DNA of 64,000 nt from Acidobacteriota bacterium (GCA_022340775.1 JAJDNH010000029.1:1653-65652), one strand, 5' to 3'. Positions 1 through 64,000 are shown, numbered from the stretch's first letter. Notes: generated from the letters alone by a model not told the origin. Translations and numbers: made by a program.

Positions 1-45
1 AAGCAACGTCGATGCGAGAGCCAGAATCAGCGCATGGATCTTCAC
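1..45 (-). CDS. 5' end of a secreted or lipoprotein gene running off the left window edge (partial)
   Basis: The minus strand has AGGAGGAGG at 50-58, then 4 nt, then GTG at 45-43. This reads M-K-I-H-A-L-I-L-A-L-A-S-T-L-L, a signal-peptide-like hydrophobic N-terminus. The frame stays open to position 1. Confidence 0.45.
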   Translation of the reverse strand, partial: MKIHALILALASTLL

Positions 46-96
46 CGTGTCCTCCTCCTATCGATTGCTTGCCGCCCGCCACCACGCCCTCGTTCT

Positions 97-217
97 GGGG
101 GTGGGTGGGGGAACATCTCCCGTTTCCCGTTTCCCGTCTTCCCGGGCAGGCGGGGGTCTCCGTTACTCCATCACTCCGTCACTCCGTCACTCCGTCACCG
201 GGCGGGCGGGTGGGCGG
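97..217. repeat. Composite intergenic repeat, copy A (G-tracts alternating with pyrimidine-rich short tandem repeats)
   Basis: G-tract at 97-111 (GGGGGTGGGTGGGGG). TCCCGTTT-like units at 117-143. G-tract at 144-156. Octamer array at 157-199 with three exact CACTCCGT copies at 172-195. G-tract at 200-217 (GGGCGGGCGGGTGGGCGG). The same module order and orientation recur at 17325-17403. Confidence 0.8.
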
Positions 218-412
218 TTCCTTCTCCACCTTCTCCCAGCACGACCAGCGGCAGTCCCACGGCTCCAGCATCGCGAGCCGGGGGTTGTCACAGTGGATCC
301 CGATCAGCTCGCGCCCCGACGCACCGCGCCTCCACTCGACCAGGAGGTGCGCCGTACGGGCCTCCTCGGGGCAGTAGATATTGAGCGTTTCGGTGACGGT
401 CTCGTCATTCAT
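179..412 (-). CDS. hypothetical small Cys-rich protein (77 aa)
   Basis: ORF MNDETVTETLNIYCPEEARTAHLLVEWRRGASGRELIGIHCDNPRLAMLEPWDCRWSCW... has four Cys and a non-junk composition. I do not recognise a family. The C-terminal tail and stop codon lie inside repeat copy A. Confidence 0.3.
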   Translation of the reverse strand: MNDETVTETLNIYCPEEARTAHLLVEWRRGASGRELIGIHCDNPRLAMLEPWDCRWSCWEKVEKEPPTRPPGDGVTE

Positions 413-574
413 CGCCGTCCTCCCCTGCACTGGTGTTCCTCCTCACGATAGTAGAACCTCACGCCACCGGCAACGCAAGCGCTCGGAATATCCCTCGCCA
501 CACTCGCGCTGCGGTATAACGGTGCGCAGGCCCGAGCCGGCCAGCGGCGCCGGATCCTGCTGGGGGAGGACACC

Positions 575-1630
575 GTGAACAAGACCATGACCACTGCGAG
601 CCTCGTTCTTGCTATGCTCGTCGCCACACTTGGCACCGCCGACGGAGGCACTCCTGCGGAAAAGGGGAAGGCCGTACCGAGCCCGGAGCGCTCGGTCATC
701 GAGCTTCCCGGCGGCGGCGGCAGGATCGGCTTCGACGACGTGGGCTACTCGAAGACGCTGAAGCGAATACTGCTGCCCGGCGGGCGAACCGGCAAGCTCG
801 ACCTCATCGATCCCGCCTCTGGCGCAGTGACTGCCATCACGGGCTTCAGCACCGCTCCGGCCTCCAGCCGCCACGGCGGCGGCATCACGTCGGTGGACCA
901 GGGTGGCGGCTTCCTGTTCGTATCCGACCGCACCGCCCGCACCGTGGACGTCGTCGACGCCGCCACACGGAAGATCGTGACCCACGCCTCCCTGGCCGGC
1001 GGCCCGGACTACGTGCGCTTCGTGGGCCCGACTCGCGAGCTGTGGGTGACCGAGCCGCACGAAGCACGGATCGAGGTCCTCGGCCTGCCGCCCGGAAAGG
1101 CGCCGGTGCCGTTCCACCAGACGTTCATCACGGTCCCCGGAGGACCCGAGTCGCTGGTCGTCGACGCCTCCCGTGGCCTGGCCTACACCAACCTGTGGCG
1201 GAACCAGACGCTGGCCATCGACCTGAAAAAGCAGTCCATCGTTTCTCGCTGGATCAACGGCTGCGCCGCGTCTCGCGGCCTGGCGCTCGATCGCGGCTCC
1301 AACCTGTTGTTCGTGGGTTGTGCCGAGGGCGGCGCTACCGTCCTCGACCTCGCTCACGGCGGCAAGGTCGTCGACACCGCGAAAGCCGGTGAGGGGGTCG
1401 ACATCATCGACTTCTCGCCGGTTCTCCGCCACCTCTACGTTCCCGGCGGACGCAGCGGAACCCTCTCCATCCTCGGGGTTTCCCCCGCCGGCAAGCTGAC
1501 GCTGCTCGGCGAGGTGGCCGCGGCAAAGGGGGTCCACGGCGTTGCCGCCGCCGATGGCAAGGCCTTCGTCCCCGACCCGGAGAACGGCCGCCTCCTGGTC
1601 TTCACCGACCCCTATCCCCGGACACGCTAA
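575..1630 (+). CDS. secreted beta-propeller repeat protein (YncE/YVTN-like)
   Basis: GTG start follows GGAGGA at 565-570. The N-terminal signal peptide is TASLVLAMLVATLGTADG. Repeated strand-rich segments are present (GGPDYVRF, GGPESLVVD, SRGLALD, LYVPGG). Confidence 0.6.
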   Translation: MNKTMTTASLVLAMLVATLGTADGGTPAEKGKAVPSPERSVIELPGGGGRIGFDDVGYSKTLKRILLPGGRTGKLDLIDPASGAVTAITGFSTAPASSRHGGGITSVDQGGGFLFVSDRTARTVDVVDAATRKIVTHASLAGGPDYVRFVGPTRELWVTEPHEARIEVLGLPPGKAPVPFHQTFITVPGGPESLVVDASRGLAYTNLWRNQTLAIDLKKQSIVSRWINGCAASRGLALDRGSNLLFVGCAEGGATVLDLAHGGKVVDTAKAGEGVDIIDFSPVLRHLYVPGGRSGTLSILGVSPAGKLTLLGEVAAAKGVHGVAAADGKAFVPDPENGRLLVFTDPYPRTR

Positions 1631-2988
1631 CTGATCTGGTGGCGCTTCATCTTGCGCCACAGGGTGTTGCGGGAGATCCCGAGGTCCTGTGCCGCACGTG
1701 TGCGGTTGCCGGCGTGACGGTCGAGCGCCTCGCGGATAGCCGCCGCCTCCGCCGCCTCCAGCGGGTTCGCCGTGGCGCCCGGGGGAGGTGGTGAGGCCAG
1801 CGAGCCACCCTGGATGTGGGGGGGCAGGTCGTCGCGGCCGATGATGCTGCCGCCGCACACCACGAAGGCGTGCTCGATGGCGTTCTCGAGCTCGCGCACG
1901 TTGCCCGGAAAGTGGTAGCGCATCAGCACGCCCATGGCTCGCTCCGAGATGCCGCCGATCCGTCTCCCCTGGAGGGCGTTGAAGCGCGAGATGAAGTGCT
2001 CGACGAGGAGTGGGATGTCCTCGGTACGAGAGCGCAGCGGCGGCACCGACAGCCTGACCACGTTGAGCCTGAAGTACAGATCCTGGCGGAAGCGGCCTGC
2101 CATGACCTCCAGTGACAGGTCGCGGTTGGTCGCCGCAACGACCCGGACATCGGCCTTGACCGGGTGCGTGGCGCCGAGAGGGGTGAACTCGCGCTCCTGA
2201 AGCACCCGCAGCAGCTTGACCTGAGCCGCGGGCGAGAGCTCACCGACCTCGTCCAGCAGGAGCGTTCCGCCCGCCGCCACAGCGAACCGCCCCGCCCGGT
2301 CCTGGTACGCGTCGGTGAACGCCCCCCGAACGTGGCCGAACAGCTCCGACTCGACCAGCGTCTCCGGAATCGCCCCGCAGTTGACGGCCACGAACGGCCC
2401 GGCCCGACGCGGCCCGAGGTTGTGGATGGCGCGGGCAATCAGCTCCTTGCCGGTGCCGGGCTCGCCCTCGATCAGGACCGTGCTAACGCTGTTGGCCACC
2501 AACGGTAGCAGCTCGCGCAGGTTCCGCATCCCGGGGCTCTTGGTGATAATGTCCTCGAGCGTGTAAGAGGCCTCCAGGGTGCGCCTGAGCATGGCCAGGT
2601 CGGACAGGTCGCGGAACATCTCCACGCCGCCGACCACCCGCCCCCCCTCGTCACGGAGCGCGGCCGTGCTCACCGCCACCGGCAGCTCCCGCCCGTCGCG
2701 GCGCACGATCCGCACCTCACGGTCGCGGTAGGCGGTGCCGCCTTCGATGCTGTTGAACAGGAAGCACGAGCCCTGGCAGTGGTTGCTGCGCAGGACCTTG
2801 CTGCACAGAAGACCCACCACCTGGTCGCGGCGCCAGCCGGTAATCTCCTCGGCAGCGTGATTGAACGAGGTAATCCGGCCATCCGCGTCGACAGTGAAGA
2901 TGCCGTGCGGCACGTGCTCGAAGATGAGAGCGTTGTAGCGGGGATCGAGGGGCATGTTCATGATATCAATGTGAGGCTTCTGCTCCAA
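1627..2988 (-). CDS. sigma54-dependent transcriptional activator with N-terminal PAS domain
   Basis: PAS segment FTVDADGRITSFNHAAEEITGW. AAA+ Walker A GEPGTGKELIARAIH. The sigma54-contact loop reads GAFTDA. C-terminal Fis-type HTH AAQDLGISRNTLWRKMKRH. Confidence 0.9.
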   Translation of the reverse strand: MEQKPHIDIMNMPLDPRYNALIFEHVPHGIFTVDADGRITSFNHAAEEITGWRRDQVVGLLCSKVLRSNHCQGSCFLFNSIEGGTAYRDREVRIVRRDGRELPVAVSTAALRDEGGRVVGGVEMFRDLSDLAMLRRTLEASYTLEDIITKSPGMRNLRELLPLVANSVSTVLIEGEPGTGKELIARAIHNLGPRRAGPFVAVNCGAIPETLVESELFGHVRGAFTDAYQDRAGRFAVAAGGTLLLDEVGELSPAAQVKLLRVLQEREFTPLGATHPVKADVRVVAATNRDLSLEVMAGRFRQDLYFRLNVVRLSVPPLRSRTEDIPLLVEHFISRFNALQGRRIGGISERAMGVLMRYHFPGNVRELENAIEHAFVVCGGSIIGRDDLPPHIQGGSLASPPPPGATANPLEAAEAAAIREALDRHAGNRTRAAQDLGISRNTLWRKMKRHQIS

Positions 2989-3011
2989 AATTGCAACATG
3001 TCACGGAACAG

Positions 3012-3031
3012 TTGTCACGATCTCGCGACAA
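3012..3031. promoter_or_regulatory. candidate enhancer (UAS) inverted repeat TTGTC-N10-GACAA
   Basis: The sequence TTGTCACGATCTCGCGACAA is centred about 110 bp upstream of the predicted sigma54 transcription start. It lies between the divergent activator gene and the redox operon. Confidence 0.3.
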
Positions 3032-3105
3032 CCGACTCTTGTCCCGCAACAGTCTCTTCCCCCAACTGATTCAGCCACAGTGAGTTCCCGTTTCGGTCCC
3101 GAGGA

Positions 3106-3120
3106 TGGCACACGGTTTGC
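3106..3120 (+). promoter_or_regulatory. sigma54 -24/-12 promoter (TGGCAC-N5-TTGC)
   Basis: TGGCACacggtTTGC has exact GG-N10-GC spacing. A sigma54 activator gene lies immediately divergent. The first operon gene follows, with GGAGG at 3156-3160 and ATG at 3171. Confidence 0.6.
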
Positions 3121-3170
3121 CTTGGACCACGGCGACAGGCATGCGCCCGGCGCACGGAGGAATACACCCA

Positions 3171-4565
3171 ATGGCGATTGAATGCTCGTACTACCTCGAA
3201 CCGGTCGACACTACCGACCTGCCGCGCCGCTTCCTGGAGGCGTTCGCTGCCATTCTCACTCATTCGAACTACGCGATGGCCCTCGACGCCGCGTCTCGCG
3301 TCAGCGCTCGCTGCGGTCGCTGCGCCTCGACCTGCCCCGTGTATCAGGCCAGCAACGACCCGCGCGACATCCCGTGCCTGCGCTCCGAGCTGGTGCTCAA
3401 CGTGTACCGTCGCTACTTCACGCCCGGTGGCGCCCTTTCCACGCGCCTCGGTTCCGGCTTCGAGATCGACGAGGCCTACATCAACACCATGGCCGAGGAG
3501 CTGTACCGCTGCACCGCGTGCCGCCGCTGCAAGCTCGAGTGCCCGATGGGCATCGACCACGGCCTCATCACTCACCTCGGCCGCTGGCTGCTGGCCGAGG
3601 TCGGGATCGTTCCCAAGGCGCTGCGGGTGGCGACCCGTGAGCAGCTGGAGGGCAAGACCAACAACACGTCGGCCATTCCGGCCGCCGCACTCATCGACAC
3701 CTGCGAGTTCCTGGAGGAGGACTGCGTCGACCTCCACGGCTTCAAGATCCACTTCCCCATCGACCAGGAGGACGCCGAGTACATCTTCTTCCCGGCGGTC
3801 AGCGACTACCTGCTCGAGCCCGACACGTTGATGGGCAACGCCGCCGTCATGACCGCCACCAACGCCTCGTGGACGATCGGCACACGCTACTTCGACGGCA
3901 TCAACTACGGTCTCTTCTACTCCGACCGCATGCTCGACCGCATCGTCAACATGGAGGTCGAGGAGCTCAAGCGGCTCAAGGCCCGCACCGTGCTGATCGG
4001 CGAGTGCGGCCACGCGTCGCGCTCCGCCAAGGCGTTCATCCGCACCTTCTGCGGCGGCAACCAGGCGCCCGAGGTGATCAACTGCATGGAGTACGCCCTG
4101 CGCATGGTCAACGAGGGACGGCTGGAGCTGCGCAAGGGCGCCATCGACGCCCGCGTGACCTACCACGACCCCTGCAACATCGCCCGCACGGGGTGGATCA
4201 TCGAGCAGCCGCGCGAGATCCTCCGTCACATTGCGACCGACTTCGTCGACATGACGCCGCACGGCCGCGAGAACTACTGCTGCGGCGGCGGCGGCGGCAC
4301 CGTCTCGATCGACGAGATCCGCTCCTTCCGCACCGGCGTCGGCGGGCGGACCAAGGCCGAGCAGATCCGGAGAACCGGAGCCACGATCCTGGTTTCGCCG
4401 TGCGCGAACTGCAAGAAGCAGCTGCGGGAGGTGTGCGAGGACAACGACCTCGAGCACGTGCAGGTCGTCGGCCTGCACGACCTCATCCTGAAGGCCATCG
4501 TCCCGCCCGCCGAGATGCGGGTCGAGAAGCAACCGGACCCCGAGTCAGAACCGGCCGGCTCATAG
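3171..4565 (+). CDS. HdrD/DsrK/HmcF-like iron-sulfur CCG-domain oxidoreductase subunit (cytoplasmic)
   Basis: Ferredoxin-type motifs CGRCASTCPVY and CTACRRCKLECPMG. Cys-rich CCG-type motifs YHDPCNIAR, NYCCGGGGG and SPCANCKKQ. No signal peptide. I prefer the ATG at 3171 (RBS GGAGG) to the ORF-track ATG at 3105, which overlaps the sigma54 promoter. Confidence 0.8.
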   Translation: MAIECSYYLEPVDTTDLPRRFLEAFAAILTHSNYAMALDAASRVSARCGRCASTCPVYQASNDPRDIPCLRSELVLNVYRRYFTPGGALSTRLGSGFEIDEAYINTMAEELYRCTACRRCKLECPMGIDHGLITHLGRWLLAEVGIVPKALRVATREQLEGKTNNTSAIPAAALIDTCEFLEEDCVDLHGFKIHFPIDQEDAEYIFFPAVSDYLLEPDTLMGNAAVMTATNASWTIGTRYFDGINYGLFYSDRMLDRIVNMEVEELKRLKARTVLIGECGHASRSAKAFIRTFCGGNQAPEVINCMEYALRMVNEGRLELRKGAIDARVTYHDPCNIARTGWIIEQPREILRHIATDFVDMTPHGRENYCCGGGGGTVSIDEIRSFRTGVGGRTKAEQIRRTGATILVSPCANCKKQLREVCEDNDLEHVQVVGLHDLILKAIVPPAEMRVEKQPDPESEPAGS

Positions 4566-4573
4566 GAGGCATC

Positions 4574-5275
4574 GTGGACACCTGGATCGAGCTCGCACGC
4601 GGACCGCTCTTCCGCATCGCCCTGGCCGCCCTGCTCATCGGCCTCGCCTACCGCCTCGGCTCGGCGGCAAGCCAGGTGATCCTGGCCTGGCGCCGTGCAG
4701 GAGACCGCCAGCTCCCCCTGCGCAGCGTGGTGACCGCAACCCTGTCCTGGCTGCTCCCCGTGCGGCTGCTCCGGCAACGGCCGCTGTACGGCATCGCGTC
4801 GCTGCTCTTTCACGTCAGCATCATCGCGTTACCGCTCTTTCTGGCCGGCCACGTGGTCCTGGTTCAGCCGTCGTTGCCGTTTGCATGGCCCCGGCTTCCG
4901 GGCGGCGTCGCCGACACCCTGTCGGTGGTGGCGTTCCTGGCCCTCGGCGCGGTCCTCGTCGGCCGGCTGGCCGTTCGCACCGCGCGCGTCCTGACCCGCT
5001 TTCAGGATGTCGCGGTGCTTGCCCTGCTGCTGTTTCTCGTCGGTTTCGGCTTCCTCGCCGCTCACCCGGCGCTGTCGCCGTTTCCGGCGCGCACCATGCT
5101 CCTGCTCCATATCCTGGCCGGCGATCTGGCCCTGGCCCTCACTCCGGTGACCAAGATCGCCCACTGCATCGTCTACCCGTTCACCCAGCTCATCTTCGAG
5201 CTGGCATGGCACTTCCCCGCCGACAGCGGCCGCCACGTGGTGACCGCCCTGGGTAAGGAGGGTGAGCCCGTATGA
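4574..5275 (+). CDS. NarI/DsrM/HmcE-like integral membrane cytochrome b subunit
   Basis: GTG at 4574 follows AGGAGG at 4564-4569. About five hydrophobic helices carry conserved-looking His residues (FHVSIIALPLFLAGH, LLLHILAGD, KIAHC). It lies in the frame of ORF 3869..5275. Confidence 0.65.
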   Translation: MDTWIELARGPLFRIALAALLIGLAYRLGSAASQVILAWRRAGDRQLPLRSVVTATLSWLLPVRLLRQRPLYGIASLLFHVSIIALPLFLAGHVVLVQPSLPFAWPRLPGGVADTLSVVAFLALGAVLVGRLAVRTARVLTRFQDVAVLALLLFLVGFGFLAAHPALSPFPARTMLLLHILAGDLALALTPVTKIAHCIVYPFTQLIFELAWHFPADSGRHVVTALGKEGEPV

Positions 5276-6060
5276 AGCACTTTGCGATCCTCACCGACGT
5301 CACGCGCTGCATCGGCTGCGAGGCGTGCGTCGAAGCTTGCCAGAAGACCAACGGCACCGGCGACGATGCACCGCATCGATGGCAGCCCGATCCCAACGCC
5401 CTGTCATCGAGCCGCTGGACCACCCTCGCCCACACCCGGGAGGGGCGGTTCGTCCGCGTCCACTGCCGGCACTGCCTCGACCCGTCCTGCGTTGCGGCGT
5501 GTCCGGTCGGCGCCATGCGCCGAACGCCGCAGGGGGCAGTGGTCTACGACCCGGAAATCTGTATGGGGTGCCGCTACTGCATGATCGCCTGCCCGTTCCG
5601 GATGACGCGGTACGAGTGGAGCTCCGCAGTGCCGAAGGTCCGCAAGTGCATCCTCTGCTACCAGAAGGTCATGTCCGGCGAGCTCGAGCAGCCGGCGTGC
5701 ACCGCGGCGTGTCCGACGAAGGCAACCGTGTTCGGCGAGCGCGAGGCGCTGCTGGCCGAGGCACGACGGCGCCTGGCTGCCGAGCCCGAACGCTACATCC
5801 AGCACATTTGGGGTGAGCACGAGGTGGGCGGCACGTCGGTTCTCTACCTGTCCGACGTTCCGCTGGACGAGGCTGGCTGGCCGCGCACCCTCGGCGACCA
5901 CCCTCGCCCCAAGCTGGCCCGCGAGGTGCTCGGCACGGTGCCGTGGACCTTCGCCGGCGTCGCCGTCGCCTGCTATGGCGTCCACTGGACCCTGGACCGC
6001 CGCCGCAAGGTTGCAGCGGCCGAGCACTCCCACGAGGACGAGGATGGAGGCGAACAGTGA
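5272..6060 (+). CDS. 4x[4Fe-4S] ferredoxin-type subunit (HybA/DsrO/HmcB/NrfC-like) with C-terminal TM helix
   Basis: Four Cys clusters: CIGCEACVEAC, CRHCLDPSCVAAC, CMGCRYCMIAC and CILC...CTAAC. C-terminal hydrophobic helix VPWTFAGVAVACYGVHW. ATGA overlap with the upstream gene. No twin-arginine signal is possible because an in-frame TGA sits at 5263. Confidence 0.85.
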   Translation: MKHFAILTDVTRCIGCEACVEACQKTNGTGDDAPHRWQPDPNALSSSRWTTLAHTREGRFVRVHCRHCLDPSCVAACPVGAMRRTPQGAVVYDPEICMGCRYCMIACPFRMTRYEWSSAVPKVRKCILCYQKVMSGELEQPACTAACPTKATVFGEREALLAEARRRLAAEPERYIQHIWGEHEVGGTSVLYLSDVPLDEAGWPRTLGDHPRPKLAREVLGTVPWTFAGVAVACYGVHWTLDRRRKVAAAEHSHEDEDGGEQ

Positions 6061-7997
6061 GCGGCGCGAACAACTCCCGTCTGGTGCTGACCCGCGCCGT
6101 CCTCTGGCTGGTGGTGGGCATCGCCGCCGTGGTGGCCGTGAACCGCTTCGCGCGCGGCCTGGGCGCCACCACCGCCCTCACCGACGCGACGCCGTGGGGC
6201 CTGTGGATCGGCTTTGACGTCCTTGCCGGCGTCGCGCTCGCAGCTGGCGGCTTCGTGATCGCGGCAACCGTCTACATCTTCCACCTCGACCGCTATCACG
6301 CGATCGTACGCCCGGCGGTGCTGACGGCGTTCCTGGGCTACGTCGCGGTCGTGCTCGGGCTGCTGATGGACCTCGGCCGACCGTGGAACATCTGGCGACC
6401 CATGCTCTTCTGGCAGCCTCACTCGCCGCTATTCGAAGTTGCCTGGTGCGTGATGCTCTACCTGACCGTGCTGGCCCTGGAGTTCGCGCCGGTGGTGTTC
6501 GAGGGGCTACGGCTCGAGCGCCCTCTTCGCATCATGCGGCGGCTCACGCTGCTCCTGGTGATCGCCGGCATCGGCCTCTCCACCCTCCATCAGTCCTCCC
6601 TCGGCACCCTGTTCCTGCTCGCCCGCGACCGGCTCCACCCGCTCTGGTATTCGCCGATCCTGCCGCTTCTCTTTCTGGTCTCGGCAGTGGCCCTCGGTCT
6701 GATGATGGTGACCTGTGAGAGCCTGGCCAGCTCCTGGCTGTTCCGGCACCGGCCCGAGTGGCCACTGCTTGGCGGCCTCACGCGGGCAGCGGCCGTCGTC
6801 TCCCTGCTCTACCTCGCCCTCCGCCTCGGCGATCTCGCTTGGCGCCACCAGCTCGTCTACCTGCTCGAGGGCTCGTGGGCGTCGGTGCTGTTCGTCTTCG
6901 AGATCGGCATCAGCGCGGTCGTTCCCGCCCTTCTCTTCCTGCTTCCGTCGACCCGCACGAGCCACGCCGGCGTCGCGACCGGCGCCGTGCTCGGGGTCGG
7001 CGGCTTCGTCCTCTACCGGGCCGACGTCGGCGGAATCGCCCACCTCGCGGTCGGCGGCCACCACTACGTCCCCGCCCTCACCGAGATCGTGGTCAGCGCC
7101 GGCGTGGTGTCGGCGATGGCGTTGGTGTTCCTCTTCCTGGTCGAGCGGTTTCCGGTGTGGGAGGAGCGCCCGCAGGTCCCGGGCCACTTTACGGCGCCGA
7201 TGCGGGATCGCGTGACCGGCACCTTCTTCGGCGGGCCGTGGTTCTCGCGCGCTCACCTGGGGGCGGCCGGGCTCGCGCTGGGCATGGTGCTCGGCGTGGC
7301 GCTGGTTGAGGCCGACGCCCCAACGTCGGCGGCTGCCCGGTTGCGGCCGGTGCCCGCCGCCCGTACGGCGCTGATCCGTGAGGTCAAGCGCAACCCCAGT
7401 CCCGGTCATCGCTTGGAAGTCCTATCACCCGAGCAGGTCACCCAGGACCCGGACGGCATCGAGGCCGCGCTCCTGGTCGGCGGCGGGAGGAACGGGCGCG
7501 TCGTCCTCTTCCCGCACCAGGCCCACCAGCAGCGGCTGGGCGGCCCGGCCTCGTGCGGGAAATGCCACCACCGCAACCTCCGTCACGACCGCGGGACGCC
7601 GTGTACCGCCTGCCATCGCGACATGTATGCCGCCACCGACACCTTCGCCCACCAGCCGCACGTCGAGGGGCTCGGTGGCAACGCTTCCTGCACGAAATGC
7701 CACCAGGCCGGGACAGCACCGGCTCGGGCCTCCGCCCGCGCCTGCGACGCTCCGGCCTGCCACGGTGGTGACGTCAGCACGGCCGCCGTGGCCATCAACC
7801 GCTCCAAGCTGCCGGCGGGGTACGCCCCCGGATACCGCCGCGCCATGCACACGTTGTGCATCGGCTGCCACACCCGTCACGAACAGAAGACCAAGGTCAC
7901 CACGCCCTACCTCAGCCGCTGCACCACCTGCCACCGCGATCGAGCGGTCGAACCCGAGCCGGCCACCGTTGTTGTGGCCCGGCTGGAGGCACCATGA
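6057..7997 (+). CDS. NrfD/HybB/DsrP-like polytopic quinone-interacting membrane subunit fused to a C-terminal hexahaem cytochrome c domain
   Basis: GTGA overlap with the upstream stop. About 10 NrfD-type helices plus an 11th helix (GAAGLALGMVLGVALV). Haem-binding motifs follow: CGKCH, CTACH, CTKCH, CDAPACH (CX4CH), CIGCH and CTTCH. Confidence 0.8.
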   Translation: MSGANNSRLVLTRAVLWLVVGIAAVVAVNRFARGLGATTALTDATPWGLWIGFDVLAGVALAAGGFVIAATVYIFHLDRYHAIVRPAVLTAFLGYVAVVLGLLMDLGRPWNIWRPMLFWQPHSPLFEVAWCVMLYLTVLALEFAPVVFEGLRLERPLRIMRRLTLLLVIAGIGLSTLHQSSLGTLFLLARDRLHPLWYSPILPLLFLVSAVALGLMMVTCESLASSWLFRHRPEWPLLGGLTRAAAVVSLLYLALRLGDLAWRHQLVYLLEGSWASVLFVFEIGISAVVPALLFLLPSTRTSHAGVATGAVLGVGGFVLYRADVGGIAHLAVGGHHYVPALTEIVVSAGVVSAMALVFLFLVERFPVWEERPQVPGHFTAPMRDRVTGTFFGGPWFSRAHLGAAGLALGMVLGVALVEADAPTSAAARLRPVPAARTALIREVKRNPSPGHRLEVLSPEQVTQDPDGIEAALLVGGGRNGRVVLFPHQAHQQRLGGPASCGKCHHRNLRHDRGTPCTACHRDMYAATDTFAHQPHVEGLGGNASCTKCHQAGTAPARASARACDAPACHGGDVSTAAVAINRSKLPAGYAPGYRRAMHTLCIGCHTRHEQKTKVTTPYLSRCTTCHRDRAVEPEPATVVVARLEAP

Positions 7998-8416
7998 GCG
8001 AGCCACAACCCGCGCGTGCCCCGGTGATCGCCATCATCGACGACGAGCAGGACATCATCACCTACCTGCGCGTCGCGCTCGAGGATCACGGCTTCCGTGT
8101 CGTGGCCACGACCGACCCCGCGAGCGCCCCGGCTCTGCTCGAGCAGGCCTGCCCCGATTTGATCTGCCTTGACATCCTGATGCCCGAGCACACCGGCCTC
8201 GCCCTCTACGCCGAGATCATGGGAAGCCCGCGTCTGGCGTCGGTGCCGGTCGTGATCCTGAGCGGCCTCAACGCCAACGACGAGCTCCTCAACCAGGTTT
8301 GGAACACCAACAACCTGCCGGCGCCGGCGAGCTTCATCGAGAAGCCCGTGGACATCGAGCACCTGCTTCGAACCCTCCGCGCCGTGCTGGGTCAGCAGGT
8401 GGGGGTGGCGCCATGA
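7994..8416 (+). CDS. single-domain response regulator (receiver only)
   Basis: Receiver residues IIDDE, LICLDILMP, VVILSG and FIEKP. ATGA overlaps on both sides. Confidence 0.85.
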   Translation: MSEPQPARAPVIAIIDDEQDIITYLRVALEDHGFRVVATTDPASAPALLEQACPDLICLDILMPEHTGLALYAEIMGSPRLASVPVVILSGLNANDELLNQVWNTNNLPAPASFIEKPVDIEHLLRTLRAVLGQQVGVAP

Positions 8417-10218
8417 CCGCCGTCGCGTGGCATCCCGAGTGGCGGGCCGAGCTGGTCGACCAGTTCCTCGCCGGCGTCATGGTCCTCGACCGCAGCCTGG
8501 CCATCGCCGACCATAACCGCGCCTTCACCGAGATGTTCGGTGAGGCGCGCGGGAACAAGTGCTACAAGGTGCTCAAGGGCCGGTCAGAGCCGTGCGGCAT
8601 CTGCGCCGCAATGAGCACCTTCAACGATGGCCGCCGCAGGGTGTTGGAGCAGGTGGGGCAGGACAGGGAGGGGCGCCCCGTCAACTACCTGGTGCAGGTC
8701 GGGCCGCTGCGCGACCCCGCCGGGGACATCGCCTTCACCGCTGTCATCACCACCGACCTCACCGCCACCAAGCGGCTGCAGCGCGAGTACCAGGCTCTGT
8801 TCGAGAAGGTCCCCTGCTACGTCGCGGTGCTCAACCGGGACTTCCGAGTGGTCAAGGCCAACGAGCAGTTTCGGCGCACGTTCGGGGAGCCGACCGGCGA
8901 GCACTGCCACGAGATGTTCAAGAAAAGCCCCGAACGGTGCGCGGGGTGTCTGGTCGAGCAGACGTTCCGCGACGGCGAACCCCATACGGCCCCTCACACG
9001 GGCATCGCCTGTGACGGCGAAACCACCCACTACCTCGCTTTCACCACACCTCTGCTCAACGAGAGCGGCGAGGTGAGGCACGTCATCCACATGTCGCTCG
9101 ACGTCACCGAAGTCAGGGCCCTGGCCGACGAGTTGGGACGCGCCAACGAGATCCGCCGGGCGCTTGTCGAGAGCTCGCTGGACGCCATCGCCGTCACCGA
9201 CGAGCACCGTCGCGTGGTGATGCTCAACCGGGCGGCCGAGCAGCTGTGGGGAGTCTCCCGCGACGATCTCGTGGGCCGGACGGTACCCCGCTGGATGCTG
9301 CCGGCCGAGTTGGCCCCGGTGCTGAAGAACGAGGCCGAGCAGGAGCTGGTCCACGACGCTCGAGTCTCGACCGCCTCCGGCGTCCAGGTCCCGGCGCGGA
9401 TCGGCGCCGTCTCGCTCTCGGTCGAGAACCGCTTCTCGGGCGCCGCGGTGTTCGCGCAGGACCTTCGCGAGCTGAAGAAGCTCGAGCGGGAGAAGCTGGA
9501 GGCGGAGAGGTTGGCTGCGGTGGGTCAGACCGTGGCCGGCCTTGCCCACGGCATCAAGAACATCCTCACCGGGCTCGAGGGCGGCATGTACGTGACCTCG
9601 TCCGGGCTCAAGCGCGGTGACCAGGGACGCATCCGCCAGGGCTGGGAGATGCTCGAACGCAACATGTCACGGGTCTCCGACCTGGCGAAGAACCTGCTCG
9701 CATTCTCGCGTGGGGATCACCCGGAACCCGAGCTGGTGCGGCCGGCCGACATCGTCCACGACGTGGTGACGCTCTTTCGTGACGGCGCAGCCCAGCACGG
9801 GATTGAGCTGGAGGGAGTCGTCGACGACTCCGTCGAGCCGGCCTGGATGGATCCAGAGGCCATCCACAGCTGTCTCGCCAACCTGGTCTCCAACGCCATC
9901 GACGCCTGCCTGGTGAGCCAGGACCCTGGATGCCGGGTCGAGCTCCACCTCCGCGAGGCCGACGCCGCCATCATCTTCGAGGTGGTGGACAGCGGCTGCG
10001 GCATGGACTACGAGGTCAAGCAAAAAGCGTTTACCAGCTTCTTCACCACCAAGGGCAAGGGCGGAACGGGCCTCGGCCTGCTCCTCACCCGTAAGATAGT
10101 CCAGGAGCACGGCGGTTCGATCACCCTGGAAAGCACACCGGGCCAGGGCAGCACCTTCCGCCTGCGCTTCCCGCGGGCGCGGCTGCCGGAGCCACAGGGC
10201 AAGGAGTCGACTTCATGA
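8413..10218 (+). CDS. soluble multi-PAS sensor histidine kinase
   Basis: No TM segment. PAS-like repeats are present and the first two carry C-X10-C-X2-C motifs. H-box LAHGIKN. ATPase boxes NLVSNAIDA, DSGCGM and GGTGLGL. Confidence 0.9.
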   Translation: MTAVAWHPEWRAELVDQFLAGVMVLDRSLAIADHNRAFTEMFGEARGNKCYKVLKGRSEPCGICAAMSTFNDGRRRVLEQVGQDREGRPVNYLVQVGPLRDPAGDIAFTAVITTDLTATKRLQREYQALFEKVPCYVAVLNRDFRVVKANEQFRRTFGEPTGEHCHEMFKKSPERCAGCLVEQTFRDGEPHTAPHTGIACDGETTHYLAFTTPLLNESGEVRHVIHMSLDVTEVRALADELGRANEIRRALVESSLDAIAVTDEHRRVVMLNRAAEQLWGVSRDDLVGRTVPRWMLPAELAPVLKNEAEQELVHDARVSTASGVQVPARIGAVSLSVENRFSGAAVFAQDLRELKKLEREKLEAERLAAVGQTVAGLAHGIKNILTGLEGGMYVTSSGLKRGDQGRIRQGWEMLERNMSRVSDLAKNLLAFSRGDHPEPELVRPADIVHDVVTLFRDGAAQHGIELEGVVDDSVEPAWMDPEAIHSCLANLVSNAIDACLVSQDPGCRVELHLREADAAIIFEVVDSGCGMDYEVKQKAFTSFFTTKGKGGTGLGLLLTRKIVQEHGGSITLESTPGQGSTFRLRFPRARLPEPQGKESTS

Positions 10219-10805
10219 GACCAGACACGGACACTCCGCCTCACCAGACCGCAGAGACCGGTACCGGAGGGCAACGATCCTTGAGCGACCTCTCGATCCT
10301 GGTCGTCGACGACGAGCCGGATGTTGCGGTGTACCTCGCATCAGTGCTCGAGGACGCGGGTTTTGCAGTGCTCACGGCAGGCGACGGCGAAGAAGCGATG
10401 CGGCTGATTCGCAGCCGGCGGCCCGCCTTGATCTCGCTCGACCTGGTGATGCCGGGCAAGTCAGGGATCCGCCTCCTCGCCGAGCTGCGTCGCGACCGGG
10501 AGCTCAGGCGCATTCCGGTGGTGATCGTGTCCGGCCACGCCCACGATGCAGGTGTGCGCCGCGACCTCGACGAGGTGCTGGCTGACAGCTCCATGGTCGG
10601 ACCCTCGCTGTGTCTGGACAAGCCGATTACTCCTGAAAAGTACGTGCGCCACGTATGTGAGCTGCTCGGAGTGGAAGCACCCGACGAAGCTGAGCGGACC
10701 GACCCGACCGATGAGCTGCGCCGCGACGCCGTGGACCTTCTGGGCACTGCCGACCAGGACACCCTGGAGGCCGTGCTCGCGGAGCTGCGAAGGAGGAACC
10801 GATGA
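10215..10805 (+). CDS. single-domain response regulator with N-terminal extension
   Basis: Receiver residues VVDDEPD, LISLDLVMPGKSG, VVIVSG and CLDKP. ATGA overlaps with both neighbours. Confidence 0.85.
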   Translation: MRPDTDTPPHQTAETGTGGQRSLSDLSILVVDDEPDVAVYLASVLEDAGFAVLTAGDGEEAMRLIRSRRPALISLDLVMPGKSGIRLLAELRRDRELRRIPVVIVSGHAHDAGVRRDLDEVLADSSMVGPSLCLDKPITPEKYVRHVCELLGVEAPDEAERTDPTDELRRDAVDLLGTADQDTLEAVLAELRRRNR

Positions 10806-11209
10806 CACGCGAGTCCTCACCCCGCCGCATTCTGATCATCGACGACGACCCCGATGTGGTCACGTACCTGGAAACCGTCTTCCGCGACAACGGGTACGAG
10901 CCCTTGTGCGCGACCGACGGCGATGCCGGCCTCGAGCTGGCACGCGCCCAGCTTCCCGACCTCATCTGCCTGGACATCTCGATGCCGGCCCCGAGCGGCG
11001 TCCGGGTCTACCGCGAGCTCCGCGGAGATCCCAAGCTGTCGGGTATCCCGGTCGTGATGGTCACCGGCGTCCTACGGCAGTTCGAGGAGTTCATCGGCAG
11101 GCGCCGTCAGGTCCCACCCCCGGACGGCTACATCGCCAAGCCGTTCCAGGTCGAGGAGCTGCTGAGCGTCGTGCGCCGCCTCCTCCGGACGCCGGCCGCA
11201 ACAAGCTAG
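10802..11209 (+). CDS. single-domain response regulator
   Basis: Receiver residues IIDDDPD, LICLDISMPAPSG, VVMVTG and YIAKP. ATGA overlap with the upstream gene. Confidence 0.85.
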   Translation: MTRESSPRRILIIDDDPDVVTYLETVFRDNGYEPLCATDGDAGLELARAQLPDLICLDISMPAPSGVRVYRELRGDPKLSGIPVVMVTGVLRQFEEFIGRRRQVPPPDGYIAKPFQVEELLSVVRRLLRTPAATS

Positions 11210-11451
11210 TCATTCGCCGGGAAGGACGACTGTCGCGGTTGGGTCGGACGCTCCCGCGCGGTCGTCGTGTGCTTGGTGTGTACCATTCTGATACGTGTGA
11301 CTCCAGTCACCTGCCCTTCACTTGACCGTGACGCCCCACATCAGCTACATTTGAAGTTGAACCGGCAACTTAGGCTCAACGCTCCGCCTGGACGGCGGGC
11401 ACTGTGTGCGAGGTCGAGAGGTCTCGCAGCCGCACCTTCCTCGGAGGCAGC

Positions 11452-12672
11452 ATGGACGGCCGTGGCCGTGCACCAGAGCGCTTGAACTCGCCGCAACCGC
11501 GGCTGGGCTCGGTCGACGTCATCCCACATCTTTACGACGCCGCAGTCCAGCCGTCCGCCTGGGCCGGGGCGCTCGAGGCTGCTGCCGAGCTCCTTCAGGC
11601 TGCCGCAGTCATCCTCGAGTGCGGCCCACCGTGCGCAGGCCTGATCCACATCATCGCCTCATCGGGGCTCTCTGCAGAGCTCGTCACAGCCTACAACCGG
11701 AACCACATCGGTAATGATGAGCTGCTGCAGGAGGCTCTGGCACGTCCGGCGGGGATGCTGATCTCCAGCCGCCTGGCCCTATCCGATGCGGCCCTCGAAC
11801 GGTCCTCGCTGTTTCGCAACCTGCTGCGGCCGGCTGGTCTTCTGGAGATGGCGGGGACTGCCTTCGTCAAGGAGGCAGACCTGTTTGCGGGCGTGTGGAT
11901 CGCCCGCGGCGCCGGATCCCCGACCTTCTCCGAAACCGAGTATCAGCTCCTGCGCGAGCTCCTCCCGCACATGGAACGCGTCGTCACGGTCCGAAACCGG
12001 GTCGCTCAGGCGGAGCAGATGGCAGAGCTCACGGCCGGCGCCTTCGACCGCGTCGCCATGGGCGTCGTGCTGATGGATGGGCTCGGCCGGCCGCTGCTGA
12101 CCAACCGCGAGGCTCGCAACATCGGCAACGAGGGCGACGGATTCACCATCCTGCCGGATGGGCCGGCCGCCGCCAGGCACGACGACACCAGAATGCTCCG
12201 CGCCGCCATTCGGAAGGCCGGAGGCGCAGACCGCTCGACCTCCGGCCCGGCCGGGAAGGCCCTGCGGCTCGCCAGACCCTCTGGCCGCTCCGAGTACCAG
12301 GTCGTGGTGCTGCCTCTGCCCCAACGATGCCAGCCGGCCGACGCCAGCGGCGTGGTCGCGGTGCTGTTCGTCACCGACCCCGAGAGATCCCACAGCCCGA
12401 TCGACCATCTGGTAGCTGACCTGTTCGGGCTCACCGAGGCCGAGGTTCGCCTCGTCATGCAGCTGCTGGGGGGCAGCACTCTCACCGACGCAGCAGAGAC
12501 CCTCGGGTTGTCACGGAACACGGTTCACTCGCAGCTCGCCAGCGTCTTCCGCAAGACCGGCACCAGCAGGCAGAGCGACCTCGTGAGGGTGGTGCTGCGG
12601 GCACTGGCGCCGGTTCGGGGCCCCGACGACTCCTCGGGGTTCTACATCGTTCCAGACGACGGACGTTGGTGA
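11452..12672 (+). CDS. LuxR-family transcriptional regulator (C-terminal HTH)
   Basis: C-terminal segment LTEAEVRLVMQLLGGSTLTDAAETLGLSRNTVHSQLASVFRKTG. The N-terminal region IPHLYDAAVQPSAWAGAL is typical of orphan LuxR-type regulators. The start is uncertain: ATG at 11452 after GGAGG, or GTG at 11404. Confidence 0.75.
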   Translation: MDGRGRAPERLNSPQPRLGSVDVIPHLYDAAVQPSAWAGALEAAAELLQAAAVILECGPPCAGLIHIIASSGLSAELVTAYNRNHIGNDELLQEALARPAGMLISSRLALSDAALERSSLFRNLLRPAGLLEMAGTAFVKEADLFAGVWIARGAGSPTFSETEYQLLRELLPHMERVVTVRNRVAQAEQMAELTAGAFDRVAMGVVLMDGLGRPLLTNREARNIGNEGDGFTILPDGPAAARHDDTRMLRAAIRKAGGADRSTSGPAGKALRLARPSGRSEYQVVVLPLPQRCQPADASGVVAVLFVTDPERSHSPIDHLVADLFGLTEAEVRLVMQLLGGSTLTDAAETLGLSRNTVHSQLASVFRKTGTSRQSDLVRVVLRALAPVRGPDDSSGFYIVPDDGRW

Positions 12673-12740
12673 GAGCGCGCCCGGCCGGAGACCCACCTTC
12701 CGACCACGAGCCTGGCCCGTGACAGCGCAATGGACGACCC

Positions 12741-13253
12741 TCATTCGCCAACCCGCACCCGCGGGCCCTCGTCCGTGTCTTCGGGATCGTCCTGCTCCCA
12801 GGCGGATCTCCCGGCCACCATGATGTTGCGGATCGTGCCCGCGGGTGAGCGGGCCTTGATCCTCCAGGCCAAACGGTCAGGGAAACGGTCATACGTCAGC
12901 ACCGGCTTGCCGAGGTCCTCGTTGGGCATCGCAAACTCGGCCGCCCGCCGCAGCACCCTGTCCGGATCCAGCCAGTCCGCAGCATCCGGTACACCTTCGA
13001 AGCTGTCCGACCTGCGCCGAAACGAAACCTGGCGAATCAACAGCAGATTACAGTCCAGCTGCAGGTACCCAACCATATGATGCTTGATCGTCACCGGAAC
13101 CAGCCACGAATGAGGACCGCCCCGCGGCTGGCTGACCATCAGGGGCGTGCCCACGACACCCCGCTGGCGCATCAGCTCCTCTCCCAGCTGGCCGGCGGCC
13201 ATCATTCCCCGGACGCGTCGAAGAACGTCCTTGGGCGACCGCTTCTCGGTCAT
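12741..13253 (-). CDS. hypothetical protein
   Basis: A 170-aa ORF starting MTEKRSPKDV with balanced composition and slightly lower local GC. No motif recognised. Confidence 0.35.
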   Translation of the reverse strand: MTEKRSPKDVLRRVRGMMAAGQLGEELMRQRGVVGTPLMVSQPRGGPHSWLVPVTIKHHMVGYLQLDCNLLLIRQVSFRRRSDSFEGVPDAADWLDPDRVLRRAAEFAMPNEDLGKPVLTYDRFPDRLAWRIKARSPAGTIRNIMVAGRSAWEQDDPEDTDEGPRVRVGE

Positions 13254-13520
13254 GACTCGGCCAGGCTCGGATGCATGCGTTCGTCTCCACAGGCCGGCGC
13301 GGTACACGTGGTTGCGGCCGGGGAGTAGCGTCTCTGTACAAGCACCCGGCCCACCGGCTGATACCGGCATTAATGGCGCGGGCGACAGGCGTCGTCATCA
13401 CCCAAATGGGCTAACGAAATGAACAGCTCCCCGAATCGCTTGTATCTACCGGACCGCGACATCCGCGCCGTAGCGAACCGGCGCAGACGCTGCGCGGCCT
13501 GGCCACGAAAGGAGAGCTGA

Positions 13521-14507
13521 ATGCACGCACGCGAACTGGGAAAGGACGGCCTGACCGTGTCCGCGATCGGTCTGGGGTGCATGGGGATGTCCGAGTTCTA
13601 CGGACCGAGCGAGGAGGAGCAGTCCATCGAGGTTCTGCACCACGCCCTGGGCGCCGGCATCAACTTCTGGGACACCGCGGACATGTACGGGCAGGGTAAG
13701 AACGAGCATCTCGTGGGAAGGGCGCTGCGCGGCCACCGGGACGAGGTCGTCCTGGCAACGAAGTTCGGGATCGTGCGGGGCGAGGACGCGAGCTTCCGCG
13801 GAGTGTGCGGCACTCCCGAGTACGTCAAGCAGGCCTGCGACGCCAGCCTGAAGCGCCTCGGCATCGACCACATCGACCTGTACTACCAGCATCGCGTCGA
13901 CCCGCAGGTGCCGATCGAGGACACCGTCGGTACGATGTCCGATCTGGTTGCGGCTGGCAAGGTTCTCCACCTCGGCCTCTCGGAAGCCTCCGCGCCAACC
14001 CTCCGCAGGGCGGCCGCGGTCCATCCGATCACGGCGCTCCAGTCCGAGTACTCGCTATGGAGCCGCGATCCGGAGGACCAGGTACTGCCCGCCTGCCGAG
14101 AGCTCGGCATCAGCCTGGTGGCCTACAGCCCCCTCGGCCGCGGGTTCCTGAGCGGCGCCATCCAGAGCATCGACGATCTGGCCCCGGACGACTACCGCCG
14201 CTTCAGCCCGCGCTTCCAGGGAGAAAACTTCGAGAAGAACCTCGAGCTGGTGAGACGGATCGAGGAGCTTGCCGCCGTCAAGGGCTGCACTCCGGCCCAG
14301 CTGGCGCTCGCGTGGCTGATGGCACAGGGACCGGAGGTGGTGCCGATCCCGGGGACCCGACGCATCGAGCGTCTGGAGGAGAACGCCGCGGCGACCGAGA
14401 TCGAGCTGTCGGCCGAAGAGCTCGCCCGTATCGATGAGGTGGTGCCCCGGGACCTGGTGGTCGGTGCACGCTACCCCGAGGCGGCGATGTCGTTCATCGA
14501 CGGCTAA
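13521..14507 (+). CDS. aldo/keto reductase
   Basis: Family motifs [29 protein letters not shown] and [10 protein letters not shown]. Confidence 0.9.
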
Positions 14508-14875
14508 CTCGCTGTCTGTCGCGACCGACAGCGGTGGCAGCCGCCGCCCCATCCCCCGCGCCCGGCCGGCTCTCCCGTGCCAGTGGAGCAACAACCGAGC
14601 CCGGCCGCGCTATGATCCAATCCAGCACGCGGCGGCCGGTGCGGTGAGGCCCGTCTATGGCTGTAACCGGCAAACCCGGCCTTCGTAAGAAACTGGGGAC
14701 CGAGACGCGCCCGACGCGCCAGCCGGCGGCGGGCCCCCGCCACGGTTCAGCAACCACAAGAACGCGTCAGTCCAGGCGCCTTGCCAGGTGACCGCGCCGA
14801 CCTTTGGCCGGGAGCGTTCCGAAGGCTGCAAAGGCGCCTGCGGCGGATAGCGCACGAGCTGGGAGGATTGGAGTC

Positions 14876-16309
14876 ATGAAGAGCATCGTCTCGTCGTTCA
14901 TTCTCATCGTGGCCGCGGCGGCGGCGCCCGCGCTGGCCCAGTACACTCCCGTCAAAGGCGAGGCGCCCTCGCCACCGGCGGGGTTGAGCTCAACCATGTT
15001 GAACGAGCTGCAGAGCTCGTTCGAGATGACGCCGCAGATGCGGGCCACCCGCAACGCCCTCGCGAACCACAGTATTCACTCTTTGGCTATCGACCAGGAC
15101 GTCGTCAACCGCACCGACAACCTGTTCACGCACGAGATCAAACACCCCGGCTCCATCACCAACCAGGCGTCTTCCGGCCGCTGCTGGCTGTTCGCCGGTC
15201 TGAACATCCTGCGGCCGGTGGTCATGAACAAGTTCAACATGAAAGACTTCACGCTCTCGCAGGCGTACGAGCAGTTCTTCCAGAAGCTGGAGGCCGCCAA
15301 CCGATCCCTGGAGCTGGCCATCACGCTGCGAGACGAGCCCCTGCACAGCCGCCGCATGGACACGCTGCTCAAGCACGTGATCAGCGACGGCGGCAACTGG
15401 AACTACGTTCAGGCGCTGATCGAGAAGTACGGCGCGGTGCCGGAGAGCGTGATGCCGAACGGCTATGCCGCCTCTCACACGCGGGAGATGAACGCACTGA
15501 TGGCCGCGCGCCTGCGCAAGGCCGTCGCCCAGATCCGCAAGCAGGCTGGGGAGGGCGCCGATGTAGCCACCCTGCGGCAGCTCAAGACGGGCGTCCTCAA
15601 GGACGTCTACAAGATCCTCGTCCTCTGCCTCGGCCAGCCCCCCCAGACCTTCACCTGGCGCTACGAGACGAAGGATGACAAGGTCAGCGCCCTCGAGACC
15701 TACACCCCGCTCTCTTTCTACCAGAAGTTCCTGGGCGCCGACCTCAACGACTTCGTGCGCTTCGTCAACTACCCGGGCCAGCCAATGCACGCCAACCTCG
15801 AGTGGGCGTGGGAACGCAACATGGCCGACCGGCCCGACCTCGAAGCGGTCAACGTCACCATGAAGGAGCTCGAGGACATGTCTCTCAAGTCCGTCCTTGC
15901 CGATGAGCCGGTCTGGTTCGGCGCCAACTCCGCCGCCGACGGTGACTACAAGAAGGGACTGTGGATCGACGGCATCGTGGACGCGACCGACGTGTTCGGC
16001 ATCGACTTCTCGATGGACAAGGCCGACGCCCTGGCCTACGACAACGGCACCCCCAACCACGCGATGGTGTTCACCGGGGTGGACGTCCAGGACGGCGCGC
16101 CAGCCAAGTGGAAGGTCGAGAACTCGTGGGGCACCAAAGCTGGAGACAAGGGATGGTTCACGATCGGCGCCCGTTGGTTCGACAGACACGTCTTCGAGGT
16201 CATCATCAACAAGCGGTTCGTGCCGCCCGATCTTCTGAAGCTGACAGACCAGAAGGCCTTGGTGCTGCCGCCCTGGGACCCCTTCAGCGACTGGGCCAGC
16301 GGTCTATAG
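14876..16309 (+). CDS. pepC: C1-family aminopeptidase C / bleomycin-hydrolase-like cysteine peptidase with signal peptide
   Basis: Active-site context QASSGRCWLFAGLN, then HAMVFTGVD and ENSWG. C-terminal PPWDPF tail. N-terminal MKSIVSSFILIVAAAAAPALAQ. ATG at 14876 follows GGAGG. Confidence 0.8.
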   Translation: MKSIVSSFILIVAAAAAPALAQYTPVKGEAPSPPAGLSSTMLNELQSSFEMTPQMRATRNALANHSIHSLAIDQDVVNRTDNLFTHEIKHPGSITNQASSGRCWLFAGLNILRPVVMNKFNMKDFTLSQAYEQFFQKLEAANRSLELAITLRDEPLHSRRMDTLLKHVISDGGNWNYVQALIEKYGAVPESVMPNGYAASHTREMNALMAARLRKAVAQIRKQAGEGADVATLRQLKTGVLKDVYKILVLCLGQPPQTFTWRYETKDDKVSALETYTPLSFYQKFLGADLNDFVRFVNYPGQPMHANLEWAWERNMADRPDLEAVNVTMKELEDMSLKSVLADEPVWFGANSAADGDYKKGLWIDGIVDATDVFGIDFSMDKADALAYDNGTPNHAMVFTGVDVQDGAPAKWKVENSWGTKAGDKGWFTIGARWFDRHVFEVIINKRFVPPDLLKLTDQKALVLPPWDPFSDWASGL

Positions 16310-16442
16310 AGGGTGCTGGCACGCGCCCCAGCTGCTTGAATTGAACAGGGGTCGCCGCGACGGTACCATGGAGAAGACGTCTCGGCTCAAACCAGGTCGG
16401 CGGCGCCCGGCGGGCCGCCAAGCAGCACACGAGGGGTTCCCC

Positions 16443-16820
16443 ATGGAATCGTACGACAAGACCCGTCGCGACCCACGAGCTCCCTTCGAGGGAGACGTCC
16501 GCATCGAGTTTTCCAACCTGTCATCGTTCGTCTCCGAGTGCGTCACCAACATCTCCCTCGGGGGTATGTTCATCAGTACTACCAGGCTAGCGCCACTGGG
16601 AACACGGTTCCGTTTCGAGCTCGCGGTCAGCAGCGGCCTCGACCTGGTGTCCGGCGAAGCCGAGGTGGTTTGGACCCACGAGCAGACGACCTCTCCGCTC
16701 GACCCTGCCGGTATGGGGGTTCGCTTCATCAAGCTGGACGGTGACAGCCGGGAGGTCATCTTCAAGATCGTCGATACCTTCATCCAGGAGACCGGCCGCG
16801 ACCCGTTCTCGCTCGAGTAG
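16443..16820 (+). CDS. PilZ-domain protein (myxobacterial-paralog type)
   Basis: Motifs RRDPRAPFEGDVRIEF, NISLGGMFI and VVWT..GMGVRF. The start at ATG 16443 is chosen for the GAGGGG RBS; alternatives are at 16368 and 16341. Confidence 0.65.
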   Translation: MESYDKTRRDPRAPFEGDVRIEFSNLSSFVSECVTNISLGGMFISTTRLAPLGTRFRFELAVSSGLDLVSGEAEVVWTHEQTTSPLDPAGMGVRFIKLDGDSREVIFKIVDTFIQETGRDPFSLE

Positions 16821-17279
16821 GACCCTGCCGGCATAGGCCTGCGGCTCCGTGTGGGCTGGCGAGGCGGCGACAGGCGCCTATGCCGCCAGGCTCCTCGCTG
16901 AAGCATTTTGTCCGATCGCCAAGGGCCGTGGGAGGCCGGCATTCTCCGTAGATCCGGTGCCCGGACGTCTGCTCTGCAGACGCCCGTCGTCACCTGCCTC
17001 GGAGCGGGCAAGGACCTCCATCAGTTCAGGGCTCTCAAGGCCCGCTCCGGGCAGACAACGAGGCGCCTCCATCGCAGCTGAGGCCACACGGGCAAACGCA
17101 CTTCCCGGAGGTTGCCAAGCTCGAGGTTTCCTGCCACCGCGCCGGCATAGAGAACGCACTCCAGGAAACCTCGAGGCATGGCACGCCCCGCCGAGCGCGC
17201 CATGCTCTGGAGCGCGCTACAGCCGCGTTCTCCGAACGGGTGGGGATTCTGTCTTCTAACCTCTAATCTCTTCCTGTGT

Positions 17280-17403
17280 GGGCGGGGGTCGCCTCACTCC
17301 TTACTCCTCACTCCTCACTCTCTCGGGTGGGCGGGGGAGCGTTTCCCGTATTCCGTTTCCCCGGGTGGGTGGGCGGCTCGGTCACTCCGTCACTCCGTCA
17401 CCC
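17280..17403. repeat. Composite intergenic repeat, copy B
   Basis: G-tract at 17280-17288. TCACTCC heptamer array at 17289-17324. G-tract at 17325-17337. TTTCCCGT-like units at 17338-17362. G-tract at 17363-17376. Two CACTCCGT copies at 17383-17398. It matches copy A at 97-217 in module order. Confidence 0.8.
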
Positions 17404-18595
17404 TATGGACGGTCTCGGGAACCCAGCGTAGGACCACCCAGGCGCCGACAAGGCACATCACGCCGCCGATCATGAACGGCATCTCGAACGAGTGCACCGC
17501 CAGCAAGCCAGCGATCAGCGGGCCGAGGGCGAGGCCGAGCCCGAAGCCCATGGTGACCACGCTCATCTGCCGGCCCTCGCCGCCGCTGGTCGACAGGTCG
17601 GCCGCCACGGCGAAGGCTGGCGCCGCGATGGCCGCGGCCGCCAGCCCCTGAAATAGGCGCAGGCCGGTGAGCTGGAGCGTACTCGACGCGAACCCCAGCA
17701 GCGCGGTGGCCGGCCCCATCAGGAACAGCCCGCTGATGAGAAGCGGCTTGCGACCGACGTGGTCCGACAGCCGTCCCAGGGGAACCTGGAACAGCAGGCG
17801 GCTCACCATCAGCGCGCTGAACGCTACCGAGAAGCCGAACGCCGTCTGATGAAGCCGCTGGTTGAACTCCTGCTCGAGCGTGGTCATCATAGAAAACGAG
17901 CTGGCCATCAGGAAGGTGGCGACGCCCGCGCCGACGATGCCGGCACTCAGCAGCTTCGGGTCGAAGACCCTGAACCGCTCGGCCGGGCTCGGCGATTGAG
18001 CCGCCGGCGGCTCCTTGATCCACACGGCGACGGTGACCAGCCCCAGCAGGACGAAGGCGGCGCCCGCGATGAACGCCGAGGCGAAGCCGGCCTTCACCAC
18101 CAGGAAGCCGCCAATCAGCGGCCCGCCGGCGAACCCCACCATGCGCAGCGTACTGTAGATACCCATCGAGCTGCCACGCGTCTCCCGCCTGGTCACGGCT
18201 GCCATCAGCGCCATCGAGGCAGGAATCGTCAGCGCCACGCCAATACCCTGCAGCATGCGCAGCAGCAGCAGGTCGAGAAAGCGGGTCGCGGCCAGGAACC
18301 CGAGCGTCCCCCCACCCATGACCACGAGCCCGGCCATGATCATCGGCTTGCGGCGGCCCAGGCGGTCGCTCCAGGCGCCTGCCACCGACTGCAGGACGGC
18401 GCTCACCAGGCCGTACAGGGAAAGCAGGAGGCCGACCCGAACCGTCTCCGGAACCCGGAACACGGGCGCCGAGAGCTTGGCCACGTACAGGGGCAGCACG
18501 ATGAACAGGATGCTGTTGCCGATCGCGTCGCCCAGGCGTGCAATCGACAGCGCCATGACCGTGCGGTTGATCCCCCAGCTCTCGGCTCTCCCCAT
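17390..18595 (-). CDS. MFS transporter
   Basis: About 12 hydrophobic helices. MFS motif A is GAWSDRLGRRKP. The stop codon lies in repeat copy B. Confidence 0.85.
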   Translation of the reverse strand: MGRAESWGINRTVMALSIARLGDAIGNSILFIVLPLYVAKLSAPVFRVPETVRVGLLLSLYGLVSAVLQSVAGAWSDRLGRRKPMIMAGLVVMGGGTLGFLAATRFLDLLLLRMLQGIGVALTIPASMALMAAVTRRETRGSSMGIYSTLRMVGFAGGPLIGGFLVVKAGFASAFIAGAAFVLLGLVTVAVWIKEPPAAQSPSPAERFRVFDPKLLSAGIVGAGVATFLMASSFSMMTTLEQEFNQRLHQTAFGFSVAFSALMVSRLLFQVPLGRLSDHVGRKPLLISGLFLMGPATALLGFASSTLQLTGLRLFQGLAAAAIAAPAFAVAADLSTSGGEGRQMSVVTMGFGLGLALGPLIAGLLAVHSFEMPFMIGGVMCLVGAWVVLRWVPETVHRVTE

Positions 18596-18740
18596 CGACG
18601 CCTCGCTTCCTTCCGCACAGACGCCGCGCCGAGCGACGACCCGCGTCGCAGGAGTCTACCTTTTCCTGCTTCGTAGGGGAGAAAGGTGGAGCGCGCCGAG
18701 TTGCGAGGGGACGGCGCCGTTGATCACGGGCCCTGGAGTT

Positions 18741-20342
18741 TCACCCTGCCGCCGCTGACGTCTGCTCGTCGACAACCGGCTCCAACCAGCGCGCTTCTTC
18801 GAACACTCGCGAACGATCGTTTTCGGCTCTGGCTTCGGCCGCCGCCTTGGCAATCCGCGGCAGGACGTGCTCCTCGGTGTAGCGGATCATGTGCTCGCCC
18901 TTGATGGCGCAGGTCACCGCTCGCCGGAACGCCTTTGGGGCCCGCGTCAAGGTATGCCACAGCAGGGCCCAGAAGTGCCTCCGACGGCGCCCGAGAATAC
19001 CAACGTGAAGGACCCCGTTGAAAAACGCCGCCAAGTCCGAGAGCCCACGACCGCGTACCGGTGGAGTCCTGCCGACTCGGCCCAGGAAGGTGGCGCAGCG
19101 TCGGTAGTACTCGCGGGGACAGTAGAGCTCGGCGAGCAGCTCGGCGTACCCTCGGAGCAGCGTCTCTTCGTCCATCACCGGCTCGAAGTTGGGTCGGTCG
19201 AACTGGTCTCCGGAGGGGTTCCCGCGCAGTCTTCCCTCCAGTTCGAGGCGCCGCCAGAGGGCGGTCCCCGGAACCGCGCTGAGGAGGCCGATCATTGCCA
19301 GCGGAATAGGAGCCGAGTAAAGGAGCTCGCGATGGGCGGCGAAGATGTCCGGGCCGTCCGTGTCGAAGCCGACGATGAAGCCACCCATGACCTCGAGGCC
19401 GGCGCCGGTCAGGAGATCCACGGCCTGCGTGGTCTCGACTTTGAGGTTCTGAAGCTTGCCGCACGACCGGAGCGCCTCTTCGGACGGTGTCTCGATGCCG
19501 ACGAAGACCGCGGAGAAGCCGGCCCGAACCATCTCCCGCACCAGACTGGGATCGCGGGCGAGGTCGAGGCTCGCCTCGGTGTAGAGGTCGAACGGATGGC
19601 CACGTGCTTCCTGCCAATGGGCCACGGTCGGCAGCAGCCGGCGGACCTCACGACGGTTGCCGATGAAGTTGTCGTCGACGAAGAACAGCGAGCCCCGCCA
19701 CCCCAGCTCGTACAGGCGATCGAGCTCTGCCAGCACCTGCGGCGGGTGCTTGACCCGCGGCACGCGCCCGAAGAGCTGGACGATATCGCAGAACTCGCAG
19801 TCATAGGGGCAGCCGCGCGAGTACTGCACGCTCATCGACGCGTAGCCGTCCAGGTCGAGCAGGTCGAAGCGCGCCGCCGGCACCCCATTCATCGCCGGAA
19901 AGGTCTTCGCGGGCGGCGTCAGCACGAGCGGACCGTCGCCACCTGCCGAGATGGCCCGCACCAGCTCGCCGACCCTTCCCTCGACCTCGCCGCGGAACAC
20001 CACGTCCGCGCCTTCGAACAGCTCGGGCGACTCGCTGGGAGCGGGGCCGCCGACCACCACGCGTCTCCCACACTCCCGGGCGCGCGCCATCACCTGCCGC
20101 ATCGACCCGAGCTGGAGAAGCATGCCGCCGATCAGCACCGCATCGGCCCAGATCAGGTCGGCGTCTGCCAGCGGGCGCAGGTTGAGGTCGACAAGCCGCA
20201 GCTCCCAGGTCGGAGGCAGGCAGGCCGCCACTGTGATCAGACCGAGGGGAGGGAGCGACGCCTTCTTGCCGATGACTTGCAGGCTGTATTGGTACCCCCA
20301 GTAGGTCGTCGGAAAGCGGGGGTTCACAAGCAGCACCTTCAT
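18741..20342 (-). CDS. B12-binding (class B) radical SAM protein, DUF4070-type C-terminus
   Basis: N-terminus MKVLLVNPRFP...LPPLGLITVAACLP (B12-binding fold). Radical SAM motif CPYDCEFC (CX3CX2C). Confidence 0.85.
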   Translation of the reverse strand: MKVLLVNPRFPTTYWGYQYSLQVIGKKASLPPLGLITVAACLPPTWELRLVDLNLRPLADADLIWADAVLIGGMLLQLGSMRQVMARARECGRRVVVGGPAPSESPELFEGADVVFRGEVEGRVGELVRAISAGGDGPLVLTPPAKTFPAMNGVPAARFDLLDLDGYASMSVQYSRGCPYDCEFCDIVQLFGRVPRVKHPPQVLAELDRLYELGWRGSLFFVDDNFIGNRREVRRLLPTVAHWQEARGHPFDLYTEASLDLARDPSLVREMVRAGFSAVFVGIETPSEEALRSCGKLQNLKVETTQAVDLLTGAGLEVMGGFIVGFDTDGPDIFAAHRELLYSAPIPLAMIGLLSAVPGTALWRRLELEGRLRGNPSGDQFDRPNFEPVMDEETLLRGYAELLAELYCPREYYRRCATFLGRVGRTPPVRGRGLSDLAAFFNGVLHVGILGRRRRHFWALLWHTLTRAPKAFRRAVTCAIKGEHMIRYTEEHVLPRIAKAAAEARAENDRSRVFEEARWLEPVVDEQTSAAAG

Positions 20343-20363
20343 GCCACCGTTATCGGACGGGCC

Positions 20364-20396
20364 TGTCAGCGACGTGTCACGACCGTGTCAGCGTTC
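20364..20396. promoter_or_regulatory. three tandem 11-bp TGTCA(G/C) repeats upstream of the radical SAM gene
   Basis: The units TGTCAGCGACG, TGTCACGACCG and TGTCAGCGTTC start at 20364, 20375 and 20386. This is an exact one-helical-turn periodicity. They lie 22-54 nt upstream of the ATG at 20342 on the minus strand, just downstream of an OmpR-family regulator gene. Confidence 0.3.
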
Positions 20397-20445
20397 GTAG
20401 TCCTGAGCCTCTACGGACAATCTCCTACCCCGCGGTGAAGAGGAA

Positions 20446-20610
20446 AACCACGGATTACACGGATGACGCCGATGAAGAAAACAAGACCGATAGGCCGTTT
20501 GCCGCCTCACGTGAAAACCCCTCCGACATCTCGTCCAGACCTCGCGTGCCCGACAGGAGCTCTGGCTGCCCTTTCCCTGTAGATCAGTGCAATCCGTGAA
20601 ATCCGTGGTT
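20446..20610. repeat. MITE/REP-like element, copy 1 (19-bp terminal inverted repeats built from 9-mer ATCCGTGNA units)
   Basis: The left arm AACCACGGATTACACGGAT (20446-20464) and right arm ATCCGTGAAATCCGTGGTT (20592-20610) are 18/19 complementary. A related pair lies at 49514-49675. Confidence 0.7.
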
Positions 20611-20674
20611 CAGGCCCTCCCCTCCGTGACAAGGACACAGTCGTGTTGGCTCGAAGGAACCGACGGTCTGCGGA

Positions 20675-21361
20675 TCAGCGGACGAGGCGGTAGCCGGCGC
20701 CGCGCACCGTCAGCAGGTGACGAGGGTGCGCGGGGTCGTCCTCGAGCTTGGCACGCAGTTGGACGATGAAGTTGTCGACGCTGCGGACGGTTCCGTGGTG
20801 AATGGGGCCCCACACCGCATCCATGATCTGCTCCCGCGACAGCACGCGTGGGCTGGCGCGCAGCAGCGCCGCGAGCACGTCGAACTCGGTGGGGGTGAGG
20901 GTGATCGGAGAGCCGGCGCGTCGCACCTCCCGGGTGGTGGGGTCGGCCTCGACATCTCCGAAGGACCAGAGGGGCTCACCCGGATGGTTACGCCGCCGCA
21001 GCAGGGCGCGAACTCGAGCCAGTAGCTCGGCGACCGAGAATGGCTTGGTCACGTAGTCGTCGGCGCCGAGGTTGAGGCCCATGATCTTGTCGACCTCCGC
21101 AGACCTCGCGCTGAGCACGAGGACCGGCGTTCGGTCGTGCTCGGCGCGCAGGGTGCACAGGACCTCGTAGCCGTTGCTCTTCGGCAGCATGAGGTCGAGG
21201 ACGATAAGATCCCAATCCTCCTCCCGCGCACGCCGAAGCCCGGCTTCGCCGTCCTCGGCGCCGCCGACGACGCACCCCTCCCGCTCGAGGTTCATCCTCA
21301 GACCGAGGAGGATGGAGGCCTCGTCCTCCACCACCAGAACACGCGGAGCGCCGTCAGTCAC
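20675..21361 (-). CDS. OmpR-family response regulator
   Basis: Receiver residues VVEDE, LIVLDLMLP and LVLSA. Winged-helix C-terminus LLTVRGAGYRLV. GTG at 21361 overlaps the kinase stop by 8 nt. Confidence 0.9.
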   Translation of the reverse strand: MTDGAPRVLVVEDEASILLGLRMNLEREGCVVGGAEDGEAGLRRAREEDWDLIVLDLMLPKSNGYEVLCTLRAEHDRTPVLVLSARSAEVDKIMGLNLGADDYVTKPFSVAELLARVRALLRRRNHPGEPLWSFGDVEADPTTREVRRAGSPITLTPTEFDVLAALLRASPRVLSREQIMDAVWGPIHHGTVRSVDNFIVQLRAKLEDDPAHPRHLLTVRGAGYRLVR

Positions 21362-22343
21362 GGTCTCCCCCCACCATCCGCCCGACCGGAGTCGGGAGCG
21401 GCCGCCGCGTTGGTACCTTCGCCCGCCGCACCACAATGGTGAAGGTGCTGCCCTTGCCGGGCTCGCTCTGGACCTCGACCCGCCCCCCGTGGCCCTTCGC
21501 CACGTGACGCACGATGGCGAGCCCGAGACCCGAGCCCCCGACCTCTCGCGACAACCGGTCGTCGGCGCGGTAGAACTTCTCGAAGATGCGTCGGTGCTCA
21601 CGGCGGGGGATGCCGATCCCGCGGTCTGTGACCGCAAAGCGGACGGCGCTCCCCTTCGTTTCCACACTCAAGAGGATCGGCTCGTCACCGCCGCCGTACT
21701 TGTGGGCGTTGAAGAGGAGGTTCACGAGGGCATCCACGAGCGCGCCTCGGTCAACATCGATCTCTGGAAGCTCCGGATCGAGCTCGACCTGAACCGGCAC
21801 CGCCGCTCCAACTGTGGCGGCACGAAACGCCTGCAGGGCCCCCTCAACGACATCGGTCGGCGGCGTCGGCCGGCACTCGTAGATGCGGCGGCCAGACTCC
21901 ATCTTGCCCCAGTCCAGCAACCGCTCGATCTTCTCGCTGAGGCGGACCGCCTCCCGCTCCAATGTCTCCAGACACAACCTCCGCTCTTCAGCTGCCATGT
22001 CGGAACCGGTGTGCAGCATCTCGGCGAACATCCGGATCGAGGTCAGCGGAGTGCGAAGCTCATGGCTCACTTTCGACACGAAGTCGAGCTGCAGCCTGGA
22101 GACGGCGGCCTCCCGCCGCAGCAGGACCAGCGCCAACACGGTACCCGTGATCAGGCACGCCACCAGCGCGGTCACCAGAATCCCGAACAGGAGGTTGAGA
22201 TGCGCCCGCCAGAACACGAGCATCAGGATGCCGACCGCAAGCAGGGCCGCGGTCGGTAGGATAACCAGCCACACCTGCAGCTCGAAAATCAGGCGGAAGC
22301 CACGGTTGCCGGCAGTGCGGCCAGCAGTATGAGTGTTGTGCAC
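21354..22343 (-). CDS. membrane sensor histidine kinase (short, no periplasmic domain)
   Basis: Two N-terminal TM helices. H-box SHELRTPLTSI. ATPase boxes LLFNAHKY, DRGIGI and GSGLGLA. Confidence 0.9.
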   Translation of the reverse strand: MHNTHTAGRTAGNRGFRLIFELQVWLVILPTAALLAVGILMLVFWRAHLNLLFGILVTALVACLITGTVLALVLLRREAAVSRLQLDFVSKVSHELRTPLTSIRMFAEMLHTGSDMAAEERRLCLETLEREAVRLSEKIERLLDWGKMESGRRIYECRPTPPTDVVEGALQAFRAATVGAAVPVQVELDPELPEIDVDRGALVDALVNLLFNAHKYGGGDEPILLSVETKGSAVRFAVTDRGIGIPRREHRRIFEKFYRADDRLSREVGGSGLGLAIVRHVAKGHGGRVEVQSEPGKGSTFTIVVRRAKVPTRRPLPTPVGRMVGGDRD

Positions 22344-22394
22344 CGTTCTATCGTACCGCGCGGGCGGCCCGCGTGGTGAGGCCGCGCCCGCCGG

Positions 22395-23834
22395 TCAGTG
22401 GTGGCTGTCCGCACCTTCGAGCCGCGTCACGATTTCCAGGTAGCCCTTCTGGGCACGGAGAGTGGCCAGGTCGGCGTCACTCTGCATGTGAGCGAGGTCG
22501 TGGTAGCCGCAGTCCACGGCTCGTCGCAGTGCGGTGATGGCGTCCGCCACCCGACCGGTCCTCGCACGGACGCAGGCCAGGTTGTACCACACGTCGGGAC
22601 GGTTCGGCTTGATACGCGCGGCCACCGTCAGCACCGTGTCTGCATCCCCGTACCGCCCGGCCGCGAAGAAGTCGCGCGTCATGTAGAACGAGGTGCGGGT
22701 GAAGACGGTCTCGAGCAGACGGCGAGCGGCCATCCCTTCCGCCCCGCCCTTCCCGGCTCGCTGCAGCAGCTCATCCAGGCGCAGGTCGGCCTCCAGGCGC
22801 GTCGTCGCCACCACTGCATCCGGCGGCGCGAGCCGCGCCAGCACCTTCCACATCCGCTCGAGGTAGTGCTCTTCGTAGCTCTCCCAGCGCCGCTCGTCCT
22901 TGAGCGCGGCCTTGACCCTGCGGTCACCTTCCAGCCGCCGGGCAGCAGCACGCGGACCGCTGATATCCCGCAGGCCGTCGAAGGTTGCGGCCACCGCGCG
23001 ATAGCGGCGCAAGGCGGCCAACAGCGCCCCACCCTTTGCGAGCTCGTTGGCAGCCGCGAGATCGGCAGCGTACAGCCGCTCGACGAGCGCCGGGTCACGC
23101 GCGCGCAGTCCCTGCTTCATCGCGATCACCTCCATCCACTCAACACCTGCGCGCGCGAGGGACTCGGGCATCCAGTTGTGAGGCCCCGGGAAGAACTCGA
23201 GCCGGTGTGGAAGTCCCTTCTTCTCGAACATGGCGTCGACCCGTCGCATCTCCCAGTAGTTGAAGTCGGCATCGCCGGCGGTGCCGAAGCTGGCGAACGA
23301 CGTCGCGCTCGAGAAGGTCTCCGGCGCCGTTCGCCCACCGCTGGAGATGACGCCGGCCACCTTGCCAGTCTGTGTCGCAGCCACCCAGGCGAGGATCGCC
23401 GTACCGGAAAAGCCCGCCAGGTAGAGTCGCTTGCGGTCCGTAGCGTAGCGGAATGCGGCGTCGGGCAGGAGGGCGTTGATGGCCCGGATGCTCGGGCCCG
23501 TGGGCTCATCGCTGCGGGTGTCATTGGACGAAAGCAGAATCCAACCGTAAGTCTCCGCGGCGTCGCGGAACAGGTTGGCCGCCAGAACCGAGCGGCCCCT
23601 CGGATCCATGACTACGAGCGTCGGCCACATCCGATCCGTGGTGTAGGCGGAGGGCAGGTAGAGGGTGTAGGTCTGAGTCGGATCCTTGCGGCAGGCTACG
23701 CCCTCGACCAGCCTGCCGGTGGGGAACGAGTCGGCCGCCGCTGCCGAGACGGCGAGGGCGATCGCGAGAAGGCCGAGCAGCAGGCAGCACAGGTCTTTGT
23801 GCATCTTGCGCGAAGCAAACCGGTGAAGGACCAT
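22395..23834 (-). CDS. secreted alpha/beta-hydrolase (esterase-like) with C-terminal TPR region
   Basis: Signal peptide LLLGLLAIALAVSAAAA. Nucleophile elbow GFSGTA. TPR-like C-terminus VWYNLACVRARTGRVADAITALRRAV. The start could be the downstream ATG at 23804. Confidence 0.65.
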   Translation of the reverse strand: MVLHRFASRKMHKDLCCLLLGLLAIALAVSAAAADSFPTGRLVEGVACRKDPTQTYTLYLPSAYTTDRMWPTLVVMDPRGRSVLAANLFRDAAETYGWILLSSNDTRSDEPTGPSIRAINALLPDAAFRYATDRKRLYLAGFSGTAILAWVAATQTGKVAGVISSGGRTAPETFSSATSFASFGTAGDADFNYWEMRRVDAMFEKKGLPHRLEFFPGPHNWMPESLARAGVEWMEVIAMKQGLRARDPALVERLYAADLAAANELAKGGALLAALRRYRAVAATFDGLRDISGPRAAARRLEGDRRVKAALKDERRWESYEEHYLERMWKVLARLAPPDAVVATTRLEADLRLDELLQRAGKGGAEGMAARRLLETVFTRTSFYMTRDFFAAGRYGDADTVLTVAARIKPNRPDVWYNLACVRARTGRVADAITALRRAVDCGYHDLAHMQSDADLATLRAQKGYLEIVTRLEGADSHH

Positions 23835-23878
23835 TGCCTGAGGTACGCGGCGCCTGTGGCCGGGTTTCCGGGTGCCCG

Positions 23879-24163
23879 TCAGAGCAGGCGGCGGCCGTCG
23901 ATCGTCAGCTCGTCGACAATCCCGACCACGACCGCCCGCACGGGGCCGTTCGGCTCCTCCAGCACCTGACGAGCGGAGTTGCCCTCGTCGAGCACGAGGA
24001 CCGTCTCTCCGGGCCCGGCGTCCACCACGTCGATGGCGATGACATACCCCCCGGCAGGCTCGCCGGTGGCGGTGAGAAGGTCGACGAGCAGCAGCCGGCG
24101 GCCGTCAAAAACCGGCGAGTTGATGGTGGAGACCACGGTTCCGGCAACTCGGCCGATCTTCAC
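23879..24163 (-). CDS. BMC vertex protein (BMC-P, EutN/CcmL family) 1
   Basis: MKIGRVAGTVVSTINSPVFDGRRLLLVDLL...VLVLDEGNSARQ is the canonical EutN/CcmL pattern. Confidence 0.9.
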   Translation of the reverse strand: MKIGRVAGTVVSTINSPVFDGRRLLLVDLLTATGEPAGGYVIAIDVVDAGPGETVLVLDEGNSARQVLEEPNGPVRAVVVGIVDELTIDGRRLL

Positions 24164-24435
24164 GGTCCGCCTCCGTCGACCGCGTCGACGATACCGACGA
24201 TGGCGTGGTCCACCGGGACGAAGGTCACCGGCAGGGCGAGCGACGCCTCCCGGCTGGCGACGAAGTAGACCAGCTCCCCGGGGCCGGCCATCGCCACTCC
24301 GTCCGCAGCCACCAGCGGTCGGCCACGCGGCGTGAGATCGCGCTCCAGAGGCTGCACGATGAGCAGCGGAACACCCTCGAGACCACGGTACGCGGTCGTC
24401 GCTACGACGGTGCCAACGACGCGCCCCAACTGCAT
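24160..24435 (-). CDS. BMC vertex protein (BMC-P, EutN/CcmL family) 2
   Basis: MQLGRVVGTVVATTAYRGLEGVPLLIVQPL.... It lies in the frame of ORF 24160..24951, starting at ATG 24435. 4-nt overlap with the downstream BMC-P. Confidence 0.85.
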   Translation of the reverse strand: MQLGRVVGTVVATTAYRGLEGVPLLIVQPLERDLTPRGRPLVAADGVAMAGPGELVYFVASREASLALPVTFVPVDHAIVGIVDAVDGGGP

Positions 24436-24436
24436 C

Positions 24437-25033
24437 TCAGCCGCTCCCGCCGCTGATGCGCTGCCTGAACTCCGGCGCCGCCTCCAGGTTGGAGAGCATC
24501 TCCTCGGCAAACTGCGGGATGACGACCTTGGCGACCAGGTTCTCTGGATGCTGGAGGTCCGCCACGGCAAGGTCGACGGCGGCTTCGACATCGGCAACGT
24601 CGCCCGAGAACACGCAGTACGCCTTGCCGCCAAGACGGTCCGCGAGACGGATCTCCAGCAGACCGACGTCGGCACCCTTGACCCCGCGGTCCGCGGCGCC
24701 CACGGTTGCCGCAACCGTGCGCGTCTCAACCACACCCAGAGCTTCGCCAACGACTCGCCCACGCACGCCGCGCAACGTCGATAGGACGTCGGGGTGGACC
24801 CCGGGTAGGAAGACATGATCGACCACCGCCTCGGCTCCGGCCGCCAGGCCTGCGGCGAGCGCTTCCTCGACGCTGGCCACGTCACCGCCGACCAGGACCA
24901 GGTACTTGCCTGGGTGGACGGTACCGGCGTACGCGACCTCGACCGGCGCACGCTTGACCATTGCGTCGCCGGCGCGGACGCCGATCGCGATGGAATCGAG
25001 CTCGACGAGAGCGATGGCCGGGTACATCGTCAC
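24437..25033 (-). CDS. tandem-domain BMC shell protein (BMC-T, PduT-like)
   Basis: Two BMC domains: AIALVELDSIAIGVRAGDAMVKRAPV... and ALGVVETRTVAATVGAADRGVKGADV.... From memory it is colinear with PduT, with TVHPGKY where PduT has TICPGKF. Confidence 0.85.
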   Translation of the reverse strand: MTMYPAIALVELDSIAIGVRAGDAMVKRAPVEVAYAGTVHPGKYLVLVGGDVASVEEALAAGLAAGAEAVVDHVFLPGVHPDVLSTLRGVRGRVVGEALGVVETRTVAATVGAADRGVKGADVGLLEIRLADRLGGKAYCVFSGDVADVEAAVDLAVADLQHPENLVAKVVIPQFAEEMLSNLEAAPEFRQRISGGSG

Positions 25034-26466
25034 ACGATCCGTAGGCCGCCGGCCACAGTCATTCGCCGCACTCGGGAGAAGCTCCGGGGACGGGTGAGGC
25101 CCTCGCCGGTCGGGCTGGCGATCGAGAAGGAGCTGTAGCCCTCGCCGCCGTCGCCGAGCCCGGCGAGGTTGGCGGCGTTGGCGACGAAGATGCTGACGTC
25201 GATCTCGCGCGCCATGCGGGTAATGGCGTTGACGTCACTGGAGTAGATCGAGGCGGTGTGACCACAGCCGCGCTCGGCACGAATCGCGAGCGTGATGGCG
25301 GCGTCGACATCGGGCACCCTTACCACCGGCAGCACCGGCATCATCTGCTCGGTCCACACCAGGCTGTGCTCCACCGGCACGTCGGCCACCGCAAGCCGAA
25401 TGTCGCCGTCCGCGCGGACGCCGATCTCGGCCAGTATTGCACCCGCGTTCTGTCCGATCCAGCGTGGGTCGACATGCCCCGGCCGCTCGCCCTCGCCGAG
25501 GTCGGTGAAGATTGTCCTCTCGAGCCGCTTGAGCTCGTGCTCTGCGAGCACGTAGGCGCCGCTGGCGGCCATCGCCTGCAACAGGCGGTCGGCCACCTTC
25601 GCGACCACGAATACCTCCTTCTCGTCCGTACAGATGAGGTTGTTGTCAAACGACGCGCCGCGCACGATCTCGTGTCCCGCGAGCGCGATGTCGGCGGTCT
25701 CGTCGACGACCACCGGCGGGTTGCCGGGCCCCGCCAGGATCGAGCGCTTAGGGGTCTTGCGCGCCTCTTCGACCACCCCCGGTCCACCGGTGACGAGCAG
25801 CAGGCGCACACGGGGGTGACGCATCAGGCGCTGGGCGCTCTCGATCGTCGGCTCCGGCACCGCGGTGACCAGGTCCGGCGGGCCTCCAGCCTCGACAATC
25901 GCCCGGTTGATCCAACGAATGTTCTGAACCGACACCGCCTTGGCCTTGGGGTGGGCGTTGAACACGACGGCGTTGCCGGCTGACACCGCCGCGATCGTGT
26001 TGTTGATGATGGTTGCCGTCGGGTTGGTGGTGGGGGTGATGGCGCCGATAACGCCGAACGGGGCGTACTCGGTGAGGGTCAACCCCCGGTCTCCGCTCCA
26101 CACCTGGGGCTCGAGGTCTTCCGGACCGGGCGTCTTGGCCGTCACCAGCATGTTCTTGAGCTTCTTGTCCTCGGTTCGGCCGAGCCCGGTTTCCTCATGG
26201 GCCATCTGGGCCAGCGCGCCGGCGCGTTCCCGCATCTCGCAGCGCACCGCGTCGATGATGCGGTGTCGCTGCTTCAGGCCCATCGTGCGGTAGCTGACGA
26301 ACGCAGCCCAGGCAGCCCCAACCGCCCGCTCGATTGTCGGGTAGATCCCGTCTCCCGGCTCAGCGGGGGGAACGGCGGCCGCCATCGGGACGGCGGCAGA
26401 GCCGGAGAGCCTCAGCCGTACTCGCTCGATAATGCCCTGAATCTCCTCCTGCGGTATCGTCAGCAT
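25030..26466 (-). CDS. acylating (CoA-dependent) aldehyde dehydrogenase, PduP/EutE-like, with N-terminal targeting helix
   Basis: Aldehyde dehydrogenase fold with catalytic-Cys context NNLICTDEKE. N-terminus MLTIPQEEIQGIIERVRLRL is followed by an Ala/Pro linker. ATG at 26466 follows GGAGG; the ORF-track start at 26520 is a GTG without an RBS. Confidence 0.85.
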   Translation of the reverse strand: MLTIPQEEIQGIIERVRLRLSGSAAVPMAAAVPPAEPGDGIYPTIERAVGAAWAAFVSYRTMGLKQRHRIIDAVRCEMRERAGALAQMAHEETGLGRTEDKKLKNMLVTAKTPGPEDLEPQVWSGDRGLTLTEYAPFGVIGAITPTTNPTATIINNTIAAVSAGNAVVFNAHPKAKAVSVQNIRWINRAIVEAGGPPDLVTAVPEPTIESAQRLMRHPRVRLLLVTGGPGVVEEARKTPKRSILAGPGNPPVVVDETADIALAGHEIVRGASFDNNLICTDEKEVFVVAKVADRLLQAMAASGAYVLAEHELKRLERTIFTDLGEGERPGHVDPRWIGQNAGAILAEIGVRADGDIRLAVADVPVEHSLVWTEQMMPVLPVVRVPDVDAAITLAIRAERGCGHTASIYSSDVNAITRMAREIDVSIFVANAANLAGLGDGGEGYSSFSIASPTGEGLTRPRSFSRVRRMTVAGGLRIV

Positions 26467-26576
26467 CGGCCTCCGTCCATCCGTGTCACCCTCCGGCCCG
26501 TCAGCCCCGGCCCAGTACACCCATGCTCAGCGACTTTGTCCCGCTAATCGCCCGGCCGGCGCCGTCATTGCCGCGC

Positions 26577-26891
26577 TCAGCTCGCCCACTCTCCGCCAGC
26601 CGGCGTCTTCCTGTACACCTCTTGGCCCCCCAGCTCCCAGCTGTCGACAATGGCCATGATGACCGCATCGCACGGCCGGTCACGGGTCGCCTCGGTCTGG
26701 CGTGCCGACGACCCGGAGGCCCACAACACGACCTCACCGAGGCCCGCTCCCACGGCGTCCACGGCCACGACGTGGCCGCCGGTCTCGGTGCCGTCCACGT
26801 CGAGCTGGCGCACGACCAGGAGCTTTTGGCCGGCCAGGCCCTCGTCCTTGCGGCTGGCAACCAGGGTGCCGGCCACCCGGCCGAGCAGCAT
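26577..26891 (-). CDS. BMC vertex protein (BMC-P, EutN/CcmL family) 3
   Basis: [30 protein letters not shown]...[17 protein letters not shown] 1-nt overlap with the BMC-H gene. Confidence 0.9.
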
Positions 26892-27202
26892 CAGCCCTTG
26901 CCCTTCGTCTCGGCGACGACCTGGTCGGTACGGCCGAGAGGCAGCACCACGTCGATGTTGACGTGCGGCCTCGCGATGACGTGGGTGGAGACGACCTCGC
27001 CAACGGTCTGGGCGCCGCGCACGCCCGCATCCACCGCCGCCTTCACTGCCGCCACGTCGCCACGCACGATCGCCGTGACGTAGCCGCCGCCGGTCTTCTC
27101 GTACGAGACGAGCTCGACCTTGGCCGCTTTGACCATCGCATCGGCCGCCTCGACCATGGCCGCGAACCCGCGGGTCTCGATCATCCCTAACGCCTCAGCC
27201 AT
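26891..27202 (-). CDS. BMC hexamer shell protein (BMC-H, PduA/CcmK-like)
   Basis: [60 protein letters not shown] is the canonical single BMC domain. Confidence 0.95.
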
Positions 27203-27274
27203 TGAGCTCTCCTTTCAGAACCGTCGTTGTCAAGCCCTCGTCCCGCGACGCGGTGTCGAGGGCTGTTGGACTCA

Positions 27275-27916
27275 CTACTGCTCCTCCTGACGCCCCTCGA
27301 CGCTGTCGATCGCGGCCGCGGCCGCCCGCCAGCCGACGTCGATGTCACGCTCCTCACCGCCCAGGTAGACGCGGCCCATGGAGCCGAATGCCCGTACCTC
27401 GAGAATGTTGATCTCGGCTGCCTTCTCGGCCTCGTTGGCGGCCAGAGCTGCGTATGCCGCGGGCTCCACCTCGAGCACGTACAGGGTCTGCCCGGGAATG
27501 ATCATGTGCCCATGGCGCATCCGGTTAATCAGCTGTGCCTGGTGGTCGTCGAGGTGCCGGATCACCTGGCTGGAGAGGACCCGCGGCTTGCGCCGGTCGG
27601 CTTCAGTCAGGCCGAGGTCGGCGAGGATCGCCGCGCCTGCGGCGCGGGTATCGGCCTGCGATTGCGAGTGCACCTCGAGCAACCCGTAGTAGCGCTCGAC
27701 GATCTGCATCCCGGGACGCACGTGGGTCGCCTTCAGAGCCACGTCGGTGAGCCGGTTGATCTCGATGCCGGGCGAGATCTCGACGTACAGCGAGGCGTCG
27801 TTGGCCAGCGGTAGGAAACCCTGCGCGATGGTCCCGAGGAAAGCCGCGTACTGCGGCTGCAGGGAGTCGAGAAACACGTACGAACGAAGATCAATATGAT
27901 TCACCGGAGCCTCCAT
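27275..27916 (-). CDS. tandem-domain BMC shell protein (BMC-T, CcmP/CsoS1D-like double-stacking type)
   Basis: 213 aa. Segments [23 protein letters not shown]...[18 protein letters not shown]...[30 protein letters not shown]...GGEERDI. From memory these closely resemble cyanobacterial CcmP. Confidence 0.8.
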
Positions 27917-28721
27917 CCTCGCCGGTCACGATGCGCACCCCCGCCGACGCTCCGATCCGGGTGGCGCCGGCCGTGATCATCTGGCGCACCTCTTCCGCGG
28001 TGTGGATTCCGCCCGCAGCCTTGACGCCCATCTTCGGGCCTACGGTCTCCCGCATCAGGGCAACGTCGAACACCGTCGCTCCGCCGGGGCCGAACCCGGT
28101 GGAGGTCTTCACGAAGTCGGCGTGGCCCATCTGGGCCAGGCGGCAGGCGACGACCTTCTCCTCGTCGGTCAGATAGGCCGCTTCGATGATCACCTTGTTG
28201 AGCGCACCGACCTCCCGGCAGGCGTCGCTGACACCGGCAACGTCCCGACGCACGAGCTCATGGTCACCGCCTTTGAGGGCGCCGATGTTGATCACCATGT
28301 CGATCTCGCGGGCGCCCTCGCGCAACGCGCGCCGCGCTTCCATCGCCTTGATCTCGGGGGTGTTCGCGCCGAGTGGAAAGCCGACCACCGAGGCCACCGT
28401 GACCCTGCTGCCGCGCAGGCGGCGGGCAGCTCGGGCCACCCACGCCGGGTTGATGCACACGGCGGCGAACCCGTATTGGACGGCCTCGTCGCACAGGCGG
28501 TCGATCTCGGCCGCCGTCGCGTCGGGACGCAGCAGGGTGTGGTCGATAAAGGCCGCCACGCTCGGGGGCACGTCGGCGCCGTTGCCGCAGTAGCCAATGC
28601 GTGCGGCACCGTTGGCGACCGCCTGCTCCGCATGCTCCAGGGGCTGTGCCGGTGCTCGGCCCGCCAGCTCCTCGAGCACCTGACGCGTCACCGCTTCGAT
28701 GAGCTCGTCACGATCGATCAT
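27891..28721 (-). CDS. deoC: deoxyribose-phosphate aldolase (DERA) with about 55-aa N-terminal extension
   Basis: Motifs [37 protein letters not shown] and FVKTSTGF (Schiff-base Lys context). N-terminal amphipathic segment [16 protein letters not shown]. Confidence 0.9.
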
Positions 28722-29272
28722 CAGACGTCCTTCGCTCGCAGATAACGCTGCTCAATATCGCAGATCAGGCCGACCCGCCGCGCGTGGCGGCCCGATCCCC
28801 ACGGTGTGGCCAGCCACTCGTCGACAATCTGCCGGGCCAAGGCCTCACCAACCAGGCCGCCGCCGAGGGTGAGCACGTTGGCATGGTTGTGCTCTCGGCT
28901 GTTGCGAGCCGTTGAAAGGTCGTAGCACAGGGCAGCGCGAACCCCCGGCACCTTGTTGGCCGCCATACAGGAGCCGATCCCGGCACCGTCGACCACGATG
29001 CCCCAACGGCAGGCACCCGCTGCCACCAACCGTGCCACCTCGTGAGCGAAGTCTGGGTAGTCCACCGGACCGGAGCCGCCGCAGCCGCAGTCGCGCACAT
29101 CTCGTCCCTGGCCCTGGAGGTGCTCGATCAGAACCTGCTTGAGCCGGAAGCCGCCGTGGTCGGCACCGATCGCGATCACCTCGGCCGCGTCGCTCGCGTC
29201 GCGTCCCGCTCCTCCTAGAGCCGCGTCCACGGCGCGGGTCACGACGCTGCGGATCTCGTCCTCGGTGGTCAT
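28721..29272 (-). CDS. rpiB: ribose-5-phosphate isomerase B (RpiB/LacAB family) with about 30-aa N-terminal extension
   Basis: Motifs [25 protein letters not shown] and [12 protein letters not shown]-terminal amphipathic segment [16 protein letters not shown]. Confidence 0.9.
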
Positions 29273-29318
29273 CCCTCCACCTCACCACCGGACGCCGGGC
29301 GCCACCGCCCTTGCCGCA

Positions 29319-29993
29319 TCACCACGCCCTCCAGTCGAGCTCCCGTGACCGCTGCCGGGGCGGGCTCGTCACACGCATCGCTGCTGGAGCGGCGGTCGGG
29401 TCATGGCTCGTGAGCAGCCCCAGGTAGGTTTGCAGCTGACTCGTTACTGCATCGAACGGTGCCACGCTGCGGGCCACCCGGGACTGGATCAACGCGCCCT
29501 CGACGGCCGACAGGACCAGTCTCGCCAGCGCCGTCCTGTCCGTGCTAGCCGGGAGCCGCTTGCCGACCCCATCCAACAAACCCTCCATCCTCTGAGCCCA
29601 CGATGCGAACAGTTGCTCGAGCTTCAACCTCACCTGGGAGTGGTCTTCGCCGAGCTCGGCGGCCAGCGTCCCAAGCGGGCTACCGAGGACGAACTCGTTG
29701 TCCTCCAGGTGCCTCCGGTAGAAGCCCACGACCGCGAAGATGCGCTCGATAGGGTCGTCGGTCACGACCTCTGCGGCCCCAAAGACCTCGTCCTCGACTA
29801 CCTCGCCGACGTGATCCAGGACCGCCAGCAGGAGGTCCTCCTTGGTGGGAAAGAAGTGGTAGAAACTGCCGCTGGTCGCTCCCGCCTGCTGCATGATCGC
29901 GTTGACGCCGGTTGCCGCGTAGCCCTGGCGCCAGAACAGCTCCGCCGCGGTCCTCACCAGCCGCTCCCGAGTTGTCGTCCGGCGTCCCGCCAA
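29319..29993 (-). CDS. TetR-family transcriptional regulator (first gene of the BMC gene string)
   Basis: HTH segment RERLVRTAAELFWRQGYAATGVNAIMQQAGATSGSFYHFFPTKEDL. TTG start lies 6 nt after GGAGG. Confidence 0.85.
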   Translation of the reverse strand: MAGRRTTTRERLVRTAAELFWRQGYAATGVNAIMQQAGATSGSFYHFFPTKEDLLLAVLDHVGEVVEDEVFGAAEVVTDDPIERIFAVVGFYRRHLEDNEFVLGSPLGTLAAELGEDHSQVRLKLEQLFASWAQRMEGLLDGVGKRLPASTDRTALARLVLSAVEGALIQSRVARSVAPFDAVTSQLQTYLGLLTSHDPTAAPAAMRVTSPPRQRSRELDWRAW

Positions 29994-30043
29994 GATCGGC
30001 CTCCGCTCTCCGACCGTTCTGAGTGGAACGATCTATACACTTC

Positions 30044-30072
30044 ATGATAGGACCGAAGAACGGGGCTGTCAA
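30044..30072 (-). promoter_or_regulatory. sigma70-type promoter TTGACA-N17-TATCAT reading into the TetR/BMC string
   Basis: The minus strand has TTGACA (30072-30067), a 17-nt spacer and TATCAT (30049-30044). A CGTTC-N6-GAACG inverted repeat at 30015-30030 lies just downstream and is a possible operator. Confidence 0.5.
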
Positions 30073-30288
30073 CAGCGGCCACCGGCCGTTCCTCACCGCC
30101 AGCTACTGCGCCTTCGAGTGGAGCTTTCTCTCTAACTGGTCGAGAGCTGCAGGCACCGACGGGGCCAGCAGCAGCGTATCGCTGAGGGAGCTGCAAACTC
30201 CATCCCTGATCGCCCTGATGCGGCCGCGGCATGCAGCCACGCAGGACAACAGCGCTTGGTCTCACGCAGCTTCTCTCTGGCGTGCATC

Positions 30289-30317
30289 TTGACAGGGAAG
30301 AATTACAATTCTATTTT
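30289..30317 (+). promoter_or_regulatory. sigma70-type promoter TTGACA-N17-TATTTT with an embedded palindrome GAATT-AC-AATTC
   Basis: TTGACA at 30289-30294 and TATTTT at 30312-30317 with a 17-nt spacer. The palindrome at 30300-30311 lies inside the spacer. This is an AT-rich island in GC-rich DNA, upstream of the second TetR/efflux operon. Confidence 0.5.
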
Positions 30318-30445
30318 CAGAACTCTGATTCCGATGCGCATCGCGCAGAGGGATCCGCCGAGTTGCGCGCAGTGACCCAGGCCGCAGAGGGACCACATAG
30401 GCAGGTCTCCGTCCAAACCTGTCGGCGGCCGCAGGAGGTTGTGAA

Positions 30446-31054
30446 GTGAACACGCGCCGAGCCAGGGAGAAGGCACTGCGCCGGGAGCTGGTGCTCCAGG
30501 CCGCCGAGCGTGTGTTCGGACGCCGCCCGTTCCACGAAGCGACCATGCAGATGGTGGCTGCAGAGGCGGACCTGGGGATGCAGAGCCTTTACGAGCAGTT
30601 CCCCTCCAAGCAGGAGCTCTACGAGGCCGTCATCCTCCACCGGGCCCGGACCTTCCAGGCGCGGCTGGAGGAAGCCCTGGAGAACCTGGCCGACCCCCTC
30701 GACCAGCTCACCGCTGTCGCCCGCGTCCGGACGCGGATGTTCACGGAATCGCCAGCCTTCCTGCCAGTGTTCCTGGCCGAGAGGGTGCGCTGCAACTGGG
30801 GGGTCAGGTCGCGCTCGAGCCGGCGCATCGGCGGCATCATGAAGGACGCAAGCCAACGGCTGGAAGGAATCATCGAACGAGGTGTCACGGTCGGCCTTCT
30901 GCGACGCGAGGACCCGGCCTTCCTCGTCCACCTCTTCAACGACACCCTCACGGCGGCGCTCTACGCCCACCAAACCAACCCACAGGAGGAGATCGAGACA
31001 TGCATCCAACGCGCCATCAGGGCCTTCCTCCACGGTACGGCGGCCGAGTCGTGA
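30446..31054 (+). CDS. TetR-family transcriptional regulator
   Basis: GTG start lies 7 nt after AGGAGG. HTH segment LVLQAAERVFGRRPFHEATMQMVAAEADLGMQSLYEQFPSKQEL. Confidence 0.85.
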   Translation: MNTRRAREKALRRELVLQAAERVFGRRPFHEATMQMVAAEADLGMQSLYEQFPSKQELYEAVILHRARTFQARLEEALENLADPLDQLTAVARVRTRMFTESPAFLPVFLAERVRCNWGVRSRSSRRIGGIMKDASQRLEGIIERGVTVGLLRREDPAFLVHLFNDTLTAALYAHQTNPQEEIETCIQRAIRAFLHGTAAES

Positions 31055-32403
31055 AAGCCTCACGCCTGCTCGCTGCATGTGCGCTCGCGGCCGTCCCACT
31101 GACGACCGCCGCCGGCGGCGCCGACACCCCTGCGGCGCTCACCCTGTCACAGGCGTTGCAACGGGTCGCCAAGAGCTCGCAGGCCTCGGCCGATCGCGAC
31201 CTTGACGTTGCGGCGTCCCGCCAGCTGACCCGTCAGACCCGCGCCTCCCTCTACCCCACGCTCGACATCTCTGGGGGTTTCACGGATCGGGACAGCCCCG
31301 CGATCGCCGTGTTCGGCGACTTCGAGGCACCTCTGAATGACAACACGTACCTGCAGTACCAGGTCTCGGCCCGGTATCTGTTGTGGGACGGTGGTTTGCG
31401 GAGGTCGTCGATCGCGGCGGCGCAAGCTCTGGAGGACGTCGCCGGTGACGCCGGCGATGTCCGTATCGTCGGCGCGCAGCTCGAGGGCATGGGGGCCTAC
31501 CTGCAGGCGATGATGGCTAAGGCCCGGCAGGCGGCGGTGGCGAAGCGGATCGACGCGGTCCAGGGCCACCTGAAGGTCGTGCAAGACATGTTCGGGCAGG
31601 GGATGGTGGCGCGCAACGACCTCTTGGAGACCGAGGTGAGGCTGCGCACCGTCAAGGACCGGGCGCTCGAGCTGACCGACCAGGAAGACGCGGCGGTGCG
31701 GGAGCTCGAGCGGCTCATGGGGGAGGCACCGGGCGGCACCATGTCACTGCCAGACCGCCTGCCGCCGCCGCCGCCCCTCGGCGGATCGCGCGACGAGCTG
31801 GTCAAGGACGCGCTCGACAGCAACCCGCTGATCCGGGCTGCGCAGGCCAAAGTCACGGCCGCCGCCAAGCAGGCGGCGCTGCAGCAGCTCACGGGCCGCC
31901 CCAAGGTGTTTGCGGAGGCGGCACATACCTACGAGCAAAACCCGTACATGCTGTACCCCAACGCGAACTACATCTTCCTCGGCTTCTCCTGGAACTTGTT
32001 CGACGGCGGCACTCGAACCACCCAGCGAGAGCGGGCGTCGCTCGAGGTCGCCAAGGCACAGCGGGCGCTCGAGGAGGCGCGTCGCCAGGCCTCCAACGGC
32101 GTCGACAAAGCGTATCGGGAGTACCGCCAGGCGCTGCGAGAGGCGAAGACCGCCCGGGCCAACGTGGCCGCGGCCGAGGAGAACCTGCGCATCGAGGAGG
32201 ACCAGTACCGCGCCGGCCTCGCCAAGACCACCGACGTTCTCGACGCGGAGGCGCTCTTGGCCGAGAGCCGCTTCACCTTGATCGCCCAGCACTACAACGC
32301 CTACCTCAAGCAAGGCCGCTTGCTCGCGTTCTCGGGCAAGAACCTGGTCGAGTTCTACAGCAGCCTGGCGCCGAGCACCGAAGCCAAAGGAGCAAGCTCA
32401 TGA
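31051..32403 (+). CDS. TolC-family outer membrane efflux protein
   Basis: GTGA overlap with the TetR stop. Signal peptide LLAACALAAVPLTTAAG. Two coiled repeat halves are typical of the OEP family. Confidence 0.85.
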   Translation: MKASRLLAACALAAVPLTTAAGGADTPAALTLSQALQRVAKSSQASADRDLDVAASRQLTRQTRASLYPTLDISGGFTDRDSPAIAVFGDFEAPLNDNTYLQYQVSARYLLWDGGLRRSSIAAAQALEDVAGDAGDVRIVGAQLEGMGAYLQAMMAKARQAAVAKRIDAVQGHLKVVQDMFGQGMVARNDLLETEVRLRTVKDRALELTDQEDAAVRELERLMGEAPGGTMSLPDRLPPPPPLGGSRDELVKDALDSNPLIRAAQAKVTAAAKQAALQQLTGRPKVFAEAAHTYEQNPYMLYPNANYIFLGFSWNLFDGGTRTTQRERASLEVAKAQRALEEARRQASNGVDKAYREYRQALREAKTARANVAAAEENLRIEEDQYRAGLAKTTDVLDAEALLAESRFTLIAQHYNAYLKQGRLLAFSGKNLVEFYSSLAPSTEAKGASS

Positions 32404-33458
32404 AGAAGTGGATCGGCCTGGCGGTGATCCTGCTGTTCATCGGCGGCGGGGTCGTGACGTGGTTCTTCTACTGGAAGAACGCCCGCCTGTACCCGAGTAC
32501 CGAGGATGCATACGTGGCCGGCGACGTCTACCAGATCTCGTCAAGGATCCCGGGCACGGTTCTGACCCTCGACGTCGACGACAACCAGCCGGTGGCGGAG
32601 GGTCAGGTGGTGGCGACGATCGATCCCGAGCCGTACGACAGCGAGGTCGACCAGGCAAGGGCGGCGCTGGCACAGGCCCGCACGGTTCCGGCAACCAACC
32701 GGGCGAAGATCGCTCAGGCCAAGGCCGACGTCGAAGCGGCGGCCAGCGACCTCGAGCTGGCACGGGCCGACCTCGCCCGCTTCACGGAGCTCGTGCAGCG
32801 GAACTCGATCCCGAAGCGGGCTTACGATCAGGCGGTCGCTGCCGAGCAGGTGGCCGCCGCCCGGCTCGCGGCCAAGCAGAAGGCGCAGGCCGCGGCCGAG
32901 GCGAGTCTCGACGTGAGCGAGAAGGACGTGAAGCGGGCCGAGACCGCCCTGGCGGCGGCGCAGCTCCGGCGCTCCTACTGCACGATTCGCGTCCCGGTAG
33001 CCGGCATCGTCAGCGAGAGCACTGCGCATGAGGGACAGGTGGTGGCTCCGGGCCAGCCGCTGTTCGCGGTCGTCCCGCTGCACGGGGATCACCTCTGGAT
33101 CGAGGCCAACTTCAAGGAGACACAGCTGGCCAGGATCCGACCGGGCCAGCCGGTCAGTTTCTACACCGACGTCAACCCGGACCAGAAGTACCACGGCACC
33201 GTCGAGAGCCTCAGCGCGGGTACCGGGGCCGCCTTCTCTCTGCTGCCGCCGGAGAACGCGACCGGCAACTGGGTCAAGGTCGTGCAACGACTGCCGGTCC
33301 GTATCGCCGTGGACCCGGCCTCGGCCGCCGGTCAGACCCTCCGCCTCGGGCTTTCCGTTCACGTGACCGTTGACACGGCGGCCGGCGACCGGTCAGGCCC
33401 GGAACAGAGCCCGGAGAGGACGGAGAAGGCGGGGGATGGCGGAAGCAGCTCCCAGTAA
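32400..33458 (+). CDS. HlyD/EmrA-family membrane fusion protein
   Basis: N-terminal TM helix. Lipoyl-like segments GQVVATIDPEPY and VPVAGIVSE flank a long coiled coil. Confidence 0.9.
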   Translation: MKKWIGLAVILLFIGGGVVTWFFYWKNARLYPSTEDAYVAGDVYQISSRIPGTVLTLDVDDNQPVAEGQVVATIDPEPYDSEVDQARAALAQARTVPATNRAKIAQAKADVEAAASDLELARADLARFTELVQRNSIPKRAYDQAVAAEQVAAARLAAKQKAQAAAEASLDVSEKDVKRAETALAAAQLRRSYCTIRVPVAGIVSESTAHEGQVVAPGQPLFAVVPLHGDHLWIEANFKETQLARIRPGQPVSFYTDVNPDQKYHGTVESLSAGTGAAFSLLPPENATGNWVKVVQRLPVRIAVDPASAAGQTLRLGLSVHVTVDTAAGDRSGPEQSPERTEKAGDGGSSSQ

Positions 33459-34995
33459 GTACCTGATCGCCGTCACGGCGATGATCGGCACCCTGATGGA
33501 GGTCATCGACACCTCGGTGGCCAACGTGTCGCTGCCCCACATGCAGGGCACGTTCTCGGCCGGCGTCGACGAGGTGACCTGGGTCATCACGTCGTACCTG
33601 GTGGCCAACGCGATCATCCTCCCGATCACCGGTTGGCTGGGCAACTACTTTGGGCGCAAGCGCTTCTACATCACCTGCCTGGCCGTGTTCACGCTCGCAT
33701 CGCTGGGCTCGGGATCAGCGCCGACCCTGCCCTTTTTGATCATCATGCGCGTGCTGCAGGGGTTCGCAGGCGGTGCCATGGTGCCCATGTCGCAGGCCAT
33801 CCTGCTGGAGTCGTTCCCGAAGGAGGAGCACGGCAAGGCGATGGCGATGTTCGGCGTCGGGGTGGTGTTCGGCCCGATCATTGGGCCGACTCTCGGCGGC
33901 TACATCACCGATACCATGACCTGGCGCTGGGTCTTCTACATCAACCTCCCGGCCGGCGTCCTCGGGATTCTGCTGGCCCTCCTGATCATCAAGGACCCGC
34001 CGTACCTGCAGCGGCCCAAGGGACGCGTGGACTACTGGAGCTTCGCTTTCATCGCCCTCGGGCTCGGCTCGCTCGAAGTGATGCTCAACCGCGGCCAGCG
34101 CTACGACTGGTTCCACAGCAACTTTGTCACCTTCTTTGCGTTGTGCGCGGTGCTGGGCCTGGCGCTGTTCGTTTGGCGTTCCTTGACAGCCGCCAACCCG
34201 CTGGTGGACCTGAGGCTATTCGGGAACCGCGAGTTCGCGAGCGGCACCTTCTTGATGTTCTTGCTCGGCTTCGGCCTTTATGGCTCGTTCACGATGTTGC
34301 CGTTGTTCGCACAGAAGCTGATGGGCTACACCGCGACCTGGGCCGGGCTCGTGCTGTCGCCGGGCGGCATCGCGTCGCTCGTTGCGATGGTCTTTGTCGG
34401 CAACCTGGTGGGCAAGGTCGACACGCGCCTGCTGGTGCTGGTCGGCGCGCTGTTCAACATCGCCTCACTGTGGCTTCTCCACGACCTCAACCTGCAGGTG
34501 GACTTCTTCTTCCTGATGATGTCGCGGCTGCTGCAAGGGTTCGGCCTCGGCTTCCTCTTCGTCCCGATCACCGCCGCCGCCTTCGTACGGCTGTCGCGAC
34601 AGCAGACCGGCCAGGGAACCGGCCTCTTCAACCTGTTCCGCAACGAGGGCGGTTCGGTCGGCATTGCGATGGCCGCGACCGTGCTGGCGCGGCGAGCCCA
34701 GCACCATCAGACGCACCTCGTGGAGCACCTGACACCGTACTCACAGGTCTTCCAGCACCGGATGGCCGATGCCACCCAGGCCCTCCTCGCCACCTCCGGC
34801 CGCGACCCGGTCACCAGCCACAACCTCGCCGAGGGCATCATGTACGGAATCGTGCGGCAGCAGGCGGGCGCCATGGCCTATGTCGACGTCTTCTTCATGC
34901 TCACGATCGCGTTCGTGGCCTTTCTGCCGTTCATCCTCCTGCTGGCGGGCAGAAACGGCCGCTCCACGCCCGAGGAGCTGCGGGAGGAGGCGTAA
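33436..34995 (+). CDS. DHA2-family MFS efflux permease (EmrB/QacA-like, 14 TM)
   Basis: Segment SVANVSLPHMQGTFSAGVDEVTWVITSYLVANAIILPITGWLGNYFGRKRFY. 14 hydrophobic segments. Confidence 0.9.
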   Translation: MAEAAPSKYLIAVTAMIGTLMEVIDTSVANVSLPHMQGTFSAGVDEVTWVITSYLVANAIILPITGWLGNYFGRKRFYITCLAVFTLASLGSGSAPTLPFLIIMRVLQGFAGGAMVPMSQAILLESFPKEEHGKAMAMFGVGVVFGPIIGPTLGGYITDTMTWRWVFYINLPAGVLGILLALLIIKDPPYLQRPKGRVDYWSFAFIALGLGSLEVMLNRGQRYDWFHSNFVTFFALCAVLGLALFVWRSLTAANPLVDLRLFGNREFASGTFLMFLLGFGLYGSFTMLPLFAQKLMGYTATWAGLVLSPGGIASLVAMVFVGNLVGKVDTRLLVLVGALFNIASLWLLHDLNLQVDFFFLMMSRLLQGFGLGFLFVPITAAAFVRLSRQQTGQGTGLFNLFRNEGGSVGIAMAATVLARRAQHHQTHLVEHLTPYSQVFQHRMADATQALLATSGRDPVTSHNLAEGIMYGIVRQQAGAMAYVDVFFMLTIAFVAFLPFILLLAGRNGRSTPEELREEA

Positions 34996-35003
34996 CCGGC
35001 TGT

Positions 35004-35021
35004 CGCCCATGGGAATGGGCG
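35004..35021 (+). terminator. stem-loop after the efflux operon (CGCCCAT-GGGA-ATGGGCG)
   Basis: A 7-bp perfect stem with a 4-nt loop lies 9 nt after the stop codon. There is no U-tract, so the terminator role is uncertain. Confidence 0.25.
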
Positions 35022-35107
35022 ATGGCTATCGAACGGTTGTCACGGCTAGGACGACCGGTCATCAGGGAGTATAGTCTCTGCTGGATGGCGGTGCACGGGT
35101 TCGCTGT

Positions 35108-38100
35108 GTGCTGTTTGGGAAATCGTCGGGATGTCGGGGGTGCCGGAAAGGCAGAGTGCAGTTGCTTGGTCCGCTGCAAGTGCTGATCCTCGCGGCACGG
35201 CCCGAGGATGCCGAGCTGATGCTGGCAGAGCTTCGCCGCCAGGGGGTCGCGGTCGAAGCGGTCGTGGCTGACAACGAGGACCGCCTTCGCGCCGCGCTCG
35301 ACCGGCGCCTCGACGTCATCCTCGCCAACTCCGCCCTGCCCTCGTTCAACGCGCTGAAGGCACTGGAAGTGATCGCCGCCACCGGTCTCGAGATACCGCT
35401 GATCGTCGTCTCCGGCGGAATCGACGAGCAGAACGCCGTCGAATGCATCAAGCGCGGCGCGGTCGACTACCTCCTCAAGGACGACCTGGGACGGCTCGGC
35501 GCGGCTGTACGCCAGGCCGTCGCACGACAGCGCCGCCGTGAGCGGACGAGGCGAACCGACAACGCGCTGCGGGACAGCCAGGCTGAGCTCAACGCGGTGT
35601 TCGAAAGCGCGCCGGTCGCAATCTTCCTTGTGGATGCCGAGAGGCGGATCGTGAAGGCCAACCGCGCCGCCGGGGAGCTCACCGGTCATCAGCTCCATGA
35701 CTTGGTGGGACGCCTCACCGGCAACGCCCTAGGTTGTCTCCACTCCCTCGACGATCCGCGCGGCTGTGGCTTCGGTCCCGACTGCCCCCGATGCGTGGTG
35801 CGCTGGGCCGTGCTCGACACCATCGAAACCGGCACGTCGCACTCCGGAGTGGAGTGGGTGGCGCCGGTCCAGCGCGGAGATGCCGTGGAGCCCCGCAGCC
35901 TGCTGATCTCCTCGGCGCCGGTCGAGACGTCACGGGGACGGCTGGTGATCGTGTCGGCAGCTGACATCACCGAGCGCCAGGCCGCCGAGGAGCGCCTGCA
36001 CTTCCTGAACCGCGTCCTGCGCACGATCCGCAGGGTCAACCACCTGATCGTCCACGAGCACGACCGCGAACGCCTGCTCGCCGAGACCTGCCGCATTGCG
36101 GTCGAGGAGGGCGGGTTCCGGATGGCCTGGATCGGCCGCGTAGACCGAGCCACCGAGACCGTTGAGCCGGTCGCGTCCGCCGGCTACGAGGCCGGGTACA
36201 CGGAGCTCGTCGGCATCCGCCTCGACGACTCGGCACACGGCCACGGCCCGTGCGGCACGGCGGTGCGGGAGGGCCGAGCGGCGGTCGTCGACGACACGGC
36301 GACTAACGAGTCGTTCGCGCCCTGGAGGAAGGCCGCCCAGCAGCGAGGTTACCGCTCGGTCGGCTCGTTTCCAATCCTGGTCGGGGGGCACACCTGGGGA
36401 GCCATGAACGTCTACGCCGATCGGCCGTCGACCTTCGGAGACCAGGTCGTGGCGATGTTCGAGGAACTGAGCGGCGATCTTGGCTTCGCGTTGCTTTCTC
36501 TCGAGACCGAACAGCGACGGGTACGCGCGGAGGAAGCCCTCGCCGCCTCCGAGGAGAGGTACCGCGAGCTGACCGACTTCCTCCCGCAGCCAATCTTCGA
36601 AACGGATTCGAAAGGCAGGGTACTGTTCGCCAACGAGACTGCGTTTCGGATGTTCGGGTTTTCGAGGGAGGAAGCCAGGAAAGGCCTATCGCTCTCGGAT
36701 GTACTGCTGCCGGAGGACCGCGACGACGCACGCCGGCGGATGGCACGGCTGGCCGCGGGTGAAAGAGTGGGTATCCGTGAGTACTCGGTCGTTCGCAAAG
36801 ACGGCACCACGTTTCCGGCCCTGATCTACAACTCTCCTATCGTTCGCGACCGGCAGGTGGTCGGCTTCCGGGGTCTCATTGTCGACATCACGGATCGCAA
36901 GCAGGCCGAGGAAGAGCTGGCCGCCTCGGAGCACCAGTACCGGGTGCTGTTCGAGGGCGCTAACGACGCCATCATCATCTTCGAGCCAGACACCGAGGTC
37001 ATTCTCGAGGCCAACCCCCGCGCCTGCGAGCTGTACGGCCTCCCGCACGAGGAGCTCGTCGGGATGAGCTTGAAGACGCTCAGCGAGAACGTCGCCCGGG
37101 GCGAGGCGCAGATCCGAGAGCTGTTGCGCGAGGGCGGACTGCGGAACTTCGAGACTGTCCAGCTTGGCAGTGATGGATCGCCGATCCACCTCCTGGTCAA
37201 CTCCTCGGTCATCGACTACGGCGGACGCCCAGCAATCCTCAGCATCAACCGCGATGTCACCGATCTCCACCGGCTCGAGGAGCAGCTGCGTCAGTCGCAG
37301 AAGATGGAGGCCGTGGGACGTCTCGCCGGCGGCGTCGCCCACGACTTCAACAACCTGCTCCAGGCAATGCTGCTGCAGGCGCAGGTGCTGAGCATCGCGC
37401 CCGGAGACCAGCGTTCGGTCGCTTCCACGGCGGAGGAGCTCGAGGAGCAGATCCAACGGGGCGCCTCCCTCACGCGGCAGCTGCTGCTGTTCTCGCGCCG
37501 CGAGGCGAGCCGGACCGAGACGCTTGACCTCAACGAGGTGGTCGACGACGGCGTCAAGCTTCTTCGCCGCCTGCTGCGAGAGAACATCCGCCTCACGCTC
37601 GAGACGGCGGAGGGCCAGCTCCCCGTCAAGGCCGACCGTGGCCAGCTCGGGCAGGTCCTGATGAACCTGACGATCAACGCCGGCGACGCGATACCCGACC
37701 GCGGCGTGGTCACGATACGGTCCGGCTCGGCCGACGGCGAGATGGTCTGGCTGGAGGTCAGCGACACCGGCGAGGGCATCCCGGAGGAGGCCCGCGACAA
37801 GCTGTTCGAGCCGTTCTTCACCACCAAGGAGGCCGGCAAGGGCACCGGTCTCGGGCTGTCGGTCGTGCACGGGATCGTCACTCGCCACGGCGGCCGCATC
37901 GAGGTCGAGAGCGCTCCCGGCAAGGGCAGTACGTTCCGTGTGCTGCTGCCCCGAGCGGTCTCGACACCGACTAGGCTTGACAGCAACCGGGAACAACAAC
38001 TGCCGCGAGGCAGCGGAGAGCGAGTCCTGCTTGTGGAGGACGAGGATCTGGCCCGCGAGACGTTCGAGAAGATGCTCACCGAGCTCGGCTACGAGGTCAT

Positions 38101-38377
38101 GGCCGCGGCCAGCGCAGAGGCGGTGGATGACCTCGCTCCCAACGGACCGTTTGACTTGCTCCTCACAGACCTCGTGCTGCCAACGATCTCGGGCGCCCAG
38201 CTGGCGAAGAAGCTCGCAGCCCGCTGGCCGGCGATGAAGGTCATCCTCATGTCCGGCTACACGGAGGACCAGGAGGTCCGAGAGGCGATCGCAAGCGGGA
38301 CGATGCGCTTCCTTCAAAAACCCTACGGGCTCGCCACCCTTGCATGCGAGGTTCACGAGGCTCTCGCCGAGCCGTAG
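35108..38377 (+). CDS. hybrid sensor histidine kinase (pseudo-receiver, PAS, GAF, PAS, PAS, HisKA, HATPase, receiver)
   Basis: H-box VAHDFNNLL. ATPase boxes NLTINAGDA, DTGEGI and GTGLGLS. The C-terminal receiver is canonical (VEDED, LLLTDLVLP, LMSGY, LQKP). The N-terminal receiver-like domain has Asn at the phospho-acceptor site. The start is uncertain (GTG at 35108, TTG at 35162 or GTG at 35180). Confidence 0.9.
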   Translation: MLFGKSSGCRGCRKGRVQLLGPLQVLILAARPEDAELMLAELRRQGVAVEAVVADNEDRLRAALDRRLDVILANSALPSFNALKALEVIAATGLEIPLIVVSGGIDEQNAVECIKRGAVDYLLKDDLGRLGAAVRQAVARQRRRERTRRTDNALRDSQAELNAVFESAPVAIFLVDAERRIVKANRAAGELTGHQLHDLVGRLTGNALGCLHSLDDPRGCGFGPDCPRCVVRWAVLDTIETGTSHSGVEWVAPVQRGDAVEPRSLLISSAPVETSRGRLVIVSAADITERQAAEERLHFLNRVLRTIRRVNHLIVHEHDRERLLAETCRIAVEEGGFRMAWIGRVDRATETVEPVASAGYEAGYTELVGIRLDDSAHGHGPCGTAVREGRAAVVDDTATNESFAPWRKAAQQRGYRSVGSFPILVGGHTWGAMNVYADRPSTFGDQVVAMFEELSGDLGFALLSLETEQRRVRAEEALAASEERYRELTDFLPQPIFETDSKGRVLFANETAFRMFGFSREEARKGLSLSDVLLPEDRDDARRRMARLAAGERVGIREYSVVRKDGTTFPALIYNSPIVRDRQVVGFRGLIVDITDRKQAEEELAASEHQYRVLFEGANDAIIIFEPDTEVILEANPRACELYGLPHEELVGMSLKTLSENVARGEAQIRELLREGGLRNFETVQLGSDGSPIHLLVNSSVIDYGGRPAILSINRDVTDLHRLEEQLRQSQKMEAVGRLAGGVAHDFNNLLQAMLLQAQVLSIAPGDQRSVASTAEELEEQIQRGASLTRQLLLFSRREASRTETLDLNEVVDDGVKLLRRLLRENIRLTLETAEGQLPVKADRGQLGQVLMNLTINAGDAIPDRGVVTIRSGSADGEMVWLEVSDTGEGIPEEARDKLFEPFFTTKEAGKGTGLGLSVVHGIVTRHGGRIEVESAPGKGSTFRVLLPRAVSTPTRLDSNREQQLPRGSGERVLLVEDEDLARETFEKMLTELGYEVMAAASAEAVDDLAPNGPFDLLLTDLVLPTISGAQLAKKLAARWPAMKVILMSGYTEDQEVREAIASGTMRFLQKPYGLATLACEVHEALAEP

Positions 38378-38402
38378 GCCGCCCCTCGCGATCTGAATCG
38401 GT

Positions 38403-38786
38403 TCAGCGTCCGGTCTTTGCCATCATCGCCGCCAGGAAGCGCCTCTTGTTCTCGAGGATCTCTTCCTTGAGCGCCGCCACCTCGCCGCTCTGCAGTCTGG
38501 CCACCGGCCGGCCCCCGGTAAAGTGCTCGCGGACGATCTCGGCCACGTCCTCGACCTGGACCCGGGAGTACCACACGCCCTCGGGGTAGACGACCATGTT
38601 GGGGCCGCGCTCGCACAGCCCGAGGGAGCCGCAAGTCGTGATCTGGACATCGTCGTGCAGTCCGGCCTCGTGGACTTCCGAGCGCAGCGCCTCGAGCACT
38701 CGCTGGCCTCCCCTGGCCGCGCAGCACGGCATCTCGTCCGGCTTCTCCTGGGTGCACACATAAACGTGATACCTGAACGGCTCCAT
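38403..38786 (-). CDS. thioredoxin-like [2Fe-2S] ferredoxin
   Basis: Segments YHVYVCTQEKP...CCAARGG and TTCGSLGLCERGPNMVVYPEGVWY. Confidence 0.8.
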   Translation of the reverse strand: MEPFRYHVYVCTQEKPDEMPCCAARGGQRVLEALRSEVHEAGLHDDVQITTCGSLGLCERGPNMVVYPEGVWYSRVQVEDVAEIVREHFTGGRPVARLQSGEVAALKEEILENKRRFLAAMMAKTGR

Positions 38787-38849
38787 GACATCCCTCCCGC
38801 AAGGGGGCCGCGGTCCGGCTCGTGCTACCGCTCCCCCGCCGAATCTACT

Positions 38850-39665
38850 CTACTCCTTCTCGGCAGCCCACCGGCTCCGGGCCCGCACCACCTCCTGGCG
38901 GTCGGAGGTGCGGACCAGACTGTGCACGTAGCGACCGTCGGTGTCCCCTGAGCGGGCGACTCGGGCCTCGATGATGTCCCCAAGAGAGACCTCGGCCCGG
39001 AACTCGACCTCCAACTCGGCCGGCACACAGGAGGTCAAAGTCGAGGCCGGGACGGCGTCCAGCACCATGCGCACAAGGGCTACGTTGTTGACGTGATGGT
39101 TGACGTCCAGATCCGAGTGGCGGGCGGTAAAAACGGCGACCGGTTCGCCAGACTCGGCCGTGGGCAGCCTGGAGAAGTCATCCACCAGGGCCCTCCCCGG
39201 CGCGGCCTGTGCCAACGTCTCGATCTCCGCCGGAGGCCGGATCGGCCGGCGGGATGCCAGCTTCACGAGCAGCCATCCGGAGGTTGCGAGGACAACCTCT
39301 CCGCCGCTCTCATCAAGGGCCCGGAAATCGCGCACCGCGTACAGCCGATGGGCGCCCACCGGCCAGGTCAGGAGTCGGACCACCGAGCCCCACATCGGCC
39401 ACGCCTGGAGGCGCAGGTGAAGCCGTGAAAGCACCCACGTCAGCCCGCTCTCCTCCAACTCCTCGATCGCCCAGCCGAGGGCCCGCGCGTGCTGCCCTGC
39501 AGCCTCCTGCAGCCAGTCGCACAGGGTCGGAGTGGCGAGATGCCCCCGCGGGTCGACTTCGTACGCCCGGACCTCGAACCGCTGCTCCCATACCGCAGGT
39601 GGCTCCATGTCGCCCTCCCGCAGCGGATGGTACCGCACGACCGCCCTCGCAGGGGGCCTTGACAT
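38850..39665 (-). CDS. acyl-ACP thioesterase family protein
   Basis: Segments FEVRAYEVDPRGH, LTWVLSRLHLRL, LLTWP and RHSDLDVNHHVNNVALV. The ATG at 39608 (RBS GGGAGGG) is a likely alternative start. Confidence 0.75.
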   Translation of the reverse strand: MSRPPARAVVRYHPLREGDMEPPAVWEQRFEVRAYEVDPRGHLATPTLCDWLQEAAGQHARALGWAIEELEESGLTWVLSRLHLRLQAWPMWGSVVRLLTWPVGAHRLYAVRDFRALDESGGEVVLATSGWLLVKLASRRPIRPPAEIETLAQAAPGRALVDDFSRLPTAESGEPVAVFTARHSDLDVNHHVNNVALVRMVLDAVPASTLTSCVPAELEVEFRAEVSLGDIIEARVARSGDTDGRYVHSLVRTSDRQEVVRARSRWAAEKE

Positions 39666-39689
39666 TCGTGCCGACCCGACTTATAACAT

Positions 39690-39705
39690 GACCGACTGGT
39701 CGGTC
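39690..39705. promoter_or_regulatory. perfect palindrome GACCGAC-TG-GTCGGTC in a divergent intergenic region (candidate TetR operator)
   Basis: 7-bp arms lie 30 nt upstream of the TetR gene at 39735. An AT-rich TTATAACAT lies adjacent. Confidence 0.35.
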
Positions 39706-39734
39706 GGATTATTGAGCCAGCCGAAAGAGGAGCC

Positions 39735-40388
39735 ATGACGCCACGACCACCAAGGCCGGATCTGAGGGATCAGAAGATGCGCGCCATCATCGAGGCGGCC
39801 GCCACCGTGTTCGCCGAGCACGGCTTCCGCGCCGCCCGCGTGGCCGACATCGCCGTCCGCGCCGGCATTGGCAAGGGCACCGTGTACGAGTACTTCCGCA
39901 GCAAGGAGGAGCTTTTCCTGGCCGTCTTCGACAGCTTCGCCGTAGGCACCCTCGAGGAAACCCTGGCACGACTGGAGCCGCGCCCTGCTTCCTCGATCGC
40001 GGTTCTCGAGAGGTTCGCTGACGCAACCCTCGGCGCCTGCCAGAAGGTCCTCTACCTCTACCCGCTGACGATGGAGTTCTGGTCAGCGGCAGCAACGCCC
40101 GAGTTCAAGGACAGCCTGATGGGAGAGTTCCGGAAGCTGTATGCGGGCTACCGGGAGGTTCTGGCAGGTGTCATCCGGGACGGCATGGCGGCGGGCGAGA
40201 TCAGGCCCGACGTCGACGCCCACCACGTGGCGGCAGCGCTGGTCGGCACCATCGATGCTCTCTTCCTGCAGGCGTGGTTCGACCCCGGCTTCGATGCAGA
40301 AGCGGCAGGACGGCACTTCGTTGCCGTGGTCCTGCGCGGGATAGCCGCGACTGACGCATCGGATCCCGCAAGCACGACGGAAAGGTAG
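39735..40388 (+). CDS. TetR-family transcriptional regulator
   Basis: HTH segment IIEAAATVFAEHGFRAARVADIAVRAGIGKGTVYEYFRSKEELF. Confidence 0.9.
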   Translation: MTPRPPRPDLRDQKMRAIIEAAATVFAEHGFRAARVADIAVRAGIGKGTVYEYFRSKEELFLAVFDSFAVGTLEETLARLEPRPASSIAVLERFADATLGACQKVLYLYPLTMEFWSAAATPEFKDSLMGEFRKLYAGYREVLAGVIRDGMAAGEIRPDVDAHHVAAALVGTIDALFLQAWFDPGFDAEAAGRHFVAVVLRGIAATDASDPASTTER

Positions 40389-40398
40389 GTAACGTACC

Positions 40399-41184
40399 GT
40401 GACTCGCAGCCTCCGATCGGGCCTCGTGGCCCTTGCTTTGATCCTGGCGGCCTTCGGCGCTCTGAAAGCCACGGCCGCTGCGGACGACCCCGCGACAATT
40501 GTCAAGGGAGCCATCGACTACTGGCGGGACGTCACCTCGTACACGGTGGTCGAGATGACCGTGCACCGCCCCGACTGGGAGCGTGCCTCCCTGATGCGGG
40601 CTTGGACGCGGGGTGAGAAGGACTCATTGGTCCGGTTCGTCAAGCCCGCCCGCGACGCGGGCAGCGCGACTCTCAAGGTCGGTGACGACATGTGGATCTT
40701 CTCGCCCAAGCTCAACCGCGTGATCAAGCTGCCGTTCAGCATGATGGCGCAGAGTTGGATGGGCTCGGACTTCTCCTACAACGACCTGGCTAAGTCGGAC
40801 CAGATCATCCACAACTTCACCCACCGCCTGGTCAAGACCGACAAGCAGGATGGCCACGCCGTGTATGTCATCGAGTCGACGCCGCTGCCGAACGCCCCGG
40901 TCATCTGGGGCAAGGAGAGGCTTCGCATCCGCGACGACCACCTGCTCTTGGAAGAGACATTCTTCGACCAGGACGGGAAGCCGGTCAAGCGGTTGAGCGC
41001 GGTCAAGATCGGCAGGCTCGGCGGCAAGGTGTACGTTACCTCCATGCGCATGGAGAAGTTGGACGAGGCCGACCACTGGACCGAGATCACATACCGCAAG
41101 GCTTCGTTCGGGCTGTCGCTGCCCGACGCGGTGTTCACCCTGTCGAACCTGCGCAACCCACGCCCCGGCTGGGAGCGGCCGTGA
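40399..41184 (+). CDS. periplasmic LolA-like outer-membrane lipoprotein-sorting family protein
   Basis: Signal peptide LVALALILAAFGALKATA. Segments MWIFSPKLNRVIKLP..SWMGSDFSYNDL are typical of the LolA-like family found with FtsX-type ABC systems. Confidence 0.7.
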   Translation: MTRSLRSGLVALALILAAFGALKATAAADDPATIVKGAIDYWRDVTSYTVVEMTVHRPDWERASLMRAWTRGEKDSLVRFVKPARDAGSATLKVGDDMWIFSPKLNRVIKLPFSMMAQSWMGSDFSYNDLAKSDQIIHNFTHRLVKTDKQDGHAVYVIESTPLPNAPVIWGKERLRIRDDHLLLEETFFDQDGKPVKRLSAVKIGRLGGKVYVTSMRMEKLDEADHWTEITYRKASFGLSLPDAVFTLSNLRNPRPGWERP

Positions 41185-42458
41185 GCGCCGGCACCGTGAT
41201 CCGGTCCACCTCACCGCAGCGGCCCGGGCTCCGCCTCTACCTGCGGCTGGCCTGGCGCAACGTGTGGCGTAACCCACGGCGCACGCTGCTGACCCTCTCG
41301 GCGGTGGCGTTCGCCGCCGTCATCCTCGTGTTCATGGTGTCGATGCAGCTCGGCGGCTACGGCGCCATGATCCGCGGCGCCACCGGGGTGTTCACCGGCG
41401 ATCTGCAGGTCCAGGCCGAGGGCTACCACGCCAAGCAGCGCCTCCGCACCGCTATCGCCGACGCCTCCTCGGTCGAGGCGCGGGTGGCGGCGGTGCCCGG
41501 GGTGACGGCGGTCTCCAGCCGCGCCCAGGCGTTCGCCCTGGTCTCCTCGGCCACCCGCACCTACGGCGGGATGATCGTCGGCGTCGACCCGGCGAAGGAG
41601 CCTTCTGTGTCGACGATCCCGCGCACGATACGGAAGGGACGCTACCTGTCCGGGGCCACCTCCGACGAGGCGGTTGTCGGCCAAGCCCTGGCCTCCAACC
41701 TCTCGCTCACGGTTGGCGACGAGATCACGGTCCTCGGCCAGGGACTGGACGGCTCGTTGGCGGTCGCCGTCCTGAAAGTGGTCGGGATCTTCTCGAGCGG
41801 AGTTCCCGAGCTCGACCGTCAGACCGTCGAGATGCCGCTCGCGTCGTTCCAGTCCGCCTTCTTGCTCGGCGACCGGGTTCACGCGATCGTGGTCCGCACC
41901 GGCGGCCTCGAAGCCGTTCCCCACGTGGCTGGCCTGATCCGCGCAGCCATCGCGAACCGCCCCGGCCTCACGGTGCTTCGCTGGGACCAGCTGCTCGAGG
42001 GCCTGAAGCAGGGGATCGCGATGGACGCCGCAGTCGGGTGGTTCCTGTACACGGCCCTCGTCCTGGTGGTCACCTTCAGCATTCTGAACACCTTCCTGAT
42101 GTCGGTCCTCGAGCGCACGCGAGAGTTCGGCGTCTTCCTCGCTCTCGGCACCCGGCCGAGAATCCTGGGCCGAGTCGTCATCCTCGAGTCGGTCATCCTG
42201 CTGCTGCTCGGCCTTGCCATTGGAACCCTCGCCGGCGCCGGCATCACCGCATACGCGGGCGTCCACGGCATCGCGTTCTCCTCGAGCGAGGAGCTGCTCG
42301 CTCAGTGGAGCCTGCCCGCCCGTATCTACCCGAGGCTCGATCTCCTCTCCGTGACCCTCGGACCGGCGGCGATTCTGCTCGCGACGCTGGTCGCGGCACT
42401 GTTCCCGGCTCGCAGGATTCGCCGGCTGCGCCCGGTCGACGCGATGAAGGCGGTGTGA
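41181..42458 (+). CDS. ABC transporter permease (FtsX/MacB/LolCE type)
   Basis: Architecture is TM1, a large periplasmic domain, then three C-terminal TM helices. GTGA overlap with the upstream gene. Confidence 0.85.
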   Translation: MSAGTVIRSTSPQRPGLRLYLRLAWRNVWRNPRRTLLTLSAVAFAAVILVFMVSMQLGGYGAMIRGATGVFTGDLQVQAEGYHAKQRLRTAIADASSVEARVAAVPGVTAVSSRAQAFALVSSATRTYGGMIVGVDPAKEPSVSTIPRTIRKGRYLSGATSDEAVVGQALASNLSLTVGDEITVLGQGLDGSLAVAVLKVVGIFSSGVPELDRQTVEMPLASFQSAFLLGDRVHAIVVRTGGLEAVPHVAGLIRAAIANRPGLTVLRWDQLLEGLKQGIAMDAAVGWFLYTALVLVVTFSILNTFLMSVLERTREFGVFLALGTRPRILGRVVILESVILLLLGLAIGTLAGAGITAYAGVHGIAFSSSEELLAQWSLPARIYPRLDLLSVTLGPAAILLATLVAALFPARRIRRLRPVDAMKAV

Positions 42459-42460
42459 GA

Positions 42461-43687
42461 ATGGCAAGGCTTGCCCTCCTGCTCCGCCTCGCGCGCCGCA
42501 GCGTGCTCCGCAACCGGCGCCGGACCCTGATCATCCTGGTCGCCATCAGCGTCGCCCTGTGGGCCATGATCTTCTTCGCCGCTCTCACCCGGGGATGGGA
42601 AAACGACGTTGTTCACAACGCCATCTTCACCCTCACCGGGCACCTGCAGGTGCACGCCCCCGGCTACCGCGACGACCCCTCGGTCGACCACTCCATGAAG
42701 CCCCCCAACGCAACCGTCGCGCAGCTTCTGGCCGGCACTGAGGTCGCAGCCTGGGGCACCCGCGTACGGGTGCCGGCCGTGGTCATGAGCGAGCACGACA
42801 CCGCCGGCGTAACTCTGGTCGGCATCGACCCCGCGGCCGAACGCGGTCTGTCGTTCATCGCGGATGCGGTGCACACGGGGAGGTACCTCGACTCACCGGA
42901 TGACCGCGGTATCCTGATCGGCCGCGCTCTGGCTGACCGGCTCGGTACCGGCGTCGGCAAGCGCGTGGTGGTGATGAGCCAGGCCGCCGATCACTCCGTG
43001 GCCGACCGCGGTTTCCGCGTCGTCGGCCTCTTCGAGGGCGACCGGGAGGCTACCGAAATGGCGTACGTCTTCGTCGGCCGGAGGACCGCCATGACCATGC
43101 TCAAGCTCGGCAGCCGGGTGTCGGAGCTTGCCGTCATGCTGCGCGACCGGCGCCAGCTTCCCGCCTTCCTGGCTCGACTCCGCACCGCAGCTTCCGGCCT
43201 GGACGTCCAGCCGTGGACGACCCTCGAGCCCATGGCACAGGCGATGGTCGCCCTCGGCCAGGCTTGGATCTGGATGTTCTTCGTCGTCATGTATGTGGCG
43301 ATGGCGTTCGGCCTCGTCAACACCATGCTGATGGCGGTCATGGAGCGGACCCGAGAGTTCGGCATGCTGCAAGCGCTCGGCATGCGGCCGCGGCTGATTC
43401 TGATCCAGGTGGTGTTCGAGTCCTGCTTCCTGCTCGCCGCAGGAGCCGCGGCTGGCATCGGCCTCGCCGCAGGCACCCTCTCGCTGCTGCACGGCGGCAT
43501 CAACCTATCGATCCTCGCCCAGGGCGCCGAGATGTGGGGCATGGGCAAGGTCATCTACCCCGCCGCCGCAGTCGTCGACGTGATCGGCGCCACCGCCCTG
43601 GTCGTCGTACTCGGGGTGTTTTCCAGCCTCTACCCGGCCTGGCGCGCTGCCCGCCGGGTACCGATCGAAGCCATCACCAGGAACTAG
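42461..43687 (+). CDS. ABC transporter permease (FtsX/MacB/LolCE type), second copy
   Basis: Same architecture. Starts MARLALLLRLARRSVLRNRRRT. C-terminal YPAWRAARRVPIEAI. Confidence 0.85.
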   Translation: MARLALLLRLARRSVLRNRRRTLIILVAISVALWAMIFFAALTRGWENDVVHNAIFTLTGHLQVHAPGYRDDPSVDHSMKPPNATVAQLLAGTEVAAWGTRVRVPAVVMSEHDTAGVTLVGIDPAAERGLSFIADAVHTGRYLDSPDDRGILIGRALADRLGTGVGKRVVVMSQAADHSVADRGFRVVGLFEGDREATEMAYVFVGRRTAMTMLKLGSRVSELAVMLRDRRQLPAFLARLRTAASGLDVQPWTTLEPMAQAMVALGQAWIWMFFVVMYVAMAFGLVNTMLMAVMERTREFGMLQALGMRPRLILIQVVFESCFLLAAGAAAGIGLAAGTLSLLHGGINLSILAQGAEMWGMGKVIYPAAAVVDVIGATALVVVLGVFSSLYPAWRAARRVPIEAITRN

Positions 43688-43697
43688 GAGCTCGACC

Positions 43698-44387
43698 ATG
43701 ACCGACATCGTTGCCTGCCACGACCTGTCCAAGACCTACCGCCCGGACCATCTCGCGGTCGATGCGCTGACCGACATCGAGCTGACCATCGCCGAGGGCG
43801 AGTTCGCCAGCCTGGTCGGTCCCTCGGGATCGGGTAAGACCACCCTGCTCAACCTCATCGGCGGGCTCGACACGCCGACCGCCGGTGAGGTCTACCTGCG
43901 GGGGCAGCGCGTCGACACCCTGGCCCCCGGGGAGCTGGCTGACCTGCGCCTCAATCACGTCGGCTTCGTGTTCCAGGCCTACAACCTGATCCCGGTGCTG
44001 ACCGCACGAGAGAACGTCGAGCTGGTGATGGAGCTGCAGGGCCTCGGTACCGCCGACCGCGCGCGGCTGTCGCGCGACATCCTGCACGAGGTCGGTCTCG
44101 AGGGCCTCGGCGATCGGCGGCCAGCGGAGCTGTCCGGAGGCCAGCAGCAGAGGGTGGCGGTGGCCAGGGCGATCGTGTCCCACCCGGCGGTCGTGCTCGC
44201 CGACGAGCCCACCGCCAACCTCGACTCGCAGACCGCCTCGAGCCTGCTCGAGCTGATGCGGGAGCTGAACCAGCGGCACGGGATCACCTTCATCATCTCT
44301 ACGCACGATCCGATGGTGATGGAGTTCGCCAGGCGGCGTGTGATGCTGCGAGATGGTCGCATCGTCGACGACACGGTGGCAGCTTGA
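43698..44387 (+). CDS. ABC transporter ATP-binding protein (LolD/MacB-type)
   Basis: Walker A GPSGSGKTT, signature [14 protein letters not shown], Walker B VVLADEPT. Confidence 0.95.
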   Translation: MTDIVACHDLSKTYRPDHLAVDALTDIELTIAEGEFASLVGPSGSGKTTLLNLIGGLDTPTAGEVYLRGQRVDTLAPGELADLRLNHVGFVFQAYNLIPVLTARENVELVMELQGLGTADRARLSRDILHEVGLEGLGDRRPAELSGGQQQRVAVARAIVSHPAVVLADEPTANLDSQTASSLLELMRELNQRHGITFIISTHDPMVMEFARRRVMLRDGRIVDDTVAA

Positions 44388-45649
44388 GGAAAGCAGCGTT
44401 CGCCCTCCTGGTCGCTGTGAGCACGGCCGCACCCGCCGGTGCCGGCGACGTGCCGGAGCTGCATGGGCACGTCAAGCTCCAGTCCTCCTTGCAGCTGTTT
44501 CGTCACGACGACCTGGGTGCGCTGCTCGCCGGCTCCCACCCCGACGACTCGACCCTCGACCTGCGTCTCGACACCGTGTGGAGGCGCTCCCGTTGGGACC
44601 TGGCAGTGGACGCCCAGCTGCTGGCTATCGGCGGGGACGGCGTCAACGCGCGCTCCAACCCACTGGCCGGCGATCTTGCCGGCTTCCTACTCGGCGTTCC
44701 CACGCCGTCGGACCAGCTCCAATGGCTCGACCTCAGTCACACCTTCTCGAGCGGCGGCTCGCGGCTTGTGTTCGGAAGGCTGGACCGCTTGTCCGTCGGC
44801 TACACCGGCGACCGCCTCGTGATGCGTCTCGGGCGGCAGGCGCTGAGCTGGGGCGGAGGCCTCGTGTTCCAAGTTCTCGACCTCTTCAACCCCTTCCCGC
44901 CGACCGTCATCGACACCGACTACAAGCCCGGCACCGACATGCTGACCGCGCAGTGGCTGCTGGCCGGCGGCGACGACTTGCAGGCGGTCGTGGTCCCGCG
45001 CCGCCCGGGCCCGGGACGCCGGGTCTCCGCCGATGCCAGCTCGCTCGCGGTCAAGTGGCACCACTTCGCGGGCAGCACCGAGGTCGAGCTCATGGGGGCC
45101 AGGCACTACGCCGACACGGTGGCCGGCATCGGTGCCAGCGGCAACCTCGGCGGCGGCGTGTGGCGGGTCAACGCAACCTATACCGCTCTCGCTCACGGGG
45201 GCCGCGTTACCTCTCTCCTCGCCAACCTGGACCGTTCGTGGGTGTGGGGAGGACGCAACGCCTACGGGTTCGTCGAGTACTTCCGCAACGGCTTTGGAAC
45301 TCCCTCTCTCGACCGCGGCGCCGCCGCGCTTCCTGAGTCGCTTCTCGTTCGCCTCGCGCGAGGCGAGCTGTTCAACCTCGGCCGCAACGAGCTCGCCGGC
45401 GGCCTTCGCTTCGAGTGGACGCCTCGATTGGCCCTCGAGCCAACCGTGATCGTGAACCTCGACGACCTCAGCTCGATGCTCCTGTTCAGAGTGACCTTCG
45501 ACTGGCTCGAGAACCTCCAGCTCGACGCCGGCCTTCAGACGGGCGCCGGACCCCGCGGGACCGAGTACGGCGGCGTACCGGTCGGCTTTCCGAGCCCCTA
45601 CGCCGCCCCCGGCCGCCGCATCTGGCTCCGGCTCAGTCGATACTTCTAG
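44384..45649 (+). CDS. putative outer-membrane beta-barrel protein
   Basis: TTGA overlap with the ATPase stop. Signal peptide AAFALLVAVSTAAPAGA. Alternating amphipathic strands and a C-terminal ...LRLSRYF aromatic terminus. Confidence 0.55.
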   Translation: MRKAAFALLVAVSTAAPAGAGDVPELHGHVKLQSSLQLFRHDDLGALLAGSHPDDSTLDLRLDTVWRRSRWDLAVDAQLLAIGGDGVNARSNPLAGDLAGFLLGVPTPSDQLQWLDLSHTFSSGGSRLVFGRLDRLSVGYTGDRLVMRLGRQALSWGGGLVFQVLDLFNPFPPTVIDTDYKPGTDMLTAQWLLAGGDDLQAVVVPRRPGPGRRVSADASSLAVKWHHFAGSTEVELMGARHYADTVAGIGASGNLGGGVWRVNATYTALAHGGRVTSLLANLDRSWVWGGRNAYGFVEYFRNGFGTPSLDRGAAALPESLLVRLARGELFNLGRNELAGGLRFEWTPRLALEPTVIVNLDDLSSMLLFRVTFDWLENLQLDAGLQTGAGPRGTEYGGVPVGFPSPYAAPGRRIWLRLSRYF

Positions 45650-45653
45650 AGCC

Positions 45654-45671
45654 TTAACATCAAGTTCACAT
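45654..45671 (+). promoter_or_regulatory. Pho-box-like direct repeat TTAACAT-N4-TTCACAT upstream of pstS
   Basis: Two 7-mers at 11-bp spacing sit in an AT-rich patch about 80 nt upstream of pstS. Confidence 0.3.
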
Positions 45672-45752
45672 TGTCGCCTTACAAGGGTCTGGCCGGACGG
45701 GTCGGAGTCGCCGGCCCGAGGACCGGAAGAACAACCCAGACAAGGAGAAGTG

Positions 45753-46802
45753 ATGATGGCACGGAAGTTTGGCTGGCTGACGATAGTCGCCCTCATGGCG
45801 CTCGCCCTGACGGCCGGGATGGCCGCGGCACAGACGACCCTGAACGGAGCCGGTGCGACGTTCCCGTACCCCGTGTACGCCCAGTGGGCGGCCGCGTATG
45901 CCAAGCAGACCGGCGTCAAGCTCAACTACCAGGCGATCGGGTCCGGCGGGGGAATCGCCCAGATCAAGGCCAAGACGGTCGACTTCGGCGCCTCCGACGC
46001 GCCCCTGACCAAGAAAGAGCTCGACGAGATCGGCCTCATCCAGTGGCCGATGATCATGGGCGGCGTGGTCCCGGTGCTGAACGTTCCCGGGATGGCGCCG
46101 GGACAGATCAAGCTCACACCGTCGCTGCTCGCCGACATGTTCCTCGGCAAGGTCACGAAGTGGAACGATCCGCAGGTGGCCAAGGCCAACCCCGGCGTGA
46201 GGTTGCCGAACCTCGCCATCACGATTGTCCACCGTTCCGACGGCTCCGGCACCACCTGGATCTTCACCAACTACCTCGACAAGGTGTCCCCCGCATGGCA
46301 CGCCAAGGTCGGTACCGACAAGGCCGTGGCGTGGCCGGCCGGAGTGGGCGGCAAGGGCAACCAGGGTGTGGCAGCCTACGTGCAGCGCATCAAGGGCTCT
46401 CTCGGCTACGTCGAGTACGCCTACTGCCTGCAGAACAAGATGACCTTTGCCAAGCTGCAGAACAGCGCCGGCAACTTCGTCGATCCCACGAGCGAGACCT
46501 TCCAGGCCGCTGCAGCCAACGCCGACTGGAAGAACGCGCCGGGCTTCTACCTGGTGCTCACCGACCAGCCCGGCGCCAAGAGCTGGCCGATCACTGGCGC
46601 CTCCTTTATCCTCTTCTACAAGGACCAGGCGAACATGGCGAAGGCCAAGGCTGTGCTGAGCTTCTGGGCGTGGTGCTACGCTCACGGTCAGAAGATGGCC
46701 GAGGACCTCGACTACGTGCCGATGCCGCAGGCCGTCGTTGACTTGGTCGAGGCCAGCTGGAGCAGCCAACTCCACGCCGGCGGCCAGGCCGTGTGGAAGT
46801 AA
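45753..46802 (+). CDS. pstS: phosphate ABC transporter substrate-binding protein
   Basis: Segments GAGATFPYPVYAQWA, SGGGIAQI, FGASDAPL and RSDGSGTT. Signal peptide present. ATG follows AAGGAG. Confidence 0.95.
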   Translation: MMARKFGWLTIVALMALALTAGMAAAQTTLNGAGATFPYPVYAQWAAAYAKQTGVKLNYQAIGSGGGIAQIKAKTVDFGASDAPLTKKELDEIGLIQWPMIMGGVVPVLNVPGMAPGQIKLTPSLLADMFLGKVTKWNDPQVAKANPGVRLPNLAITIVHRSDGSGTTWIFTNYLDKVSPAWHAKVGTDKAVAWPAGVGGKGNQGVAAYVQRIKGSLGYVEYAYCLQNKMTFAKLQNSAGNFVDPTSETFQAAAANADWKNAPGFYLVLTDQPGAKSWPITGASFILFYKDQANMAKAKAVLSFWAWCYAHGQKMAEDLDYVPMPQAVVDLVEASWSSQLHAGGQAVWK

Positions 46803-46861
46803 CGACCGCTGGTCGGAGCAGGGGGGCAGCCATCGCCGAGGTGGTCGCTTTCCCGGGCAGG

Positions 46862-47806
46862 ATGATGCGGAGAAGGTCTCACACCAGGGCGCAAGCCCTC
46901 GCCGAAACCACGTTCCACGGGACCGCGCTGACCTGCGCGGTCCTCGTGTTGGTCTCCATGACGGCGATCTTCGTCGAGCTGGTCAGGAACTCGCGCCTGT
47001 CCCTAGCCAAGTTCGGCTGGGGGTTCCTGACGTCGGCCGCGTGGAACCCGGTGACCAGTGACTTCGGCGCCGCAAGCAGCATCTTCGGCACCCTAGTCTC
47101 GACCGCGATCGCACTCCTCATCGCGGTCCCCTTGAGCCTCGCCATCGCCCTCTTCCTGGTCGAGATGGCGCACCCGAGGATCGCCCGTCCCGTCGGCTCG
47201 GCGATCGAGCTGCTGGCCGCCATCCCCAGCATCATCTACGGCATGTGGGGCCTGTTCGTACTCGCCCCGTACATGGCCGACCACGTGCAGCCCCTGCTGC
47301 AGAAGTTCTTCGGCAAACTGCCTCTGTTCGCCGGTCCGCCGATGGGCATCGGCATGCTCAGCGCTGGGCTGGTCCTGGCGCTGATGGTGCTTCCCTTCAT
47401 CACCGCCGTCGTGCGCGACATCTTCGCCCTCGTGCCCTCGGTGATGAAAGAGGCCGGCTACGGCATGGGAGCCACGACCTGGGAAGTGACCCGCAAGGTG
47501 ACGCTGCGCCACGGCATGCGCGGCGTGCTCGGCGGCGTCTTCCTGGGGCTCGGGAGGGCGATCGGCGAGACCATGGCGGTGACCTTCGTGATCGGCAACG
47601 ACCACCGCATCGCAGCTTCGCTGTTCGCCTCCGGAAACACCATCTCGTCGACGCTCGCCAACGAGTTCACCGAGGCCTCGCAGCCGCTCTACCTGTCGGC
47701 GCTGGTCGAGCTCGGCCTGATCCTGTTCGTCATCACCTTCCTGATCCAGATCGCGGCCCAACTGTGGCTGAAGCACATCTCCCACCGCCTCGGAACGGAC
47801 AAATGA
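46862..47806 (+). CDS. pstC: phosphate ABC transporter permease PstC
   Basis: Six TM helices. Motif EAGYGMGATTWEV (EAA loop). The start could alternatively be the GTG at 46793. Confidence 0.9.
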   Translation: MMRRRSHTRAQALAETTFHGTALTCAVLVLVSMTAIFVELVRNSRLSLAKFGWGFLTSAAWNPVTSDFGAASSIFGTLVSTAIALLIAVPLSLAIALFLVEMAHPRIARPVGSAIELLAAIPSIIYGMWGLFVLAPYMADHVQPLLQKFFGKLPLFAGPPMGIGMLSAGLVLALMVLPFITAVVRDIFALVPSVMKEAGYGMGATTWEVTRKVTLRHGMRGVLGGVFLGLGRAIGETMAVTFVIGNDHRIAASLFASGNTISSTLANEFTEASQPLYLSALVELGLILFVITFLIQIAAQLWLKHISHRLGTDK

Positions 47807-48645
47807 GACGCCGTCCCTCCTGGCCCCGCAAGCTCAGCGACGTCATCGTCAAGGTGCTCGCCGCGCTGTCGGCGCTGTTCGGCCTCGTCTTCCTGGCGTG
47901 GATCCTCTACGTCGTCCTACGGCACGGCGCCAGCGCGCTCAGCTGGAAGTTCCTGACCACGCTCCCATCGCCGCCGGGCGTTGGGGGAGGCGGGCTCGCG
48001 AATGCCATCATCGGCACCGCTGCGATGACGCTGCTGGCTTGCGTCATGGGCGTGCCGGTTGGCCTCATGGCCGGGGTCTACCTGGCCGAGTTCGGACGCG
48101 GTAACCGGTTCGCCACCCTGGTCCGTTTCCTGGTCAACGTCATGATGGGCATCCCGTCGATCATCGTCGGCCTGTTCGTCTACACGATCATGGTCCGTCC
48201 GGTCGGCCACTTCTCGGGCTGGGCAGGAGCGGTGTCGCTGGCGCTTCTGATCATGCCGGTGGTCGCGCGCACGACCGAGGACATGCTCACACTGGTCCCC
48301 AACTCCCTCCGGGAGTCCGCACTCGCACTCGGGGTGCCGCACTGGCGCAGCACGGTCCAGATCATGTTCCGGGCCGCCAAGGCCGGCCTTCTGACCGGCG
48401 TGCTGCTGGCCGTTGCCCGGGTCAGCGGCGAGACCGCACCTCTGCTGTTCACGGCCCTCGACAGCCCCTACTGGCCGCACTCCCTCAACGGCCCCACCGG
48501 CAACCTCACCGTCACCATCTTCAACTACGCGATGTCCCCGTACCCCAACTGGCAGCAGGCCGCGTGGGGTGCATCGTTCCTCATCACCGCGGGCGTGCTG
48601 GCGCTGACCATTGTGTCGCGCGCCCTGGCTCGGGAGAAGAAGTGA
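47803..48645 (+). CDS. pstA: phosphate ABC transporter permease PstA
   Basis: ATGA overlap with pstC. Motif [14 protein letters not shown] (EAA loop). Confidence 0.9.
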
Positions 48646-49487
48646 TGAACAGTTCCTCTGCACCCCAATCGCCGCCTGCCGGCCAGCTCCTGGTGAAGAC
48701 GTCCGTGGCGCCCCACGCCGCGCCGGCGCCAAGCAAGACCAAGATCTCGGTTCGGGGGCTGGACTTCTTCTATGGGGACCACCAGGCGCTGTACGACAAC
48801 AACCTCGAGATCCCGGCCGGAACCGTGACCGCGATCATCGGCCCGTCCGGGTGCGGCAAGTCCACCCACATCCGGGTCTTCAACCGCATCTACCAGCTCT
48901 ACCGCGACCAACGGGCGAGCGGCGAGGTGCGGCTCGACGGCCAGAACATCCTCGCACCGGGTGTCGATCTGATCGAGCTGCGGCGCCGAGTCGGGATGAT
49001 CTTCCAGAAACCGACGCCCTTCCCCTTGAGCGTCTACGAGAACCTCGCCTATGGCATTCGCCTCCACTACAAGGTCAACCGGTCGGAGCTCGACGGCAGG
49101 GTCGAGCAGGCGCTGCGCGCCGCCGCCCTGTGGGATGAGGTCAAGGACAAGCTGCACCGCTCGGGAACGGCCCTGTCGGGGGGTCAGCAGCAGCGGCTGT
49201 GCATCGCACGTGCGATCGCCGTCGAGCCCGAGGTGCTGCTGATGGACGAGCCCACCTCCGCGATCGACCCGGTCGCCACCGCCCGCATCGAGGAGCTGGT
49301 CAACGAGCTCAAGCAGCAGTACACGATCGTCATCGTGACCCACAACATGCAGCAGGCGACCCGCATCTCGGAGTTCACCGCGTTCTTCTTCGAGGGCCGC
49401 ATCATCGAGTTCGGGCCGACCATCCAGCTGTTCACCAACCCGAAGGAGCGCAAGACCGAGGAGTACATCACCGGCCGCTTCGGCTAA
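48645..49487 (+). CDS. pstB: phosphate ABC transporter ATP-binding protein PstB
   Basis: Walker [10 protein letters not shown], then [14 protein letters not shown] and [17 protein letters not shown] overlap with pstA. Confidence 0.95.
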
Positions 49488-49513
49488 TCCCCAACCCGGC
49501 GTGGGACGAACCT

Positions 49514-49675
49514 AACCACGGATTTCACAGATTTCACGGATCCTAGAAGAACGCGGTGTGGGCTCTTGTCGGGCTCGGGGGACCCAGGGTCGATGGCGGA
49601 TGGTTGGTCGCGAAGGCAGCGAACAGCCCATCAGGCTTCCTCTTTTGGTCGCTGTAATCCGTGTAATCCGTGGTT
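49514..49675. repeat. MITE/REP-like element, copy 2
   Basis: The left arm is AACCACGGATTTCACAGATTTCACGGAT (49514-49541). The right arm is ATCCGTGTAATCCGTGGTT (49657-49675). The terminal motif matches 20446-20610. It lies in the convergent pstB/HIT intergenic region. Confidence 0.7.
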
Positions 49676-49719
49676 TTCTTCCTCATCACGGGGCTGGAGC
49701 CAGCCGTGGCTGATCCTGC

Positions 49720-50178
49720 TCAGTCGTCGGCCTCGCGGATCTTCCGGGCTGTCTCCCCGAGGCGGCTTTGCTGTCTGATCACGGCCAGGCCGGGAGGCGA
49801 CTCTTGGAACTTCTCGAGCGCGTTGAATGAGGCGTCGAGGACGTCACCCTTGACCGTTGGCACCAGAAACAGGTGGGTATGGGGGATCCGTCGGCCGCGC
49901 GCGTAGAGGCACACGAAGTCCGGCGAGTACGACCTGTGCAGCCGTCGCGCCACCCGCCTCGCCATTGTGAACAGGCTCACCGTCTCCTCCTTGGTGAGGT
50001 CGTGCCACCACGGCACGTGCCGCTTCGAGATCACCAGGCAGTGACCCTCGGCAAGCGGGTTGATGTCGAGCAGGCACAGCGACAGCTCGTCCTCGTCGAC
50101 AATGTGGGCCGGCGCCCGCCCCGCAACGATCTCGCAGAACACACACGCCGTATCTTCTCCGGACATCGCCCCCCCCAA
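49720..50178 (-). CDS. HIT-family (histidine triad) protein
   Basis: Segments CVFCEIVAGRAPAHIV, INPLAEGHCLVISKRHV and IPHTHLFLVP. Confidence 0.75.
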   Translation of the reverse strand: MGGAMSGEDTACVFCEIVAGRAPAHIVDEDELSLCLLDINPLAEGHCLVISKRHVPWWHDLTKEETVSLFTMARRVARRLHRSYSPDFVCLYARGRRIPHTHLFLVPTVKGDVLDASFNALEKFQESPPGLAVIRQQSRLGETARKIREADD

Positions 50179-50235
50179 TCGGAACCGCTGGCGCCAGTCT
50201 CCCGCGCTCCCCCGGGCTGGGTCAAGAGCAACGTG

Positions 50236-50682
50236 CTATCTGAACCGCTCCAGAGCCTCCCTGAGGTGTGGCGGGATCTCGATGGGCTGGCCGGTCGCGT
50301 AGTCGAACGCGACCTGGACCGTCCGCGCTGCGGCCAACAGCCGGCCCGACCTCTGCTCGGTGACCAGGTACTCGAAGTCGAAGCTCTTGGAACCGGTGCG
50401 GGCGACCCGGATGTAGACGTTCAGAGTCTCGGCGACCGCCGCGGGCGACAGGTACCGGCAGGTTGCCTCGGCGAGGATGAACGGGAACTGCTGCTCCGGC
50501 GACGGGCCGTGGAGGTCGGTGGGCGCGAGCTCCTTGAACAGCGCGACACGAGCCTCCTCCAGGTAGGTCAGGTACACCGCGTTGTTGACGTGGCCCATGG
50601 CGTCAACGTCACGGAACCTGACCACGACCTCGGTGTGCAGAGGGAAGCTCTCGGGCGACGGAACGGGGCGCGAGGGCGACAT
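50236..50682 (-). CDS. 4HBT/YbgC-like acyl-CoA thioesterase
   Basis: Hotdog-fold motif VRFRDVDAMGHVNNAVYLTYLEEAR. It is the 148-aa C-terminal part of ORF 50236..51237. Confidence 0.8.
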   Translation of the reverse strand: MSPSRPVPSPESFPLHTEVVVRFRDVDAMGHVNNAVYLTYLEEARVALFKELAPTDLHGPSPEQQFPFILAEATCRYLSPAAVAETLNVYIRVARTGSKSFDFEYLVTEQRSGRLLAAARTVQVAFDYATGQPIEIPPHLREALERFR

Positions 50683-50823
50683 CCCGAGTATTTTGCGCGG
50701 CAGGGGAAGGCGGGTCAACCGCAACGCCTCCCTAATCATTGCCAGCCGGACCAACCACCCGGCCGGGCGGGGCTCGCCGCTGGCATGCACCCGGGGTGTG
50801 ATGTACCCTCGTGCGGTGGCGCA

Positions 50824-52341
50824 ATGAGGGAATCGAGCCGCGACACGCCGCAGTACGAGATGGGAAAGGCCGAGACCGAAAGGCTCCGCCGGGTGGAGAC
50901 GACGTTTCTCGCGCGGCCCAGGGTCAGCATCCGCCTTCGCATCGTGGCGGGCTTCCTGCTCTGCTTCTTCCTGCTCGCGGTCACCGGCCTGATCAACCTC
51001 GTCATCCTGTTCCAGGCAAGAAGCAAGCTTCATTTCCTGGACGTCAGTCAGACCCTGTCCCTGGAAATCCAGCGTGCCTCTCATACCGCCAGACTCGACT
51101 TTCCGGATGCAAAGAACCTGGCGACGGCGGCTGCCAGTGCCAAGGACGCTTTTGACCTGTTCATGAAGGAGGGGGCCCAGATCATGGGCGCCACCGGCGA
51201 GAAGAACCTCGCCCTCCTCAACTACCAGATGGGGCACTACGTGCAGCTGCTCGACGACGGCCTGGCCCTCGCTAAGACGGGACCGGCGACCGAGAGCCAG
51301 AGAAAGGCTCTGCAGGAGCAGATCGACGCCTCCGCATCCGGCCTGCTCAACCTTCTGCGGACGATGAAGGCACGCGAGGCGGCGGCGGCCGACCGCGTCC
51401 TCAGCCTCTCCCAGAAGCTCCCGTTCGTGTTCTCGGCGCTGATGCTGGTCATCATCTTCTGGATCACCAGCCTCCTGGCCGGCACCATCACCGACTCGCT
51501 GAAGCGTCTGGAAGAGTCCACGCGCCGGATCGCCGCCGGTGACTTCTCACTCATGAACCCCAAGCGGCGCTACCACGACGAGTTCTCCGACCTGTCGGTC
51601 GCCGTCAACCGCATGCTGTCGGAGCTGCGCGCCCGTGAGGCTCAGGTCGTCAAGGCGGACCGGCTCGCCAGCGTTGGCCTCGTGACCTCGGGATTCGCGC
51701 AGCAGTTCAGCACGACTCTCGACGCCATCACGAGCCACGTCGACTCCTTTCTGGATCAGTGTCCGGAGGCAAAGGCGTGCGAGGAATGCGGGCTGCTGCA
51801 GGCCCTGTCAGCCGAGACGGACCGCGGCAAGGAGGCCGTTGCGACGCTCCTCGAGTTCACGCTCGACCACGACTTCGTGCTCTCCGAGGTGAGCCTGCAC
51901 GAGGTTGTGGAGTCGGCGCGGCACCTGCTTCAGGACCAGATGGACGAGGCCCACGTCTCGTTCTCCAACGGTATCCCGCCGGACATGCCCCGCATTCGAG
52001 GGGCCGCGAACCAGCTCCGCCATGTCTTCGTGAACCTCTTCCACAACGCGATCCAGGCGATGCCGCATGGAGGCGACCTGTCGGTGAGGGCCGCCCTACT
52101 GGAGGGCCAACGGGCCAGCGTCACCGTCTCCGACACCGGCACCGGGATACCACCAGAGGACCTCGCTCACCTCTTCGACCCCTCCTTCACGACCAAGGAC
52201 ACCGAAGGCGGAACCGGCCTGGGGCTCTCGATCAGCTACGGTCTGATCAAGAGGCACGGAGGCGAGATTCGAGCCGAGAGCCTGCTCGGCAGTGGAACCA
52301 CCATCTCTCTCACGCTCCCCCTGGCGACGAACGACAAGTAG
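50824..52341 (+). CDS. membrane HAMP-containing histidine-kinase-like protein with degenerate H-box
   Basis: Two TM helices flank a helical sensor. HAMP segment DSLKRLEESTRRIAAGDF. The dimerisation-helix region reads LASVGLVTSGFAQQFSTTL (Gln where the His is expected). The ATPase boxes are intact: NLFHNAIQAM, DTGTGI and GGTGLGLS. Confidence 0.8.
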   Translation: MRESSRDTPQYEMGKAETERLRRVETTFLARPRVSIRLRIVAGFLLCFFLLAVTGLINLVILFQARSKLHFLDVSQTLSLEIQRASHTARLDFPDAKNLATAAASAKDAFDLFMKEGAQIMGATGEKNLALLNYQMGHYVQLLDDGLALAKTGPATESQRKALQEQIDASASGLLNLLRTMKAREAAAADRVLSLSQKLPFVFSALMLVIIFWITSLLAGTITDSLKRLEESTRRIAAGDFSLMNPKRRYHDEFSDLSVAVNRMLSELRAREAQVVKADRLASVGLVTSGFAQQFSTTLDAITSHVDSFLDQCPEAKACEECGLLQALSAETDRGKEAVATLLEFTLDHDFVLSEVSLHEVVESARHLLQDQMDEAHVSFSNGIPPDMPRIRGAANQLRHVFVNLFHNAIQAMPHGGDLSVRAALLEGQRASVTVSDTGTGIPPEDLAHLFDPSFTTKDTEGGTGLGLSISYGLIKRHGGEIRAESLLGSGTTISLTLPLATNDK

Positions 52342-52343
52342 GC

Positions 52344-53159
52344 TCACACGTTTTTTGGTCTGTTCCGCTTCCTTGCAGAATGGATCGCGCCCAGATTCCC
52401 CAGGAAATCGAATACCAGGCACATGAGCAAGCCCACGACAGCCGCCAGCCCAACGGCACCCAGACCGTAGAGAACGCCGTGTGAGCGGGCCAGGTTGCTC
52501 ACGAAAGCCTCGATCCCCACCTCGTGAACCTCGATCGACAGGGATCGGGTGCCGACCACCCGGCGGCCGCGGATCGCGAACGCCTCGATGGTGTAGCGCC
52601 CGGAGGCGACGCGGCACGGCCAGAAGAAGTTGGTGCTGTAACGACCCTCGCGGCAGGTGACGCCGCCCTCACGGAACGAGAACAGGCCACCTGCCTTGCG
52701 GGCTGCGATGAGCTCGTCAAGGTGGAGTTCGGCCTCGGTTCCCCCCTCGGCCGTCAGCGATGCACGCAGGCCCCGCAGCCCGAGCCGGTAGCGCAGCTGC
52801 TCCTGGCTGGAGAGGATCTCGTCGAGCGGGTCACTGGTGCTGATCTTGTACATCCGCGGTACGTTGCCGAAGCGGACCCGACCGACGGACATCCAGAACG
52901 GGCCGACCTTGCCCATTCGAGAGAACGTGACCTCCCTGTCCGGGGAGGTGAGCTTGACCGCCACCGCGCACCCGGGCTCGACCCTGCCCCACACCCCGAC
53001 CCGCTTCCCCGCGTAGCACGACGTCACACGGATGTTGTGGTCGGACACCTCAAGAGATCGCAGCGGGTTCACCTGCTGTGCCGAGGGCTCGGCGCCGGCT
53101 GCGAACACACCGTGGCAGAAGCTGAGCACCAACACGGCCGCCAGCCGCCCGGCCTTCAT
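52344..53159 (-). CDS. TIGR02186-like membrane-anchored protein
   Basis: Signal peptide, then a beta-rich domain, then a C-terminal TM helix (GLGAVGLAAVVGLLMCLVF). 4-nt overlap with the upstream TauE/SafE gene. Only the last 271 codons of the 642-aa ORF are used. Confidence 0.55.
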   Translation of the reverse strand: MKAGRLAAVLVLSFCHGVFAAGAEPSAQQVNPLRSLEVSDHNIRVTSCYAGKRVGVWGRVEPGCAVAVKLTSPDREVTFSRMGKVGPFWMSVGRVRFGNVPRMYKISTSDPLDEILSSQEQLRYRLGLRGLRASLTAEGGTEAELHLDELIAARKAGGLFSFREGGVTCREGRYSTNFFWPCRVASGRYTIEAFAIRGRRVVGTRSLSIEVHEVGIEAFVSNLARSHGVLYGLGAVGLAAVVGLLMCLVFDFLGNLGAIHSARKRNRPKNV

Positions 53160-54064
53160 CTCCTGCCTACCAACTCCTGGAGAAGGAACGCAGGCGCTGC
53201 CAGCAGGCCGTTCAGCATCTTGACCGACATCGCGAGGACCAACAGCGAGAAGACCACCTTGAGCTGGTCGGCCCTGAGCTTCTGTGCGGCGCGGGCTCCC
53301 AGCTGTGCGCCGAGCGTCGACCCGATAAGCAGGATCGCCGCCAGCACGACGTCCACCGTGTGGTTCATGGCCGCCTGCATGAGCGTCACCGAGCTCGAGG
53401 TGAACAGCATTTGGAACAAGCTGGTCCCGACTACCACTTGCATCGGCATGTCCAGCAGGTAGGTCATGGCCGGGATCAGGACGAAACCTCCTCCGACCCC
53501 CATGATGGCCGCCAGCACGCCCACGAAAGCCCCGAGTAGGAACGGCGCCAGGGCCGAGGTCTGGACGCCCGCGGCCTTGAACCGCATCTGCAGCGGCAGC
53601 CTCTGCAGCAGCCGCACCACGCGCGATGGCTCGCCGCTCGCCGGCTCGCCCCGTACCTGACTGGTGATTCCCTCGATGAACACCATCACGCCAATCACTG
53701 CCATCAGGACCACGTAGCAGGACACGATTACGAGATCGAGGTTGCCGACCGCCCGCAGGAGCTTGACGATCCAGGTTCCCAGCGCGCCTCCGGAGACGCC
53801 ACCGACGAGCATCAGCAGGCCGATGCCGATGTCGACGTTGCCCACCCTGAGGTGGGCGATCGCGCCCGATACGCTGGCTCCGGCGATGGCGTTGATCCCG
53901 GAGGCCGTGGCAACCGCCGGGTTGACGCCCATCATGATGAGGATTGGGGTCAACAGGAAGCCGCCGGATCCGAGCAGACCCTGAACGAAGCCGACACCGA
54001 TCCCGGCACAGGCCACCCACAGGATGTTGATGTCCATCGCAGCGACTGGGAGGTAGATGTTCAT
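53156..54064 (-). CDS. TauE/SafE (TSUP) family anion exporter/permease
   Basis: About eight TM helices with an internally duplicated GxGGG pattern (LLGSGGFLLTPIL and IMGVGGGFVLIPAM). The start is chosen at MNIYLPVAAM. Confidence 0.8.
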   Translation of the reverse strand: MNIYLPVAAMDINILWVACAGIGVGFVQGLLGSGGFLLTPILIMMGVNPAVATASGINAIAGASVSGAIAHLRVGNVDIGIGLLMLVGGVSGGALGTWIVKLLRAVGNLDLVIVSCYVVLMAVIGVMVFIEGITSQVRGEPASGEPSRVVRLLQRLPLQMRFKAAGVQTSALAPFLLGAFVGVLAAIMGVGGGFVLIPAMTYLLDMPMQVVVGTSLFQMLFTSSSVTLMQAAMNHTVDVVLAAILLIGSTLGAQLGARAAQKLRADQLKVVFSLLVLAMSVKMLNGLLAAPAFLLQELVGRR

Positions 54065-54391
54065 CAGCTCCAGGTTCCTCGTCGTGTCGCCGCGCGGCTG
54101 CGGTGCCGCTCGGAACCGACGTTCGAGACCGGCGCCAGCCCCCCCAGCCTGGCTCAACCGGGCTCCCGGCACGGGCCGGGTATTGCCGGATCCAGTGTCC
54201 CTCCGCGCCATGTGCTCGGTCAAGGGCAGCGAGCCCCAGTAACCCGGGCTTGAAGATATTTCTTCTCCTCACTTCCCTGTGTCCGTGCTCCTTCGTGTTC
54301 TTGGTGTCGTGATCGTCTCCTCTCCGTCGGCCTCGCTACCGGCGCTCATGAAGAACCCGGGCTACACTGCGCGGGTGCACGGGAGGGAGCA

Positions 54392-55843
54392 ATGGCGAAA
54401 ACGTACGACCTCGTCATCCTGGGCTGCGGGCCGGCCGGCGAGCGGGCGGCGATCCTCGCCGCCAAAGCCGGCCGCCGGGTGGCGGTGGTGGAGCGCGCCA
54501 ACGTGGTCGGCGGCACGCGGATCAACTGGGGGACGATCCCCAGCAAGACGCTGCGCGAGAGCGCCCTCTTCGTGTGGGCCCATACCCACCACCAGCTGGA
54601 GGGAATCCGTACCGAGATTGCCGAAGAGATCACGGTCTCGGGCTTCATGTACCGCGAGCACATGGTGGTCCAACGCGAGCTCGAGCTCATCAACCGGACG
54701 CTCGGGCGCTACAGCGTCGAGGTCTTCCGCGGCCACGGCCGCTTCCTCGACCCGCACCAGGTGGCGGTGGTGGACGAGGACGGTGTCAAGTTGCACGAGC
54801 TCGCGGGGGACGTCTTCGTCATCGCGACCGGCACCTCGCCCAACCACCCCGACGACGTCACCTTTGAGGGTACGGTCGTGTTCGACAGCGATACGATCCT
54901 CAAGCTGCCGCGTATTCCCCGCACCATGATCGTCCTCGGCGCCGGTGTGATCGGGGTGGAGTACGCCTCGATCTTCGCCGCCCTCGGCGTTGACGTGACC
55001 CTTGTCGACACCCGTGACGAGCTGCTGCCGTACCTCGACCGCGAGATCGCCCGGCGACTGGAGCAGGAGCTCGGCCGCCTCGGCATCACCATTCGCCACG
55101 GCGAGCGCTACCAGCGGATTGCAAGGGTGGAGGGGGGGCCGCCTCGCGTTCGCTGCGAGACCACCGGGGGCGACGTGCTGGAGGCGGACGTCCTGCTGTA
55201 CTCGGTCGGCCGCGACGGCAACACCGCCGGCATCGGCCTCGAAGCGGTCGGGATCGAACCGACGGCGCGCGGCCTGATCGAGGTTAACGAGGCCTACCAG
55301 ACCGTGCAGCCGCACATCTACGCCGCCGGCGATGTGATCGGCTACCCGGCCCTGGCCAGCACCTCGATGGAGCAGGGGCGGCAGGTCGTGCGCCACGCGT
55401 TCGGCATCCCCGGCCCGCTCGGCCGTGAGGGAACGCTTCCGTTCGCCATCTACGCCATCCCCGAGGTCGGCACCATCGGTGCCACCGAGGAGGACCTGAG
55501 GCGGACGGACAGCGAGTACGTGGTCGGCCGCGGCCTTTACCGGCTCAACCCACGCGGCCAGATCATGGGCGACACCGGCGGTATGCTGAAGCTGCTGTTC
55601 GACCTGGACGGCCTGCGCCTGCTCGGCGCCCACATCATCGGCTCCCAGGCCAGCGAGCTGGTACACATCGGCCAGGCCTTCCTGCGCGCCGACGCCACCG
55701 CCTTCGACATCGCCGAGGCGCTCTACAACTACCCGACCCTGGCCGACCTCTACCGGCACGCGGCGCTCGAGGCCCTGCGCGAGAAGATGCAACGCCGCCC
55801 CGGGTGGCAGCCGTGGACGACGCCCCGTTCCGGGCAGGCGTGA
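54392..55843 (+). CDS. sthA: soluble pyridine nucleotide transhydrogenase-like flavoprotein (SthA-type)
   Basis: FAD motif DLVILGCGPAGERAA. GGTRINWGTIPSKTL lacks the CxxxxC redox disulfide of lipoamide dehydrogenases, as in SthA. NAD motif IVLGAGVIGVEYA. Confidence 0.75.
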   Translation: MAKTYDLVILGCGPAGERAAILAAKAGRRVAVVERANVVGGTRINWGTIPSKTLRESALFVWAHTHHQLEGIRTEIAEEITVSGFMYREHMVVQRELELINRTLGRYSVEVFRGHGRFLDPHQVAVVDEDGVKLHELAGDVFVIATGTSPNHPDDVTFEGTVVFDSDTILKLPRIPRTMIVLGAGVIGVEYASIFAALGVDVTLVDTRDELLPYLDREIARRLEQELGRLGITIRHGERYQRIARVEGGPPRVRCETTGGDVLEADVLLYSVGRDGNTAGIGLEAVGIEPTARGLIEVNEAYQTVQPHIYAAGDVIGYPALASTSMEQGRQVVRHAFGIPGPLGREGTLPFAIYAIPEVGTIGATEEDLRRTDSEYVVGRGLYRLNPRGQIMGDTGGMLKLLFDLDGLRLLGAHIIGSQASELVHIGQAFLRADATAFDIAEALYNYPTLADLYRHAALEALREKMQRRPGWQPWTTPRSGQA

Positions 55844-55863
55844 GGACTTACCCCGTCAGCGCC

Positions 55864-58080
55864 TCACAGGTGCTGCTGCCAGTACTCCAGCATCCGCTTG
55901 TACAGGTCGATGCGGGCCGCACGGTCGCCGATAATGTGTTTGCGCATTGGGTACACCATGACGTCAAACGGCTTGCCGGCCTCGAGCAGCCTATCGACGA
56001 AGTTCCACGTGTTCTGCGGGTGCACGTTGTCGTCGTGCGTGCCGAGGACGAGCATGATCCGGCCATGCAGGTCCTTGGCATAGCGCAGCAGTGAAGTGTG
56101 CTCGTACCCCTCCGGGTTGTCGGCCGGGGTCTTCATGAAGGTCTCGGCGAACTTGGTGTCGTAGAAGTGCCAGTCGGTCACCGGGGCGATGGCAATGCCG
56201 GCCTTGAACTCCTTCGAGCGGGTCATGAGGAGCACGGTCGAGGTGCCGCCACCGCTCCAGCCCCAAACCCCGACGCGGGTGCCGTCGACCCAGGGGTGCG
56301 ACTTGAGCCAGCGCACGCCGGCCACCATGTCGCCGAGCTCGACGTCGCTCCACACCTTGCCGAGGACGGTGTCTTCGTCTGTCTTGCTGGCGCCGGTGGC
56401 GCTGCGCGGGTCGACGTTCATGACCACGTAGCCACGGTCGGCGAGGATCTGGTCGAACTTGGCGTTGAGGGCGAACGAGTAGTCGAACGAGTCCTTCACC
56501 ACCGGCGCCGCCGGCCCGCCGTAGATGTAGACGATCGCCGGGTACTTCTTCGCCGGGTCGAACCCCCTCGGCTTGATCAGGCGCACCTGCAGCGGATGGC
56601 CGTCGGGCGCCGGCACCGTCACCAGCTGTGGGCACTGCCAGTCGAACGTCTCGAGCAGCCCGGGGAGGGAGCTCGCAAGTACCCGCTCGCGGCCCCCGGC
56701 GGTGTCATGGACGACCAGTGAGGGCGGCGTGCAGTGCGCGGAGCGCACCTCCGACCAGTAGCGGCGGTCGGGGCTGAACGACGCCCAGTGGACGCCGGCC
56801 TCACTGGTCAGCCGTTCGAGCCCGGTCCCGTCGAGCCGCACCCGGTACAGCTGGCGCTCGACCGGGGAGTCCTTCATGGCGATGAAGTAGACGAAGCCGC
56901 CACGCCAGTCGACGAACGTCGCGTCGAGGGCCTCGGCGTAAAACGAGGCAGGCCCGCGCACCGACCAGTCGCCCGCCGTCAGCTTCCTGATCAGGGTGCC
57001 GTCCGACCGGTACAGGTAGAGGTGGGTGTAGCCGTCCCGCTGCGAAGACCAGACGAACTGCGAGCCGTCGGGAGCGAACTGCAGCTCCTGCTGGTCCACC
57101 CATGCCCGGTCCGGGTCGGACAGGATGCGGGTCGGGGTCCCGCCTGCACGCTCGACGAGGTAGAGGTCGAGACGGGTCTGAGCACGGTTGGTGACCTGCA
57201 CTGCGAGCCGGCGTCCGTCCGGCAGCCAGCGCACCCCCAGTATGTACTCGTACGGCATCCGCTCCTTGGGCACGAACACCGTCGTCCCGCTCGCGAGATC
57301 GGCGACGCCGAGGGTCACGATCGGGTTCGCGCCGCCGGCCTTGGGGTACCGCTGTCGCAGCACCCGCGGCACCGCGGGTGTGATGTCGGGGAACACGACC
57401 TCGCTGACCGGCGCCTCGTCGCTGCGGAGGAAGGCGATGGCTGTCGAGTCCGGCGACCACCAGTAACCGGCGGCGTCGTGATCGAAGATCTCCTCCCAGT
57501 AGACCCACGACAGGGCGCCGTTGAGGACCGTGGCGGAGCCGTCCCGGGTCAGCCTCGTCTCTGCCCCGGTCGCGATATCGGCGACGTAGAGGTCATGGTT
57601 GCGCACGAACGCCGCACGGCGCCCGTCGGGTGACAGGCGGGCGGCGCTCTCTGCCTCCGGAGTGTGCGTCAGACGACGGAAGCTGGAAGAGGCGAGGTCC
57701 AGCACGAACAGGTCGCCGCCGAAGGTGTAGAGGGCGCGGCGACCCGCCCCGTCGAAGCTCTCCGGCCACGGGAGCGCCTTGGGCGTGTCCGCTTCGCCCA
57801 GCTGCGCCTTCAGGCTCGCCAGTGCGGCGGCCGCATCGACCGCGGGGCGGCGCTCGCCGGTGGACGGTGTGTAGCGCTCGATGGTGCGTTCGGTTTCGGG
57901 CTTGCCGTGATCGAGCAGGAGCAGGTCATCGCCCGCGGTCCACGCGATCTCCGGCATTCTGGTCGCGTTCACGCCCTGCTCGCTGTACACCCACTCGACC
58001 GACATCCGCTGGTGCTCCTGGCACAGTCCCGGGACCGCTGCCAGCAGCAGGATGGCGGCAAGCGCTCGTATGGTCTTCAT
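55864..58080 (-). CDS. S9-family dipeptidyl peptidase IV-like serine peptidase
   Basis: Signal peptide. DPP-IV-type propeller N-terminal region. Nucleophile elbow GVWGWSGGG. C-terminal segment LVLGTHDDNVH. Confidence 0.85.
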   Translation of the reverse strand: MKTIRALAAILLLAAVPGLCQEHQRMSVEWVYSEQGVNATRMPEIAWTAGDDLLLLDHGKPETERTIERYTPSTGERRPAVDAAAALASLKAQLGEADTPKALPWPESFDGAGRRALYTFGGDLFVLDLASSSFRRLTHTPEAESAARLSPDGRRAAFVRNHDLYVADIATGAETRLTRDGSATVLNGALSWVYWEEIFDHDAAGYWWSPDSTAIAFLRSDEAPVSEVVFPDITPAVPRVLRQRYPKAGGANPIVTLGVADLASGTTVFVPKERMPYEYILGVRWLPDGRRLAVQVTNRAQTRLDLYLVERAGGTPTRILSDPDRAWVDQQELQFAPDGSQFVWSSQRDGYTHLYLYRSDGTLIRKLTAGDWSVRGPASFYAEALDATFVDWRGGFVYFIAMKDSPVERQLYRVRLDGTGLERLTSEAGVHWASFSPDRRYWSEVRSAHCTPPSLVVHDTAGGRERVLASSLPGLLETFDWQCPQLVTVPAPDGHPLQVRLIKPRGFDPAKKYPAIVYIYGGPAAPVVKDSFDYSFALNAKFDQILADRGYVVMNVDPRSATGASKTDEDTVLGKVWSDVELGDMVAGVRWLKSHPWVDGTRVGVWGWSGGGTSTVLLMTRSKEFKAGIAIAPVTDWHFYDTKFAETFMKTPADNPEGYEHTSLLRYAKDLHGRIMLVLGTHDDNVHPQNTWNFVDRLLEAGKPFDVMVYPMRKHIIGDRAARIDLYKRMLEYWQQHL

Positions 58081-58220
58081 CGCGTGCTCCCCCTTCTCGT
58101 GCCAACATTCGCGGTCCGCGGCGCGCGTGTCAAGGCGCTCCCGGCCTCGGCATACAGCCTTCCAGGCTCGAGAAATAGCGCTGCCAACGCGTCCGTTGTC
58201 CAGACGGAGGCAGTGTCACG

Positions 58221-59093
58221 ATGATCAAGACCAGAGACCGGGTCATCCTGATCACCGGTGCCACGGACGGTCTCGGGAGGCGGGTCGCGCAGGACTTGGC
58301 TGGATCGGGAGCAACAGTTCTTCTCCACGGGCGAACCCCGGCGAAGGGAGCGGCCGCCGTTCGTGAGATCCGGGCCGCGACCCGCAACCAACAGCTCGCG
58401 TACTACAACGCCGACCTGTCATCGCTCGACGCGGTCCGACGTCTGGCCGAGGAGATCCTGGCCCATCAAGATCGCCTCGACGTGCTCATCAACAACGCCG
58501 GCATCGGGGTGGGGTCGCGCCGCGACGGACGCGAGCTGAGTAGGGACGGCTTCGAGCTGCGTTTCGCCGTCAACTACCTGGCGCCGTTCCTGCTGACACA
58601 CCGTTTGCTGCCGCTGTTGCAGCGGTCGGCTCCGGCACGCATCGTCAACGTCTCCTCGATCGGGCAGCAGCCGATCGACTTCGACAACGTCATGCTCGCG
58701 AGCTCGTATGAGGGCCTGCGGGCGTACCGCCAGAGCAAGCTCGCGCAGGTCATGTTCACGTTCGACCTCGCCGACCGCCTGGAGGGCACGGGCATCACCG
58801 TCAACTGCCTCCATCCTGCGACCCTGATGAGCACCAAGATGGTGCTCGACACCGACTACTTCGGGGGTGCCATGACGACGGTGGAGCAGGGCGCCGGCGC
58901 GGTAGAGTATCTCGCCACGTCGCCGCAATTGGCCGGCGTCAGCGGCGAGTACTTCGACGGACGGCGCCAGGCACGCGCCAACCGCCAGGCGTACGACCGG
59001 GAGGCCCGGCAGCGCCTCTGGACGTTGACCGAGCAGCTGGTCGGGATCGACGGAGCGCAGGCCTCAGAAGCCTCCGCCGGGCCCAACGTGTGA
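58221..59093 (+). CDS. short-chain dehydrogenase/reductase (SDR)
   Basis: Motifs TGATDGLGR, NNAG and YRQSK. Confidence 0.9.
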   Translation: MIKTRDRVILITGATDGLGRRVAQDLAGSGATVLLHGRTPAKGAAAVREIRAATRNQQLAYYNADLSSLDAVRRLAEEILAHQDRLDVLINNAGIGVGSRRDGRELSRDGFELRFAVNYLAPFLLTHRLLPLLQRSAPARIVNVSSIGQQPIDFDNVMLASSYEGLRAYRQSKLAQVMFTFDLADRLEGTGITVNCLHPATLMSTKMVLDTDYFGGAMTTVEQGAGAVEYLATSPQLAGVSGEYFDGRRQARANRQAYDREARQRLWTLTEQLVGIDGAQASEASAGPNV

Positions 59094-59104
59094 GAGACTG
59101 AATC

Positions 59105-59311
59105 GTGCCCTCCATGGGAACGCTCATCGTCGGCCTCGCCGCCGGGATCATCGGCATGGCGTACTTCGTCTACGGCAAGCGCGCGCAGCGTCTGATCTTC
59201 GTGTTCGCCGGCATCGCCCTATGCGTGTACCCGTACCTGGTCAGCGGCGTGGGCTGGGACCTTCTCGTCGGCTCGCTGCTGGCGGCCGCCCCGTTCGTGA
59301 TCCGGGACTGA
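59105..59311 (+). CDS. small conserved membrane protein (2 TM)
   Basis: GTLIVGLAAGIIGMAYFVYGKRAQRLIFVFAGIALCVYPYLVSG resembles a widespread small membrane protein family. The start is GTG 59105 or ATG 59114. Confidence 0.55.
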   Translation: MPSMGTLIVGLAAGIIGMAYFVYGKRAQRLIFVFAGIALCVYPYLVSGVGWDLLVGSLLAAAPFVIRD

Positions 59312-59355
59312 TCGCTGCGAGCAACTCGGCCGACCGCTAGACGCAATGGAGCCTG

Positions 59356-60057
59356 CTATTCCGGAAGGCTGCGGAGCTCGAAGTCGTCGAACACGACCCG
59401 CGACGGCTTCTTCTCGGAGGTGGAGAAGAGGCCGAGACCGGTGCCGTTGATGTCGACGTCGTCTACCTGCTTGAACCGCTCCCCGTTCACGTAGAGGGTT
59501 GCGGTCTTGCCCTGCAGCACGACGCGCAGCCGGTTGGCCTCACCGCCGGTGCGGACGGCGGCGAACGACTCCCGCTCCGGCCGGTGGGTCAGTCCGTATC
59601 CCTCGTACCTCGCCACACCGAGAAACGCCTGGCCGTCGCCGGTGATACCGGCCTGGACGAACCCGTCATTGCCGTACCGCAGCACGAGGCCGAAGCGAAT
59701 CCCCGGGTCGCCGGCGGTCTGGCGGGCCGTGACCGAAACGTCACCGGAGCGAACCTCACGCCCCTCGAGCATGCCGCGGGTGATCAGGTTGGTATCGGAG
59801 TTGACGATCTCGTAGGCGCCGTCGGCGTAATCCGAGCGGTAGCTGTCGTCGCGCTCGCGCTCCCAGCCGCTGGTCGGATCCGAGAAGTCGTCCTTGACCA
59901 GGACCCGGCCGCCGTCACCCGTTGGCGAGGAGGCGGCCTCCGTGCGGCTTCCCGCCGCCCCCTCCGGCGCGCTCGGTGCGGCCTTGCCGCCGCAGCCCCA
60001 GGAAAGGGCGACACTGGCCGCCGCAACCAACAACACGCTCACCGGGCTCCGGCTCAT
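59356..60057 (-). CDS. lipoprotein with LamG/DUF1080-like beta-sandwich domain
   Basis: Lipobox LSWGCGG. C-terminal ...VVFDDFELRSL is typical of DUF1080-type domains. Confidence 0.55.
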   Translation of the reverse strand: MSRSPVSVLLVAAASVALSWGCGGKAAPSAPEGAAGSRTEAASSPTGDGGRVLVKDDFSDPTSGWERERDDSYRSDYADGAYEIVNSDTNLITRGMLEGREVRSGDVSVTARQTAGDPGIRFGLVLRYGNDGFVQAGITGDGQAFLGVARYEGYGLTHRPERESFAAVRTGGEANRLRVVLQGKTATLYVNGERFKQVDDVDINGTGLGLFSTSEKKPSRVVFDDFELRSLPE

Positions 60058-60247
60058 GGATCCTCCTCTTTGGTTGTGCAACAGCGCTGAGCGAAGGCCT
60101 CGAGGGGCCGCACGGTGCTCATCGAGAACGCATCGATCTCTGGCCTTCAAAACAGCTGTGTTGGTGGGGATGATTCCGCCGGGGAGACAGGCTCCGGCTC
60201 ATCGGCACCTCGATGGACCGGTGCTCCCGCTGGCACGGGGCGAGTCG

Positions 60248-61144
60248 CTAGCCTGGACTGCTATGCCAGGGCGTGAAAGTCACGGTGAGCTCATACAAGA
60301 CCTCGACCGGATGACCGTTCAGGGTAGCCGGCTTGAACCGCCAGTCCTTGAGTCCATCAAGCGCGAGGTAGACAACCGGCACGTATGGGCTCCATTGGAC
60401 GACAGTAGGGTGTTTGGGCTTCCCCTCCCGGTTGATCGTCAACATCACCACGACCATGCCCTCGGCCTTGGTCCTGAAGACAGCCTCCGGGTAGCGCAGC
60501 TGCCGCCTCGAGATGACCGCGGGCGCCGTTATCAGGCCGTGCCGAGTCGGCCCACCCTCGTGAAACACATGCTCTGAATGCGCCGGCCGCAGGTCATCCG
60601 GGTACAGAACGACCGCGCCCTCGTCGTCGTCGACCAGCACCGGCTGCGTGTCCTCTTCCGTCGTTCCTTCGCCACGCACTGCCCGGCGCAGGCGCCTGCC
60701 GAGGGTTCCGTAACGGAGCAGTTGGTCCGCGGCGTGATCCCAGAAGTCGCTCGCCATGCACGCGTACCACTCGGCGTCGCGCACATGACCGAGCCCGGCC
60801 AGGGCAACGGCGCGCTCCAACACTGCCGCACCGATGACCTCTCTGCCCCCCGTCATCACCTGGCCCGAGATCCGCTTCAGCAGCTTCTCTGCACGGTGGT
60901 TGGCGTGCTTCCAATCCCTGGCCACAAGAAGCTTGTCGATCTCACGCACCTCCTTGTTCCAGGCCACCAGGTACCGGCTCCTGCCCACGGTCCCCTCGGT
61001 CCCCGCGCGACCGCCGGTTGCGGCTAGGCAGAGCACTGCGGCGATGAGGCAGACCACCGGGACCAGCCGACGCCTTCCACCGCCCAAGACCGAATCGCTG
61101 CGAGTGCGGCGTGTCCCCATGCGTGAGCTTCCTACGTCGTTCAT
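60248..61144 (-). CDS. TonB C-terminal-domain protein (membrane-anchored), paralog 1
   Basis: N-terminal TM helix VPVVCLIAAVLCLAA. C-terminal segment RYPEAVFRTKAEGMVVVMLTINREGKP...FKPATLNGHPV. ATGA overlap with the upstream paralog. Confidence 0.65.
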   Translation of the reverse strand: MNDVGSSRMGTRRTRSDSVLGGGRRRLVPVVCLIAAVLCLAATGGRAGTEGTVGRSRYLVAWNKEVREIDKLLVARDWKHANHRAEKLLKRISGQVMTGGREVIGAAVLERAVALAGLGHVRDAEWYACMASDFWDHAADQLLRYGTLGRRLRRAVRGEGTTEEDTQPVLVDDDEGAVVLYPDDLRPAHSEHVFHEGGPTRHGLITAPAVISRRQLRYPEAVFRTKAEGMVVVMLTINREGKPKHPTVVQWSPYVPVVYLALDGLKDWRFKPATLNGHPVEVLYELTVTFTPWHSSPG

Positions 61145-61929
61145 GGCTTCCTGAACCTAAGGCTGACAGTGTGGAACGAGGGTACCGGCCAGTCCTGCCT
61201 GGTGCCCGGCTGAAAGTGAGTCTCTCGTAGGGTGTCTAGCGCTCCAACCAGCAGAGCTGTCGCACGAGTTGATGTGGTCCCATCGACGATCTGGGGAAGG
61301 TGGGCGTTGCCCGCCCGGTCGATGACCACTTCGAGCCCGATCGTGCCCTCGAGCCGCGCCACGCGGGCAGCACGCGGGTACCTGAGGCGGATGGGTGCGG
61401 CCGCGTGAGGAGGCAAAACCCCCTCCTGCGTGGGATCCAGCTCCCGCGCCTCCTCGGACAACCGTGCCTCCTTGCCCATCAGGCTGGCCAGGTGCTTTCC
61501 GGTGTGGCCGAAGCTGTCTAAGGCCTCTGTGACCCCTGGCCAGAACAGCCTCGCAGTCTCGATCACCCACAGCGCGGAACGCTCATCGTGGACCTCTAGA
61601 GAGGCGAGGGCGGAAGCACGGAGGGCACGCGCCAGCAACTTCCGGTGTCCGGTCGCGATGTGCTCCTCCATAGCAGAGAGCAGACCGTCCGCACGAGACC
61701 TGAACTCATTGTCCAACTTGCCGTTTCGCGCGAACTCCTCCAGAGTGTCGAGCTCCTTCTGCCACCCGGCAACCATCTTCTGAGCGACGACCTTCGGGTC
61801 GGGCCGCTTGGTGGGCGCTTGAGCTGTCTCGTCCTGCGCCGCGGTGGACCCTACACCAAGGAGTAACAGAAGCCCAACGGTCAGGACGGCCCCGAGGCGC
61901 CGTTGGGCACGACGACGGTGTCGGGTCAC
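61141..61929 (-). CDS. TonB C-terminal-domain protein (membrane-anchored), paralog 2
   Basis: TM helix LGAVLTVGLLLLLGV. C-terminal segment RYPRAARVARLEGTIGLEVVIDRAGN...FQPGTRQDWPV. The GTG start at 61929 is chosen to avoid overlapping the S15 peptidase gene, and is uncertain. Confidence 0.55.
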   Translation of the reverse strand: MTRHRRRAQRRLGAVLTVGLLLLLGVGSTAAQDETAQAPTKRPDPKVVAQKMVAGWQKELDTLEEFARNGKLDNEFRSRADGLLSAMEEHIATGHRKLLARALRASALASLEVHDERSALWVIETARLFWPGVTEALDSFGHTGKHLASLMGKEARLSEEARELDPTQEGVLPPHAAAPIRLRYPRAARVARLEGTIGLEVVIDRAGNAHLPQIVDGTTSTRATALLVGALDTLRETHFQPGTRQDWPVPSFHTVSLRFRKP

Positions 61930-62083
61930 AGCCGCTGAGTGTGCCAGAGCCCCCGGCTCCGAGGACGGCCTGCCCTCTACGCGACCGGCTGTACTTGCTT
62001 CCTCACAGCACTCGCAGACGATGTGGCAGGTGTCCTGTGGTTGCACCACCCAAGAATACCAAAGCGATTCGCGAAACGAATCG

Positions 62084-64000
62084 CTAGGGGAGCTGGATGA
62101 AGCTGCAGTGGGCCGGCGTGTGGAAGATCCGCTGCACCGCCTTGCGGTAGTCGCCCGGCTTGGCCCAGAAGATGTTGGGGACGAAGGTCTGCGGGTTGCG
62201 GTCATACAGCGGGAACCAGCTCGACTGCACCTGCACCATGATGCGGTGGCCGGGCAGGAAGACGTGGTTCGCGGCGGGCAGGGCGAACCGGTAGAGGAGC
62301 GGCTTGCCGGGAGCGATGGGCTCCGGTGTCTCCAGGCTCTCGCGGTAGCGGCCGCGGAAGATGTCGGCCGAGACCATGAGCTGGTAGCCCCCCATCTCGG
62401 GCTGGGCGGCGACCTCGTCCGGGTAGACGTCGATGAGCTTCACGACCCAGTCGGAATCGGTGCCGCTGGTGGAGGCGGTGATGTTGGCGACCGGCCTGCC
62501 GCTGATCCTGACCGGTTTCGTCAGGACATCGGAGACGTAGCTGAGCACGTCGGGCCGGCCCGAGGCCGCACGCTGGTCGTCGACCAGCCATCGCACCCAC
62601 GCCGCGCCTCCCGCGTAGCCGATGGTCGGAACCGGGCGGCCGTGATAGGGCACCGGTTTGGCGGGGTCGGACACGTACTCGTCGAACCGAGCGTCCCCCT
62701 CCTGCGGCGGTGCGAAGGCCAGGCGCTGGCCGGCGTCGAGGTACAGGCGGGACCGGCCGTTCGCAGCACCTGCGGGGTGGGGCGGGGGCCACGCCTGGAG
62801 GCGCCGCCAGGTGTTGGTGCCGGTCTCGTACGCAGTGACCGGCGCCACGTCGGCCTTCGGCGCCCCCTCCTTGAGGTAGAAGTTGAGGAACGGTAGCAGG
62901 ATGTCACGGCGGAAGGTCAGCGCGGTGTCGCTGCCGAACCTGATCGCGCCGAGGGAGCTGCCGTTGTGGATCTGCTGGCCGTGGCACCAGGGTCCCATGA
63001 CCAGGAACACCGTGTCATTACCGGTGTCCTTCGGCTCGATCGCCCGGTAGGCCGCGAGCGCGCCGTAGATGTCCTCCTGGTCCCACAGGCCGTGGACCAG
63101 CATCACCGGCACCGTCAAGGGCTCTCGAGCCAGCACCCGGTCCATCGCCTGGTCGCGCCAGAAGGCGTCGTAGCTCGGGTGTGCGAGGATCTTCTCCCAG
63201 AAGCCGAGCCGCTCCATGCCGTGCCGCTTCCCCAGCTCGCCCGCCGAACCCGCCTGCATGAACATGTCGTAGTCGTCGAAGTGGCCGCTCCACCACTTGA
63301 CGTCCGTGTCGCGGGTGGCCTCCTGCTGGTAGATGTAGGGCATGTTCTGCTGGCGGAACGCACCGTAGTGAAACCAGTCGTCTCCCATCCAACCGTCGAC
63401 CATGGGGTTCATCGGCACCGCCACCCTGAGCGCCGGGTGCGGGTTCACCAGCGCGGTCAGCGCCAGGTAGCCGTCGTACGAGATACCGATGATGCCGACC
63501 CTGCCGTTGCTCTCCGGCACGTTCTTGACCAGCCAGTCGATGGTATCCCAGGTGTCGGTTGCATTGTCCACGGGAGTCGGGTTCTGCGGCCCCCGCATCG
63601 GCCGGTTCATGACGTAGTCGCCCTCGGAGCCGTACTTGCCGCGCACGTCCTGGACAACACGAATGTAGCCCCCTTCGATGATGACGTCGGTGGGGTTGTC
63701 ATACCCCTGGAGGGCCGGGGCGAGGTGAGAGCTGTCGGCGTGTGTTGTGAGGCGGGTCGCGCCGTACGGTGTGCGGGTCAGCAGGATCGGCGCGTCCTTC
63801 GCGCCCCGCGGCACGAGGATGACCGTGTGCAGCTTGACCCCGTCCCGCATCGGGATCATGACCTCGCGGCGGGTGTAGTCGAAGGAGCTCGTCACCGCCT
63901 CGAACGTCGCCGGGATCTCGCTCGGGAGGTCGGCATAGGTCGCGGGACGCGGTGTCGGTGTTTGCGCCGCAGCCGGCCACGCGATGGCGAGCGTCAGCGC
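62084..64000 (-). CDS. CocE/NonD-family (S15, X-Pro dipeptidyl-peptidase-like) hydrolase, 5' end beyond the window
   Basis: Segments MIPMRDGVKLHTVILVP and the nucleophile context IGISYDGY. The frame stays open upstream of the ORF-track GTG (63895) to position 64000. That stretch reads ...LTLAIAWPAAAQTPTP, the end of a signal peptide. Confidence 0.85.
   Translation of the reverse strand, partial: ALTLAIAWPAAAQTPTPRPATYADLPSEIPATFEAVTSSFDYTRREVMIPMRDGVKLHTVILVPRGAKDAPILLTRTPYGATRLTTHADSSHLAPALQGYDNPTDVIIEGGYIRVVQDVRGKYGSEGDYVMNRPMRGPQNPTPVDNATDTWDTIDWLVKNVPESNGRVGIIGISYDGYLALTALVNPHPALRVAVPMNPMVDGWMGDDWFHYGAFRQQNMPYIYQQEATRDTDVKWWSGHFDDYDMFMQAGSAGELGKRHGMERLGFWEKILAHPSYDAFWRDQAMDRVLAREPLTVPVMLVHGLWDQEDIYGALAAYRAIEPKDTGNDTVFLVMGPWCHGQQIHNGSSLGAIRFGSDTALTFRRDILLPFLNFYLKEGAPKADVAPVTAYETGTNTWRRLQAWPPPHPAGAANGRSRLYLDAGQRLAFAPPQEGDARFDEYVSDPAKPVPYHGRPVPTIGYAGGAAWVRWLVDDQRAASGRPDVLSYVSDVLTKPVRISGRPVANITASTSGTDSDWVVKLIDVYPDEVAAQPEMGGYQLMVSADIFRGRYRESLETPEPIAPGKPLLYRFALPAANHVFLPGHRIMVQVQSSWFPLYDRNPQTFVPNIFWAKPGDYRKAVQRIFHTPAHCSFIQLP

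Follow-up and report, generated by a model that had tools for sequence, protein, structure and literature searches.

A probable bacterial microcompartment operon of the SPU3 subtype from an uncultured, Thermoanaerobaculales-like member of the Acidobacteriota

Background

Among the bacterial microcompartments (BMCs) of the sugar-phosphate-utilisation (SPU) class, SPU6 of Chloroflexi bacterium GWB2_54_36 is the only system with enzymology (Dwyer, Sutter & Kerfeld 2024, PMC11585597). Its deoxyribose-phosphate aldolase (DERA) cleaves deoxyribose-5-phosphate and binds an RpiB-like (RPI) partner, which is itself nearly inactive on ribose-5-phosphate; a change of Cys66 to Asp is universal in SPU RPIs (Dwyer 2024, PMC11585597). 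A preliminary description of the locus studied here considered the class to be known only from genome mining, a view that is outdated now that the SPU6 aldolase has been purified and found active on deoxyribose-5-phosphate. A 2025 preprint adds that archaeal SPU homologues give self-assembling shells and that enzymes are recruited to them via encapsulation peptides (EPs). The SPU3 subtype was catalogued in 2021, with host phyla that include Acidobacteria, as an AldDh with pfam01791 and pfam02502 proteins, a CcmP-like double-stacking trimer (BMC-Tdp), and a single-layer trimer (BMC-Ts) without PduS or a pore cysteine (Sutter 2021, Nat Commun, PMC8217296, Supplementary Data 2).

We examined a ten-gene locus lying in a 64-kb window, that is, the whole stretch of Acidobacteriota DNA that was analysed. 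At a probability of about 0.85, we read it as an SPU3-subtype BMC operon of an uncultured Thermoanaerobaculales-like Acidobacteriota bacterium, working as proposed below; the steps beyond protein identity, among them what the substrate is, how the locus is regulated, how the shell assembles and whether the enzymes are encapsulated, are ones that we infer. The most likely task of the compartment is to degrade deoxyribose-5-phosphate, a sugar of DNA.

Results and Discussion

Proteins were assigned to families by a Pfam profile search of all ten products, by NCBIfam equivalog cut-offs and by sequence matches to the PDB. The ten genes occupy positions 23879-29993 on the minus strand, all co-directional, and every ORF is present at the coordinates given for it, which upholds the ten-gene operon of the preliminary description and shows it to be intact. 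Their products are a TetR regulator, an RpiB-like protein, DERA, an acylating aldehyde dehydrogenase (AldDH) and six proteins of the shell: one BMC-H, one CcmP-like double-stacking BMC-T, one PduT-fold single BMC-T and three BMC-P. The assignment to the SPU class, made earlier on the same enzyme set and a shell of one H, two T and three P proteins, holds. Base composition is of the coding type, with GC3 between 0.80 and 0.86 for the eight ORFs that a GC3 filter retained in their true frame. The 1-nt TGATG overlaps at 26891 and 28721 are present as described, as is the 4-nt overlap (GTGA) at 24160; a further 4-nt overlap at 25030 is found if BMC-Ts starts at GTG 25033, but not in one public gene call, which starts it two codons later. 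The DERA and BMC-Tdp genes overlap by 26 nt if the latter begins at ATG 27916. For the second pentamer, the ORF listed as 24160-24951 crosses the BMC-Ts gene in the wrong frame, and the gene was corrected to 24160-24435 (91 aa). A block of nine genes is identical in four independent public assemblies, and the locus is therefore not an assembly artefact.

Upstream of the TetR gene lies a candidate sigma-70-like promoter (TTGACA-17-TATCAT, minus strand, 30044..30072) that agrees with the consensus at 11 of 12 positions; two such sites occur in 7.1 kb, where shuffled sequence would be expected to give 0.5. Judged by its consensus match, this site may function as the operon promoter, and one promoter at this place would drive all ten genes. 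No further shell genes were found within the 64-kb window, and Pfam scans detected no phosphotransacylase (PTAC), PduS, TPI or Fe-type alcohol dehydrogenase there. Phosphopentomutase and nucleoside phosphorylases, which could supply deoxyribose-5-phosphate, were likewise not found in the window.

The signature enzyme of the SPU class, a pfam01791 DERA in a locus of shell genes, is encoded at 27891..28721 (minus strand, 276 aa), and its gene overlaps both neighbours. Grouping with non-DERA enzymes of the DeoC/LacD family would have counted against the preliminary description; the protein is a true DERA, scoring 275 bits against the TIGR00126 deoC equivalog (cut-off 117) and 7.4e-17 against Pfam DeoC, with catalytic D141/K205/K234 aligned to D102/K167/K201 of E. 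coli and invariant in 30 close homologues. Its best PDB matches are all DERA (8qps, 1.2e-77) and align from residue 54 onward only, leaving an N-terminal extension of ~53 residues. In an AlphaFold model (mean pLDDT 70.8) residues 4-19 form a helix and the TIM barrel begins at about residue 55, the extension itself being of low confidence (about 55). The helix motif is kept in most aligned orthologues, and free-living DERAs at loci L052, L061 and L076 are without the extension.

The CoA-acylating aldehyde dehydrogenase (PduP/EutE type; 25030..26466, minus strand) matches Pfam Aldedh at 1.9e-42, NF011927 at 597 bits (cut-off 403) and the R. palustris PduP-type enzyme 5jfl at 4.6e-121, with the catalytic Cys aligned within 'NNLICTDEKE'. 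Its start is most likely ATG 26466, which GGAGG precedes by 7 nt, and not GTG 26520; the product then has 478 aa. The enzyme opens with an EP-like helix whose 'EEIQxIIERVRxRL' motif, here 'EEIQGIIERVRLRL', is conserved in orthologues. DERA, AldDH and the RpiB-like protein have comparable short putative helices, [DE]E[IL]xxx[IV]xRxV, at their N-termini; in the RpiB-like protein the helix belongs to a 32-residue EP-like extension. The N-terminal extensions of all three enzymes are kept in orthologues and missing from solved DERA and RpiB homologues. In a hydrophobic-moment test the amphipathicity of the helices was modest, and that of AldDH was not significant.

The shell proteins bring a second known system into consideration, the Haliangium ochraceum (HO) shell (5V74, 5DJB, 5V76, 5DIH), a model synthetic BMC shell. 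The single-copy hexamer BMC-H (26891..27202, minus strand, 103 aa; Pfam BMC 1.3e-30) carries KAAK and RPH interface motifs and an EKTGGGY pore loop, and its best natural PDB match is HO-5815 (1.6e-42; 73 of 93 residues identical, 78%), so that its earlier label 'PduA-like', right as to a hexamer, was imprecise. Pentamer BMC-P1 (26577..26891, minus strand, 104 aa; EutN_CcmL 1.2e-28) has its best PDB match (1e-32) in 5v74, to the shell pentamer of Haliangium, and BMC-Tdp has close Haliangium homologues in 5v76 (5.7e-74) and HO-5816 (2.5e-68). The core gene order Tdp-H-P-AldDH-Ts is shared as well, as is an AldDH with an N-terminal EP, the HO AldDh being related to SPU AldDh. The locus could accordingly be imagined as an HO-type metabolosome that merely lies beside housekeeping deoC and rpiB genes, but we consider this very improbable. 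By definition an HO locus encodes shell proteins and AldDh, may include a pfam00596 aldolase and contains neither pfam01791 nor pfam02502, whereas both of the latter families are encoded here; the main HO locus lacks DERA and RPI, the number of trimers in HO is three, and a satellite locus encodes its two extra pentamers. The 1-nt and 26-nt overlaps couple DERA and RPI translationally to the shell genes; both enzymes bear BMC-type N-terminal extensions that free DERA and RpiB lack, and in 21 further loci that were fetched they again stand together with shell genes. BMC-Ts, moreover, is nearer to PduT (5.1e-38) than to HO-T1 (3.7e-21).

BMC-Ts (24437..25033, minus strand, 198 aa; two BMC domains, 5.6e-36) is a single-layer tandem-BMC trimer of the PduT fold and matches PduT 3n79, the Pdu trimer of Salmonella and Citrobacter, over its full length. 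The earlier label 'PduT-like' thus stands for the fold, but His40 occupies the place of PduT position 38, where the cysteine is a ligand of the PduT [4Fe-4S] cluster. Among 23 aligned orthologues this pore position carries His, Gln, Thr or Gly, with a single exception, which has Cys. A role as an electron conduit is not expected for BMC-Ts because no PduS partner is encoded in the locus or window.

The 213-aa BMC-Tdp (27275..27916, minus strand) scores 19.4 bits against Pfam BMC, under the cut-off of 24.5. Despite this, it is by its sequence matches clearly a CcmP/CsoS1D-type tandem BMC protein, predicted to form a double-stacking gated trimer: CcmP 4ht5 (1.6e-85, 65% identity) and a second CcmP (2.5e-85) come ahead of CsoS1D (6.1e-53), the NCBIfam CcmP equivalog is passed at 343.6 bits against 340, and the precomputed annotation lists PF27545 CsoS1D_N. 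In the profile check that the preliminary description had proposed for the six small shell ORFs, the other five pass the BMC or EutN profiles of Pfam, and this protein is recovered by its CcmP match. A Glu74-Arg75 pair, which we take to be the gating pair E69/R70 of CcmP, is invariant across orthologues. Passing the beta-carboxysome CcmP cut-off, together with below-cut-off matches of the shell proteins to CcmL, EutM and EutN models, underlies automatic 'CcmP' and 'EutN/EutM' names, by which the locus would be related to carboxysomes or be another known metabolosome (EUT, PDU, GRM). Such a reading is hardly credible: the enzymes encoded are DERA, RPI and AldDH, a CcmP-like Tdp is documented for SPU2 and SPU3, and RuBisCO, carbonic anhydrase, CcmM/CcmN, EutBC, PduCDE and a glycyl-radical enzyme are all absent from the locus and the 64-kb window. 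A beta-carboxysome was rejected on the first three of these absences.

The two remaining pentamers, BMC-P2 (24160..24435, minus strand, 91 aa; EutN_CcmL 1.8e-22) and BMC-P3 (23879..24163, minus strand, 94 aa; EutN_CcmL 1.6e-24), adjoin with the 4-nt overlap, an adjacent pair as in the published SPU description, and the positions of the pentamer genes are consistent with the SPU definition, in which the pentamers come from the grey, orange and green/blue/purple clades of published trees. Pentamer pairs with detectable similarity are 39-42% identical (P2-P3 about 39%); a comparison of P1 with P2 gave no significant match.

The SPU3 assignment was then compared with the catalogue and with related loci. 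The gene order RPI-DERA-Tdp-H-P-AldDH-Ts-P-P recurs in the 21 further fetched loci (a few of whose contigs end early) from at least five phyla, with members in Thermoanaerobaculia, Holophagaceae, Acidimicrobiia, Chloroflexota, Neomarinimicrobiota, Calditrichia and Lentisphaerae; conservation does not extend to the genes on either side. The closest of the fetched loci are from Thermoanaerobaculales (Acidobacteriota), with 77-80% identity in DERA. The published SPU3 description is matched on every testable feature: AldDh accompanied by an unfused pfam02502 RPI followed by a pfam01791 DERA, N-terminal EPs on AldDh and DERA, no PTAC, a single BMC-H of the standard kind, three BMC-P of which two are adjacent, a CcmP-clade BMC-Tdp, a BMC-Ts with neither PduS nor a pore cysteine, and a host from Acidobacteria, a phylum listed for SPU3. 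Three features differ. A TetR gene heads the operon here in place of the DeoR/SorC or AsnC types of some sister loci, the DERA extension lacks a 4-Cys motif that is present in most sister loci, and the EP-like helix on RPI is not listed in the 2021 SPU3 description.

SPU6 shares with this locus a DERA whose catalytic triad is conserved and whose N-terminus is extended, an RPI with Cys66 changed to Asp and His99 kept, adjacent RPI and DERA genes, a shell of three pentamers and one hexamer with a Tdp, and the absence of PTAC. It differs in its gene order (RPI-DERA-P-AldDH-H-Tdp-P-P, without BMC-Ts), in an AldDH of another branch that is about 30% identical and has a C-terminal EP, in a Tdp of another clade (about 50% identity), in its GntR regulator and in its restriction to Chloroflexi. 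The preliminary description held that a match to an already characterised BMC type would count against it; this applies in part, because the locus matches SPU3, catalogued in 2021. With SPU3 on record and a sister subtype characterised in part, the locus is a new example of a catalogued type and not a discovery.

The RpiB-like protein (28721..29272, minus strand, 183 aa) bears most directly on the question of substrate. It matches LacAB_rpiB at 1.1e-50 over residues 33-169 and passes TIGR01120 by 3 bits (141.5, cut-off 138.65). Aligned to E. coli RpiB, it keeps D9/H10, H99/N100 and R133/H134/R137 (D38/H39, H128/N129 and R162/H163/R166), but the catalytic base Cys66 is replaced by Asp95 and Thr68 by Ala97. 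Asp95 and His128, the pattern of SPU-type RPIs, are invariant in 23 orthologues, as is the DGAGIGS motif. The earlier name 'RpiB' therefore suits the family but is imprecise as to function, with Asp in place of the catalytic Cys; because of the two replacements, the protein is probably not a ribose-5-phosphate isomerase.

These same residues allow a different reading, in which the compartment is of the SPU type but its substrate is not, or not only, deoxyribose-5-phosphate: RPI would use its Asp as the base to isomerise another sugar phosphate, and the aldol product that DERA cleaves or forms would be a different one. Every substrate- and phosphate-binding residue of RPI is kept while the base is Asp95, the strict conservation of DGAGIGS across phyla is unusual for a pure scaffold, and the literature holds active Glu-base RpiB variants and a broad RPI specificity, while a ribose-5-phosphate isomerase is, by the same literature, without an obvious role in the pathway. 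The RpiB family also includes isomerases of erythrulose-4-phosphate and galactose-6-phosphate, as seen in the NCBIfam match list. On the other hand, deoxyribose-5-phosphate has no C2 hydroxyl and cannot be a substrate of an aldose-ketose isomerase, Thr68 is lost as well, SPU5 loci are entirely without RPI, and DeoR-like regulators in sister loci point to deoxyribose-5-phosphate. In SPU6, ribose-5-phosphate activity of RPI was negligible and complex formation left DERA kinetics unchanged (PMC11585597). We regard this reading as unlikely. The odds are similarly long that the Asp-Gly-Ala variant of RPI is a working enzyme for another sugar phosphate, or controls DERA as an allosteric sensor of sugar phosphates. 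If it were so, SPU3 compartments would process more than deoxyribose-5-phosphate, and the Thermoanaerobaculales version, with its TetR regulator and a DERA extension without the 4-Cys motif, would be a streamlined, differently regulated variant.

On the main reading, with deoxyribose-5-phosphate as the substrate, the compartment may work as follows. The shell would consist of a hexamer, two trimers (one single-layer, the other double and gated) and three paralogous pentamers, and the N-terminal helices of DERA, AldDH and the RpiB-like protein would target these enzymes to the shell interior or co-aggregate them there. Deoxyribose-5-phosphate from the breakdown of DNA or deoxynucleosides would enter and be split by DERA into glyceraldehyde-3-phosphate, which would leave for glycolysis, and acetaldehyde, which would be retained and converted by AldDH with NAD+ to acetyl-CoA. 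This lumen chemistry, already proposed in the preliminary description, is that of the published SPU model. Since the locus and window encode no phosphotransacylase, alcohol dehydrogenase or PduS, acetyl-CoA, CoA and NAD(H) are presumably exchanged by way of the CcmP-like double trimer, whose gated pore is wide. The RpiB-like protein, having kept its sugar-phosphate-binding residues and lost the catalytic Cys and Thr, would most likely serve as a DERA-binding core or scaffold subunit.

Finally, we considered the regulators of this and related loci. The TetR-family protein (29319..29993, minus strand) is 224 aa long from TTG 29993 or 212 aa from GTG 29957 and matches Pfam TetR_N (1.9e-15) and TetR_C_13_2 (2.1e-16); no NCBIfam equivalog reached its cut-off. 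A TetR protein with 42-43% identity is found at the same position in two Thermoanaerobaculales relatives. That this lineage has a TetR and not a DeoR-type regulator was counted against the main reading. At the operon heads of the ten sister loci scanned, the regulator is of the DeoR/SorC type in four and of the AsnC type in one. SorC regulators (PF04198) resembling Bacillus DeoR, whose effector is deoxyribose-5-phosphate, are the immediate upstream neighbours of RPI in four related loci, and the three that were scanned had DeoR as their best NCBIfam model, at 203-368 bits, which does not reach the cut-off of 420. Their occurrence in sister loci was counted as support for a deoxyribose-5-phosphate substrate.

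Organization of the operon and its assignment to SPU3

The microcompartment operon recognised in the preliminary description is real and complete, and its placement in the sugar-phosphate utilisation (SPU) class was correct; it is very probably a new example of SPU3, a subtype that has already been catalogued. An ORF survey of the window recovered ten minus-strand ORFs at 23879-29993, packed tightly or overlapping, and the gene block is identical in four independent public assemblies. Third-position GC was 0.80-0.86 in the eight ORFs retained in their true frame by the GC3 filter (the window is 67-68% GC). Pfam profiles agreed with the earlier protein assignments for every family named: TetR_N and TetR_C_13_2 for the regulator (29319-29993), LacAB_rpiB for the RpiB-like protein (RPI, 28721-29272; 1.1e-50), DeoC for the deoxyribose-phosphate aldolase (DERA, 27891-28721; 7.4e-17), Aldedh for the aldehyde dehydrogenase (AldDH, 25030-26466; 1.9e-42), a single BMC domain for the hexamer BMC-H (26891-27202; 1.3e-30), two BMC domains for the single-layer trimer Ts (24437-25033; 5.6e-36), and EutN/CcmL for the three pentamer proteins P1 (26577-26891), P2 (corrected to 24160-24435) and P3 (23879-24163), at 1e-22 to 1e-28. 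Five of the six shell ORFs were detected by the BMC or EutN/CcmL profiles; the sixth, the 213-aa double-stacking trimer Tdp (27275-27916), fell below the Pfam BMC cut-off, yet it is of the CcmP/CsoS1D type by its structure matches. The junction overlaps are as first described, with the 4-nt overlap at 25030 hinging on the choice of start for the trimer gene. The AldDH most likely starts at the ATG at 26466, which is preceded by GGAGG, giving a protein of 478 aa.

A strong sigma-70-like site, identified by consensus match, lies upstream of the TetR gene. No intrinsic terminator was predicted downstream of P3 to mark the 3' boundary of the operon. Another minus-strand gene (22395-23834) starts 44 nt downstream of P3, with no predicted terminator in between; its 479-aa product has a hydrophobic segment at the N terminus and TPR repeats at the C terminus. 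No counterpart of this gene was found next to a related locus, and therefore the TPR protein probably has no part in the compartment.

Related loci were collected by a DERA protein scan of 185,579 species genomes, which yielded 80 loci, followed by local tblastn with all ten proteins. The order RPI-DERA-Tdp-H-P-AldDH-Ts-P-P was found in 21 further loci, from Thermoanaerobaculia, Holophagaceae, Acidimicrobiia, Chloroflexota, Neomarinimicrobiota, Calditrichia and Lentisphaerae. The nearest are from Thermoanaerobaculales metagenome-assembled genomes, with DERA 77-80% and Tdp approximately 90% identical and a TetR gene upstream there as well. Genes flanking the operon were considered as members of the system and rejected, since they are not conserved beside any relative; the conserved unit therefore comprises nine genes and runs from RPI to P3. 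Two of the related loci, both from metagenome-assembled genomes, contain genes that tblastn matched in several pieces, namely the AldDH of L038 (12225-13669) and the AldDH, Tdp and one pentamer gene of L043 (10723-13744), which points to frameshifts arising through pseudogenisation or assembly error.

Sutter 2021 (PMC8217296) divided SPU loci into seven subtypes. In that catalogue, SPU3 encodes AldDh together with pfam01791 and pfam02502 proteins, with N-terminal encapsulation peptides on AldDh and pfam01791, and a shell made of a single standard BMC-H, three pentamers, a Tdp of the CcmP clade and a Ts that lacks both a PduS partner and a pore cysteine; its host phyla include Acidobacteria, Actinobacteria, Calditrichaeota, Chloroflexi, Lentisphaerae and Marinimicrobia. 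The window locus and its relatives agree with this description on each point. Assignment to SPU2 was rejected, as that subtype has four pentamers and other host phyla, and 80% of its Ts proteins keep a pore cysteine; its architecture was seen in a Spirochaete locus, L053. A second architecture recovered from Anaerolineae, RPI-DERA-P-AldDH-H-Tdp-P-P, corresponds to SPU6, and this subtype was likewise rejected for the window on its differing gene order, the lack of Ts and an AldDH only about 30% identical.

The preliminary description took the SPU class to be known only from genome mining, a belief that is now out of date because of the SPU6 enzymology of 2024 and an archaeal shell-assembly preprint of 2025; the class is by now partly characterised biochemically. 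In the former (Dwyer 2024, PMC11585597), SPU6 DERA was purified and was active on deoxyribose-5-P, DERA and RPI formed a roughly 1:1 complex, and RPI was nearly inactive on ribose-5-P, the position of Cys66 being Asp in all SPU RPIs. According to the preprint, the shell of archaeal SPU homologues self-assembles and cargo is recruited in an encapsulation peptide-dependent manner; it calls the role of RPI unexplored. Neither an SPU3 locus nor a native host is known to have been the subject of an experimental study.

Enzymes and proposed mechanism

The aldolase is a true DERA, as first proposed, and not another enzyme of the DeoC/LacD family. It scores 275 bits against the TIGR00126 equivalog (cut-off 117), its solved-structure relatives are all DERAs, and D141, K205 and K234 align to D102, K167 and K201 of the E. 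coli enzyme. A protein search with the window DERA gave over 120 clusters with at least 80% identity, all of approximately 276 aa; one close relative belongs to Candidatus Sulfomarinibacteraceae, a family within Thermoanaerobaculales. An identical protein in NCBI (P0038, from an "Acidobacteria bacterium" metagenome-assembled genome) is annotated at 226 aa; the putative 50-residue encapsulation extension has been cut off, the first of two annotation traps exposed by this locus.

The AldDH is of the CoA-acylating PduP/EutE type (5jfl, 4.6e-121; NF011927, 597 bits), and its catalytic residues are intact. RPI narrowly exceeds the rpiB equivalog cut-off (141.5 vs. 138.65 bits). When RPI is aligned with E. 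coli RpiB, catalytic Cys66 is replaced by Asp95 and Thr68 by Ala97, with the phosphate- and sugar-binding residues retained, and the altered DGAGIGS motif is invariant across 23 orthologues.

Following the published SPU model, deoxyribose-5-P would pass into the shell, where DERA would split it into glyceraldehyde-3-P and acetaldehyde, and the acetaldehyde would be trapped by AldDH as acetyl-CoA. Phosphotransacylase, PduS, triosephosphate isomerase, iron alcohol dehydrogenase and deo genes are all absent from the 64-kb window, and no genes for cofactor recycling or deoxyribose-5-P supply were found in it outside the locus. Without a phosphotransacylase, acetyl-CoA and cofactors would cross the gated Tdp pore. 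RPI most likely serves mainly as a DERA-binding core component.

DERA, RPI and AldDH carry N-terminal extensions that are missing from solved DERA and RpiB homologues. Alignment to solved homologues begins at residue 54 of DERA, 33 of RPI and approximately 21-40 of AldDH, the closest solved relatives of the last being BMC-type enzymes themselves. Each extension opens with a similar acidic-hydrophobic helix motif (one reads EEIQGIIERVRLRL), and the motifs are kept in orthologues. A hydrophobic-moment test on the three helices gave weak to modest support. The AlphaFold model of DERA, of moderate confidence overall because of a shallow alignment, places a low-confidence helix at residues 4-19 ahead of the TIM barrel.

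Most BMC-associated DERAs of the related loci share a conserved four-cysteine motif in the segment that links the N-terminal helix to the catalytic barrel, of the form C-x2-C-x3-C-x3-C in SPU3-like loci (e.g. CASCVRGCAAQC) and C-x3-C-x4-C-x3-C in SPU6-like loci (e.g. CKVECVDDLCVTTC). It occurs in L007-L013, L015, L017, L024, L026, L031-L035, L037, L040, L043, L044, L046, L048-L050, L056, L058-L060, L063, L065, L068, L069, L071, L073, L074, L077, L078, L082 and L084. Binding of a metal or an Fe-S cluster is a possible function; the motif goes unmentioned in the main text of Dwyer 2024 (PMC11585597). It is absent from the window DERA extension (28560-28721), having been lost there and in the Thermoanaerobaculales relatives.

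Shell proteins

On sequence evidence, Tdp is unambiguously a CcmP/CsoS1D-type tandem BMC protein (CcmP 4ht5, 1.6e-85; Haliangium HO-5816, 2.5e-68). It just exceeds the NCBI "beta-carboxysome protein CcmP" equivalog cut-off (343.6 vs. 340 bits), a match that raised the possibility of a beta-carboxysome; this was rejected because no carboxysome enzymes are present. The CcmP name is thus the second annotation trap, and the locus is not a carboxysome. Glu74 and Arg75, presumed here to correspond to the CcmP gating residues, are invariant in Tdp orthologues.

BMC-H is 78% identical to HO-5815 of the Haliangium ochraceum (HO) model shell, and P1, which adjoins BMC-H, is best matched by the pentamer in 5V74, a Haliangium shell structure. 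The BMC-H identity and a common core synteny suggested an HO-type locus. However, HO loci lack DERA and RPI, which are integral to the operon here, and the HO-type classification was rejected.

Ts has the PduT fold (5.1e-38). Its His40 aligns to the PduT cysteine that holds the iron-sulfur cluster, and the three His40 residues would face the trimer pore. The residue varies among orthologues, being His, Gln, Thr or Gly, with Cys in L066 alone, and therefore no specific metal site is implied. No additional or satellite shell genes were found within the 64-kb window.

SPU compartments rank with the most widespread of bacterial organelles, and their presumed role is the recycling of sugar from DNA in sediments and soils. 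The present locus is a compact, complete nine-gene SPU3 example with its regulator, from Thermoanaerobaculales, relatives of marine-sediment Acidobacteriota. Since its minimal shell set closely resembles the Haliangium shell, which has been well studied, it could be a tractable test system for SPU3 assembly, for the role of the RPI subunit and for the targeting of cargo through the three similar N-terminal helices. The interest that is left lies in RPI function and in this compact, HO-like experimental system.

Regulators and flanking genes

The regulator at the head of SPU3-like loci varies by lineage: SorC in Chloroflexia and Neomarinimicrobiota, an AsnC-type protein in the Calditrichia locus L065, and TetR in the window operon (29319-29993) and the Thermoanaerobaculales loci. 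TetR has taken the place of a SorC-type regulator in the window's lineage. SorC regulators (PF04198) lie directly upstream of RPI in four sister loci (L012, 8315-9376; L013, 6668-9328; L015, 8381-9379; L019, 5016-5963). For the three that were scanned, the best NCBIfam model was Bacillus DeoR, at 203-368 bits and so below the 420 cut-off. The effector of DeoR is deoxyribose-5-P, and these DeoR-like regulators lend indirect support to that compound as the family substrate. Neither a riboswitch nor another known RNA element was detected at the locus (E ≤ 0.1), and no palindromic TetR operator was found in the intergenic region 29950-30460.

On the other side of the intergenic region from the BMC operon lies a divergent plus-strand operon (30289-34995) encoding a second TetR protein (30446-31054), an outer-membrane factor, an HlyD-type adaptor and an MFS transporter, with its own promoter-like site at 30289-30317. 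The remaining genes of the window encode regulators, efflux and transport systems, peptidases and redox proteins. Among them is a respiratory-type cluster on the plus strand (3105-7997). It encodes a CCG/4Fe-4S protein (3105-4565) and a 4Fe-4S dicluster protein (5272-6060), together with an NrfD-like membrane protein (5943-7997) that has a fused class III multihaem cytochrome c domain. The cluster is in keeping with a host that is anaerobic and possibly sulfur-cycling.
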